Assembly: GCA_964016885.1 (NCBI GenBank)
Contig: OZ024763.1
Span: 27,032,001-27,096,000, forward strand
Source: Eledone cirrhosa
Taxonomy: Eukaryota
Direction: 5' to 3'
DNA length: 64,000 nt
Of this stretch, positions 1-64,000 are shown piece after piece. The position numbers and the translations under genes were made by a program. The notes below the pieces were generated by a model. The model was given only the letters and a program-made list of their open reading frames with translations. It made no database searches and had not been told where the DNA came from. How positions within the stretch are numbered: position 1 is the stretch's first letter; each line of letters starts with the position of its first letter.

Positions 1-269
1 TCATAGTAATTAGCTTGTCTCAAAATTGTTCGCAGTGTTTCCATGTTTAGTGTCACAAACTATCGTTAATTCATGATTTTGCTCTAATGTAATAAATGTT
101 ACTTTTAAAAGAGTGAAGCTCTCAATTTTTTCCACATTCGATACCAAATCATGCTTCCTTTTTATAACTTCGTTGTACAAATATAATAATTAAAGAATAT
201 ATATATATAGCTTCTTATTAACTCTTTCCCGAAACATTTATTTCTTCAAAATAAGGTAAGACATATCCC

Positions 270-991
270 GAAAAATATTGTAAGGTGTCTCAATAATTAT
301 TCCATTTCAATCAATTTCTCATTTCAGTTTTCTTTAGAAATATCTTGGCGTTGAAGATTTGTCCTCATAGTAATTAGCTTGTCTCAAAATTGTTCGCAGT
401 GTTTCCATGTTTAGTGTCACAAACTATCGTTAATACATGTTACTTTTAAAAGAGTGAAGCTCTCAATTTTTTCTTTCTCTTCTATATTGATATCTAATGA
501 ATGACAAATGTATGTGATAGGAGAAAAACCACACAGCCTCCTTCCCTCGCTATAGAAGGCTAACTGACAATGTCGTTCGTAGGAGTAACAAGTCACCTCT
601 TACTGCCTTTTATATACCATGTTAACTGGAACGACTTTCCAAGTATGGATACACTCTCTCCTTATCAATATTGTCCGAGTCCGAGGACATTTTCTCCCTG
701 GTTAAGGAGTGAGATAAAATATTAGGGATCAATCTCTAGCAATAATTTAATTAAATTATATTTAACCAAAGCTGTTATGTCGTGGTTGTTGTTATATTTT
801 ATAGTCGTGGTTTCAATGTTTATGAGGGGTTGTAGAATTAGTTTTATCTAATTATTATCAAACAAAAATGATGTATATATTGTCGTTGTACGTTGAAATC
901 ACATATATACATTTATATACACACCAAGGATGGAGGGAAGACGGAATTGAAAACCATTATTGCTGAGCACAACATTGCAGGATCAAATATA

Positions 992-1026
<35 letters not shown>

Positions 1027-1250
1027 ATCAGGTATAACCATTGATGAATATCCCTGCAGATCATCAGGTTGTAGGATGAAATCAACCCTAGAGAAATGAT
1101 AAGGTATATTTTATGGAAGCTTGAGAAGAATAAAAATGAAAGTGAACCATTTTGAATTAATATCATTGGGAAAGCCATGAAGGCCACTACATCAATTTTT
1201 CTTTTAAATAGAAAGTAGGTTTATAAATTTTAATTTTGATAGTATTTTTG
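270..1250 (-). pseudogene. Decayed TLR-like remnant, subtype 'a' (LRR part at right, TIR part at left)
   Basis: Inverted homolog of the + strand remnants, e.g. revcomp AATTCTACAACCCCTCATAAACATTGAAACC vs AATTCTATATCCGCAGCTAAATATTGAACTCC. TIR-box1-like VWFFSYH near 515-535 and LKW near 301-310. Many stops and frameshifts. Confidence 0.5.
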
Positions 1251-2250
1251 TAGTTGTCTTGGTAGCCTATTGGTAGGTGTTGGGACAGTGGTGATGCTGG
1301 TCTGGGGTTCAATCTCAGTCAGGAATCTCTCGAGAAATTTAATTTTTTAAATTTTTCATAAAATGAACGAAAAATAGAGGTTGCAGGAATCTGACTGAGA
1401 TCGAACCCCAGACCAGAATGTCCAGCACCTCTAATACTTATCACTAGTCTATAGAGGCGGTTATAAAAACTTACTGAAAATAAATATTTATAAACCTACT
1501 TTTTCAATTTTTTTATAAAAACAAAATTTCTGTACAAGGTTTTCATGTACACCTGACAGAGATCGAACCCCTAATCAATATCACCACTGTCTCTAATGTC
1601 TACCACTAGACCACTGAGACAGTTATGAAATCGTAGTGAAAATTAATATTTATAAACTTACTTTTTAATGGTTTTTATTTTAGAAGAGGTAAACTAAAAG
1701 TTAATAATACCCATAATGTAGAACCAGATAGAGATTGAACCCTAGACCAGGATTTCACCGTTTCTAATACATACCACTGGGCCAGAGAGAATGTACGAAT
1801 TCGTAGTGAAAATTAATATTTATAAAACTACATTTTGTTCGGAAGTAATTCAAATAAACTATTGTTTCTGACGATCCCGTAACAAGTTGAAAGCAGTGAT
1901 TCTTTGCTTAAACTTTAATTTGTACTCATAATAAATAAATAAACATATGTATTTATGTGTGTATACATGTATATGCGTTGCTTTGATGCTATTTCTAGTA
2001 TATTTATTGTTGTTTTTCATGAAAAATACAGAAACCGGAAGTGAAAAGATTGAAAATCTTTGGTCAAAATTCATGCGAACTTTTTTAAACAAAAGGATTT
2101 TTTTTGTAAACAAACTTGAAATTTTTGCCAAGAAACATAACTCTTGCCTGACTTAAACGCAAAAATTGATGCAAAAACTTTGCGTGTGTGCAAATTATAG
2201 GGAGTGTACGAATTCGTTCTGAAAATTAATATTTATAAAACTACATTTTG
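1211..2250. repeat. Palindrome centre with tRNA-like A/B-box cassettes: one on + (1255-1325), three on - (1391-1460, 1552-1620, 1725-1790), plus a partial flank copy
   Basis: Consensus GTCTCGGTGGCCTAGTGGTAGG...GGTCTAGGGTTCGATCTC has A-box and B-box-like motifs. Each copy is preceded by AAAGTAGGTTTATAAATATTAATTTTC. Confidence 0.7.
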
Positions 2251-3170
2251 TTCGGTTGAAAACTCGATGTAGTGGCGTTCATGGCTTTTTCGGGACGTCC
2301 TTGAATTCATAAAGTAAATCTAGACTTTATTTCTCATTGCTCTAGGCTTGATTTGAACCTACAACAACTCCGTCTGCAATAATGTCATACCTCATTCCAG
2401 CTTAGTACGTCGTACCCGTAAATTGTTAAACGTGGTTCCTATATATACATGCAAGTAAGATTTGAACCTACAATGCTGTGCTTAATTTCTATTAATAAGT
2501 GTGTTTTATAAAAGAAAGTAAAGAAACAATTTAATGAAAGTAAAAAATTTATTTTATTCAGGAATGTTTTTTTAAATTTTATGTATTCACTTCATTAACT
2601 GCTGAATAGTTCTCTTGTTTTTGTTTGTTCTTACCATTGTTTACTGTAAATGGTGACTGTGACTAGACTGGATTATTACCAAGTTTTACTGGATGATGGC
2701 ATTTCCTTATTTTGTTGTCAGTGGACATCTCTCTAAATACCTGGAATAAACATAAGGTGTGTCTTTTACCTAACATTTCATTTAAAATCTGATGTTCCAA
2801 TGGATTACTTTTAAAATAAAACCAATAAATAGGACAGGTAGACTCCATCAAAAGAGACCACAGAGATGAGGTAGGAATAATCTAAAATTAATTTAAAAAA
2901 AAAGACAATGTTTAAAGAAAGACAAACATTAAAAAAGGATTTCCAACAAACACGTAAAGACAAAGACAATCACATCCACAATTTAATATCTGAAGATCAA
3001 CATTTTCCACGATATAAATAAAACTAAATATGTAAAGTTAAGTGACCTCTCATTTATTTGCTCTAACTTTATTTTACTAATCTGTATTCTGTAGACATAT
3101 ATTTTCGTTGGTGTACCTTACGATTTCGTTGATGAAAGTTTTCAGTCGTCTTTAGATCTTTATTTCTTAT
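2230..3170 (+). pseudogene. Decayed TLR-like remnant, subtype A
   Basis: Hydrophobic stretch, then YCKW*L*LDWIITKFYWMMAF near 2642-2705. TIR C-terminal-like VDIYFRWC at 3091-3114. Disrupted. Confidence 0.55.
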
Positions 3171-3929
3171 AAAAGTTATAATACTCATCTCCTCTCATTA
3201 GATCTCTATTTTACTTCTGGAATACTGTGTTAACATTTATATTTTCATCTCGATATTATTAAGTATTAAGGTTGCCATGTATTACAATACAGTATATAAA
3301 CAAGGGAATATGAGGAGGCGTAATCATTTAAAAACAGCTAACCCCACAATCTGTATATTTAGATTACCCCAGGGTGTCGCATGGGCGATTTCATATATAC
3401 ATACACACATATATATACAAGTTATTGATGACAGGGGCGGGCTAGATCGATACAGAACGAACCTTAAGCTGATGAATAGCGAAATGCGCGCCACGAACCA
3501 ATAAACGTAATGAAGGTGTACCCATTCGTCCTTGTTTTATTATATATATATTTTAATATATATATATATATATATATACTAATTAATTAATTTATTTATT
3601 TCCACCTGGAGTTTCGACCGAAAGATATTATTAGCAATTGGAAAGACCAATGGAAACATTGTTTCGTCCGTCCGATCTGACGAAGGTCGATCGACTGTCT
3701 ATATATATATATATACATACCCATACATTCATATTTACTCACTTCTATGTAAATATATATACATATTAAAAACACATACCATATACCAGCTTAAAAACGA
3801 TTGACTAATCATCAGGACACATGCTTGCTCTTGTTAAAATTTCACAGAGATACTTATGAAAACCGAACTTGCAACGCCACGTACACTTACATACACACAC
3901 CTGTACATACACAGACGCATAGAAAAGGT

Positions 3930-5210
3930 ATGACTTATATAGGTACATCAAAGTTAATGTTCCACTATAGCACCATTCGAGGTAGATAAAACGAAGTACC
4001 AGTGTAGTACTGGGGGTCGATTCTTCTTCTATATCTCTTTCTTACTTCCTTTCTCCTACATTCTCTCCTTCTCTGGTAAATATCTCCTGTGATCAGATCT
4101 AGGGTAGAGATGGGATCAGTCAGCTTTTACAAAAAACCCAAGACACCCCGAATATTAACGTGGGGTCACCAAGACTCCCTCGCAAGCTATACGTCCCTAC
4201 ATACATAGCAACATCAGACAGATCCTTTATGTAGATCACTTTTACTCGATGATGGAAGACAAGTTTTCAGTGAGTCAGAAAGGAATATTTGCGATATGAA
4301 AGGAGAACCTCTCTGAATAAATATTAGATAGTTAAGATGCTACGTAAAGCAGGCGGTGACAACATCGAAGACCAGAGATGCCATGTGGAAATAGACATCC
4401 ACATATAAATATACAAAGATAGGGGGACCTTATCATCATAGACACTTGGGCTTATGAATACACACACACAAATATATATTTATATACATACATACATACA
4501 TACATACATATACATGTGTGTGTGTGGCTCCTGCAGGACTAGAACGGTTTCATTCGGAAGAAATCAAGGGCTTTCCTGATGATTTTTCCGAATGAAACAG
4601 TTCTAGTCCTGTAGAAGCCATTTCTATATTAAATTTTATTTATTAAGTATTTATAATCTGCTATGTAATGAGTACCTTACTTACTGTGGTTACCGCCGAT
4701 TGAACCCGGGATAAATATATATATATATAGGGGTGTACGGTGTCCTCAGTTAAGACTAAGTATTACGCCCGATGTCCCGACACACATCTTCGAGTAAATG
4801 TTGATTAATAAACAAACCGTGTATCTCACATGTAAGAGGGAAAGCCAGATGAAGTGTTGATGATAAGAGACGTGAAAATAATAATAATAATAATAATAAT
4901 AGTGTTACAATTATTAATAGTAGTAGTTGTAATAATAAAGTGAGGGGGACGACTTTATTATAAATAGTTATGTACACACAAGCTTACACAGGTACACATT
5001 CGTACACGTACTTACATAAACGTTTATAAATAAAAAACGAAGCTGATAAAAAGAACATATATTACCGTATCGCGTTTGCAACGATACACTTGACGTTGAG
5101 TTCTTGAATCTGATTCCATTATTGCACACACAACACAAGCTGCCTGTTTAGAAACAATATTTCCAGGCAGCCATCTACTCACTAGGGTATGACAGTTGAA
5201 GGACATCACT
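3930..5210 (-). pseudogene. Decayed TLR-like remnant, subtype D
   Basis: IYLEWC (YLEW at 3973-3984), frameshifted LCM..RD near 4194-4210 and juxtamembrane TWHLW near 4371-4386, in TIR order. Confidence 0.65.
4527..4712. mobile_element. Small hairpin element with ~95-bp palindromic head (copies near 11900-12073, 23542-23730, 38047-38165, 47255-47426, 59341-59530)
   Basis: Arms GGCTCCTGCAGGACTAGAACGGTTTCATTCGGAA / TTCCGAATGAAACAGTTCTAGTCCTGTAGAAGCC. It occurs in two unrelated contexts and both orientations. Confidence 0.65.
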
Positions 5211-5244
5211 GGATGTCGGCTAGTCGGTGCTACAGAGACAGCTT

Positions 5245-6093
5245 CAAATTAATATTTATAAACTTACTTTTGATTTTGGAACATTAATTGAAGTGGTAGC
5301 GTTCATGCTTTTCATAGTGTTGCTGTTATTAGAAAGAGTCGACTTTGTCTTTCATAATTCAGGGTCTTTCATGAAGTAAATATTCATTTTATTTCTTAAC
5401 GCCCTAGTATTGATTTGAACCTACAATGACTTCGTCTACAATAATGTTCACTAATTTCAAATCTGTCATACCTAAATCCTGTGTGCGACTTACAAATAAA
5501 TTGTTAAATGTCACTTTTATATATTTACCAATGTAAGATTGGAACCTTCAGTGATGTGCTTTGCAGTAATGTCCTGTAACTCCAACTAGATTGCGCTAAG
5601 CTTGTATATTTATTTCGTCCGAATAACAATGGTTTCGATCCCAGATCGCTACTGGTACAAGAAATAATTTAAAGAAATTTTATATCCCCAGCTAAATATT
5701 GAACCCCGTTACACACTGAACATACATTTATAACTCAATTTCTAATGTTTAAATGATATTACACCACCTTTGTGTTCTCGGTGGATATTAATTTACAATT
5801 TTATAGCAGAAAAATAGAGTACCAGTCATTTTATAGGTTCCATTTAATCGATCGGCTTCTCCCTATCAATCACTTGACATTTGCCAAACAGTATACGACA
5901 AATTTGAAATAAATTACGTGTTTAATTAAGAAAAAGAATTATTGAAAGTAAGAAATTTTTATTGTTTGTTTACACTGCAATTACTGCTGAATGACTTATT
6001 TTTCTTACTATTTTCTACTGTAAATGGCGGCTGCCACGATATTGGATTATTACTGAGGTTTACTGGATGGTGGCGTTTCCTTATTGTATTATT
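5245..6093 (+). pseudogene. Decayed TLR-like remnant, subtype B, truncated by GA satellite
   Basis: LRR-like NLKKFYIPS near 5666. FYCKWRLPRYWIITEVYWMVAFPYCII at about 6013-6093, then an abrupt switch to satellite. Confidence 0.55.
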
Positions 6094-9002
6094 ACGAGAG
6101 AGGGGGGAGAAACAAGAATAGCGAACCAAGAGAGAGATGAGAGAGGAGGGAGGGGGAGAGACGAGAAACAAGAGAGAGGAGGGAGGAGAGGAGAGAAACA
6201 AGAGGGAGAGGGGAGAGACGAGAGGGGAAAGACGAGGAGAGTAACAAGAGGGAGAGAGGAGGGGGAGAGGAGTGAAACAAGAGAGGGGAGAGAAACGAGA
6301 GGGGTACGAGAAACAAGAGAGAGGAGGAGGGGGAGGAGGGGGGAGGGAGAGAGGAGTGAAACAAGAGAGAGAGGAGGGAGAGAGGAGGGAGAGAGGAGTG
6401 AGAGAGGAGTGAAACGAGAGGAGGGAGAGAGGAGTGAAACAAGAGAGAGGAGGAGGGAGAGAGGAGTGAAACAAGAGAGAGGAGGAGGGAGAGAGGAGTG
6501 AAACAAGAGAGAGGAGGAGAGAGAGGAGTGAAACAAGAGGGAGAGAGAGGAGGGAGACAAGAGAGGGGAGGAGGGAGAGAGGATCGAAACAAGAGAGAGG
6601 AGGGAGAGAGGAGTGAAACAAGAGAGAGGAGGGAGAGAGGAGTGAAACAAGAGAGGAGGAGGGAGAGAGGAGTGAAACAAGAGAGGAGGAGGGAGAGAGG
6701 AATGAAACAAGAGAGAGAGGAGGGAGAGAGGAATGAAACGAGAGGAGGGAGAGAGGAATGAAACAAGAGAGAGAGGAGTGAAACAAGAGAGAGGAGGGAG
6801 AGAGAGGAGGGAGACAAGAGAGGGGAGGAGGGAGAGAGGAATGAAACAAGAGAGAGAGGAGGGAGAGAGGAACGAAACAAGAGAGAGGAGGGAGAGAGGA
6901 GTGAAACAAGAGAGAGGAGGGAGAGAGGAGTGAAACAAGAGAGAGGAGGGAGAGAGGAGTGAAACAAGAGAGAGGAGGGAGAGAGAGGAGGGAGAGAGAG
7001 GGGAGGAGGGAGAGGAATGAAACACGGGAGAGAGGAGTGAGAGAGGAGGGAGAGGAGGGAGAGGAGGGAAACAAGAGAGAGAGGAGTGAAACACGAGGGA
7101 GAGAGGAGTGAAACAAAAGAGGGGAGAGAGGAGTGAAACAAGAGAGGGGAGAGAGTGAAACAAGAGAGAGAAGAGGGAGAGAGTGAAACAAGAGAGAGAA
7201 GAGGGAGAGGAGGGAGAGAGGAATGAAACAAGAGAGAGAGGAGAGAGAGGAGTGAAACAAGAGAGGAGAGAGAGAGGAGTGAAACAAGAGAGAGAGGAGT
7301 GAAACACGAGGGAGAGAGGAGTGAAACAAAAGAGGGGAGAGAGGAGTGAAACAAGAGAGGGGAGAGAGGAGTGAAACAAGAGAGAGAAGAGGGAGAGGGT
7401 GAAACAAGAGAGAGAAGAGGGAGAGAGTGAAACAAGAGAGAGAGGCGAGAGAGAGGAGTGAAACAAGAGAGAGGAGGGAGAGGAGTGAAACAAGAGAGAG
7501 GAGGGAGAGGAGTGAAACAAGAGTGAGAGGCGAGAGAGAGGAGTGAAACAAGAGAGAGGCGAGGGAGAGGAGTGAAACAAGAGAGAGGCGAGGGAGAGGA
7601 GTGAAACAAGAGAGAGGAGGGAAACAAGAGAGAGAGGAGGGAGAGAGGAGGGAGAGAGGATTGAAACAAGAGACGAGTGAAACAAGAGAGAGGAGGAAGA
7701 GAGGAGTGAAACAAGAGAGAGAGGAGGGAAACGAAAGAGAGAGGAGTGAAACAAGAGAGAGGAAGGAGAGGCGAGGGAGAGAGGAGGAAGAGAGGAGTGA
7801 AACAAGAGAGAGAGGAGTGAAACAAGAGAGAGGAGGGAGGGAGGAGTGAAACAAGAGAGAGGAGGGAGAGAGGACTGAAACAAGAGAGAGAGGAGTGAAA
7901 CAAGAGAGAGGAGGGAGGGAGGAGTGAAACAAGAGAGAGGAGGGAGGGAGGAGTGAAACAAGAGAGGGGGTAGCGAGAAGTGAAACAAGAGAGAGGGGAG
8001 CGAAACGAGGAGTGAAACAAGAGAGGAGGGAGAGGATGGAGGGAGAGAGGAATGAAACACGAGAGAGGAGTGAAGCAAGAGAGGAGGGAGAGAGGAATGA
8101 AACACGAGAGAGGAGTGAAGCAAGAGAGGAGGGAGAGAGGAGTGAAGCAAGAGAGGAGGGAGAGAGAGAGGAAGGAGAGAGGAGGGAGAGAGGAATGAAA
8201 CAAGAGAGGCGAGAGAGAGGAGGGAGAGCGGAGTGAAACAAGAGAGGAGGGAGAGCGGAGTGAAACAAGTGAAAGGAGGGAGAGCGGAGTGAAACAAGAG
8301 AGGAGGGAGAGGGGAGTGAAACAAGAGAGAGAGGAGGGAGAGGGGAGGGAGAGAGGAGTGAAACAAGAGAGGCGAGAGAGAGGAGGGAGAGCGGAGTGAA
8401 ACAAGAGAGAGGAGGGAGAGCGGAGTGAAACAAGAGAGGAGGGAGAGAGGAGTGAAACAAGTGAAAGGAGGGAGAGAGAGGAGTGAAACAAGAGAGGAGG
8501 GAGAGAGGAGTGAAACAAGTGAAAGGAGGGAGAGAGGAGTGAAACAAGAGAGAGGCGAGAGAGAGAGGGAGAGCGGAGTGAAACGAGAGAGGAGGGAGAG
8601 CGGAGTGAAACAAGACTGAAAGAAGGGAGAGCGGAGTGAAACAAGAGAGAGAGGAGGGAGAGAGGAGTGAAACAAGAGAGAGAGGAGGGAGAGGGGAGTG
8701 AAGCAAGAGAGGATGGAGAGAGGAGTGAAACAAGAGAGAGAGGAGTGAAACAAGAGAGAGGGGAGCGAAACGAGGAGTGAAACAAGAGAGAGGGGAGGGA
8801 GAGAGGAGTGAAACAAGAGAGGCGAGAGCGAGGAGGGGGAGAGGAGTGAAACAAGAGAGAGGAGGGAGAGAGGAGTGAAAGGAGGGAGAGAGGAATGAAA
8901 GAAGAGAGAGAGGAGGGAGAGAGGAGTGAAACAAGAGAGAGGATGGAGAGAGAGGAGGGAGAGAGAGGAGGGAGAGAATAGAGAGAGGAGAGAGGAGGGA
9001 GA
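6094..9002 (+). repeat. Polypurine satellite, core GAGAGGAGTGAAACAA(GA)nGGAGG
   Basis: About 2.9 kb of irregular tandem repeat, directly visible. Confidence 0.97.
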
Positions 9003-9104
9003 CTTACCTTTTTGTGATGTCAAATAACAGTACTTTTAGATTTTACAATTATAGGAATGGTTCGACATAACTACACAAGATAGAAAATATACAGAAACTA
9101 ATAT

Positions 9105-9258
9105 AATTGCTTCTACTTTTGGCACAAGTCCAGCAATTACCCACTGGTAATTTATTTTATCGACCCCGTAAGAATGAAAGACAGTTAACCTCGGCCGGAT
9201 TTGAACCTAGAATGGAAAGGGGCGTAATTCTATGCGTCAAAGCATGGCGTCCGACGGT
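9105..9258 (-). mobile_element. tRNA-derived SINE, partial
   Basis: Reverse complement of the SINE at 15994-16180. Confidence 0.8.
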
Positions 9259-9882
9259 GTAGTGTGGTGATATGTGTGGTGATGTGTGTGGTGTGGTGTG
9301 TAGAAGGTGGTATGTGTGGTGTGGTGTGTAGAAGGTAATGTGCGTTGTGTGGTGTGTAGAGTATAATGTGTAGTGTGTAGAGCATAATGTGTGGTGAGTG
9401 ATGTGTATGGCGTGGTGTGTGGTGAGTGATGTGTATGGCGTGGTGTGTCAGTACATGTGTGGAGTATGTGGTGTGTAACGAAGGTGTGGTGTAATTGTGT
9501 GTATGTGTGAGTGTTTAATGTGCTGTGTTAATGAGTGGACTGTAGTAAAAAGGAGTCACACAATCTTTAAAAGACCCTAAATTAACTTGCCCTAATTACT
9601 ATATATACTCAATTATAAGCCGATCCCTTTTATATTTGAGAAATAGGACAGAATCCAAACCCCATTTATAAGCCATGGTGGCTAATCAACAGACGACAGT
9701 TTTGAAATTCTCAAGAGTGGAGAATATATTTATGAAGTTTTAATATTTTGATATTTAAAATGTTTTAAGTGTCATTTAGAGTATAGTTTTTATTTCACTT
9801 CTTTATGTAATGAGTTACCATTTTCTGATTGATTTCAAGGCCATATTCATTAAAATCATCAAATATAATAGCAAATATAAAT

Positions 9883-11290
9883 TTCACCTCCAAAATGAAA
9901 CTGGTGTAATATATCCACCTCCAAAGTGAAACTGGTGTAATATTCACCTCCAAAGTGAAACTGGTGTAATATATTCACCTGCAAAGTGAAACTGGTGCAA
10001 TACATCCACCTCCAAAATGAAACTGGTGCAATATTCACCTCAAAAGTGTAAACTGGTGTAATATTCCAAAGTGAAACTGGTGTAATATACACCTACAAAG
10101 TGTAACTGGTGTAATATATCCACCACCAAAGTGAAACTGGTGTAATATATTCACCTGCCAAGTGAAACTGGTGTAATATATTCACCTGCAAAGTGAAACT
10201 GGTGTAATATATTCACCTGCAAAGTGAAACTGGTGTAATATATTCACCTGCAAAGTGAAACTGGTGTAATATATTCACCTGCAAAGTGAAACTGGTGTAA
10301 TATATTCAGCTGCAAAGTGAAACTGGTGTAATATATCCACCTGCAAAGTGAAACTGGTGCAATATTCCAAAGTGAAACTGGTGTAATATTCTCAAGTGAA
10401 ACTGGTGTAATATTCTCAAGTGAAACTGGTGTAATATTCTCAAGTGAAACTGGTGTAATATTCTCAAGTGAAACTGGTGTAATATTCACCTCCAAAGTGT
10501 AAAATGGTGTAATATTCCAAAGTGAAACTGGTGTAATATTCACCTCCAAAGTGTAAACTGGTGTAATATTCCAAAATGAAACTGGTGTAATATTCCAAAG
10601 TGAAACTGGTGTAATATTCCAAATGAAACTGGTGTAATATTCACCTCCAAAGTGTAAACTGGTGTAATATTCCAAAGTGAAACTGGTGTAATATATTCAC
10701 CTGCTAAGTGAAACTGGTGTAATATATCCACATCGAAAGTAAAACTGGTGTAATATATTCACCTGCTAAGTGAAACTGGTGTAATATATTCACCTGCAAA
10801 GTGAAACTGGTGTAATATATTCACCTGCAAAGTGAAACTGGTGTAATATATTCACCTGCAAAGTGAAACTGGTGTAATATATCCACATCGAAAGTAAAAC
10901 TGGTGTAATATATTCACCTGCAAAGTAAAACTGATGTAATATATTCACCTGCAAAGTGAAACTGGTGTAATATATTCACCTGCAAAGTGAAACTGGTGTA
11001 ATATATCCACATCGAAAGTAAAACTGGTGTAATATATTCACCTGCAAAGTGAAACTGGTGTAATATATTCACCCACAAAGTGAAACTGGTGTAATATTCC
11101 AAAGTGAAACTGGTGTAATATTGCAAAGTGAAACTGGTGTAATATTCCAAAGTGAAACTGGTGTAATATTCCAAAGTGAAACTGGTGTAATATTCCAAAG
11201 TGAAACTGGTGTAATATTCACCTCCAAAGTGAAACTGGTGTAATATTCACCTCCAAAGTGAAACTGGTGCAACATTCATCTCCAAAGCGA
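9883..11290 (+). repeat. Minisatellite, 25-32 bp units CAAAGTGAAACTGGTGTAATAT(ATTCACCT)
   Basis: Directly visible tandem array of roughly 45-50 units. Confidence 0.97.
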
Positions 11291-11624
11291 AAATATTTCA
11301 GCACCTCATTTACATATAATTTTTAAGTTGGTGAAATCAAAATATTGACCTCGAAGACAAGTCCTCCTCCCTATTTTACCATCAATATTTTGTCACATTT
11401 ATCGACATATATACAAGTATATACAATATTTACTTTACATAAATTATCAAAAGATTTGCTATTTATGTAAACAGAATTATCCGAAACTAAATCTAATAAA
11501 ATTTCTTTTAATTAAATTTAAGAAAAAAAATATAGTTTGAAAGAAAACTAGAGATCACTGCTCCGACCAAGGTGTAGGGGTCACTGATTTTGACCAAGGT
11601 GTAGGGGTCACTACATACAAAATA

Positions 11625-11795
11625 AACAGTACTCACTGTAAATGAGGTTAGCGTTTTGAAAGGCTTCCAGCTGTTAAAGCGAAGCCAAGATCAGTTCTGT
11701 ATGAGCAAGACATGGTCACCTGACCTGGCATTGCCCACAATAGGACAACTCGTCTAACCCATGCTAGCGTAGAAAAATGGACATTAAATTGTGAT
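11625..11795 (+). mobile_element. Degenerate SINE 3' half (copy at 46718-46888)
   Basis: GTTAGCGTTTTGAAAGGCTTCCAGCTG...CTAACCCATGCTAGCGTAGAAAAATGGACATTAAA followed by a microsatellite tail. Resembles common octopus SINE ends as I recall them. Confidence 0.55.
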
Positions 11796-11799
11796 TATA

Positions 11800-11882
<83 letters not shown>

Positions 11883-12091
11883 TGTGTGTGTGTGAGAGTC
11901 TCTGGTTCAATCGAGGGGGAAACCACAGTAGGTAAAGTACTCAATACATTAGTAGAGTATATACAAAATATAATATAGAAATAGCTTCTACAGGACTAGA
12001 AATATTTCATTTGAAGGAAATCATCAGGAAAGCCCCGATTTCCTTGAAATGAAAGTTCTAGTCCTGTAGAAGTCATTTCTATATCATTCTG

Positions 12092-12545
12092 TTGACAAAG
12101 GGTTTCTCCCTACGAACGAAAAGCCAGTTATATGATGCCTGTGTGAGATGGGTAGCAACTGCGGAGGATATGCGACGGCTGGAGAGAAATGAGTCAAGCA
12201 TGCTCCGTTGGATGTGCAATGTCAATGTGTGTGAACGACCAAGTATAGACGAGTTGAAAAAGAAACTGGGTATAAGAGGGATAAGTTGTGGTGTGCAGGA
12301 GAGAAGACTGCGATGGTATGGACATGTGATGCGCATGGAGGATGACCGCTGGGTAAAGAAGTGCCAAGAAATCCCAGTAGAAGGAAGATGCAGTAGAGGA
12401 AGACCACGAAAATCATGGGCGGGAGTGGTGAGAGCTGACCTCAGATCGCTGAAATTCACAGATGACGACGAAGGACAGTGACGATGGAGAGATGCTGTGC
12501 TGAATAGGACCCGTCCCACCCTTGCAAGCAGGAAAACTCAGACGT
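12092..12545 (+). mobile_element. RTE-type LINE ORF2 3' fragment
   Basis: LERNESSMLRWMCNV...RRLRWYGHVMRMEDDRWVKK...GRPRKSW, typical of the RTE/Bov-B C-terminus. 5'-truncated. Confidence 0.85.
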
Positions 12546-13139
12546 ATGAAAAGATATATATATATATATATATAAGAATCAAATATACTACTAATATTAT
12601 GTATAGATAATATAGATATAACAAACCTGTTGGTATAAACATCAACACTGGTAGACTCCTTCAGTACAGGAGAGGGGCAGATGATACTCCTGGCTTGTGT
12701 TTGATCAATAGCATCACTCCTTCCCTCTGGCACATAAATTTCTATTTGGTAGTGACCAGTTGTTTCCTCCTACTAAGAAAGAAATACCACCAGGGGTCAG
12801 AAGGTTAATTTATGAGTTTTATTTATTTAGTTTATGTATCATATACAGGGTGTACCCCCAAAATGTATACACGCTTCAACAATATTCTTATAAATATGTG
12901 TATGCATTTTTTTTTTTTTGGGGGGGGGGTCACCCTGTATTTGTGGCTGAATTTTTGTGGTGGTGGTGGAAGGTTATTGTGGCTGAGGGAAGGAAGGGAG
13001 GGAGAATGTAGATTGTGTGTGTGTTGACTGTGTGTGCGCGCGTGCGTCTCTGTGTGTAAGTAGAAGAGAGAGAACCTGAGATGGGAGACACACACATGTA
13101 TGTGTGTCTCCCATCTCACGTTCTCTCTCCCTTCTACTT

Positions 13140-13243
<104 letters not shown>

Positions 13244-13323
13244 CCCAACTCTTGGAGGAGTCGGGGCGCCTTAGAGATGTAGAGTGTGCCTTGGGCATTT
13301 ATAAACCTGGTGGAGCCCATCTC

Positions 13324-13379
<56 letters not shown>

Positions 13380-13391
13380 ACATACGCATGT

Positions 13392-13618
13392 TTAACCCTT
13401 TAGCATTTAAACCGGCCATATCTGGCCAGAATTCTCTCACCTCTTTCTGTTCAAACCGACCGTAACTAGCCACACATACTGATGTTAAGGTATTGTTTTC
13501 AAAGTAAATAATATCATCATCAAAATCTCAGATTCGATGTGAATAATTATGTGAGATCAAGTCTTTACTGTGAAAATACAATAGTAGATATAGAGTAATG
13601 TGAATGCTAAAGTCTTAA
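13392..13618. mobile_element. piggyBac-like non-autonomous MITE
   Basis: TTAA-CCCTTTAGCATT ... AATGCTAAAGTC-TTAA (TIRs plus TTAA target sites). Confidence 0.75.
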
Positions 13619-13959
13619 TACACACAAACACACACACAAACATACATATACACAGCCTTAATATAAACCATCAATACTTACCATAGATATACAGTGTTGT
13701 TTACCATCTCCGGTCAGTTTAAACTGGAGATGGTAGACAGACAGACCAATCTCAGAGATAATATTTACGTTTATGTTGACAGAGGGCAAATGGGTGGGTA
13801 TTGGTGTGGTCAGCCAGAACAATGACGTCCCCTTCTTCTGTAAGGTTGCCAGGACGGGACTGGGTCACTACAAAATTAAAACAATATTTGTTATATGAAC
13901 AGTGTGTGTGTGAGTAGGGGGGTAATTTTTTGCGTGGGGGTTAATTTAGAGAATATAGG

Positions 13960-14220
13960 GTTAACATCAACAATGTGGAGGTAATATGGCTAACATGAAG
14001 AGTGTGGTGTGTGTGTATGTGGGGGGCTAACATGAAGAGTGCGGGGGGGGGGGGGGGGGAACATGGCGAGAGTGTCGTGGGGGGGGGGGGGGGGGGGGGG
14101 TAAACATGGCGATAGTGGGGGGGGGGGGGGGGGCAAACATGGCGAGTGTGTGATGGGGGGGACAAACATGGCGAGAGTGTGTGTGTGTGTGGGGGGCTAA
14201 CATGGAGATAGTGTGGGGGC
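13960..14220 (+). repeat. G-run minisatellite (G)nAACATGGCGAGAGTGTG (copy at 49300-49492)
   Basis: About 7 degenerate units with long G tracts. Confidence 0.8.
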
Positions 14221-14266
14221 TTTTGAACAGGAGGGGATATCAGTATGCGTGTAGTTGTAGAAGGGT

Positions 14267-14361
<95 letters not shown>

Positions 14362-14363
<2 letters not shown>

Positions 14364-14585
14364 GCACGTGGCCTAGTGGTAAGGGTCTTGGACTTACAAT
14401 CATAACATCGTGGGTTCGATTCCTGGGTTCTGTTCTTGAGCAAAACACTTCATTTCACGTTGCTCCAGTAAACTCAGCTGAAAATGAGTACCAACAATAG
14501 ATGGGGGTTTAACCCTGCGATGGACTGGCGCCCTGTCCAGGGTGGAATCTTGTACTCTCAGTCGTTTCAGGCCATAATGCATGGA
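14362..14585 (+). mobile_element. tRNA-derived SINE, second family
   Basis: A box TGGCCTAGTGG, B box GGTTCGATTCC, body CTTGAGCAAAACACTT...CCCTGCGATGGACTGGCG. Confidence 0.8.
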
Positions 14586-14905
14586 AAATCTAAGTCGTCT
14601 AACTACAGAGGTACAACGTCAAACCATTCTAGCCCATTACTATAAACAGTTATTTCAAAAATAAATAGATGATAAATAGAAAAAGAGAAATGGGGAATAC
14701 ATACACAAATATATATATATATATATATATTTATTAAAATAACAGATTAAAGTTTAAGCAAAGAATCGCTGCTTTCACCCTTAACGGGATCTGTTATTTT
14801 AATAAATATTTGCTCTACGGTTCTTATATATTTGATATATATTTATCCTTATCGAGCCCTCTTTGGATTTTAGTCTTCAAATTTATTATTATTACTATAT
14901 GTATA

Positions 14906-14945
<40 letters not shown>

Positions 14946-14984
14946 AGTGAGTTTTATTATTTCTGGAAATATAATATCCCCCAC

Positions 14985-15039
<55 letters not shown>

Positions 15040-15042
<3 letters not shown>

Positions 15043-15776
15043 GGTGGAGGATATTATTATATTGCCAGAAATAATAAAATTCACTTTTTGGTTTGGGTTG
15101 GATTTCACTTCCATATATTTTATATCTATCCCTATAGTTAATTTAACTACCAATCAATGTTTTATTGATTGACCAACAGTTTTATATATATATAGTCTCC
15201 CAGAGTTCTTTCGTCACACACCTTTGACATCAGTGATACTATTGTTTCTTCCTGTTGTATTGTAATGATGGTACAACAACCAATCAAAGGCCATAAGAAA
15301 GATTAAAGTGGTAGAAAAGCCAGGATCTACTATAAAATCCCTGAATTAGGGAAGCAACTGAAATAGAACCAAGAAAACCTAAGTAGAACAGAAAACTTGA
15401 ATGGAACAACAACAACCATACAAATACACACTAGTGACCAAAGATAGAATACAAACACGAACACAAACCAAACAGAAAACGCGCATAGAAACACATTCGG
15501 AAATCGAGACAAATAAATAAACAATTGAATAAGTAAACATTACAATACAACGGGAGGAAACAATAATATCACTGATAATGTCACAAGTGTGTGATGAAAG
15601 AATTCAGACTATAAATAAATATATATATATATAAACAGTTGGTCAATCAATGATAAACATTGATTGCCAGCTAAATTAACTATAGGGATGTAGAATAGAC
15701 GGAAGCCAAAACCAACCCAACCCAAACTGTTTTATTATATATTTCTGGCAATACTATAACAATATGACCCTTCCCA
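15040..15776. mobile_element. MITE/foldback element with ~235-bp terminal inverted repeats
   Basis: 15040-15267 is the inverted complement of about 15538-15776, e.g. CCCTATAGTTAATTTA / TAAATTAACTATAGGG. Confidence 0.8.
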
Positions 15777-15993
15777 AATATAATTTGTTTCGACATACGA
15801 TTTCATATAAAAAAACGTTGCAAACAAATTAGTTCGGATCTAGCTGTCGAAACATCTAGCTTCTGTGTTTTTTTTTCTTTTGTTTTTCCTTTCCCTTTCC
15901 TTTATATTATATTATATTATATATTTGTTTGTGCTTTCGTTCTGTAAATATTGTATTATATTTCTTTTTATAAGAAATATAATACAATTTTAA

Positions 15994-16180
15994 GGGCAGT
16001 AGATTGGCAGTATCAGTAGAGAGTCGGACACCATGCTTTGCAGCATAGAGTCACGGCCCTTTACGCTCTGAGTTCAAATCCCGCTGAGGTTAACTTTACC
16101 TTTCATCCTTACGGCGTCGATAAAATAAAGTACCAGTCATGCACTGGGATAATTGCTGGCCTTGTGCCAAAAGTAGAAAC
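15994..16180 (+). mobile_element. tRNA-derived SINE, near full length
   Basis: B box GAGTTCAAATCCC, body CCTTTCATCCTT...GTCGATAAAATAAAGTACCAGT, tail GGCCTTGTGCCAAAAGTAGAAAC. Many dispersed copies in the window. Confidence 0.85.
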
Positions 16181-16659
16181 AATGATATTTCTTTTTATAC
16201 AAAATAAAATTTAAATCATCTATATTACTTAGATACAACAATACAATAAAAATATTGCAAATGAGAGGTGTCATTTACCTTTAATCTCACCTCTTCCCAT
16301 TAGATCTATATTTTACTTCTGGAATACTGTATTAACATTTATATTTTCATGTCTATATTATTAAGTATTGAGGTTGTTATATAATATTTAGAATACAGTC
16401 TACAGACAAGGAGAAGTAGGGAAAGGATAATTATTTATAAACTGATCTCTCAACTCCATCTTTATTTAGCTTACCCCAGGGTTTCCCAACCTGGGCGATT
16501 TCATATATACGTACACATATATATTCATTAAATAATAACCCTTCTTTAATATTTAACTCTGCACCTTAAGCATTGAGCACACCTCGCTTCGGCTATTGGC
16601 GTCTAGTATACTGTACCACACTTTTTTGTCTCCTCTTTTCTTATGATACATATCTTCTC

Positions 16660-16695
<36 letters not shown>

Positions 16696-16869
16696 GCATA
16701 AACACTTCTATGCAAATACTCATACATATATATTAAAAACACATATATACCAGCATAATAACGATTGACAAACCATCAGGACACATGCTTTGCTTGCTCG
16801 TGTGAAAACCGAACTTGCTACTCTACGTACACTGACGGAAACATATGTACATAAACACACAAATAGAAC

Positions 16870-18440
16870 TGGTATGACTTATATAGGTACATCAAAGATT
16901 TTGTTCCACTATTGAACCATTCGAGGTAGTTAGAACGAAGTAGCAGTGTAGTACTGGGGTCAATTCTTCTATATATCTTTCTTAATTCCTTTCTCTCACT
17001 CTATATCCGTCTCAGGAAAACATAACCTATCTGGGGTAGAGATCGGATCTGTCACCTTATACAAAATACCCCGAACACCCCGAATGTCAATGTGGGACCT
17101 CTACAACCCCCTCACAAGTTATAGGTCCCTACATACATACATAGAAACATCAGAGATATCTTTTATATCTTTCACTCGATAATGCTAGACAAGTATTCCG
17201 TGAGTCAGCAAGTAATATTTGCGATATGACGGGAGAACCTCTCTGAATAAATATTAGATAGTTCAGATGCTACGTAAAGCAGGCGGCGACAACATCGAAG
17301 ACCAGAGATGCCATGTGGAAATGGACATCGACATAACACACATAGGGTTACCTTATAATCATAGACATTTGGGCTTATGAACACACACACACACACACAC
17401 ACATATACATATAAATATATACGGGTGCACAGGTGTACGGAGTTCTCATGTCGCCACTAAGGATTCCGCCAGATGTCCCGTCACACATCTCTACACCTTC
17501 CATTAAATGTTGATTAGTAAATATATAGTAAGTATATATCACATGTAAGAGGGAAAGCCATAGCAAGTGTTGAGGATAAGAGACGTGTGGAATTAATAAT
17601 AAAAATATTGTTAAAATTATTAATAGTAGTAGTTGTCACAATAAAGTGGGGAGGACAACATTATTATAAATACTTATAATTGTTTCTACTTTAGCCACAA
17701 GGCCAGCAAATACCCAGTACATTACTGGTACTTTATTTTATCGACCCCGTAAGGATGAAAGGCATTGTTTAGAGGGCGGTGGATTGGCAGTATCAGTAGA
17801 GGGTCGGACGCCATGCTTTGACGTATAGAGTTACGGCCCTTGCCATTCTGAGTTCAAATCCCGCCGAGGTTAACTTTGCCTTTCATCCTTACAGGGTCGA
17901 TAAAAGAAAGTAGAAGTAATGTACTGGGTAATTGCTGGCCTTGTGCCAAACGTAAAAACAATTATTATAAATACTTATATACACACAAGCTTAAACAGGT
18001 ATACATACGTACGCTTATCTAGACTCGTACGTACATAAACGTTTATAAATAAAAGCCAAAGCTGATAAAAAGAACATAGCTTACCATATCGAATTTGGTA
18101 GGATGCACATAATGTTGCTTCAACATGGTCCCATCATCATTTGCTGATACGATTATTGCATACGCAACACAAGTTTAAAGGGCTATCTGTTTAGAAACCA
18201 TCAAGCCAGGCCACCATCTAGACACTGAGGTATGACAGTTGAAGGACATCAGGTGGTTATAGCTTCAAATCAAACCAAAAGAGATAAAAATAAAATCATG
18301 ATATATTTTCTGAAAACTACAGAATAGTAAAAGACATGTCGACACCTTTGCGGTATTAATAAGACTGAGAAGGGTATGAACGCCACCACGTCAATTAAGC
18401 TTCGAAAATAGAAAGTAGGTTGATATATCTATTAATTTTA
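16870..18440 (-). pseudogene. Decayed TLR-like remnant, subtype D (partner B copy deleted)
   Basis: TWHLW...REVLPSYRK...SMYVCRDL...LCFPE, then NYLEWF (YLEW at 16917-16928). Interrupted by SINEs. Confidence 0.7.
17680..17965. mobile_element. Inverted SINE pair (partial - copy 17680-17765, full + copy 17773-17965)
   Basis: Same family as 15994-16180, with mutually complementary tails. Confidence 0.85.
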
Positions 18441-18444
18441 ATTT

Positions 18445-18915
18445 TCTTCCCCAATTCTGTATTTTGAAGTGCTTTCATTATTTTAAATATCTCTATCACG
18501 TCACTCGTTTGATTAATCTCCTCCAAAGTTGTAATTCTAAGTGTTTGTCCTTGGTATAGTGAACTAATGTTGATATTTTCAAGTCTTGACATTTATATGG
18601 AATAGTGTACTAATATTTAAATAGTCTTTATATTTTTATCCTGCTCCCCTAAGATTTATCTCCTCTAAATTTACAAAAGTTCACATTTCTTTCACAAGAT
18701 AGATCCTTAAATAATTATAGTGTTTTCTGTTTTCTTCTTCTCTTGGTTGCTTCAAGAGCCTCACCGTTTTTACGGATGTCGGTTGACAATTTTCTCAGTG
18801 GTATCATACATATTCATCTAGAGTTTTAGATTTTTCAGCAATTAGCTAGGGAACAGAATGTTTTATTATTTCTATTATCCGTCTCCCTCTTTTGCTTCAA
18901 CATGGTTAGCCATCT
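18445..18915 (-). mobile_element. CR1/L2-type LINE ORF2 C-terminal relic with internal duplication
   Basis: LRITTLEEINQTSDVIEIFKIMK resembles LGLTTLEERRLRGDLIETFKIMKG. Confidence 0.75.
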
Positions 18916-19139
18916 TTCAATTCATATTCATACATATTCACAATTCTTCTGTGAGGGGTATAAGAAGCTCGTTTTTTGCTCCACATTCGATACCAAATCA
19001 TGCTTCCTTTTTATAACTTCGTTGTACAAATATAATAATTAAAGTATATATATATATAAGCAATGTATATATATATATAGCTTCTTCTTAACTCTTTCCC
19101 GAAACATTTATTTCTTCAAAATAAGGTAAGACATATCCC

Positions 19140-19891
19140 GAAAAATAGTGTAAGGTGTCTCAATAATTATTCCATTTCAATCAATTTCTCATTTCAGTTT
19201 CCTTTAAAAATATCTTGGCGTTGAAGATTTGTCCTCATAGTAATTAGCTTGTCTCAAAATTGTTCGCAGTGTTTCCATGTTTAGTGTCACAAACTATCGT
19301 TAATTCATGATTTTGCTCTAATGTAATAAATGTTACTTTTAAAAGAGTGAAGCTCTCAATTTTTTCTTTCTCTTCTATATTGATATCTAATGAATGACAA
19401 ATGTATGTGTTATGTGATAGGAGAAAAACCACACAGCCTTCTTCCCTCGCTATAGAAGGCTAACTGACAATGTCGTTCGTAGGAGTAACAAGTCACCTCT
19501 TACTGCCTTTTATATACCATGTTAACTGGAACGACTTTCCAAGTATGGATACACTCTCTCCTTATCAATATTGTCCGAGTCCGAGGACATTTTCTCCCTG
19601 GTTAAGGAGTGAGATAAAATATTAGGGATCAATCTCTAGCAATAATTTAATTAAATTATATTTAACCAAAGCTGTTATGTCGTGGTTGTTGTTATATTTT
19701 ATAGTCGTGGTTTCAATGTTTATGAGGGGTTGTAGAATTAGTTTTATCTAATTATTATCAAACAAAAATGATGTATATATTGTCGTTGTACGTTGAAATC
19801 ACATATATACATTTATATACACACCAAGGATGGAGGGAAGACGGAATTGAAAACCATTATTGCTGAGCACAACATTGCAGGATCAAATATA

Positions 19892-19924
<33 letters not shown>

Positions 19925-20150
19925 ATCGGGTATGACCATTGATGAATGTCCCTGCAGATCATCAGGTTGTAGGATGAAATCAACCCTAGAGAAATGATAA
20001 GGTATATTTTATGGAAGCTTGAGAAGAATAAAAATGAAAGTGAACCATTTTGAATTAATATCATTGGGAAAGCCATGAAGGCCACTACATCAATTTTTCT
20101 TTTAAATAGAAAGTAGGTTTATAAATTTTAATTTTGATAGTATTTTTGTA
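19140..20150 (-). pseudogene. Decayed TLR-like remnant, subtype 'a'
   Basis: Near-identical to 270-1250. KAVWFFSYHITHTFVI near 19393-19440. Confidence 0.5.
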
Positions 20151-21150
20151 GTTGTCTTGGTAGCCTATTGGTAGGTGTTGGGACAGTGGTGATGCTGGTC
20201 TGGGGTTCAATCTCAATCAGGAATCTCTCGAGAAATTTAATTTTTTTAAATTTTTCATAAAATGAACGAAAAATAGAGATTGCAGGAATCTGACTGAGAT
20301 CGAACCCCAGACCAGCATCTCCATCACCTCTAATACTTACCACTAGTCTACGGAGGCGGTTATAAAAACTTAGTGAAAATTAATATTTATAAACCTACTT
20401 TTTCAATTTTTTATAAAAACAAAATTTCTGTACAAAGTTTTCATGTACACCTGACAGAGATCGAACCCCTAATCAATATCACCACTGTCTCTAATGTCTA
20501 CCACTAGACCACTGAGACGGTTATGAAATCGTAGTGAAAATTAATATTTATAAACTTACTTTTTAATGGTTTTTTATTTTAGAAGAGGTAAACTAAAACT
20601 TAATAATACCCATAGTGTAGAACCAGATAGAGATTAAACCCTAGACCAGGATTTCACCGTTTCTAATACATACCACTGGGCCAGAGAGAATGTACGAATT
20701 CGTAGTGAAAATTAATATTTATAAAACTACATTTTGTTCGGAAGTAATTCAAATAAACTATTGTTTCTGACGGTCCCGTAACAAGTTTAAAGCAGCGATT
20801 CTTTGCTTAAACTTTAATTTGTACTCATAATAAATAAATAAACATATGTATTTATGTGTGTATACATGTATATGCGTTGCTTTGATGCTATTTCTAGCAT
20901 ATTTATTGTTGTTTTTTATGAAAAATACAGAAACCGGAAGTGAAAAGATTGAAATATCTTTGGTCAAAATTCAGGCGAACATTTTTAAACAAAAGGATTT
21001 TTTTTGTAAACAAACTTGAAATTTTTGCCAAGAAACATAACTCTTGCCCGACTTAAACGCAAAAATTGATGCAAAAACTTTGCGTGTGTGCAAATTATAG
21101 GGAGTGTACGAATTCGTTGTGAAAATTAATATTCATAAAACTACATTTTG
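20110..21150. repeat. Palindrome centre with convergent and tandem tRNA-like cassettes
   Basis: Paralog of 1211-2250. Confidence 0.7.
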
Positions 21151-22070
21151 TTCGGTTGAAAACTCGATGTAGTGGCGTTCATGGCTTTTTCGGGACGTCC
21201 TTGAATTCATAAAGTAAATCTAGACTTTATTTCTCATTGCTCTAGGCTTGATTTGAACCTACAACAACTCCGTCTGCAATAATGTCATACCCCATTCCAG
21301 CTTAGTACGTCGAACCCGTAAATTGTTAAACGTGGTTCCTATATATACATGCAAATGAGATTTGAACCTACAATGCTGTGCTTAATTTCTATTAATAAGT
21401 GTGTTTTATAAAAGAAAGTAAAGAAACAATTTAATGAAAGTAAAAAATTTATTTTATTCAGGAATGTTTTTTTTTTATTTTATGTATTCACTTCATTAAC
21501 TGCTGAATAGTTCTCTTGTTTTTGTTTTTGTTTGTTCTTACCATTGTTTACTGTAAATGGTGACTGACGAGACTGGATTATTACCAAGTTTTACTGGATG
21601 ATGGCATTTCCTTATTGCATTATTTTGTTGTCAGTGGACATCTCTCTAAATACCTGGAATAAACATAAGGTGTGTCTTTTACGTAACATTTCATTTAATA
21701 TCTGATGTTCCAATGGATGACTTTTAAAATAAAACCAATAAACAGGACAGGTGGACTCCATTAAAAGAGACCACAGAGATGAGGTACGAATAATCTAAAA
21801 TTAATTTTTAAAAAAGACAATGTTTAAAGAAAGACAAAGATTAAAAAAGGATTTCCAACAAACACGTAAAGGCAAAGACAATCACATCCACAATTTAATA
21901 TCTGAAGATCAACATTTTTCACGATATAAATAAAACTAAATATGTAAAGTTAAGTGACCTCTCATTTATTTGCTCTAACTTTATTTTACTAATCTGTATT
22001 CTGTAGACATATATTTTCGTTGGTGTACATTACGATTTCGTTGATGAAAGTTTTCACTCGTCTTTAGATC
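21120..22070 (+). pseudogene. Decayed TLR-like remnant, subtype A
   Basis: Paralog of 2230-3170. WIITKFYWMMAFPYCIILLSVDI, and DIYFRWC near 22006-22026. Confidence 0.55.
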
Positions 22071-22444
22071 TTTATTTCTTATAAAAGTTATAATACTCAC
22101 CTCCTCTCATTAGATCTCTATTTTACTTCTGGAATACTGTATTAACATTTATATTTTCATCTCGATATTATTAAGTATTAAGGTTGCCATGTATTACAAG
22201 ACAGTATATAAACAAGGGAATATGAGGAGGGGTAATCATTTAAAAACAGCTAACCCCACACTCTGTGTATTTAGATTACCCCAGGGTGTCCCATGGGCGA
22301 TTTCATATATACATACACACATATATATACAAGTTATTGATTACAGAGTCGGGCTAGACCGATACAGAACGAACCTTAAGCTGATGAATAGCGACACGCG
22401 CGCCACGAACCAATAAACGTAATGAAGGTGTACCCATTCGTCCT

Positions 22445-22554
<110 letters not shown>

Positions 22555-22909
22555 TAATTAATTAATTTATTTATTTATTAATTTCCACCTGGAGTTTCGA
22601 CCGATAGATATTATTAGCAATTGGAAAGACCAATGAAAACATTGTTTCGTCGGTCCGATCTGACGAAGGTCGATCGACTGTCTATATATATATATACATA
22701 CCCATACATTCATATTTACTCAATTCTATGTAAATATACATACATATTAAAAACAGATACCATATACCAGCTTAAAAACGATTGACTAACCATCAGGACA
22801 CATGCTTGCTCTTGTTAAAATTTCACAGAGATACTTATGAAAACCGAACTTGCAACGCCACGTACACTTACATACACACACCTGTACATACACAGACGCA
22901 TAGAAAAGG

Positions 22910-24470
22910 TATGACTTATATAGGTACATCAAAGTTAATGTTCCACTATAGCACCATTCGAGGTAGATAAAACGAAGTACCAGTGTAGTACTGGGGTCGA
23001 TTCTTCTTCTATATCTCTTTCTTACTTCCTTTCTCCTACTTTCTCTCCTTCTCTGGTAAATATCTCCTGTGATCAGATCTAGGGTAGAGATGAGATCAGT
23101 CAGCTTTTACAAAATACCCAAGACACCCCGAATATCAACGTGGGGTCACCAAGACTCCCTCTCAAGCTATACGTCCCTACATACATACATAGCAACATCA
23201 GACAGATCCTTTATGTAGATCACTTTTACTCGATGATGGAAGACAAGTTTTCAGTGAGTCAGAAAGGGATATTTGCGATATGAAGGGAGAACCTCTCTGA
23301 ATAAATATTAGATAGTTAAGATGCGACGTAAAGCAGGCGGTGACAACATCGAGGACCAGAGATGCCATGTGGAAATAGACATCGACATATAAATATACAA
23401 AGCTAGGGGGACCTTATCATCGTAGACACTTGGGCTTATGAATACACACACACACACACATAAATATATATTTATATACATACATACATAAATACATACA
23501 TACATACATATATATACGTGTGTGTGTGTGCGTGTGTGTGTGGCTCCTGCAGGACTAGAACGGTTTCATTCGGAAGAAACCAAGGGCTTTCCTGATGATT
23601 TTTTCCGAATGAAACAGTTCTAGTCCTGTAGAAGCCATTTCTATATTAAATATTATTTATTAAGTATTTATAATCTGCTATGTAATGAGTACCTTACTTA
23701 CTGTGGTTACCGCCGATTGAACCCGGGATAAACATATATACGGGTGCACAGGTGTACGGTGTCCTCAAGTTAACACTAAGGATTCCGCTCGATGTCCCGT
23801 CACACATCACTACATCTTCGAGTAAATGTTGATTAGTAAATAAACCGTGTATCTCACATGTAAGAGGAAAACTATAGCAAGTGTTGAGGATAAGAGACGT
23901 GAGAAAATAATAATAATAATAGTGTTACAATTATTAATAGTAGTAGTTGTAATAATAAAGTGAGGGGGGACAACATTATTATAAATAGTTATGTACACAC
24001 AAGCTTACACAGGTACACATTCGTACACGTATCTACACACGTACCTACATAAACGTTTATAAATAAAAGACGAAGCTGATAAAAAGAACATATATTACCG
24101 TATCGCGTTTGGAACGATAGATACACTTGACGTTGAGTTCTTGAATCTGATCCCATCATCGGTTGCTGATACCATTATTGCACACACAACACAAGTTTAA
24201 AGAGCTGCCTGTTTAGAAACAATATTTCCAGGCCACCATCTACTCACTAAGGTATGACAGCTGTAGGACATCACTGGATATCAGCTGGTCGTTGGATGAA
24301 ATAAACCTAGTGATAAGAATAAAAGTCATGATATATTTTCTGAAAAGTAAAAACCATGGCGACTTGTTTGTGGTATTAAAAAGACTGAGAAAGCCATGAA
24401 CACCACCACGTCAATTAAGCTTCGAAAATAGAAAGTAGGTTTATATATATTAATTTTCAGTATATTTTTA
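22910..24470 (-). pseudogene. Decayed TLR-like remnant, subtype D
   Basis: YLEW at 22954-22965, frameshifted LLCMY(x)RD near 23173-23196 and TWHLW near 23356-23370. Confidence 0.65.
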
Positions 24471-24815
24471 TATCCGTCTCGTTGGCCTATTGGTAGGTGT
24501 TAGAGACGGTGAAGATCGAGGTTTGGGGTTCAACCTTAGCCAGGATCTATATAAAATAAGGGGGTTTTACTAATTTTTTTCAGCTTTTTAAAAATGTAAA
24601 AAAGTAGATAAAAAATTTTTTTCATTTTACCATAGATTTTTTTTACGTTTGCATTGAAAAAAGCTGAAAAAAATTAGTAAAACCCCCTTATTTTATATAG
24701 ATCCTGGCCAAGATCGAAACCTAGACCAGGATCTCCACCGTCTCTCATACCTCCCACTAGGCTACAAAGACAGCTTCAAAATAGTATTAAAAATTAATAT
24801 TTATAAACATACTTT
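24431..24815. repeat. Palindrome centre with convergent tRNA-like cassettes and a perfect 51-bp inner inverted repeat
   Basis: 24539-24589 is the exact reverse complement of 24658-24708. Confidence 0.85.
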
Positions 24816-25940
24816 TGATTTTGGAAGATTAATTGAAGTGGTGGCGTTCATGCCTTTCTTAGCGTTGCTGTTATGAGAAAGGGTCGACTTTGTCTTTCAT
24901 AATTCAGGGTCTTTCATGAAGTAAATATTCATTTTATTTCTTAACGCCCTAGTATTGATTTGAACCTACAATGACTTCGTCTGCAATAATGTTCACTAAT
25001 TTCAAATCTGCCATACCTAAATCCTGTGTGCGACTTACAAATAAATTGTTAAATGTCACTTTTATATATTTACCAATGTGAGATTGGAACCTACAGTTAT
25101 GTGCTTTGCAGTAATGTCCCGTAACTCCAACTAGATTGCGCTAAGCTTATATATTTCTTTCGTCCGAACAACATAATGGTTTCGATCCCAGTTCGCTACT
25201 GGTACAAGAAATAATTTAAAGAAATTCTATATCCCCAGCTAAATATTGAACTCCTAACGACATTTTATGTTACTTAATACCAATAACCCCATTACACACT
25301 GAACATCTAAGCCCTGAACACACATTTATATTTATAACTCAATTTCCAATTTTTTAAATGATATTAGACCACCTTTGTGTTCTAGGTGAAAATCCTGTCA
25401 ATATTAATCTACAATTTTATAACTTTAGAGAAGAAAAATAGAGTACCAGTCATTTTATGGGTTCAATTTAATCGATCGGCTTCACCCCGTCAATCACTTG
25501 ACATTTGCCAAACAAAAACACACAAACAGTATATATATACTGTTATACTTGGGGAGGGTCACATTTGCCAAACAAAAACACACAAACAGTATATATATAT
25601 ATATAATACGACAAATTTAAAATAAATTACGTGTTTAATAAAGAAAAAAATTATTGAAAGTAAGAAATTATAATTATTTAGTAATAATATTTTTATTGTT
25701 TGTTTTCACTGCTGAGTGTGACTTAATTTTCTTACTATTTTCTACTGTAAATGGCGGCTGAGACGTTATTGGAGTATTACTAAGGTTTACTGGATGATGT
25801 TGTGTCCTTATTGCTTTATTTTACAAAAAGTACCAGTAATGCACTGGGTAATTGCTGGCCTTGTGCCTAAAGTAGAAACAATTATTTTACAAACAGTGGA
25901 CATCGGAATATCCCTCTATATACCTGGGATAAATGTAAGG
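24780..25940 (+). pseudogene. Decayed TLR-like remnant, subtype B
   Basis: In-frame LRR/LRRCT-like NLKKFYIPS*ILNS*RHFMLLNTNNPI (25213-25293), hydrophobic TM, FYCKWRLRRYWSITKVYW, a SINE-tail insertion at 25827-25885, then LQTVDIGISLY. Confidence 0.6.
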
Positions 25941-25944
25941 AGCA

Positions 25945-26740
25945 TTGTTATGTTATACATAGTACAATGGTCATCTCTTCTTATATTTACATTTTCTTCC
26001 CCAATTCTGTATTTTGAAGTCCTTTCATTATTTTAAATATTTCTATCATGTCACTCGTTTGATTAATAGTTATGTCCAAGCCAGTTGATACAATTCTAAG
26101 TTAGTTGATATATTTTGAAGCGTTCCGAGATTTACTGAGTTCTTTTCTTATTGCCATAGCAAGTTCAAATTCACTACAATGCTTTCTGCTCACTTTTACT
26201 CAGCATCACAAATATTTTAATCTATTCATTCGTTCTTCGTCTGTCATATCTTTTTATCATCATTTACTGTTGTGTCGTCTACTCCATCATTTAAACTATT
26301 CCATTCACTAATATCTCTTTGAGAAATATATATTTTCTGATGTCTTTAGAGCATTGTTTCTTATAAAGTGTCCTCTTCTTACATTTTCTTCTGTAATTTC
26401 AAGTCCTTTCATTATCTTAAATATTTCTGTCGTGTCTCCCCTTAGCTTTATCTCCTCCAAAGTCGTAATTCCTAGCTTTTTTACATCTTTCTTCAAGAAT
26501 TCTGGTATTTCATGCTTTTTTCTTCTCTGGATTCCTTCAATAGTTTCTCTCTCCTTTCGGAAGACGGGTGACCATACCTGCAAATAATATTCTAAGTAGT
26601 ATCACACATATCATTTATCTAGAGTTTTAATATTTCTGTATTTAGGTAGGTAAAGTAATATTTCATCATTCCTATAATCCGACTTGGTGTTGTGGTTTTT
26701 TCCTGTGAGATGGTTAGCTACCTTTAAATTCAAATTGATA
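25945..26740 (-). mobile_element. CR1/L2-type LINE relics (two joined pieces, about 25945-26060 and 26220-26740)
   Basis: QVWSPVFRKERETIEGIQRR...LGITTLEEIKLRGDTTEIFKIMKG. Confidence 0.85.
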
Positions 26741-26934
26741 CATATTCCACATTTGTTGGGGGTGGGTGAAACAAAAAAAAACAACACAATTTTACATCAA
26801 TATTCGATGTTAAAACCTGCTGGCGTCTTATACGTTCAAGATACAAATATGATAATTAAAGTATATATGTATATACTAGCCATGTATATGTATATCCCTA
26901 TTTTTAACTCTTCAAAACATATTTTCTTCAAAAT

Positions 26935-27830
26935 GTATTCCGAAAAATCCTGTATGAGGTCTCTGTAAGTGTTCGATTTTCAATAGATTGTATTGCCGTT
27001 GAAGATGCAATTATTTCTTCTTCTTATCAATAAACAATTTGTCATACAATTGTTGCTTCGTCCATTTTAAGTTTAGCTTCACAAACTATCGTTAATTCAA
27101 GATTTTGCTCTAATATAATAAATTATACTTTTAAAAGATTGACATTCTCATATTCATTCTATCTCTTCTATATGGTTATCTAACCGATAAAAGAATGTAT
27201 GTGAGAGGTAGAAATAACACGACCTTCTTTCACCGCTGCAGATAGCAAACTGGCAGTGTGTTTAGCTGACAACGGTGAACATCACGTGTTTAGCGTTAAG
27301 TCCCAACATAGTGCCATTTTTATACCGGTTTAACTCGAAAGTCGGACCAAATAAGGATACAATCTGCCCTTATCAACATTCTCCGATCTTGGTCCCTGAA
27401 TAAATAGTGAGATAAAGTGATAGGGTTGAATCTCTATCAAGAATTACAGTAGGTTATTTTTAACGAAGGACATCAATAAATTTAATAGTGAGGTATGACA
27501 GTTGAAGAAGGCCACTGCAGATTATCGGGTTGTAGGATGAAATGACCCTTAGAGAAAGTAAGTGAAGATATATTTTCTGAAATTGCCAGAAGAATAATAA
27601 TCCAATGTCGACCCTTTTGAAGTATTGATAATGCTGAGAAAGGCATGAATGCCACAACATCTATTATGCTTGGAAATACAAGGTAGGTTTCTGAAAGCTC
27701 CAGATGAATAAAATACAAGGTCGGTCGTTGGTAGTGCGAATAAAATGGAGAAAGACATGAAGGCCACCACATCAAGTTTGCTTGGATATAGAAAAGTAGC
27801 TTTATAAATATAAATTTTCCTAGTACTTTT
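26935..27830 (-). pseudogene. Decayed TLR-like remnant, subtype 'a' (C-paired variant)
   Basis: LRR-like IDVVAFMPFSALSIL (partly duplicated). TATAAAAATGGCACTATG aligns with TATTGCAAATGGCGACTACG (YCKWRL) of the + copies. Confidence 0.5.
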
Positions 27831-28100
27831 GTGGAAGTCTCTGTTGGCTAATGGTATGTGTTAGTGACGGTGAAGATCCTGGTCTAGGATTCAATCTCGG
27901 CCAGGAGCTACACTAACGTTTTTCATTTTACTAGAGATAAAATAAAAACAGTTTGAATTCTTTCATTAAGAACCCTCTAGTCCTGGCCAAGATTGAACCC
28001 GAGACCAGGATCTTCACCGTCTCTCATACCTTCCACCAGGTCACCGAAACTTGCTACAAAAAGTTATGGAAAATTAATATTTATAAATCTACTTTACTAT
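27790..28100. repeat. Palindrome centre with convergent tRNA-like cassettes
   Basis: GACGGTGAAGATCCTGGTCT..TTCAATCT.GGCCAGGA on both arms (27837-27906 +, 27981-28051 -). Confidence 0.8.
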
Positions 28101-29600
28101 TTTCAAGCAAAATTGATGTGGTGGCGTTCATGCCTTACTCACTGTTATAAATACTAAAAAGGGTCGACTTTGTCTTTCAGCCTCCTGGGTCTTTCATAAA
28201 TTAAATCTTCACTTTGTTTCTTATCGCTCTACGGTTGATTTGAACCTACAATGTCCGTCTACAATAATATTTACTAACTTTAAATCTATCATACCTGGTT
28301 TGTGTGTGTACCTGTGTGTGTGTGAAATATTCCCACCTCGTACAATACGCCCGTAAATTGTTAAACCTGATTTCTATATAGATAATATATGTAGCAGTGT
28401 AAGATCTGAACCTACAATGATATGTTTTGCAGTAATTTTACACAATTTCAACTAAATAGCGATATGTATATGTTTTTCGTTTCTTAAAAATAAAAGAAAT
28501 TCTATATCCGCAGCTAAATATTGAACTCCTGACAGCACCACAAACTACATTAAATACTTAACTACTAAGTCTCACACGACTTTGTAACTAAATGATAAAA
28601 TAATAACCTCAATTTTTAATTGATATTACTTCACCTTCTTGTGTTCTCATCTCGGTGAAAATCTGGCCCTGATTAATTTAACATTTTTATTTTTGGATAG
28701 ATAAAATATAGTGCCACTCACATACTGGAATCAATTTAATCGATCGAATTCTCCCCGTAAATTTCTGCCTTTTGCCTCAGTTACAAACAAAGAGGGTGTA
28801 TCTGTATGTGTAAATATATATATATATACATATATATTATATATATTAAAGTATGTGTTAGCAATAAATAAATGAAACAAATTAAATAATTGTTTCTACT
28901 TTTGGCACAAGGCCAGCAATTACCCAGTGCATTACTGGTACTTTATTTTATCGACCCCGACAAATTAAATAATGACAGTAAGACATTTTTATTCAGTAGT
29001 TTTATTTTTATTATGATTTTTAATACATTAACTGCCCAGTGTGCCTTTTGTTTTTGTTTCTTCTTATTTTCTATTGCAAATGGCGACTACGGCGAAACTG
29101 GATTATTACCAAGGTTTACTGGATGTTGTCTTTTGCTTCTTGGATTACTTTACAAACTTGAGACATCAGGATATCTACCGCAATACCCGAGATAAACATA
29201 AGGTGTGTCTTTTACGCAATATTTCGTTTTAAAGACTCATGTTCGACTTGATCAAATTTGACCTGTCTACGAGACAGAGATGCTGTTTCAAAACAAACCA
29301 CACAGACCAGCCATGAATAATCTAAAATTAGTTTTACAAAAGATAATCCATCTTTAAAGAGACAAATATTTAAAAACTGACGTTCAAAGGAACACTCGAT
29401 GGCAGAAAGAATCTCAGCCCCAATTTAATGTCTGAAGTTAGACATTTTTCACGACATAAATATAGTTTAATGCCCCTCCTCTCACATCCGATTCCTTTAC
29501 TCAAATCCTCCAATAATACATATGTTATAGAGATATACCTTCGAAGGTATACATTATAATGCGTTTTGTTTATATTTTCATCTTTTCTAGTAATTCGTAG
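28055..29600 (+). pseudogene. Decayed TLR-like remnant, subtype C (best preserved TM-TIR frame)
   Basis: One frame from 29078: KWRLRRNWIITKVYWMLSFASWITLQT*DIRISTAIPEINIRCVFYAIFRFKDSCST*SNLTCLRDRDAV (box2-like at 29258-29281). Later KIIHL*RDKYLKTD and IYLRR. Upstream KIDVVAFMPYSLL*ILKRVDF and TLNLSY. Confidence 0.7.
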
Positions 29601-29759
29601 TTTTAGAATTGTCATTCCGATCATGTAGAAAATCTATGACATTATCCTGATTGATATTATACGTTTTCAATATGAGATTGGAAGGCATAGCAAGTTCAAA
29701 TTCACTACAATGCTTTCTGCTCACTTTTACTCAGCATCACCCATATTTCAATCTATTCA

Positions 29760-30290
29760 TTCGTTCTTCATCTGCCATATCTTTTTATAATCATTTACTG
29801 TTGTGTCGTCTACACCATCATTTAAACTATTCTATTCACTAATATCTCTTTGAGAAATATATATTTTCTGATGTCTTTAGAGCATTGTATCTTATAAACA
29901 GTATAATGGTGTCCTCTTCTTACATTTTCTTCTGATTTTCAAGTCCTTTCATTATCATAAATATTTCTGTCGTGTCTCCCCTTAGTTTTATCTCCTCCAA
30001 AGTTGTAATTCCTAGATTTATACACCTTTCTTGTCAAGACAGATTTGTTAATTATTATGGTATTTCATGCTTATTTCTTCTCTGGATTCCTTCAATAGCT
30101 TCTCTCTCCTTTCGGAAGTCGGGTGACCATACCTGTACATAATATTCTAAGTAGTATCACACATATCATTTATTTAGAGTTTCAATATTTCTGTATGTTG
30201 GTAGGTATAGTAATATTTTATCATTCCTATAATCCGACTTGGTGTTGTGGTTTTTTTTATGTGAGATGGTTAGTTAACCTTAAATTCAAA
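29760..30290 (-). mobile_element. CR1/L2-type LINE relic
   Basis: SRIIGMIK..., LEYYVQVWSPDFRKE..., RRGHHYTVYKIQCSKDIRKY. Confidence 0.85.
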
Positions 30291-30469
30291 TTGTTACATA
30301 TTCCGATTTTGTTGGGGTGGGTGAAACAAGAGACACATTTTTACATAAAAATTCGATGTTAAAACCTGCTGGCGTCTTATACATCCAAGATACGAATATG
30401 ATAATTATATATGTTTGTACTAGCCATGTATAAGTATATCCCTATTTATAACTCTTCCTCAAAACAATA

Positions 30470-31390
30470 TATTCCGAAAAATGCCGTATGAGGTCTCCGT
30501 GAGTGTTCCATTTCAATCAATATCTCATTTCGATTTTCAATAGATTGTGTGGCCCTTGAAGATGCAATCATTTCTCCTTCTTATAATAATTAATTTGTTT
30601 TACAATGTTCGTATTGTTGCTTCGTCCATTTTACGTTTAGTGTCACAAACTATCGTTAATTCAAGATTTTGCTCTAATATAATAAACTATACTTTTAAAA
30701 GATTGACATTCTCATATTCATTCTATCTCTTCTATATGGTTATCTAACCGATAAAAGAATGTATGTGGTATGTGAGAGGTAGAAATAACACGACCTTCTT
30801 TCACCGCTGCAGATAGCAAACTGGCAGTGTGTTTAGCTGACAACGGTGAACATCACGTGTTTAGCGTTAAGTCCCAACATAGTGCCATTTTTATACCGGT
30901 TTAACTCGAAAGTCGGACCAAATAAGGATACAATCTGCCCTTATCAACATTCTCCGATCTTGGTCCCTGAATAAATAGTGAGATAAAGTGACAGGGTTGA
31001 ATCTCTATCAAGAATTACAGTAGGTTATTTTTAACGAAGGACATCAATAAATTTAATAGTGAGGTATGACAGTTGAAGAAGGCCACTGCAGATTATCGGG
31101 TTGTAGGATGAAATGACCCTTAGAGAAAGTAAGTGAAGATATATTTTCTGAAATTGCCAGAAGAATAATAATCCAATGTCGACCCTTTTGAAGTATTGAT
31201 AATGCTGAGAAAGGCATGAATGCCACAACATCTATTATGCTTGGAAATACAAGGTAGGTTTCTGAAAGCTCCAGATGAATAAAATACAAGGTCGGTCGTT
31301 GGTAGTGCGAATAACATGGAGAAAGACATGAAGGCCACCACATCAAGTTTGCTTGGATATAGAAAAGTAGCTTTATAAATTTTACTTTTG
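30470..31390 (-). pseudogene. Decayed TLR-like remnant, subtype 'a' (C-paired variant)
   Basis: Near-identical to 26935-27830. NKLIII and LKWNTHGDLIRHF near 30478-30600 resemble the TIR C-terminus. Confidence 0.5.
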
Positions 31391-31660
31391 TGGCAGTCTC
31401 TGTGGGTTAATGGTATGTGATAGAGACGGTAAAGATCCTGGTCTAGGGTTTAATCTCGGCCAGGAAATACACTAACCTTTTTCATTTTATTAGAGATAAA
31501 ATAAAAACAGTTTGAATTCTTTCTTTAAGACCCCTCTAGTCCTGGCCAAGATTGAACCCGAGACCAGGATCTTCACCGTTTCCCATACCTTCCACAAGGC
31601 CACCGAAACTTGCTACAAAAAGTGATTGAAAATTAATATTTATAAACCTACTTTACTATT
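31360..31660. repeat. Palindrome centre with convergent tRNA-like cassettes
   Basis: Paralog of 27790-28100. Confidence 0.8.
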
Positions 31661-33050
31661 TTCAAGCAAAATTGATGTGGTGGCGTTCATGCCTTACTCA
31701 CTGTTATAAATACTAAAAAGGTTCGACTCTGTCTTTCAGCCTCCTGGGTCTTTCATAAATTAAATCTCCACTTTGTTTCTTATCGCTCTACGGTTGATTT
31801 GAACCTACAATGTCCCCGTCTACAATAATATTTACTAACTTTAAATCTATCATACCTGGTTTGTGTGTGTACCTGTGTGTGTGTGAAATATTCCCACATC
31901 GTACAATACGCCCGTAAATTGTTAAACCTGATTTCTATATAGATAATATATGTAGCAGTGTAAGATCTGAACCTACAATGATATGTTTTGCAGTAATTTT
32001 ACACAATTTCAACTAAATAGCGATATGTATATGTTTTTCGTTTCTTAAAAATAAAAGAAATTCTATATCCGCAGCTAAATATTGAACTCCTGACAGCACC
32101 ACAAACTACATTAAATACTTAACTACTAAGTCTCACACGACTTTGTAACTAAATGATAAAATAATAACCTCAATTTTTAATTGATATTACTTCACCTTCT
32201 TGTGTTCTCATCTCGGTGAAAATCTGGCCCTGATTAATTTAACATTTTTATTTTTGGATAGATAAAGTATAGTACCAGTCACATAGTGGGATCAATTTAA
32301 TCGATCGAATTCTCCCCGTAAATTTCTGACTTTTGCCTCAGTTACAAACAAAGAGAGTTTATCTCTGTGTGTATATATATATATTAGCAATAAATAAATG
32401 AAAAAAATTAAATAATGACAGTAAGACATTTTTATTCAGTAGTTTTATTTTTATTGTGATTTTCAATACATTAACTGTCCAGTGTGGCCTTTTGTTTTTG
32501 TTTCTGCTTATATTCTATTGCAAATGGCGGCTACGGCGAAACTGGATTACCAAGGTTCACTGGATGTTGTCTTTTGCTTTGTGGATTACTTTACAAACTG
32601 GAGACATCAGGATATCTACCGCAATACCCGAGATAAACATAAGGTGTGTCTTTTACGCAATATTTCGTTTTAAAGACATGTTCGACTTGATCAAATTTGA
32701 CCTGTCTATGAGACAGAGATGCTATTTCAAAACAAACCACACAGACCAACCACGAATAATCTAACATTAGTTTTTCAAAAGATAATCCATCTTTAAAGAG
32801 AGACAAATATTTAAAAATTGACGTTCAAAGGAACACTCGATGGCAGAAAGAATCTCAGCCGCAATTTAATGTCTGAAGTTAGACATTTTTCACGACATAA
32901 ATATAGTTTAATGCCCCTCCTCTCACATCTGACTCGTTTTCTTAAAACTTACTTCGAATAATACATATTTTATAGACATATACTTTCGAAGGTAAACATT
33001 ATGTTTTTGTGTTGTGTTTTGTAATTTTTCAAGTAATTCGTAGTTTTAGA
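31615..33050 (+). pseudogene. Decayed TLR-like remnant, subtype C
   Basis: ORF 32456-32764 contains CGLLFLFLLIFYCKWRLRRNWITKVHW...GDIRIST. LTCL*DRD after a frameshift. DIYFRR about 125 codons after box1. Confidence 0.68.
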
Positions 33051-33499
33051 AATGACATTCCGACAATGTAGAAAATCTATGACATTATTCTGATTGATAT
33101 ACTTTATCAACATGAGATTGGAAGACAGGCATAATTAACGAATTTTCAAGTTTATATTTTGCCGACTACAAACACAGGACGAAAGTTTTTAGTACACGAA
33201 ATCTTTAACGAACTTAACTACATACAATAATGAAAGTATTTGAAGTAAATTAATGAGTTTCACCGACATTATCGTAATCTACATCATGGAAGACGGATCT
33301 CTGTATATTTTCATGTAAAATATATTCACCGAGTAACGACTAAACTGTAGTTATGTCCAAGCCAGTTGATACCATTCTAAGTTAGTTGATATATTTTGAA
33401 GCGTTGCGAGATTTACTGAGTTCTTTTCTTATTGCCATAGCAAGATCAAATTCACTACAATGCTTTCTGCTCACTTTTACTCAGCATCACAAATATTTC

Positions 33500-33990
33500 A
33501 ATCTATTCATTCGTTCTTCATCTGTCATATCTTTTTATCATCATTTACTGTTGTGTCGTCTACTCCATCATTTAAACTATTCCATTCACTCATATCTCTT
33601 TGAGAAATATATTTTTTCTGATGTCTTTAGAGCATGGTATCCTCTTCTTAGATTTACATTTTCTTCCGTAATTTCAAGTCCTTCCATCATCTTAAATATT
33701 TCTATCATGTCTCCCCTTTGTTTTATCTCCTCCCAAGTTGTAATTCCTAAGTTTATACATATTTATTCTCAAGACAGATTTCTTAATTCTTTTGTTTTAT
33801 TTTTTGTTCTTCTCTGGATTCTTTCAATATTTTCTGTCGTGCGTCCATGTCCCTACGGAATACTCTACGTGGTGTCGCTCATATCATTCATCGATAATTT
33901 AAAATTTGTTTGCATTTAGCTAGGTAAATTATTATTCCTATCGTCTCACTTGCTACTTTTTGCCTTTAACATGGTTAGCCACCTTTCAAT
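33500..33990 (-). mobile_element. CR1/L2-type LINE relic
   Basis: Paralog of 29760-30290. Confidence 0.8.
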
Positions 33991-34274
33991 TAAAACATAC
34001 ATATTCGAAATATATTTTTTGTGGGGTGGGGAATAAGAGGTACTTTTCTACCCGAAAAAAAAACGATGAAAAAAAAACAAAAAAACAACCGTCTGCCCTT
34101 TGCCTTAGAGGTACGAATATAATAAACACTATATATATACATATATACATACACACTCCATGAACAAGGATAGCTGCATATTTACACTTTCCCCAATCAT
34201 TTTGTCTTGAAAATAAACATGTCTTAAAATCTATGTGTGTTTCTGTACATTTGTTCTTAAAACTAAGGGGGTCT

Positions 34275-35160
34275 TACATCCCAAAAAATATTGTAAGATG
34301 TCTCCATAAAGGTTCCTTTACAATTAATTTCTCCTTTCAGTACAATGTATTGCCGTTGAATTTGTTAATGAAATAAAATTTCCTTTTCAAAGATTGACAT
34401 TCTCAATTTAATTCTTTCTCTTGTGTATTGTTCTCTAATGGATAACATATGTATGTTGTTCATTAGAGGTAGAAATAACACGACCTTCCTTCATCGCTGC
34501 ACAGATCTAACTGGCAGTGTGTTTAGCATGAGTGGTGGTAAGTCTTCGACATGTGTGAAGTCAGAACAAACTGCCTTTTATATAGGGTGTTAATTGGAAA
34601 GACTAAACAGTGAGATAAAGTGACGAGGTTCAATCTCTACCAAGAATTACACAAGGTTATTTTAAACCAGAAATTATTATGTCGTTGTTGTTGCTGTAAA
34701 TGTGTAGTCAGGGTTTCAATCCTTAGCAGGGTTTGTAGAGTTACATTTATGTAATTATTAACAAATAAAAACAGATTTATATAGCGATGTTGTACGTTCA
34801 AATAAAACACACACACATATATATATATATAAATATTTATATATTATATCGTTTCTAATTTTGGCACAAGGCCAGCAATTATCCCAGTGTATTACTGGTA
34901 CTTTATTTTATCGACCCTGTAAAGATGAAAGGCAAAGTTAACCTCGGCGGGATTTGAACTCAGAATGGCAAGGGCCGTAACTCTATGCTGGAAAGCATAG
35001 CGTCCGAACCTCTACCGATTCTGCTAATACACCGCCCCTGCCAAGACACCGCTCTATGTAGTGTTAATAAGACGGAACCAGCATGAATGTAACCACATCT
35101 ATTTAGCTTGCTAATAGAAAGTAGTTTCATATATATTAAATTTCAATTAGTTCTGTAGCT
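34275..35160 (-). pseudogene. Decayed TLR-like remnant, subtype 'a' (divergent)
   Basis: YIK(W)QFVLTSHMSKTY aligns with YCKWRLRRYWIITKVY. VISTSNEQHTYV and FWDV near 34276-34287. Confidence 0.5.
34848..35038 (-). mobile_element. tRNA-derived SINE, near full length
   Basis: Reverse complement of the 15994-16180 family. Confidence 0.85.
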
Positions 35161-36104
35161 GTTATTGTTACGGTGGCCTAGTGGGGGTTATTAGAGACGG
35201 TGGAGGACCTGGTTTGGTTTTCAATGAAGACATATATTAAGGGGGTCTTACTTTTCCCTTTTATAAGAGAAAAAAATGTAAGATTTAGTGAGATTATATC
35301 CTGATTCAGATCGAACTCACGACCAGGAACGGATTCACCTCTAATACATACCACTGGGTCACCAAAACGGATGTATATATATATACACACACAAACAAAC
35401 ATATATTTATATGTATATATACACACACACATTTATTTATATATCTCTACACATATATATAAATAAATTATTTATATATATATATATATATAAAAAACAA
35501 AGAAATAAGTCACCAAGTTCAACAGTTTATAAATTATTTATTTGATCAACACTTGTTTCATTGCTATTACATGTTACACATCTTTAGAAAGACATCGTCA
35601 GGAACAATTCTAAACATAACATTGGAAGTCTGCAATAGAAAATAAATCAATTTTGAGGTTGAATATATATTTCAATGCCATATTGTTGTTTTATCAACTG
35701 AAAGAATTTTCAACACGTAATATATATATATATATATATATATACGTAAGCATGTATGTTTATATATATATATACATGTATATGGCAATAGGGAGCAAGA
35801 GTAACACACTATTGAACTCCCGAACTAGAGTGCCACAGTATGGCACTTTAGAGCTTCAGTGCTGCACTATGGTATTTAGTAGATTTAACTAAACTTAGTA
35901 CTGAGTTAGTAGAGTTAAAAGCGAATACAAGCAGCCAAAATGGGGTTCCTCGAAAGGGTCTTTGGAGTAACGTTACTTGATAAAGTGTGTAGCTCAGAGA
36001 TCAGAGAGTCACTCCAGGTAGAGCTGCTACTTCTCCCAACTGAGAAATCACAGCTCTGATACTATGGACATGTGGTTAGAATGTCTCAGGAAAGAATATG
36101 TATA

Positions 36105-36145
<41 letters not shown>

Positions 36146-36160
36146 TTATGTATGTATGTG

Positions 36161-36191
<31 letters not shown>

Positions 36192-36271
36192 GTCTACATA
36201 TATATGTATATATATCTATATATATCTATGTATATATATATATAGACATATGACCGTGAAATATGTGTGAG

Positions 36272-37020
36272 GTAAAGTAAATCTAGACTTTATTTCTCAT
36301 TGCTCTAGGCTTGATTTGAACCTACAACAACTCCGTCTGCAATAATGTCATACCTCATTCCAGCTTAGTCGTACCCGTAAATTGTTAAATGTGGTTCCTA
36401 TATATACATGCAAGTAAGATTTGAACCTACAATGCTGTGCTTAATTCCTATTAATAAATGTGTTTTATAAAAGAAAGTAAAGAAACAATTTAATGAAAGT
36501 AAAATATTTATTTTATTCAGGAATGTTTTTTTTAGATTTTATGTATTCACTTCATTAACTGCTGAATAGTTCTGTTTTTGTTTTTGTTTGTTCTTACCAT
36601 TGTTTACTGTGACTGTGACGAGACTGGATTATTACCAAGTTTAACTGGATGATGGCATTTCCTTATTGTATTATTTTGTTGTCAGTGGACATCTCTCTAA
36701 ATACCTGGAATAAACATAAGGTAGGTCTTTTACGTAACATTTTAATGGATCACTTAAAATAAAACCAATAAAGAGACCACAGAGATGAGGTACGAATAAT
36801 CTAAAATTAATTTTAAAAAGAAGACTATGTTTAAAGAAAGACAAAGAATCACATCCATAATTTAATATCTGAAGATCAACATTTTTCACGATATAAATAT
36901 GTAAAGTTAAGTGACCTCTCATTTAGTTGCTCCAACTTTATTTTACTAATCTATTCTGTAGACTTATATTTTCGTTGGTGTACATTACGATTTCGTTGAT
37001 GAAATTTTCTTTCGTCTTTA
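36272..37020 (+). pseudogene. Decayed TLR-like remnant, subtype A (more deleted)
   Basis: Paralog of 2310-3170. LIFSLV in the ORF track is YFRW in another frame (near 36967-36978). Confidence 0.5.
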
Positions 37021-37544
37021 GATCTATATTTTACTTCTGGAATACTGTATTAACAATTATATCACTCGTCTTAAGATCTTTATTTCTTATAAAAGTTATA
37101 ATACTCACCTCTTCCCATTATATTTTCATATATATATATATATATATATTTGAAAAAAGGAAAAGAATGACTTGACTTGTAGTTCTAAACAATTTGATTT
37201 AGAACTACAAATGAAGTCATTCTTTTCCTTTTTTTAAATATACCTGACTGTACCAAGGATTTCACACACACACACATACTTCTACCTGGAGTTTCGACCG
37301 ATAGATAGTATTAGCAATTAGAAAGACCATTTTCATTTATATATACCCATGCATTCATATTTACTCACTTCTATGTAAATATACATATATATATTAAAAG
37401 CACATACACCATCATAATAACGATTGACTAATCATCAGGACACATGCTTGCTCATGTAAAAATTTTCAGAGACACTTACGAAAACCGAACTTGCAACGCC
37501 AGGTACACTTACATACATATATGTACGTACATCACATATAGAAC

Positions 37545-38020
37545 AGGTATGACATATAGGTACATCAAAGTTTAGGTTTCGCTATTGTACCATTCGAGGT
37601 AGTTAGAAACAAGTACCAGTGTAGTACTAGGGTCAATTCTTCTATATCTTTTTTTCAATTCCTTTCTCACTCTGTAAGAGATCTGGGGGTGGAGATGGGA
37701 TCTGTCAACTTTTACAAAGTACCCTAGACACCCTGAATGTCAATGTGGGGCCTCTAGAACTCCCTCACAAGTTATAGGTCGCTACATACATATATAGCAA
37801 CATCAGACAGATTCTTTAGATCTCTTTTACTCGATGATGCAAGACAAGTTTTCAGTGAGTCAGAAAGGAATATTTGTGATATGAAGGGAGAACCTCTCTG
37901 AATAAATATTAGATAGTTAAGATGCTACGTAAAGCAGGCGGTGACATGTGGAAATAGACATCGACATATAAATATACAAAGATGGGGGGGACCTTATCAT
38001 CATAGACACTTGGGCTTATG
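37545..38020 (-). pseudogene. Decayed TLR-like remnant, subtype D (TIR only)
   Basis: NYLEWY, with YLEW at 37590-37601. Confidence 0.6.
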
Positions 38021-38174
38021 AACACACACACACACACATATTTATATGGCTTCTACAGGACTAGAACAGTTTCATTCGAAAGAAATCAAGGGCTTTCCTG
38101 ATGATTTTTTTCCGAATGAAACAGTTCTAGTCCCGTAGAAGACATTTATACTCTGATATATATTGAGTACCTTT

Positions 38175-38768
38175 CTTAGTGTTGCTGTTATTAGAAAGGG
38201 TCGACTGTCTTTCATAATTCAGGCTCTTTCATGAAGTAAATATTCATTTTATTTCTTAACGCCCTAGTGTTGATTTGAACCTACAATGACTTCGTCTGCA
38301 ATAATGTTCACTAATTTCAAATCTGCCATACCTAAATCCTGTGTGCGACTTACAAATAAATTGCTAAATGTCACTTTTATCAATGTAAGATTGGAACCTA
38401 CAGTGATGTACTTTGCAGTAATGTCCTGTAACTCCAACTAGATTGCGCTAAGCTTGTATATTTCTTTCGTCCGAATAACAATGGTTTCGATCCCAGTTCG
38501 CTACTGGTACAAGAAATAATTTAAAGAAATTCTATATCCCCATCTATGTTACTTAATACCAATAACCCCGTTACACACTGAACATCTAAGCCCTGAACAC
38601 ACATTTATATTTATAATTCAATTTCTAATTTTTAAATGATATTACACCACCTTTCTGTTCTCGGTGGATATTAATTTGCAATTTTATAGCAGAAAAATAG
38701 AGTACCAGTCATTTTATAGGTTCAATTTAATCGATCAGCTTCTCCCCATCAATCACTTGACATTTGCC

Positions 38769-38799
<31 letters not shown>

Positions 38800-39025
38800 C
38801 ACAAACAGTATACGACAAATTTGAAATAAATTATAATTACTTAGTAATAATATTTTTATTGTTTGTTTTCACTGCAATTACTGCCGAGTGTGACTTATTT
38901 TTCTACTGTAAATGGCGGCTGCCACGATATTTGATTATTACTAAGGTTTACTGGATGGTGGCGTTTCCTTATTGTATTATTTTACAAACAGTGGATAACT
39001 TTCTAAATACCTGGAATAAATGTAA
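38175..39025 (+). pseudogene. Decayed TLR-like remnant, subtype B
   Basis: ORF 38664-39095 contains LVIIFLLFVFTAITAECDLFFYCKWRLPRYLIITKVYWMVAFPYCIILQTVD. Confidence 0.58.
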
Positions 39026-39049
39026 GACACTTTTTTTTTGTATCCTCAG

Positions 39050-39272
39050 AACAATGGTCATCTCTTATATTTACTTCTCCAATTCTGTATTTTGAAGTCC
39101 TTTCATTATTTTAAATATTTCTATCATGTCACTCGTTAGAATTACAACTTTGAAGGAGATTAATCAAAGTGGTATAGTGAACTAACGTTGATATTTTCAA
39201 GTCTTGACATTTATATGGAATAGTCTTTATATTTTTATCCTGTCTCCCTTATTCTCTGGGTTGCTTCAAGAG
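39050..39272 (-). mobile_element. CR1/L2-type LINE relic truncated by satellite
   Basis: LEATQRIRETG and SDMIEIFKIMKG-like segments. Confidence 0.7.
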
Positions 39273-42200
39273 CAACAAGAGAGAGAGAAACAGATGTGAA
39301 AAACAAGATGAGAGAGGGAGGCGAGAGAGGAGGAGAGAGAGATGAGGTGAGAAACGAGAGAGATGAAATAAGATGAGGAGAGAGAGATGAGAGAGAGATG
39401 AGGTGAAAAACGAGAGAGACGAGAGGTGAGACAGGTGAGAGACGGAGATGAGAGAAGAGGGAGAGAGGAGTGAAAGAAGAGAGGAGGGAGAGAGGAGTGA
39501 AACAAGGGAGAGAGGAGGAGTGAAACAAGGGAGAGAGGAGGAGTGAAACATGAGAGAGAGGAGTGAAACAAGAGAGGAGGAGTGAAACAAGAGAGAGGAG
39601 TGAAACAAGAGAGAGAGGAGTGAAACAAGAGAGAGGAGTGAAACAAGAGAGAGAGGAGGGAGAGAGAGAGGAGTGAAAGAAGGGAGAGAGAGAGGAGTGA
39701 AACAAGAGAGAGGAGGGAGAGAGAGGCGTGAAAGAAGGGAGAGAGAGAGGAGTGAAACAAGAGAGAGGAGGGAGAGAGAGGAGTGAAAGAAGGGAGAGAG
39801 AGAGGAGGGAGAGAGAGAGGAGTGAAACAAGAGAGAGAAGAGGGAGAGGGAGAGAGAGGAGGGAGAGAGGAGCGAAACAAGAGAGAGGAGCGAAACAAGA
39901 GAGGAGGGAGAGAGGAGCGAAACAAGAGAGAGGAGGGAGAGAGGAGGGAGAGAGGAGCGAAACAAGAGAAGAGGGAGAGAGGAGCGAAACAAGAGAAGAG
40001 GGAGAGAGGAGTGAAACAAGAGAAGAGGGAGAGAGGAGTGAAACAAGAGAGGAGGGAGAGAGGAGTGAAACAAGAGAGGAGGGAGAGAGGAGTGAAACAA
40101 GAGAGAGAAGAGGGAAAGAGTGAAACAAGAGAGAGAGGAGGGAGAGAGAGGAGGGAGAGGAGGGAGAGGGGAGCGAAACAAGAGGGAGAGAGGAGCGAAA
40201 CAAGAGGGAGAGAGGAGCGAAACAAGAGGGAGAGGGGAGCGAAACAGGAGGGAGAGGGGAGCGAAACAGGAGGGAGAGGGTAGGGAGAGAGAGAGGAGTG
40301 AGAGAGAGAGGAGTGAAAGAAGGGAGAGAGAGAGAGGAGGGGAGTGAGAGGAGTGAAAGAAGAGAGGGGAGTGAGAGAGGAGTGAAACGAGAGAGAAGAG
40401 TGAGAGAGGAGTGAAACGAGAGAGAAGAGGGAGAGAGGAGTGAAACAAGAGAAGGAGGGAGAGAGGAGTGAAACAAGAGAGGAGGGAGAGAGGAGTGAAA
40501 CAAGAGAGGAGGGAGAGAGGAGTGAAACAAGAGAGGAGGGAGAGAGGAGTGAAACAAGAGAGGAGGGAGAGAGGAGTGAAAGAGGAGTGAAACAAGAGGG
40601 AAAGAGTGAAACAAGAGGGAAAGAGTGAAACAAGAGAGAGAAGAGGGAAAGGAGTGAAACAAGAGAGAGAAGAGGGAAAGAGGAGTGAAACAAGAGGGAA
40701 ACAAGAGAGAAGAGGGAAAGAGGAGTGAAACAAGAGGGAAACAAGAGAGAAGAGGGAAAGAGGAGTGAAACAAGAGAGAGAGGCAGAAGACGGAGAGAGG
40801 AGTGAAACAAGGAAGAGGAGGGAGAGAGGAGTGAAACAAGGGAGAGGAGTGTAACAAGAAAGAGAGGTGGGAGAGAGGAGGGAGAGGAGCGAGAGGGGAG
40901 CGAAACAAGAGAGAGAGGAGCGAGAGGGGAGGGAGAGGAGCGAGAGGGGAGCGAAACAAGAGAGAGAGGAGCGAGAGGGGAGCGAAACAAGAGAGAGAGG
41001 AGCGAGAGGGGAGCGAAACAAGAGAGAGAGGAGGGAGAGGGGAGCGAAACAAGAGAGAGAGAGGAGGGAGAGGGGAGCGAAACAAGAGAGAGAGAGGAGG
41101 GAGAGAGGAGGGAGAGAGGAGCGAAACAAGAGGAGGGAGAGGAGGGAGAGAGGAGAGGGAGAGGAGTGAAACAAGAGAGAGAGGAGGGAGAGGGGAGCGA
41201 AACAAGAGAGAGGAGGGAGAGGGGAGCGAAACAAGAGAGAGGAGGGAGAGGGGAGCGAAACAAGAGAGAGGAGGGAGAGGGGAGCGAAACAAGAGAGAGG
41301 AGGGAGAGGGGAGCGAAACAGGAGGGAGAGGGGAGCGAAACAAGAGAGAGGAGGGAGAGGGGAGCGAAACAAGAGAGAGGAGGGAGAGAGGAGTGAAACA
41401 AGAGAGAGAGGAGGGAGAGAGAGAGAGAGGAGGGAGAGAGAGAGGAGTGAAACAAGAGAGAGAAGAGGGAGAGAGAGAGGAGTGAGAGGGGAGCGAAACA
41501 AGAGAGAGGAGGGAGAGGGGAGCGAAACAAGAGAGAGGAGGGAGAGAGGAGTGAAACAAGAGAGAGAGGAGGGAGAGAGGAGTGAAACAAGAGAGAGGAG
41601 TGAAAGAAGGGAGAGAGAGAGGAGGGAGAGAGAGAGGAGTGAAACAAGAGAGAGAAGAGGGAGAGAGAGAGGAGTGAAACAAGAGAGAGAAGAGGGAGAG
41701 AGAGGAGTGAAAGAAGGGAGAGAGAGAGGAGGGAGAGAGAGAGGAGTGAAACAAGAGAGAGAAGAGGGAGAGAGAGAGGAGTGAAACAAGAGAGAGAAGA
41801 GGGAGAGAGAGGAGTGAAACAAGAGAGAGAGGAGGGAGAGAGGAGCGAAACAAGAGAGAGGAGGGAGAGAGGAGCGAAACAAGAGAGAGGAGGGAGAGAG
41901 GAGTGAAACGAGAAGAGGGAGAGAGGAGTGAAACAAGAGAGGAGGGAGAGAGGAGTGAAAGGAGTGAAACAAGAGAGAGAAGAGGGAGAGAGGAGGGAGA
42001 GGGGAGGGAGAGAGGAGGGAGAGGGGAGCGAAACAGGAGGGAGAGAGGAGTGAAACAGGAGGGAGAGAGGAGGGAGAGAGAGAGGAGTGAGAGAGAGAGG
42101 AGTGAAAGAAGAGAGAAGAGGGAGAGAGGAGTGAAACGAGAGAGAAGAGGGAGAGAGGAGTGAAACGAGAGAGAAGAGGGAGAGAGGAGTGAAACAAGAG

Positions 42201-44363
42201 AGGAGGGAGAGAGGAGTGAAACGAGAGAGGAGGGAGAGAGGAGTGAAAGAGGAGTGAAAGAGGAGTGAAACAAGAGAGAGGAGGGAGAGGGGAGCGAAAC
42301 AAGAGAGAGAGGAGGGAGTGGGGAGCGAAACAAGAGAGAGAGGAGGGAGAGGAGTGAAACAAGAGAGAGAGGAGGGAGAGGAGTGAAACAAGAGAGAGAG
42401 GAGGGAGAGGAGTGAAACAAGAGAGAGAGGAGGGAGAGGAGTGAAACAAGAGAGAGAGAGGAGGGAGAGGGGAGCGAAACAAGAGAGAGAGAGGAGGGAG
42501 AGGGGAGCGAAACAAGAGAGAGAGAGGAGGGAGAGGGGAGCGAAACAAGAGAGAGAGAGGAGGGAGAGGAGTGAAACAAGAGAGAGAGAGGAGGGAGAGG
42601 GGAGCGAAACAAGAGAGAGAGAGGAGGGAGAGGAGTGAAACAAGAGAGAGAGAGGAGGGAGAGAGTGAAAGAAGGGAGAGAGGAGGGAGGGAGAGAGGAG
42701 AGGGAGAGGAGTGAAACAAGAGAGAGAGGAGGGAGAGGGGAGCGAAACAAGAGAGAGAGGAGAGCGAAACAAGAGAGAGAGGAGGGAGAGGGGAGCGAAA
42801 CAAGAGAGAGAGGAGGGAGAGAGGAGCGAAACGAGAGAGAGGAGGGAGAGAGGAGTGCAACAAGAGAGAGAGGAGGGAGAGAGGAGTGAAACAAGAAAGA
42901 GGAGGGAGAGGAGTGAAACAAGATAGAGGAGGGAGAGAGAGGAGTGAGAGAGGAGTGAGAGAGGAGGGAGGGAGGAGGGAGGGAGGAGGGAGGGAGGAGT
43001 GAAACAAGGGAGAGGAGGGAGAGGAGGGAGAGGAGTGAAACAAGAGAGAGAGGAGGGAGAGAGTGAAAGAAGGGAGAGAGGGAGGGAGAGAGGAGTGAAA
43101 CAAGGGAGAGGAGTGAAACAAGGGAGGAGGGAGAGAGGAGTGAAACAAGGGAGGAGGGAGAGAGGAGTGAAACAAGGGAGAGGAGTGAAACAAGGGAGGA
43201 GGGAGAGAGAGGAGTGAAAGAAGGGAGAGAGGAGGGAGAGAGAGAGGAGTGAAAAAAGGGAGAGAGGAGGGAGAGAGAGAGGAGTGAAAAAAGGGAGAGA
43301 GGAGGGAGAGGGGAGCGAAACAAGAGAGAGGAGGGAGAGGGGAGCGAAACAAGAGAGAGGAGGGAGAGAGGAGCGAAACAAGAGAGGAGGGAGAGAGGAG
43401 CGAAACAAGAGAGAGGAGGGAGAGAGGAGTGAAACAAGGGAGAGGAGTGAAACAAGAGAGAGAGGAGTGAAAGAAGGGAGAGAGGAGGGAGAGAGAGAGG
43501 AGTGAAAGAAGGGAGAGAGGAGGGAGAGAGAGAGGAGTGAAAAAAGGGAGAGAGGAGGGAGCGAAACAAGAGAGAGAGGAGGGAGAGGGGAACGAAACAA
43601 GAGAGAGGAGGGAGAGGGGAGCGAAACAAGAGAGGGAGAGGAGTGAAACAAGAGAGAGAGGAGGGAGAGAGTGAAAGAAGGGAGAGAGGAGGGAGAGAGG
43701 AGTGAGAGGAGGGAGAGAGGAGTGAAACAAGAGAGAGAGGAGGGAGAGAGGAGTGAAACAAGAGAGAGAGGAGGGAGAGAGAGAGGAGTGAGAGAAGGGA
43801 GAGGGGAGCGAAACAAGAGAGAGAGGAGGGAGTGAGAGAGGAGGGAGGGAGAGAGGAGTGAAACAAGAGAGAGAGGAGGGAGGGAGAGAGGAGTGAAAGA
43901 AGGGAGAGAGGGAGAGAGGAGTGAAAGAAGGGAGAGAAGGGAGAGAGGAGGGAGAGGGGAGTGAAACAAGAGAGAGGAGGGAGAGGGGAGCGAAACAAGG
44001 GAGAGGGGAGCGAAACAAGAGAGAGGAGCGAAACAAGAGAGAGAGGAGGGAGAGAGGAGTGAACCAAGAGAGAGAGAGACGGGAGAGAGGTGTGAAACAG
44101 AGAGGAGGGAGAGAGGAGAGAGAGGAGTGAAACAAGAGAGTGAGAGGAGGGAGAGAGGAGTGAAACAAGAGAGAGAGAGAGGAGGGAAACAAGAGAGGGA
44201 GAGAGGAGGGAGAGAGTGAAACAAGAGAGAGAGGAGGGAGAGAGGAGTGAAACAAGAGAGAGGAGGGAGAGAGGAGGGAGAGAGGAAGGAGAGAGGAGTG
44301 AAAGAAGAGAGGAGGGAGAGAGGAGTGAAACAAGAGAGAGAGGAGGGAGAGAGAGGAGGGAGA
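39273..44363 (+). repeat. Polypurine satellite, copy 2 (~5.1 kb)
   Basis: Same core as 6094-9002, with more GAGCGAAAC variants. Confidence 0.97.
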
Positions 44364-44476
44364 CTTACCTTTTTGCGATGTCAAATAAAGTTTGACAGTA
44401 CTTTTAGATTTTACAATTATAGGAATGGTTCGACATGATAACTACACAAGATAGAAAATATACAGAAACTAATATA

Positions 44477-44630
44477 ATTGTTTCTACTTTTGGCACAAGT
44501 CCAGCAATTACCCACTGGTAATTTATTTTATCGACCCCGTAAGAATGAAAGACAGTTAACCTCGGCCGGATTTGAACTCAGAATGGAAAGGGGCGTAATT
44601 CTATGCGTCAAAGCATGGTGTCCGACGGTG
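44477..44630 (-). mobile_element. tRNA-derived SINE, partial
   Basis: Paralog of 9105-9258. Confidence 0.8.
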
Positions 44631-45164
44631 TAGTGTGGTGATGTGTGTGGTGTGGTGTGTAGAAGGTAATGTGCGTTGTGTAGTGTGTAGAGTGTGGTGT
44701 GTAGAGTATAATGTGTGGTGAGTGATGTGTATGGCGTGGTGTGTGAGTACATGTGTTGAGTATGTGGTGTGTGTTGTAATTGTATGTATGTGTGAGTGTT
44801 TAATGTGCTGTGTTAATGAGTGGACTGGAGTAAAAAGGAGTCACACAACCTTTAAAAGACCCTAAATTAACTTGCCCTAATTACTATATATACTCAATTA
44901 TAAGCCGATCCCTTTTTTATTTGAGAAATAGGACAGAATCCAAACCCCATTAATAAGCCATGGTGGCTAATCAACAGACGACAGTTTTGAAATTCTCATG
45001 AGTGGAGAATATATTTATGAAGTTTTAATTTTGATATTTAAAATGTTTTGAGTGTCATTTAGAGTATAGTTTTTATTTCACTTCTTTATGTAATGAGTTA
45101 CCATTTTCTGATTGATTTCAAGGCCATATTCATTAAAATCATCAAATATAATAGCAAATATAAA

Positions 45165-46385
45165 TTTCACTTCCAAAGTGAAACTGGTGTAATATATCCA
45201 CCACCAAAGTGAAACTGATGTAATATTCCAAAGTGAAACTGGTGTAATATTCCAAAGTGAAACTGGTGTAATATTCCAAAGTGAAACTGGTTTAATATAC
45301 ACCTACAAAGTGAAACTGGTGTAATATTCACCTCCAAAGTGTAAACTGGTTAAATATTCACCTCCAAAGTGAAACTGGTGTAATATATCCACCTCCAAAG
45401 TGAAACTGGTGCAATATTCCAAAGTGAAACTGGTGTAATATTCCAAAGTGAAACTGGTGTAATATTCACCTCCAAAGTGTAAACTGGTGTAATATTCCAA
45501 AGTGAAACTGGTGTAATATATCCACATCAAAAGTGAAACTAGTGTAATATATCCACCTCCAAAGTGAAACTGGTGTAATATTCCAAAGTGAAACTGGTGT
45601 AATATTCCAAAGTGAAACTGGTGTAATATTCCAAAGTGAAACTGGTGTAATATTCCAAAGAGAAACTGGTGTAATATTCACCCCCAAAGTGTAAACTGGT
45701 GTAATATTCCAAAGTGAAACTGGTGAAATATTCACCTCCAAAGTGAAACTGGTGTAATATATCCACCACCAAAGTGAAACTGGTGTAATATTCCAAAGTG
45801 AAACTGGTGTAATATTCACCTCCAAAGTGTAAACTGGTGTAATATTCCAAAGTGAAACTGGTGTAATATTCACCTCCAAAGTGTAAACTGGTGTAATATT
45901 CACCTCCAAAGTGTAAACTGGTGTAATATTCCAAAGTAAAACTGGTGTAATATTCCAAAGTGAAACTAGTGTAATATTCACCTGCAAAGTGAAACTGGTG
46001 TAATATATCCACATCGAAAGTAAAACTGTTGTAATATATTCACCTGCAAAGTAAAACTGTTGTAATATATTCACCTGCAAAGTAAAACTGTTGTAATATA
46101 TTCACCTGCAAAGTGAAACTGGTGTAATATATTCACCTGCAAAATGAAACTGGTGTAATATTCCAAAGTGAAACTGGTGTAATATTCCAAAGTGAAACTG
46201 GTGTAATATTCCAAAGTGAAACTGGTGTAATATTCCAAAGTGAATCTGGTGTAATATTCCAAAGTGAATCTGGTGTAATATTCACCTCCAAAGTGAAACT
46301 GGTGTAATATTCACCTCCAAAGTGAAACTGGTGTAATATTCACCTCCAAAGTGAAACTGGTGCAACATTCATCTCCAAAGCGAAA
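45165..46385 (+). repeat. Minisatellite CAAAGTGAAACTGGTGTAATAT, copy 2
   Basis: Directly visible. Confidence 0.97.
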
Positions 46386-46888
46386 ATATTTTAGCACCTC
46401 ATTTACATATAATTTTTAAGTTGGTGAAATCAAAATATTGACCTCGAAGACAAGTCCTCCTCCCTATTTTACCATCAATATTTTGTCACATTTATCGACA
46501 TATATACAAGTATATACAATATTTACTTTACATAAATTATCAAAAGATTTGCTATTTATGTAAACAGAATTATCCGAAACTAAATCTAATAAAATTTCTT
46601 TTAATTAAATTTAAGAAAAAAAATATAGTTTGAAAGAAAACTAGAGATCACTGCTCCGACCAAGGTGTAGGGGTCACTGATTTTGACCAAGGTGTAGGGG
46701 TCACTACATACAAAATAAACAGTACTCACTGTAAATGAGGTTAGCGTTTTGAAAGGCTTCCAGCTGTTAAAGCGAAGCCAAGATCAGTTCTGTATGAGCA
46801 AGACATGGTCACCTGACCTGGCATTGCCCACAATAGGACAACTCGTCTAACCCATGCTAGCGTAGAAAAATGGACATTAAATTGTGAT

Positions 46889-47170
46889 TATGTATGTATG
46901 TATGTATGTATGTATGTATGTATGTATGTATGTATGTATGTATGTATGTATGTATGTATGTATGTATGTATGTATGTATGTATGTATGTATGTATGTATG
47001 TATGTATGTATGTATGTATGTATGTATGTATGTATGTATGTATGTATGTATGTATGTATGTATGTATGTATGTATGTATGTATGTATGTATGTATGTATG
47101 TATGTATGTATGTATGTATGTATGTATGTATGTATGTATGTATGTATGTATGTATGTATGTATGTATGTA

Positions 47171-47245
<75 letters not shown>
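46889..47245 (+). repeat. (TATG)n(TG)n compound microsatellite
   Basis: Directly visible. Confidence 0.98.
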
Positions 47246-47248
<3 letters not shown>

Positions 47249-47443
47249 AGTCTCTGGTTCAATCGAGGGGGAAACCACAATAGGTAAAGTACTCAATACA
47301 TTAGTAGAGTATATACAAAATATAATATAGAAATAGCTTCTACAGGACTAGGAATATTTCATTCGAAGGAAATCATCAGGAAAGCCCCGATTTCCTTGAA
47401 ATGAAAGTTCTAGTCCTGTAGAAGTCCTTTCTATATCATTCTG

Positions 47444-47897
47444 TTGACAAAGGGTTTCTCCCTACGAACGAAAAGCCAGTTATATGATGCCTGTGTGAGA
47501 TGGGTAGCAACTGCGGAGGATATGCGACGGCTGGAGAGAAATGAATCAAGCATGCTCCGTTGGATGTGCAATGTCAATGTGTGTGAACGACCAAGTATAG
47601 ACGAGTTGAAAAAGAAACTGGGTATAAGAGGGATAAGTTGTGGTGTGCAGGAGAGAAGACTGCGATGGTATGGACATGTGATGCGCATGGAGGATGACCG
47701 CTGGGTAAAGAAGTGCCAAGAAATCCCAGTAGAAGGAAGATGCAGTAGAGGATGACCACGAAAATCATGGGCGGGAGTGGTGAGAGCTGACCTCAGATCG
47801 CTGAAACTCACAGATGACGACGAAGGACAGTGACGATGGAGAGATGCTGTGCTGAATAGGACCCGTCCCACCCTTGCAAGCAGGAAAACTCAGACGT
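47444..47897 (+). mobile_element. RTE-type LINE 3' fragment, copy 2
   Basis: Paralog of 12092-12545 with an extra stop (AGA to TGA at 47753). Confidence 0.85.
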
Positions 47898-48509
47898 ATG
47901 AAAAGATATATATATAAGAATCAAATATACTACTTGACCAATATACTAATATGTATAGATAATATAGATATAACAAACCTGTTGGTATAAACATCAACAC
48001 TGGTAGACTCCTTCAGTACAGGAGAGGGGCAGATGATACTCTTGGCTTGTGTTTGATCAATAGCATCACTCCTTCCCTCTGGCACATAAATTTCTATTTG
48101 GTAGTGACCAGTTGTTTCCTCCTACTAAGAAAGAAATACCACCAGGGGTCAGAAGATTAATTTATGAGTTTTATTTATTTAGTTTATGTATCATATACAG
48201 GGTGTCCCCCCAAAATGTATACACGCTTCAACAATATTCTTATAAATATGTGTATGCATTTTTTTTTTTTGGGGGGGGGGGGTCACCCTGTATTTGTGGC
48301 TGAATTTTTGTGGTGGTGGTGGAAGGTTATTGTGGCTGAGGGAAGGAAGGGAGGGAGAATGTAGATTGTGTGTGTGTTGACTGTAGACTGTGTGTGTGTG
48401 TGTGCGCGTGCGTGTCTGTGTAAGTAGAAGAGAGAGAGAACCTGAGATAGGAGAGACACATACATGTATGTGTGTCTCCCATCTCACGTTCTCTCTCCCT
48501 TCTACTTGC

Positions 48510-48615
<106 letters not shown>

Positions 48616-48739
48616 CCCAACTCTTGGAGGAGTCGGGGCGCCATAGAGATGTAGAGTGTGTCTTGGGCATTTATATACCTGGTGGAGCCCATCTTATCGG
48701 AGAGAGAGAGAGAGAGAGAGAGAGAACACATACGCATGT

Positions 48740-48966
48740 TTAACCCTTTAGCATTTAAACCGGCCATATCTGGCCAGAATTCTCTCACCTCTTTCTGTTC
48801 AAACCGACCGTAACTAGCCACACATACTGATGTTAAGGTATTGTTTTCAAAGTAAATAATATCATCATCAAAATCTCAGATTCGATGTGAATAATTATGT
48901 GAGATCAAGTCTTTACTGTGAAAATACAATAGTAGATATAGAGTAATGTGAATGCTAAAGTGTTAA
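48740..48966. mobile_element. piggyBac-like MITE, copy 2
   Basis: TTAA-CCCTTTAGCATT...AATGCTAAAGTG-TTAA. Confidence 0.75.
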
Positions 48967-49539
48967 ACACACACAAACATACATATACACAGCCTTAATA
49001 TAAACCATCAATACTTACCATAGATATACAGTGTTGTTTACCATCTCCAGTCAGTTTAAACTGGAGATGGTAGACAGCCAGACCAATCTCAGAGATAATA
49101 TTTACGTTTATGTTGACAGAGGGCAAATGGGTGGGTATTGGTGTGGTCAGCCAGAACAATGACGTCCCCTTCTTCTGTAAGGTTGCCAGAACGGGACTGG
49201 GTCACTACAAAATTAAAACAATATTTGTTATATGAACAGTGTGTGTGTGAGTAGGGGGGGGGGGTAATTTTTTGCGTGGGGGTTAATTTAGAGAATATAG
49301 GGTTAACATCAACAATGTGGAGGTAATATGGCTAACATGAAGAGTGTGGTGTGTGTGTGGGGGGGGGGGGGGTAAACATGGCGAGAGTGTGTGTGTGTGT
49401 GGGGGGGGGGCAAACATGGCGAGTGTGTGATGGGGGGGACAAACATGGCGAGAGTGTGTGTGTGGAGGGCTAACATGGAGATAGTGTGGGGGCTTTTGAA
49501 CAGGAGAGGTTATCAGTATGCGTGTAGTTGTAGAAGGGT

Positions 49540-49672
<133 letters not shown>

Positions 49673-49685
49673 AGAGAGAGAGAGA

Positions 49686-49915
49686 GGCACGTGGCCTAGT
49701 GGTAAGGGTCTTGGACTTACAATCATAACATCGTGGGTTCGATTCCTGGGTTCTGTGTTGTGTTCTTGAGCAAAACACTTCATTTCACGTTGCTCCAGTA
49801 AACTCAGCTGAAAATGAGTACCAACTATAGATGGGGGTTTAACCCTGCGATGGACTGGCGCCCTGTCCAGGGTGGAGTCTTGTACTCTCAGTCGTTTCAC
49901 GCCATAATGCATGGA
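49686..49915 (+). mobile_element. tRNA-derived SINE, second family, copy 2
   Basis: Paralog of 14362-14585. Confidence 0.8.
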
Positions 49916-50282
49916 AAATCTAAGTCGTCTAACTACAGAGGTACAACGTCAAACCATTCTAGCCCATTACTATAAAAAGTTATTTCAAAAATAAATAGAT
50001 GATAAATAGAAAAAGAGAAATGGGAAATACATATACATACACAAATATATATATATATATATATATATTAAAATAACAGATTAAAGTTTAAGCAAAGAAT
50101 CGCTGCTTTCACCCTTAACGGGATCTGTTATTTTAATAAATATTTGCTCTACGGTTCTTATATATTTATCCTTATCGAGCCCTCTTTGGATTTTAGTCTT
50201 CAAATTTATTATTATTACTATATATATATATATAAATAAAAGTGAGTTTTATTATTTCTGGAAATATAATAATATCCCCCAC

Positions 50283-50327
<45 letters not shown>

Positions 50328-50331
50328 TATA

Positions 50332-50471
50332 TAGGGGTGGGGGATATTATTATATTGCCAGAAATAATAAAACTCACTTTTTGGTTTGGGTTGGATTTCA
50401 CTTCCATATATTTTATATCTATCCCTATAGTTAATTTAACTAGCAATCAATGTTTTATTGATTGACCAACA

Positions 50472-50530
<59 letters not shown>

Positions 50531-51102
50531 CCGAGTTCTTTCGTCACACACCTGTGAGATCAGTGATACTATTGTTTCTTCCTGTTGTATTGTAATGATG
50601 GTACAACAACCAATCAAAGGCCATAAGAAAGATTAAAGTGGTAGAAAAGCCAGGATCTACTATAAAATCCCTGAATTAGGGAAGCAACTGAAATAGAACC
50701 AAGAAAACCGAAGTAGAACAGAAAACTTGAATGGAACAACAACAAGCATACAAATACACACTAGTGACCAAAGATAGAATACAAACACGAACACAAACCA
50801 AACAGAAAACGCGCATAGAAACACATTCGGAAATCGAGACAAATAAATAAACAATTGAATAAGTAAACATTACAATACAACGGGAGGAAACAATAATATC
50901 ACTGATGATGTCACAAGTGTGTGATGAAAGAATTCAGACTATAAATAAATATATATATATATAAACAGTTGGTTAATCAATGATAAACATTGATTGCCAG
51001 CTAAATTAACTATAGGGATGTAGAATATACGGAAGCCAAAACCAACCCAACCCAAACTGTTTTATATATTTCTGGCAATACTATAACAATATGACCCTTC
51101 CC
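50332..51102. mobile_element. MITE/foldback element, copy 2
   Basis: Paralog of 15040-15776. Confidence 0.8.
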
Positions 51103-51325
51103 AAATATAATTTCTTTCGACATACGATTTCATATAAAAAAACGTTGCAAACAAATTAGTTCGGATCTAGCTGTCGAAACATCTAGCTTCTGTGTTTTTT
51201 TTTCTTTTGTTTTTCCTTTCCCTTTCCTTTATATTATATTATATTATATTATATATTTGTTTGTGCTTTCGTTCTGTAAATATTGTATTATATTTCTTTT
51301 TATAAGAAATATAATACAATTTTAA

Positions 51326-51515
51326 GGGCAGTAGATTGGCAGTATCAGTAGAGAGTCGGACACCATGCTTTGCAGCATAGAGTCACGGCCCTTTACGCTC
51401 TGAGTTCAAATCCCGCTGAGGTTAACTTTACCTTTCATCCTTACGGCGTCGATAAAATAAAGTACCAGTCATGCACTGGGATAATTGCTGGCCTTGTGCC
51501 AAAAGTAGAAACAAT
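51326..51515 (+). mobile_element. tRNA-derived SINE
   Basis: Paralog of 15994-16180. Confidence 0.85.
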
Positions 51516-51984
51516 GATATTTCTTTTTATACAAAATAAAATTTAAATCATCTATAATACTTAGATACAACAATACAATAAAAATATTGCAAATGAGAGG
51601 TGTCATTTACCTTTAATCTCACCTCTTCCCATTAGATCTATATTTTACTTCTGGAATACTGTATTAACATTTATATTTTCATGTCTATATTATTAAGTAT
51701 TAAGGTTGTTATATAATATTTAGAATACAGTCTACAGACAAGGGGAAGTAGGGAAGGGATAATTATTTAAAAACTGATCTCTCAACTCCATCTTTATTTA
51801 GCTTACCCCAGGGTTTCCCAACTTGGGCGATTTCATATATACGTACACATATATATTCATTAAATAATAACCCTTCTTTAATATTTAACTCTGCACCTTA
51901 AGCACACCTCGCTTCGGCTATTGGCGTCTAGTATACTGTACCACACTTTTTTGTCTCCTCTTTTCTTATGATACATATCTTCTC

Positions 51985-52028
<44 letters not shown>

Positions 52029-52214
52029 ATACATACATGCATAAACACTTCTATGCAAATACTCATACATATATATTAAAAACACATATATACCAGCATA
52101 ATAACGATTGACAAACCATCAGGACACATGCTTTGCTTGCTCGTGTGAAAACCGAACTTGCTACTCTACGTACACTGACGGAAACAGATATGTACATAAA
52201 CACACAAATAGAAC

Positions 52215-53760
52215 TGGTATGACTTATATAGGTACATCAAAGATTTTGTTCCACTATTGAACCATTCGAGGTAGTTAGAACGAAGTAGCAGTGTAGTACT
52301 GGGGTCAATTCTTCTATATCTCTTTCTTAATTCCTTTCTCTCACTCTATATCCGCCTCAGGAAAACAACCTATCTGGGGTAGAGATCGGATCTGTCACCT
52401 TATACAAAATACCCCGAACACCCCGAATGTCAATGTGGGACCTCTACAACTCCCTCACAAGTTATAGGTCCCTACATACATACATAGAAACATCAGAGAT
52501 ATCTTTTATATCTTTCACTCGATAATGCTAGACAAGTATTCCGTGAGTCAGAAAGGAATATTTGCGATATGACGGGAGAACCTCTCTGAATAAATATTAG
52601 ATAGTTCAGATGCTACGTAAAGCAGGCGGCGACAACATCGAAGACCAGAGATGCCATGTGGAAATGGACATCGACATAACACACATAGGGTTACCTTATA
52701 ATCATAGACATTTGGGCTTATGAACACACACACATAAATATATACGGGTGCACAGGTGTACGGAGTTCTCATGTCGCCACTAAGGATTCCGCCAGATGTC
52801 CCGTCACACATCTCTACACCTTCCATTAAATGTTGATTAGTAAATATATAGTAAGTATATATCACATGTAAGAGGGAAAGCCATAGCAAGTGTTGAGGAT
52901 AAGAGACGTGTGGAATTAATAATAAAAATATTGTTAAAATTATTAATAGTAGTAGTTGCCACAATAAAGTGGGGAGGACAACATTATTATAAATACTTAT
53001 AATTGTTTCTACTTTAGGCACAAGGCCAGCAATTACTCAGTACATTACTGGTACTTTATTTTATCGACCCCGTAAGGATGAAAGGCGTTGTTTAGAGGGC
53101 GGTGGATTGGCAGTATCAGTAGAGGGTCGGACGCCATGCTTTGACGTATAGAGTTACGGCCCTTGCCATTCTGAGTTCAAATCCCGCCGAGGTTAACTTT
53201 GCCTTTCATCCTTACAGGGTCGATAAAAGAAAGTACCAGTAATGTACTGGGTAATTGCTGGCCTTGTGCCAAACGTAGAAACAATTATTATAAATACTTA
53301 TATACACACAAGCTTAAACAGGTATACATACGTACGCTTATCTAGACTCGTACGTACATAAACGTTTATAAATAAAAGCCGAAGCTGATATAAAGAACAT
53401 AGCTTACCATATCGAATTTGGAAGGATGCACATAACGTTGCTTCAACATGGTCCCATCATCATTTGCTGATACGATTATTGCATACGCAACACAAGTTTA
53501 AAGGGCTATCTGTTTAGAAACCATCAAGCCAGGCCACCATCTAGACACTGAGGTATGACAGTTGAAGGACATCAGGTGGTTATAGCTTCAAATCAAACCT
53601 AAAGAGATAAAAATAAAATCATGATATATTTTCTGAAAACTACAGAATAGTAAAAGACATGTCGACACCTTTGCGGTATTAATAAGACTGAGAAGGGTAT
53701 GAACGCCACCATGTCAATTAAGCTTCGAAAATAGAAAGTAGGTTTATATATCTATTAATT
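52215..53760 (-). pseudogene. Decayed TLR-like remnant, subtype D, with inverted SINE pair at 53001-53290
   Basis: Paralog of 16870-18440, YLEW at 52262-52273. Confidence 0.68.
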
Positions 53761-54240
53761 TTCATTTTCTTCCCCAATTCTGTATTTTGAAGTCTTTTCA
53801 TTATTTTAAATATTTCTATCATGTCACTCGTTTGATTAATCTCCTCCAAAGTTGTAATTCTAAGTGTTTGTCCTTGGTATAGTGAACTAATGTTGATATT
53901 TTCAAGTCTTGACATTTATATGGAATAGTGTACTAATATTTAAATAGTCTTTATATTTTTATCCTGCTCCCCTAAGATTTATCTCCTCTAAATTTACAAA
54001 AGTTCACATTTATTTCACAAGATAGATCCTTAAATAATTATAGTGTTTTCTGTTTTCTTCTTCTCTTGGTTGCTTCAAGAGCCTCACCGTTTTTACGGAT
54101 GTCGGTTGACAATTTTCTCAGTGGTATCATACATATTCATCTAGAGTTTTAGATTTTTCAGCAATTAGCTAGGGAACAGAATGTTTTATTATTTCTATTA
54201 TCCGTCTGCCTGTTTTGCTTCAACATGGTTAGCCATCTTT
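53760..54240 (-). mobile_element. CR1/L2-type LINE relic
   Basis: Paralog of 18445-18915. Confidence 0.75.
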
Positions 54241-54819
54241 CAATTCATATTCATACATATTCACAATTCTTCTGTGAGGGGTATAAGAAGCTCGTTTTTT
54301 GCTCCACATTCGATACCAAATCATGCTTCCTTTTTATAACTTCGTTGTACAAATATAATAATTAAAGTATATATATATATATAAGCAATGTATATATATA
54401 TAGCTTCTTAACTCTTTCCCGAAACATTTATTTCTTCAAAATAAGGTAAGACATATCCCGAAAAATATTGTAAGGTGTCTCAACAATTATTCCATTTCAA
54501 TCAATTTCTCATTTCAGTTTTCTTTACGAATATCTTGGCGTTGAAGATTTGTCCTCATAGTAATTAGCTTGTCTCAAAATTGTTCGCAGTGTTTCCATGT
54601 TTAGTGTCACAAACTATCGTTAATTCATGATTTTGCTCTAATGTAATAAATGTTACTTTTAAAAGAGTGAAGCTCTCAATTTTTTCCACATTCGATACCA
54701 AATCATGCTTCCTTTTTATAATTCGTTGTACAAATATAATAATTAAAGTATATATATATATAGCTTCTTATTAACTCTTTCCCGAAACATTTATTTCTTC
54801 AAAATAAGGTAAGATATAT

Positions 54820-55592
54820 CCCGAAAAATATTGTAAGGTGTCTCAATAATTATTCCATTTCAATCAATTTCTCATTTCAGTTTTCTTTAGAAATATCTTG
54901 GCGTTGAAGATTTGTCCTCATAGTAATTAGCTTGTGTCTCAAAATTGTTCGCGGTGTTTCCATGTTTAGTGTCACAAACTATCGTTAATTCATGATTTTG
55001 CTCTAATGTAATAAATGTTACTTTTAAAAGAGTGAAGCTCTCAATTTTTTCTTTCTCTTCTATATTGATATCTAATGAATGACAAATGTATGTGTTATGT
55101 GATAGGAGAAAAAACACACAGCCTTCTTCCCTCGCTATAGAAGGCTAACTGACAATGTCGTTCGTAGGAATAACAAGTCACCTCTTACTACCTTTTATAT
55201 ACCATGTTAACTGGAACGACTTTCCAAGTATGGATACATTCTCTCCTTATCAATATTGTCCGAGTCCGAGGACATTTTCTCCCTGGTTAAGGAGTGAGAT
55301 AAAATATTAGGGATCAATCTCTAGCAATAATTTAATTAAATTATATTTAACCAAAGCTGTTATGTCGTGGTTGTTGTTATATTTTATAGTCGTTGTTTCA
55401 ATGTTTATGAGGGGTTGTAGAATTAGTTTTATCTAATTATTATCAAACAAAAATGATGTATATACTGTCGTTGTACGTTGAAATCACATATATACATTTA
55501 TATACACACCAAGGATGGAGGGAAGACGGAATTGAAAACCATTATTGCTGAGCACAACATTGCAGGATCAAATATAACACACACACACACAC

Positions 55593-55685
<93 letters not shown>

Positions 55686-55900
55686 CAGGTATGACCATTG
55701 ATGAATGTCCCTGCAGATCATCAGGTTGTAGGATGAAATCAACCCTAGAGAAATGATAAGGTATATTTTATGGAAGCTTGAGAAGAATGAAAGTGAACCA
55801 TTTTGAATTAATATCATTGGGAAAGCCATGAAGGCCACTACATCAATTTTTCTTTTAAATAGAAAGTAGGTTTATAAATTTTAATTTTGATAGTATTTTT
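54820..55900 (-). pseudogene. Decayed TLR-like remnant, subtype 'a', with ~380-bp local tandem duplication (54304-54685)
   Basis: Paralog of 270-1250. Confidence 0.5.
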
Positions 55901-56900
55901 GTAGTTGTCTTGGTAGCCTATTGGTAGGGACAGTGGTGATGCTGGTCTGGGGTTCAATCTCAGTCAGGAATCTCTCGAGATATTTAATTTTTTTTAATTT
56001 TTCATAAAATGAACGAAAAATAGAGGTTGCAGGTATCTGACTGAGATCGAACACCACACCAGCATCTCCATCACCTCTGTTACTTACCACTAGTCTACGG
56101 ACGCGGTTATAAAGACTTGCTGAAAATTAATATTTATAAACCTACTTTTTCAATTTTTTATAAAAACAAAATCTCTGTACAAGGTTTTCATGTACACCTG
56201 ACAGAGATCGAACCCCTAATCAATATCACCACTGTCTCTAATGTCTACCACTAGACCACCGAGACGGTTATGAAATCGTAGTGAAAATTAATATTTATAA
56301 ACTTACTTTTTAATGGTTTTTATTTTAGAAGAGGTAAACTAAAACTTAATAATACCCATAGTGTAGAACCAGATAGAGATTGAACCCTAGACCAGGATTT
56401 CACCGTTTCTAATACATAGCACTGGGCCAGAGAGAATGTACGAATTGGTAGTGAAAATTAATATTTATAAAACTACATTTTGTTGGGAAGTAAATCAAAT
56501 AAACTATTGTTTCAGACGATCCCGTAACAAGTTGAAAGCAGCGATTCTTTTCTTAAACTTTAATTTGTACTCATAATAAATAAATAAACATATGTATTTA
56601 TGTGTGTATACATGTATATGCGTTGCTTTGATGCTATTTCTAGCATATTTATTGTTGTTTTTTATGAAAAATACAGAAACCGGAAGTGAAAAGATTGAAA
56701 AATCTTTGGTCAAAATTCAGGCGAACTATTTTAAACAAAAGGATTTTTTTTGTAAACAAACTTGAAATTTTTGCCAAGAAACATAACTCTTGCCTGACTT
56801 AAACGCAAAAATTGATGCAAAAACTTTGCGTGTGTGCAAATTATAGGGAGTGTACGAATTCGTTCTGAAAATTAATATTTATAAAACTACATTTTGTTCG
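55860..56900. repeat. Palindrome centre with convergent and tandem tRNA-like cassettes
   Basis: Paralog of 1211-2250. Confidence 0.7.
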
Positions 56901-57810
56901 GTTGAAAACTCGATGTAGTGGCATTCATGGCTTTTTCGGGACGTCCTTGAATTCATAAAGTAAATCTAGACTTTATTTCTCATTGCTCTAGGCTTGATTT
57001 GAACCTACAACAACTCCGTCTGCAATAATGTCATACCTCATTCCAGCTTAGTACGTCGTACCCGTAAATTGTTAAACGTGGTTCCTATATATACATGCAA
57101 GTAAGATTTGAACCTACAATGCTGTGCTTAATTTCTATTAATAAGTGTGTTTTATAAAAGAAAGTAAAGAAACAATTTAATGAAAGTAAAAAATTTATTT
57201 TATTCAGGAATGTTTTTTTTTAATTTTATGCATTCACTTCATTAACTGCTGAATAGGTCTCTTGTTTTTGTTTGTTCTTACCATTGTTTACTGTAAATGG
57301 TGACTGTGATGAGATTGGATTATTACCAAGTTTTACTGGATGATGGCATTTCCTTATTGCATTATTTTGTTGTCAGTGGACATCTCTCTAAATACCTGGA
57401 ATAAACATATGGTGTGTCTTTTACGTAACATTTCATTTAATATCTGATGTTCCAATGGATTACTTTTAAAATAAAACCAATAAACAGGACAGGTAGACTC
57501 CATCAAAAGAGACCAGAGATGAGGTACGAATAATCTAAAATTAATTTAAAAAAAAGACAATGTTTAAAGAAAGACAAACATTAAAAAAAGTTTTCCAACA
57601 AACACGTAAAGACAAAGACAATCACATCCACAATTTAATATCTGAAGATCAACATTTTTCACGATATAAATAAAACTAAATATGTAAAGTTAAGTGACCT
57701 CTCATTTATTTGCTTTAACTTTATTTTACTAATCTGTATTCTGTAGACATATATTTTCGTTGGTGTACCTTACGATTTCGTTGATGAAAGTTTTCACTCG
57801 TCTTTAGATC
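56865..57810 (+). pseudogene. Decayed TLR-like remnant, subtype A
   Basis: Paralog of 2230-3170. Confidence 0.55.
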
Positions 57811-58207
57811 TTTATTTCTTATAAAAGTTATAATACTCACCTCCTCTCATTAGATCTCTATTTTACTTCTGGAATACTGTATTAACATTTATATTTTCAT
57901 CTCGATATTATTAAGTATTAAGGTTGCCATGTATTACAATACAGTATATAAACAAGGGAATACGAGGAGGGGTAATCATTTAAAAACAGGTAACCCCACA
58001 CTCTGTGTATTTAGATTACACCAGGGTGTCCCATGGGCGATTTCATATATACATACACACATATATATACAAGTTATTGATTACAGAGTCGGGCTAGATC
58101 GATACAGAACGAACCTTAAGCTGATGAATAGTGAAACGCGCGCCACGAACCAATAAACGTAATGAAGGTGTATCCATTCGTCTTTGTTTTATTATATATA
58201 TATTTTA

Positions 58208-58245
<38 letters not shown>

Positions 58246-58369
58246 TAATTAATTAATTTATTTATTTATTTATTTCCACCTGGAGTTTCGACCGATAGAT
58301 ATTATTAGCAATTGGAAAGACCAATGAAAACATTGTTTCGTCGGTCCGATCTGACGAAGGTCGATCGAC

Positions 58370-58407
<38 letters not shown>

Positions 58408-58441
58408 CATACCCATACATTCATATTTACTCAATTCTATG

Positions 58442-58487
<46 letters not shown>

Positions 58488-58699
58488 CATACCCATACAT
58501 TCATATTTACTCAATTCTATGTAAATATATATACATATTAAAAACACATACCATATACCAGCTTAAAAACGATTGACTAATCATCAGGACACATGCTTGC
58601 TCTTGTTAAAATTTCACAGAGATACTTATGAAAACCGAACTTGCAACGCCACGTACACTTACATACACACACCTGTACATACACAGACGTATAGAAAAG

Positions 58700-60260
58700 G
58701 TATGACTTATATAGGTACATCAAAGTTAATGTTCCACTATAGCACCATTCGAGGTAGATAAAACGAAGTACCAGTGTAGCACTGTGGTCGATTCTTCTTC
58801 TATATTTCTTTCTTACTTCCTTTCTCCTACTTTATCTCCTTCTCTGGTAAATATCTCCTGTGATCAGATCTAGGGAAAAGATGGGATCAGTTAGCTTTTA
58901 CAAAATACCCAAGACACCCCGAATATCAACGTGGGGTCACCAAGACTCCCTCGCAAGCCATACGTCCCTAGATACAAACATAGCAACATCAGACAGATCC
59001 TTTATGTAGATCACTTTTACTCGATGATGGAAGACAAGTTTTCAGTGAGTCAGAAAGGAATATTTGCGATATGAAGGGGGGAGAACCTCTCTGAATAAAT
59101 ATTAGATAGTTAAGATGCTACGTAAAGCAGGCGGTGACAACATCGAGGACCAGAGATGCCATGTGGAAATAGACATCGACATATAAATATACAAAGCTAG
59201 GGGGACCTTATCATCGTAGACACTTGGGCTTATGAATACACACACACACACACATAAATATATATTTATATACATACATACATAAATACATACATACATA
59301 CATACATATATATACGTGTGTGTGTGTGCGTGTGTGTGTGGCTCCTGCAGGACTAGAACGGTTTCATTCAGAAGAAATCAAGGTCTTTCCTGATGATTTT
59401 TTCCGAATGAAACAGTTCTAGTCCTGTAGAAGCCATTTCTATATTAAATATTATTTATGAAGTATTTATACCCTGCTATGTAATGAGTACCTTACTTACT
59501 GTGGTTACCGCCGATTGAACCCGGGATAAACATATATATATACGGGTGCACAGGTGTACGGTGTCCCCAAGTTAACACTAAGGATTACGCTCGATGTCCC
59601 GTCACACATCACTACATCTTCGAGTAAATGTTGATTAGTAAATAAACCGTGTATCTCACATGTAAGAGGAAAACTATAGCAAGTTTTGAGGATAAGAGAC
59701 GTGTGAAAATAATAATAATAATAGTGTTACAATTATTAATAGTAGTAGTTGTAATAATAAAGTGAGAGGGACAAACATTATTATAAATAGTTATGTACAC
59801 ACAAGCTTACACAGGTACACATTCGTACCTACATAAACGTTTATAAATAAAAGACGAAGCTGATAAAAAGAACATATATTACCATATCGCGTTTGGAAGG
59901 ATACACTTGACGTTGAGTTCTTGAATCTGATCCCATCATCGGTTGCTGATACCATTATTGCACACACAACACAAATTTAAAGAGCCGCCTGTTTAGAAAC
60001 AATATTTTCAGGCCGCCATCTACTCACTAAGGTATGACAGTTGAAGGACATCACTGGATATCAGCTGGTCGTTGGATGAAATAAACCTAGTGATAAGAAT
60101 AAATGTCATGATATATTTTCTGAAAAACTTTAGGAAAGTAAAAACCATGTCAACTCGTTTGTGGGATTAATAAGACTGAGAAAGCCACGAACACCACCAC
60201 GTCAATTAAGCTTCTAAAATAGAAAGTAGGTTTATATACATTAATTTTCAGTATATTTTT
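58700..60260 (-). pseudogene. Decayed TLR-like remnant, subtype D
   Basis: YLEW at 58745-58756, paralog of 22910-24470. Confidence 0.65.
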
Positions 60261-60374
60261 TTAGCCGTCTCGTTTGCCTATATGTAGGTGATTATATAGA
60301 TCCTGGCCAAGATCGAAACCCAGACCAGGATCTCCACCGTCTCTCATACCTCCCACTAGGCTACAAAGACAGCT

Positions 60375-61115
60375 TCAAAATAATATTAATATTTATAAAC
60401 ATACTTTTGATTTTGGAAGATTAATTGAAGTGGTGGCGTTCATGCCTTTCTTAGTGTTGCTGTTATTAGAAAGGGTCGACTTTGTCTTTCATAATTCAGG
60501 GTCTTTCATGAAGTAAATATTCATTTTATTTCTTAACGCCCTAGTATTGATTTGAACCTACAATTACTTCGTCTGCAATAATGTTCACTAATTTCAAATC
60601 TGCCATACCTAAATCCCGTGTGCGACTTACAAATAAATTGTTAAATGTCACTTTTATATATTTACCAATGCGAGATTGGAACCTACAGTGATGTGCTTTG
60701 CAGTAATGTCCCGTAACTCCAACTAGATTGCGCTAAGCTTATATATTTCTTTCGTCCGAACAAAATAATGGTTTCGATCCCAGTTCGCTACTGGTACAAG
60801 AAATAATTTAAAGAAATTCTATATCCCCAGCTAAATATTGAACTCCTAACGACATTTTATGTTACTTAATACCAATAACCCCATTACACACTGAACATCT
60901 AAGCCCTGAACACATATTTATAACTCAATTTCCAATTTTTTAAATGATATTACACCACCTTTGTGTTCTAGGTGAAAATCCTGTCGATATTAATTTACAA
61001 TTTTATAACTTTAGAGAAGAAAAATAGAGTACCAGTCATTTTATGGGTTCAAATTAATCGATCGGCTTCACCCCGTCAATCACTTAACATTTGCCAAACA
61101 AAAACACACAAACAG

Positions 61116-61146
<31 letters not shown>

Positions 61147-61420
61147 CGACAAATTTAAAATAAATTACGTGTTTAATAAAGAAAAAAATTATTGAAAGTA
61201 AGAAATTATTATTTAGTAATAATATTTTTATTGTTTGTTTTTACTGCATTAACTGCTGAGTGTGACTTTTAATTTTCTTACTATTTTCTACTGGAAATGG
61301 CGGCTGAGACGTTATTGGATTATTACTAAGGTTTACTGGATGATGTCGTTTCCTTATTGCATTATTTTACAAACAGTGGACATCGGAACATCCCTCTATA
61401 AACCTGGGATAAATGTAAGG
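60375..61420 (+). pseudogene. Decayed TLR-like remnant, subtype B
   Basis: LVIIFLLFVFTALTAECD, then FYWKWRLRRYWIITKVYWMMSFPYCIILQTVDIGTSLYKPGINVR. Confidence 0.6.
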
Positions 61421-61960
61421 AACATTGTTATGTTATACATAGTACAATGGTCATCTCTTCTATTTACATTTTCTTCCCCAATTCTGTATTTTGAAGTCTT
61501 TTCATTATTTTAAATATTTCTATCATGTCACTCGTTTGATTAATCTCCTCCAAAGTTGTAATTCTATGTGTTTGTCCTTGGTATAGTGAACTAATGTTGA
61601 TATTTTCAAGTCTTTGTATTTATATGGAATAGTGTACTAATATTTAAATAGTCTTTATATTTTTGTCTTGTCTCCCCTAAGATTTATCTCCTCTAAATTT
61701 ACAAAAGTTTCTCATCTTTCTTCACAAGACAGATCCCTAAATAATTCTAGTGTCTTCTGTTTTCTTCTTCTCTGGGTTGCTTCAAGAGCCTCACCGTTTT
61801 TTCGGATGTCGGTTGACCATGGCCCAAAACAATATTCTCAGTGGTATCACACATATTCATCTAGAGTTTTAGATTTTTCAGCATTTATCTACGAAAAAGA
61901 ATGTTTTATTATTTCTATTATCCGCCTCGCTGTTTTGCTTCAACATGGTTAGTCATCTTT
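61420..61960 (-). mobile_element. CR1/L2-type LINE relic
   Basis: Paralog of 18445-18915, including ...EYCFGPWSTDIRK...LEATQRR. Confidence 0.75.
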
Positions 61961-62169
61961 CAATTCATATTCACAATTCTTCTGTGAGGGGTATAAGAAG
62001 CTCGTTTTTGCTCAACATTCGATACCAAAACAGGTTTCCTTTTTATACCTTCGTTGTACAAATATAATAATTAAAGTAGATATATATACAAGCCATGTAT
62101 ATATATATATATATAGCTGCTTATTAACTCTTTCCCGAAACATTTCTTCAAAATAAGGTAAGACATATC

Positions 62170-63220
62170 CCGAAAAATATTATAAGGTGTATCAATAATT
62201 ATTCCATTTCAAACAATTTCTCATTTCAGTTTTCTTTAGAAATGTCTTGGCGTGGAAGATAGATACATTTGTCCTTCTCATAGTAATTAGCTTGTCTCAA
62301 AATTGTTCGTATTGTTTCCATGTTTAGTGTCACAAACTATCGTTAATTCAAGATTCTGCTCTAATGTAATAAATGTTACTTTTAAAAGACTGAAGCTCTC
62401 AATTTTTTCTTTCTCTTGTATATTGATATCTAAAGAATAACAAATGTATGTGTTTTGTGATAGGAGAAAAAAACCCACGGCCTTGTTTCCCCGCTATAGA
62501 AGGCTAACTGACAATGTCGTTCGTAGGCGTGACAAGTACACAACAACAGTGATGGTCACCTCTACTGCCTTTTATATACCATGTTAACTGGAAAGACTTG
62601 CCAAGTATGCATACACTCTCTCCTTATCAATATTGTCCGAGTCCGAGAACATTTTCTCCCTGGTTAAGGAGTGAGATAAAATATTAGGGATCAATCTCTA
62701 GCAATAATTTAATTAAATTATATTTAACCAAAACTGTTATGTCGTCGTTGTTGTTATATTTTATAGTCGTGGTTTCAATGTTTATGAGGGGTTGTAGAAT
62801 TAGTTTTATCTAATTATTATCAAACAAAAATGATGTATATATTGTCGTTGTACGTTGAAATCACATATATAGATTTATATACACACCAAGGATGGAGGGA
62901 AGACGGAATTGAAAACCATTATTGCTGAGCACAACATTGTAGGATCAAATATAACACACACACAGACACACACACACATATATATATAATCAGGTATGAC
63001 CATTGACGAATGTCCCTGCAGACCATCAGGTTGTAGGATGAAATCAACCCTAGAGAAATGATAAATTATATGAAGGTATATTTTATGGAAGCTCGAGAAG
63101 AATAAAAATGAAAGTGAACCATTTTGAATTAATATCATTGGGAAAGCCATGAAGGCCACTACATCAATTTTTCTTTTAATAGAAAGTAGGTTTATAAATT
63201 TTAATTTTGAGAGTATTTTT
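62170..63220 (-). pseudogene. Decayed TLR-like remnant, subtype 'a'
   Basis: One frame reads ...WYIKG...RPWVFFSYHKTHTFVIL*ISIYKRKKKLRASVF, resembling TIR box1 and the start of box2. Confidence 0.55.
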
Positions 63221-64000
63221 GTAGTTGTCTTGGTAGCCTATTGGTAGGTGTTGGGACAGTGGTGATGCTAGTCTGGGGTTCAATCTCAGTCAGGAATCTC
63301 TCGAGAAATTTAATTTTTTTAAATTTTTCATAAAATAAACAAAAAATAGCAGCTGTAGAAATCTGACTGAGATCGAACCCAAGACCAGTATCATCGCCAC
63401 CTCTAATACTTACCACTAGTCTACGGAGGCGGTTATAAAAACTTACTGAAAATAAATATTTATAAACCTACTTTTTCAATTTTTTATAAAAACAAAATTT
63501 CTTTACAAGGTTTTCATGTACACCTGACAGAGATCGAACCCCTAATCAATATTACCACTGTCTCTAATGTCTACCACTAGACCACTGAGACGGTTATGAA
63601 ATCGTAGTGAAAATTAATATTTATAAACTTACTTTTTAATGGTTTTTTATTTTAGAAGAGGTAAACTAAAACTTAATAATACCCATAATGTAGAACCAGA
63701 TAGAGATTGAACCCTAGACCAGGATTTCACCGTTTCTAATACATACCACTGGGCCAGAGAGAAGGTATTAATTCGTTCTGAAAATTAATATTTATAAAAT
63801 TACATTTTTTTCGGTTGAAAATTCGATGTAGTGGCGTTCATGGCTTTTTCGGGACGTCCTTGAATTCATAAATTAAATCTAGACTGTATTTCTCATTGCT
63901 CTAGGCTTGATTTTAACCTACAACTCCGTCTGCAATAATGTCATACCTCATTTCAGCTTAGTACGTCGTACCCGTAAATTGTTAAACGTGGTTCCTATAT
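63180..64000. repeat. Palindrome centre with tRNA-like cassettes and start of the next subtype A arm (runs off window)
   Basis: Paralog of 1211-2440, lacking the 1850-2200 insert. Confidence 0.7.

What the first reader, a model, noticed from the sequence alone, without database searches (positions are those of the whole stretch)
745..2490. TLR-like remnants sit head-to-head as palindromes whose arms appear to co-evolve within each unit
Seen: left and right arms are inverted homologs, most similar near the centre and more diverged outward. Diagnostic bases are shared between the two arms of one unit rather than between same-side arms of different units. A-type units have CTGGTCTGGGG..CTCAGTCAG on both arms, C-type units (27.8 and 31.4 kb) have GATCCTGGTCT..GGCCAGGA on both arms. 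Seven or eight such palindromes recur. Inference: arm-to-arm gene conversion, or selection for a long RNA duplex. Read-through would give a stem of several hundred bp of TLR-derived dsRNA, a candidate hairpin-RNA/endo-siRNA source against intact TLRs or an ADAR substrate.
Basis: partly seen in the sequence, partly recalled or inferred. Interest (0 to 1): 0.75.

Follow-up and report, generated by a model that had tools for sequence, protein, structure and literature searches.

The report
Convergent tRNA-derived two-hairpin RNA genes
The palindromes are face-to-face pairs of a non-coding repeat with no sign of Toll-like-receptor coding sequence; each arm has tRNA-type promoter boxes behind a TATA box and likely makes a ~75-base RNA, probably descended from a tRNA, that is predicted to fold into two hairpins instead of a cloverleaf, a likely new family of small RNA genes.

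Summary
The palindromes are real (8 in the window), but no TIR or LRR coding trace was found in them. Each arm holds a fixed-spacing module: an 18-bp upstream box, a TATA box, a hypervariable 16-bp spacer, a ~74-nt body with tRNA A and B boxes, and a T-run. There are 24 clear bodies, convergent in pairs, with extra tandem copies. The bodies no longer fit a cloverleaf. A two-hairpin fold is 84.6% paired with 7 doubly changed pairs and beats a tree-aware neutral simulation. Young duplicates diverge about 5-8 times faster inside some transcribed units than in flanks, as at active tRNA genes. Arm co-evolution is limited to short inner tracts, chiefly a perfect 51-bp inverted repeat in one unit, whose centre is deleted in 5 of 6 copies. 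Outer arm parts group by side, and G-U mismatches show no strand bias, so selection for a long duplex is unsupported. Best reading: a segmentally amplified, tRNA-derived Pol III small-RNA family whose 3' hairpin mimics the acceptor/T-arm minihelix. Expression is untested.

The parts
1030..1110 (+). Distal block shared by left and right arms, about 200-250 bp upstream of the body; marks the outer end of the inverted homology; role untested
1176..1193 (+). A1-left upstream box (PSE-like by position; inferred)
   Evidence: 46-48 bp before TATA in 10 of 10 copies that have it; 77-81% identity against 30-54% on either side
1213..1238 (+). A1-left TATA block (TATA at 1222)
1239..1254 (+). Hypervariable 16-bp spacer (inner 5' flank)
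   Evidence: 54/96 identical between same-side copies against about 75% in flanks
1255..1328 (+). A1-left two-hairpin body, A box at 1263, B box at 1306
1329..1386 (.). Shared centre with T6 on + (1343-1348) and T5 on - (1370-1374): candidate Pol III terminators for both arms
1387..1459 (-). A1-R1 body, the palindrome partner; hypermutable among the four A duplicates (17 of 73 sites vary)
1476..1501 (-). R1 TATA block (no upstream box)
1549..1621 (-). A1-R2 body (tandem copy)
1638..1663 (-). R2 TATA block (no upstream box)
1720..1792 (-). A1-R3 body (tandem copy; no longer folds well, z=+0.93)
1808..1833 (-). R3 TATA block
1850..2200 (.). Insertion with a ~50-bp direct duplication that separates R3 from its upstream box in A1-A3; absent in A4
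   Evidence: (A4 63770-64000 matches A1 2211-2444)
2221..2283 (-). Orphan promoter: upstream box (2266-2283) and TATA block with no body behind it
2560..2720 (+). Right flank outside the inverted arms; its C2 paralogue translates to a hydrophobic stretch that is the only TLR-like signal found (E=0.18); frame not kept among paralogues
20037..21191 (.). Unit A2 (L, R1, R2, R3, orphan promoter)
24268..24992 (.). Unit B1, best-folding pair (z=-4.5 both arms)
24539..24708 (.). Perfect 51-bp inverted repeat (24539-24589 / 24658-24708): last bases of both bodies plus 3' trailers
27530..28251 (.). Unit C1
31101..31810 (.). Unit C2 (young duplicate of C1; left copy has a 12-bp promoter deletion)
35058..35374 (.). 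Unit D, decayed pair (left lost its 3' hairpin, right lost its promoter)
55790..56937 (.). Unit A3
60140..60517 (.). Unit B2, centre deleted (lacks B1 24500-24692)
63079..63850 (.). Unit A4 (R3 with intact upstream box)

Best explanation
Each palindrome is a convergent pair of non-coding repeats with a TATA box and tRNA-type A and B boxes, likely RNA polymerase III genes descended from one tRNA gene, each predicted to make a ~75-90-nt RNA that folds into two hairpins instead of a cloverleaf. Shown in sequence: the modules, their fixed spacing, the inverted and tandem layout, the spread by multi-kb segmental duplication, and the short perfect inverted tract in B1. Inferred: an old inverted duplication of one gene with its ~250-bp upstream region made the first pair; an upstream box plus TATA and the internal A/B boxes recruit Pol III (a type-2 hybrid promoter); each arm stops at its own T-run in the shared centre, so the normal products are two short RNAs and not one long hairpin. 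Inferred from covariation: the old acceptor 5' strand now pairs with the old anticodon 5' strand under the D hairpin, and the old anticodon 3'/variable strand pairs with the old acceptor 3' strand under the T hairpin. The 3' hairpin (6-8 bp, an invariant bulged U, 5 bp, T loop) would mimic the acceptor/T-arm minihelix, so the RNA most likely works as a non-decoding tRNA mimic that binds, or is cut by, T-loop-reading enzymes such as RNase P/Z (least supported step). The palindrome itself is likely a by-product: DNA-level template switching copies short inner tracts and deletes centres. Several copies are decaying.
For: Non-coding. 24 bodies at E<1e-11 under a model built from 13 of them, plus two damaged ones. 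tRNA geometry: a pattern of the family's A box, B box and spacing retrieved 157 loci in which ARAGORN called 149 tRNAs; for the five best tRNAs the parts outside the boxes aligned better than shuffles (0-8 of 500). Spacing: box to TATA 46-48 bp in 10 of 10 copies with the box, TATA to A box 40-42 bp in 10 of 12 bodies, A to B box 43-44 bp in 11 of 12. TATA block 136/156 identical, spacer 54/96, flanks about 75%. T4 or longer starts 29-49 nt after the T loop in 12 of 12 copies, none inside 11 of 12 bodies; background 21.5% and 8.9% (copies not independent). Two-hairpin fold: 84.6% paired, 7 pairs changed on both sides, 1/500 shuffles; cloverleaf 75.4%, 65/500. Tree-aware neutral simulation: 0/95, 0/400 and 0/54 runs reach the observed pairing; new helix P1 (95% paired) 2/333, 0/71, 3/395. 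8 of 10 copies fold with z -1.6 to -4.5. Bulged T and T-loop T, T, A invariant in 15 of 15. Local hypermutation: A R1 unit 29/147 against 36/894 (p=5e-10); C units 20/245 against 16/1434 (p=8e-9); R1 body 17/73 against its partner arm 2/74. This matches the pattern reported for active tRNA genes (PMC6130373 and 10.1101/661942, passages). A bulged acceptor/T stem-loop is a reported minimal substrate of eukaryal RNase P (PMC4797305, passages).
Against: No expression data. Bodies are no more conserved in sequence than flanks (330/438 = 75%). The structure was chosen from these same sequences; doubly changed pairs beat the simulation from 2 of 3 start leaves only (3/95, 146/400, 0/54), helix P2 alone from 1 of 3 (27/64, 0/513, 13/30), D+T arms from none (62/256, 106/494, 17/164), and cloverleaf acceptor+anticodon pairs also partly exceed the null on percent paired (20/295, 4/667, 22/572). 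The D stem is only 73% paired. R3 and D_R do not fold. Many new changes in A3_R1 and A4_R1 fall in stems and at the B box. B_R shows no hypermutation (1/75). R1 and R2 lack the upstream box. Rfam and ARAGORN at default see no tRNA and real tRNAs score at most 14.9 bits on the family model (60 of 157 loci tested), so tRNA descent rests on boxes, length and collinearity; the isotype is unresolved. No copy was found outside this window.
Confidence: 0.6

Rival explanations
1. Dead passengers: tRNA pseudogenes or tail-less SINE heads carried along by segmental duplication, perhaps still transcribed from intact boxes, with RNA products that do nothing; the two-hairpin fold is an ancestral accident.
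For: Body identity equals flank identity; several copies are broken or unfolded; B centres are repeatedly deleted; hypermutation needs transcription but not function.
Against: New helix P1 is kept at 95% with stepwise C-G to U-G to U-A paths and beats the tree-aware null; promoter blocks are conserved above flank level at fixed spacing; no shared SINE tail or target-site duplication, and flanks are homologous between units.
Confidence: 0.25
2. One reading: read-through across the palindrome gives a long dsRNA (endo-siRNA source or ADAR substrate) that is kept by arm-to-arm conversion or selection.
For: Predicted long-range duplexes if read through; perfect 51-bp inverted repeat in B1; A-type G-U mismatches lean to the + strand, 14 against 5 (not so in B, 6/8, or C, 4/7); weak by-unit grouping of the A inner 40 nt.
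Against: Outer arms group by side; 41 of 85 mismatches are transversions; T-runs on both strands before the partner arm; centre lost in 5 of 6 B copies; covariation is within arms; no TLR target.
Confidence: 0.08
3. A mobile element: a foldback DNA transposon whose terminal inverted repeats are the arms, or a TRIMp3 (Helenus-like) non-autonomous LTR element whose tRNA-like LTRs form the tandem copies.
For: Arm homology ends at a shared motif on both sides; B's left flank differs from A's and C's; R1-R2-R3 are direct repeats about 165 bp apart.
Against: A and C share both flanks and A, B and C the right flank, as expected of segmental duplication; the gaps between tandem copies are unrelated to each other; genome-wide copy number unknown.
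Confidence: 0.05
4. Decayed Toll-like receptor genes.
For: The single PDB hit of the 120-aa frame at 32402-32761 is the TLR3 transmembrane/juxtamembrane peptide, E=0.18.
Against: Not significant; outside the arms; frameshifting indels among 9 paralogues and no codon-position bias (69/60/80); no relative among 5.8 billion proteins; no TIR or LRR in Pfam scans.
Confidence: 0.02

Closest known systems
Pol III type-2 hybrid-promoter small RNAs: vault RNA, nc886, BC200, snaR (PMC12193147, passages)
   Same: Short non-coding unit with internal A/B boxes plus upstream elements and a T-run end; clustered paralogues; derived from an older Pol III gene by remodelling.
   Different: No Rfam match; 5' and 3' ends do not form a conserved panhandle (end-to-end helix 64% paired); tRNA-like and not 7SL-derived; convergent pairs.
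Rodent BC1 RNA (recalled: tRNA-Ala/ID-derived, refolded into a rod)
   Same: tRNA ancestry with loss of the cloverleaf and a new fold; upstream promoter elements.
   Different: No A-rich middle or unique 3' domain; two hairpins that keep D- and T-loop motifs; multicopy through segmental duplication. Comparison from memory, not tested.
Cytosolic tRNA genes and tandem tRNA clusters
   Same: Length, A/B box spacing, T-loop motif, hypervariable inner 5' flank, T-run terminator.
   Different: Acceptor and anticodon stems not kept; no canonical anticodon loop; not called by ARAGORN or Rfam at default.
tRNA-derived SINEs of molluscs (PMC4758252, passages) and TRIMp3 Helenus (PMC10886601, abstract, passages and section 4.1)
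   Same: tRNA-derived sequence that does not decode, with A/B boxes.
   Different: Conserved sequence lies upstream of the body, which retroposition would not copy; no shared body or tail; flanks duplicated with the unit.
Type-3 snRNA promoters, PSE + TATA (PMC1761439, passages)
   Same: A conserved ~18-20-bp box at fixed distance upstream of a TATA box, tolerant of only 1-2 bp change.
   Different: Box start to TATA is 46-48 bp here, longer than the 33-35 bp implied for insect PSEA (positions 1 and 34); identity with this host's U6 PSE could not be tested; internal A/B boxes retained.

Membership tests
Toll-like receptor gene remnant | TIR or LRR domain homology | tested here: not met
Toll-like receptor gene remnant | Transmembrane/juxtamembrane segment in a kept reading frame | tested here: not met
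   E=0.18 hit outside the arms; frame broken and no codon bias
Hairpin-RNA / endo-siRNA locus | Long arm-to-arm duplex possible | tested here: met
   (prediction only)
Hairpin-RNA / endo-siRNA locus | Arm differences biased to keep pairing on one strand | tested here: not met
   24 against 20 G-U type, 41 of 85 transversions
Hairpin-RNA / endo-siRNA locus | Read-through transcript, siRNAs or A-to-I editing | not testable with these tools
   no RNA reads were examined
Cytosolic tRNA | A and B boxes at tRNA spacing, ~72-75 nt | tested here: met
Cytosolic tRNA | Cloverleaf with paired acceptor and anticodon stems | tested here: not met
   acceptor 63.7% paired, no covariation beyond shuffles
tRNA-derived SINE | tRNA-like head | tested here: met
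tRNA-derived SINE | Shared body/tail, target-site duplications, unrelated flanks | tested here: not met
tRNA-derived SINE | Dispersed high copy number | not testable with these tools
   no genome held
TRIMp3 (Helenus) | Two direct LTRs around a shared internal part with PBS and PPT, 4-5-bp TSD | tested here: inconclusive
   gaps between tandem copies are 47-56 bp and unrelated; PBS, PPT and TSD not searched formally
Vault RNA / Y RNA | Rfam model match | tested here: not met
Vault RNA / Y RNA | Conserved 5'-3' terminal stem | tested here: not met
   helix 1
Pol III hybrid-promoter gene | Upstream box and TATA at fixed spacing plus internal A/B boxes | tested here: met
   (R1 and R2 lack the upstream box)
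Pol III hybrid-promoter gene | T4 or longer shortly after the body, none inside | tested here: met
Pol III hybrid-promoter gene | Upstream box is the host's snRNA PSE | not testable with these tools
   no host genome; pattern scan found nothing
Pol III hybrid-promoter gene | Pol III occupancy and transcript | not testable with these tools
   only the indirect mutation pattern

The most novel reading that the evidence does not exclude
An expressed, functional multigene family in which a tRNA switched from cloverleaf to a double hairpin by strand exchange, acquired an snRNA-type upstream promoter, and is cut by RNase P/Z at its bulged 3' hairpin to release a ~35-nt acceptor/T-arm minihelix RNA that diversifies through Pol III-driven hypermutation: a natural tRNA-to-minihelix small-RNA class, probably in an octopod.
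Probability: 0.2. Interest if true: 0.82.

Novelty: new variant of a known kind. Interest (0 to 1): 0.55.

Why it matters
If expressed, this is an unannotated lineage-specific Pol III small-RNA family that tRNA finders and Rfam miss. It would be a natural case of a tRNA re-pairing its strands into two hairpins while keeping D- and T-loop motifs, with a 3' hairpin shaped like the minimal RNase P substrate. The cluster also shows on one stretch how such genes evolve: inverted then segmental duplication, local hypermutation of some copies, short-tract copying between arms and repeated loss of the most perfect palindrome. The upstream box is a testable candidate for this animal's snRNA promoter element, useful for guide-RNA expression tools.

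Tried and rejected
No whole genome is held, so copy number elsewhere is open. Sequencing-run search: no RNA holder listed; 3 runs of one study held 0.45-0.47 of the words. No reads were laid on the window, so expression and a read-level check of the assembly stay open. Two pattern scans of metagenome contigs (3' hairpin; upstream box plus TATA) gave 0 hits. Rfam: 0 at gathering over the window; only generic hairpin or lncRNA matches below gathering. ARAGORN default 0; relaxed thresholds touch some bodies but give 54-210 calls, so they carry no weight. blastn of one body against phages gave 4 chance hits. Protein searches of the TLR-like frame: 0 of 10 candidates at E<=1; Pfam only sub-threshold hydrophobic hits for 3 of 7 ORFs. 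Sawyer-type test: the only pair passing correction was cross-unit, A_R3/C_L, p=0.036. Earlier scan notes: nothing by place, sequence or words. Literature searches that showed no description of this family: (listings only; open-access library; supplements not read, and repeat libraries such as Repbase could hold it). Isotype: best reference tRNA Glu(ttc) 47.7 against His 47.1 and Gly 45.4, unresolved. A Y-RNA Ro-stem likeness of the 3' hairpin (recalled) was dropped: the bulge is U and the stem does not join the ends.
Full report
Context. The window is AT-rich animal DNA with microsatellites, GA-rich satellites, SINEs and a LINE-like fragment. The SINE sequence looks octopod to me from memory; no call names the host. 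It is built from nested multi-kb tandem duplications, 65-96% identical. No genome is held.

Observation. Inverted arms exist at 1212-1502 and at six more sites, plus a decayed pair near 35.1-35.4 kb and a centre-deleted pair near 60.3 kb. The four A units are young duplicates (90-96%), C1/C2 likewise, so the eight palindromes stand for about four old lineages (A, B, C, D). In A units the right side has three tandem copies (R1-R3) and an orphan promoter.

Not Toll-like receptor. Six frames of 901-3000 gave 0 Pfam families at E<=5; six frames of 27101-29200 gave one unrelated hit at E=0.7; the left-arm frame gave no PDB hit. The only TLR-like signal is a hydrophobic frame in the right flank whose one PDB hit is the TLR3 transmembrane peptide at E=0.18. 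It lies outside the arms, has no relative among 5.8 billion proteins, and among 9 paralogues shows frameshifting indels and no codon-position bias.

What the arms are. Each arm has an 18-bp upstream box, a TATA block, a 16-bp spacer, a ~74-nt body with A and B boxes, and a T-run. Spacing is fixed: box to TATA 46-48 bp in 10 of 10 copies with the box (13 examined), TATA to A box 40-42 bp in 10 of 12 bodies, A to B box 43-44 bp in 11 of 12. Across 7 lineages the box is 77-81% and the TATA block 79-87% identical, with 54% between them and 30-50% further upstream. T4 or longer begins 29-49 nt after the T loop in 12 of 12 copies and is absent inside 11 of 12 bodies; background is 21.5% and 8.9%. 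A model built from 13 copies finds 29 matches at E<=1: 24 at E<1e-11, two damaged copies (5.7e-5, 0.018) and three weak ones that I treat as chance. A pattern of the two boxes and their distance fetched 157 loci with 149 ARAGORN tRNA calls; for the five best, the parts outside the boxes beat shuffles (0-8 of 500), but the isotype is open. Rfam and default ARAGORN see nothing, and real tRNAs reach only 14.9 bits on the family model (60 of 157 loci). So: tRNA-derived by inference, but a distinct family. In gene sense the pairs are convergent.

Fold. Single-sequence folding gives two hairpins, with z from -1.6 to -4.5 in 8 of 10 copies; R3 and D_R fail. On 13 aligned copies the two-hairpin structure is 84.6% paired, with 7 of 20 pairs changed on both sides, and 1/500 shuffles reach its pairing or covariation score. 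The best cloverleaf is 75.4% paired (65/500 and 96/500), its acceptor stem 63.7%. Because shuffles ignore kinship, I simulated neutral change on the tree from three existing copies with site rates kept (1200 runs each, kept only if the number of differences was near the observed): 0/95, 0/400 and 0/54 reach the observed pairing; the new helix P1 2/333, 0/71, 3/395. Weaker results: P2 alone 27/64, 0/513, 13/30; D+T arms 62/256, 106/494, 17/164; doubly changed cells 3/95, 146/400, 0/54; cloverleaf acceptor+anticodon 20/295, 4/667, 22/572. The signal therefore rests mostly on P1, and the structure was derived from these sequences. The bulged T between P2 and the T stem and three T-loop bases are invariant in 15 of 15 copies. 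A bulge at that junction is what eukaryal RNase P is reported to need in acceptor/T stem-loop substrates (PMC4797305, passages).

Indirect sign of transcription. Old paralogous flanks are about 75% identical; the TATA block is above that (136/156), the spacer far below (54/96, p=8e-5) and the body equal (330/438) (pairs not independent). Among young duplicates, differences crowd into transcribed parts: A R1 spacer+body+centre 29/147 against 36/894; C units 20/245 against 16/1434. In A the effect is one-sided (R1 body 17/73, partner arm 2/74), and most new alleles are not those of the partner arm, which fits gene-specific mutagenesis better than cruciform damage or conversion. Active tRNA genes show this in their 20-bp inner 5' flank (PMC6130373 and 10.1101/661942, passages). 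Against: B_R shows none (1/75), C>T plus G>A make up only 10 of 27 polarised changes at R1, and assembly error could not be excluded.

Co-evolution of arms. Within units identity is TATA 91%, spacer 52%, body 75%, so it does not fall from the centre outward. Trees of the outer 78 nt join left arms (A_L+C_L 89, with B_L 74); the inner 40 nt join A_L with A_R1 at 66. AU tests on 9 representatives: by-unit p=0.049 (5' hairpin), 0.076 (outer), 0.08 (inner), 0.25 (all); by-side never rejected (0.14-0.58). The C-type motif is near the common state. The clear case is B1: a perfect 51-bp inverted repeat over the body ends and trailers, in arms otherwise about 76% alike. Of 6 B-type copies 5 lack the centre, in four distinct breakpoint patterns; whether those copies had the perfect repeat before deletion is inferred, not shown. 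Mismatches between arms are 24 and 20 G-U type by strand and 41 transversions. A read-through RNA would form a long imperfect duplex, but nothing suggests that it is selected.

Mechanism and comparison. Most likely each arm is a Pol III gene with a hybrid promoter, as described for vault RNA, BC200 and nc886 (PMC12193147, passages), with an upstream box placed like an snRNA PSE (PMC1761439, passages, though the spacing is longer). It is not a member of those families, nor a tRNA or SINE by the tests listed; Helenus-type TRIMp3 (PMC10886601, abstract, passages, section 4.1) fits poorly. I commit to a non-decoding tRNA mimic whose 3' hairpin presents an acceptor/T-arm minihelix. My odds: non-coding tRNA-type units rather than TLR remnants about 0.95; past selection on the two-hairpin RNA about 0.65; some copies transcribed now about 0.6; processing to a minihelix RNA about 0.2. 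Eight literature searches (listings only) showed no description; supplements and repeat libraries were not seen.

Verdict. Observation partly confirmed, interpretation partly supported; the real content is a probable new tRNA-derived small-RNA family. Interest 0.55; new variant of a known kind.

Noticed in passing
window 17660-17985 and 52988-53302: A tRNA-headed SINE with an inverted copy of its own 3' half directly upstream, the whole flanked by a ~19-bp direct repeat: a palindrome made by one insertion event, unrelated to the main family.
   Followed up: partly
window 4525-4620, 11970-12087, 23541-23637, 37145-37242, 47322-47439, 59339-59435: A ~100-120-bp self-complementary element in two different contexts, MITE-like.
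   Followed up: no
window 5229/5246, 18439, 38150/38170, 53764, 60290: Deletion junctions that remove the centre of the B-type palindrome, leaving orphan promoters at 5269(-), about 18405(+) and 53730(+).
   Followed up: partly
window 6130-9000 and 39300-44360: Strongly skewed GA-rich satellite arrays of 3 and 5 kb.
   Followed up: no
window 9880-11293 and 45160-46386: 24-31-bp minisatellite arrays whose ends score as relaxed tRNA-Pro in ARAGORN at 90% threshold; probably chance.
   Followed up: no
window 12062-12481 and 47431-47889: LINE-like protein fragment with 333 relatives; RTE type by recall.
   Followed up: partly
window 14358-14435 and 49681-49757: A second tRNA-headed SINE whose A box is nearly the same as the family's.
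   Followed up: no
window 27580-27790: C-type left arms carry a ~117-bp tandem duplication that doubles the upstream box.
   Followed up: no
window 2330-2400(-), 24950-25020(-), 28230-28300(-): The distal arm block on right arms contains its own B-box-like motif; on left arms it reads closer to an octamer. Either a SINE relic or a distal promoter element.
   Followed up: no
L045, L046, L054-L056: One contig of a bacterial MAG holds the same tRNA-pattern match five times at 3738-bp spacing, a tandem array or an assembly artefact.
   Followed up: no
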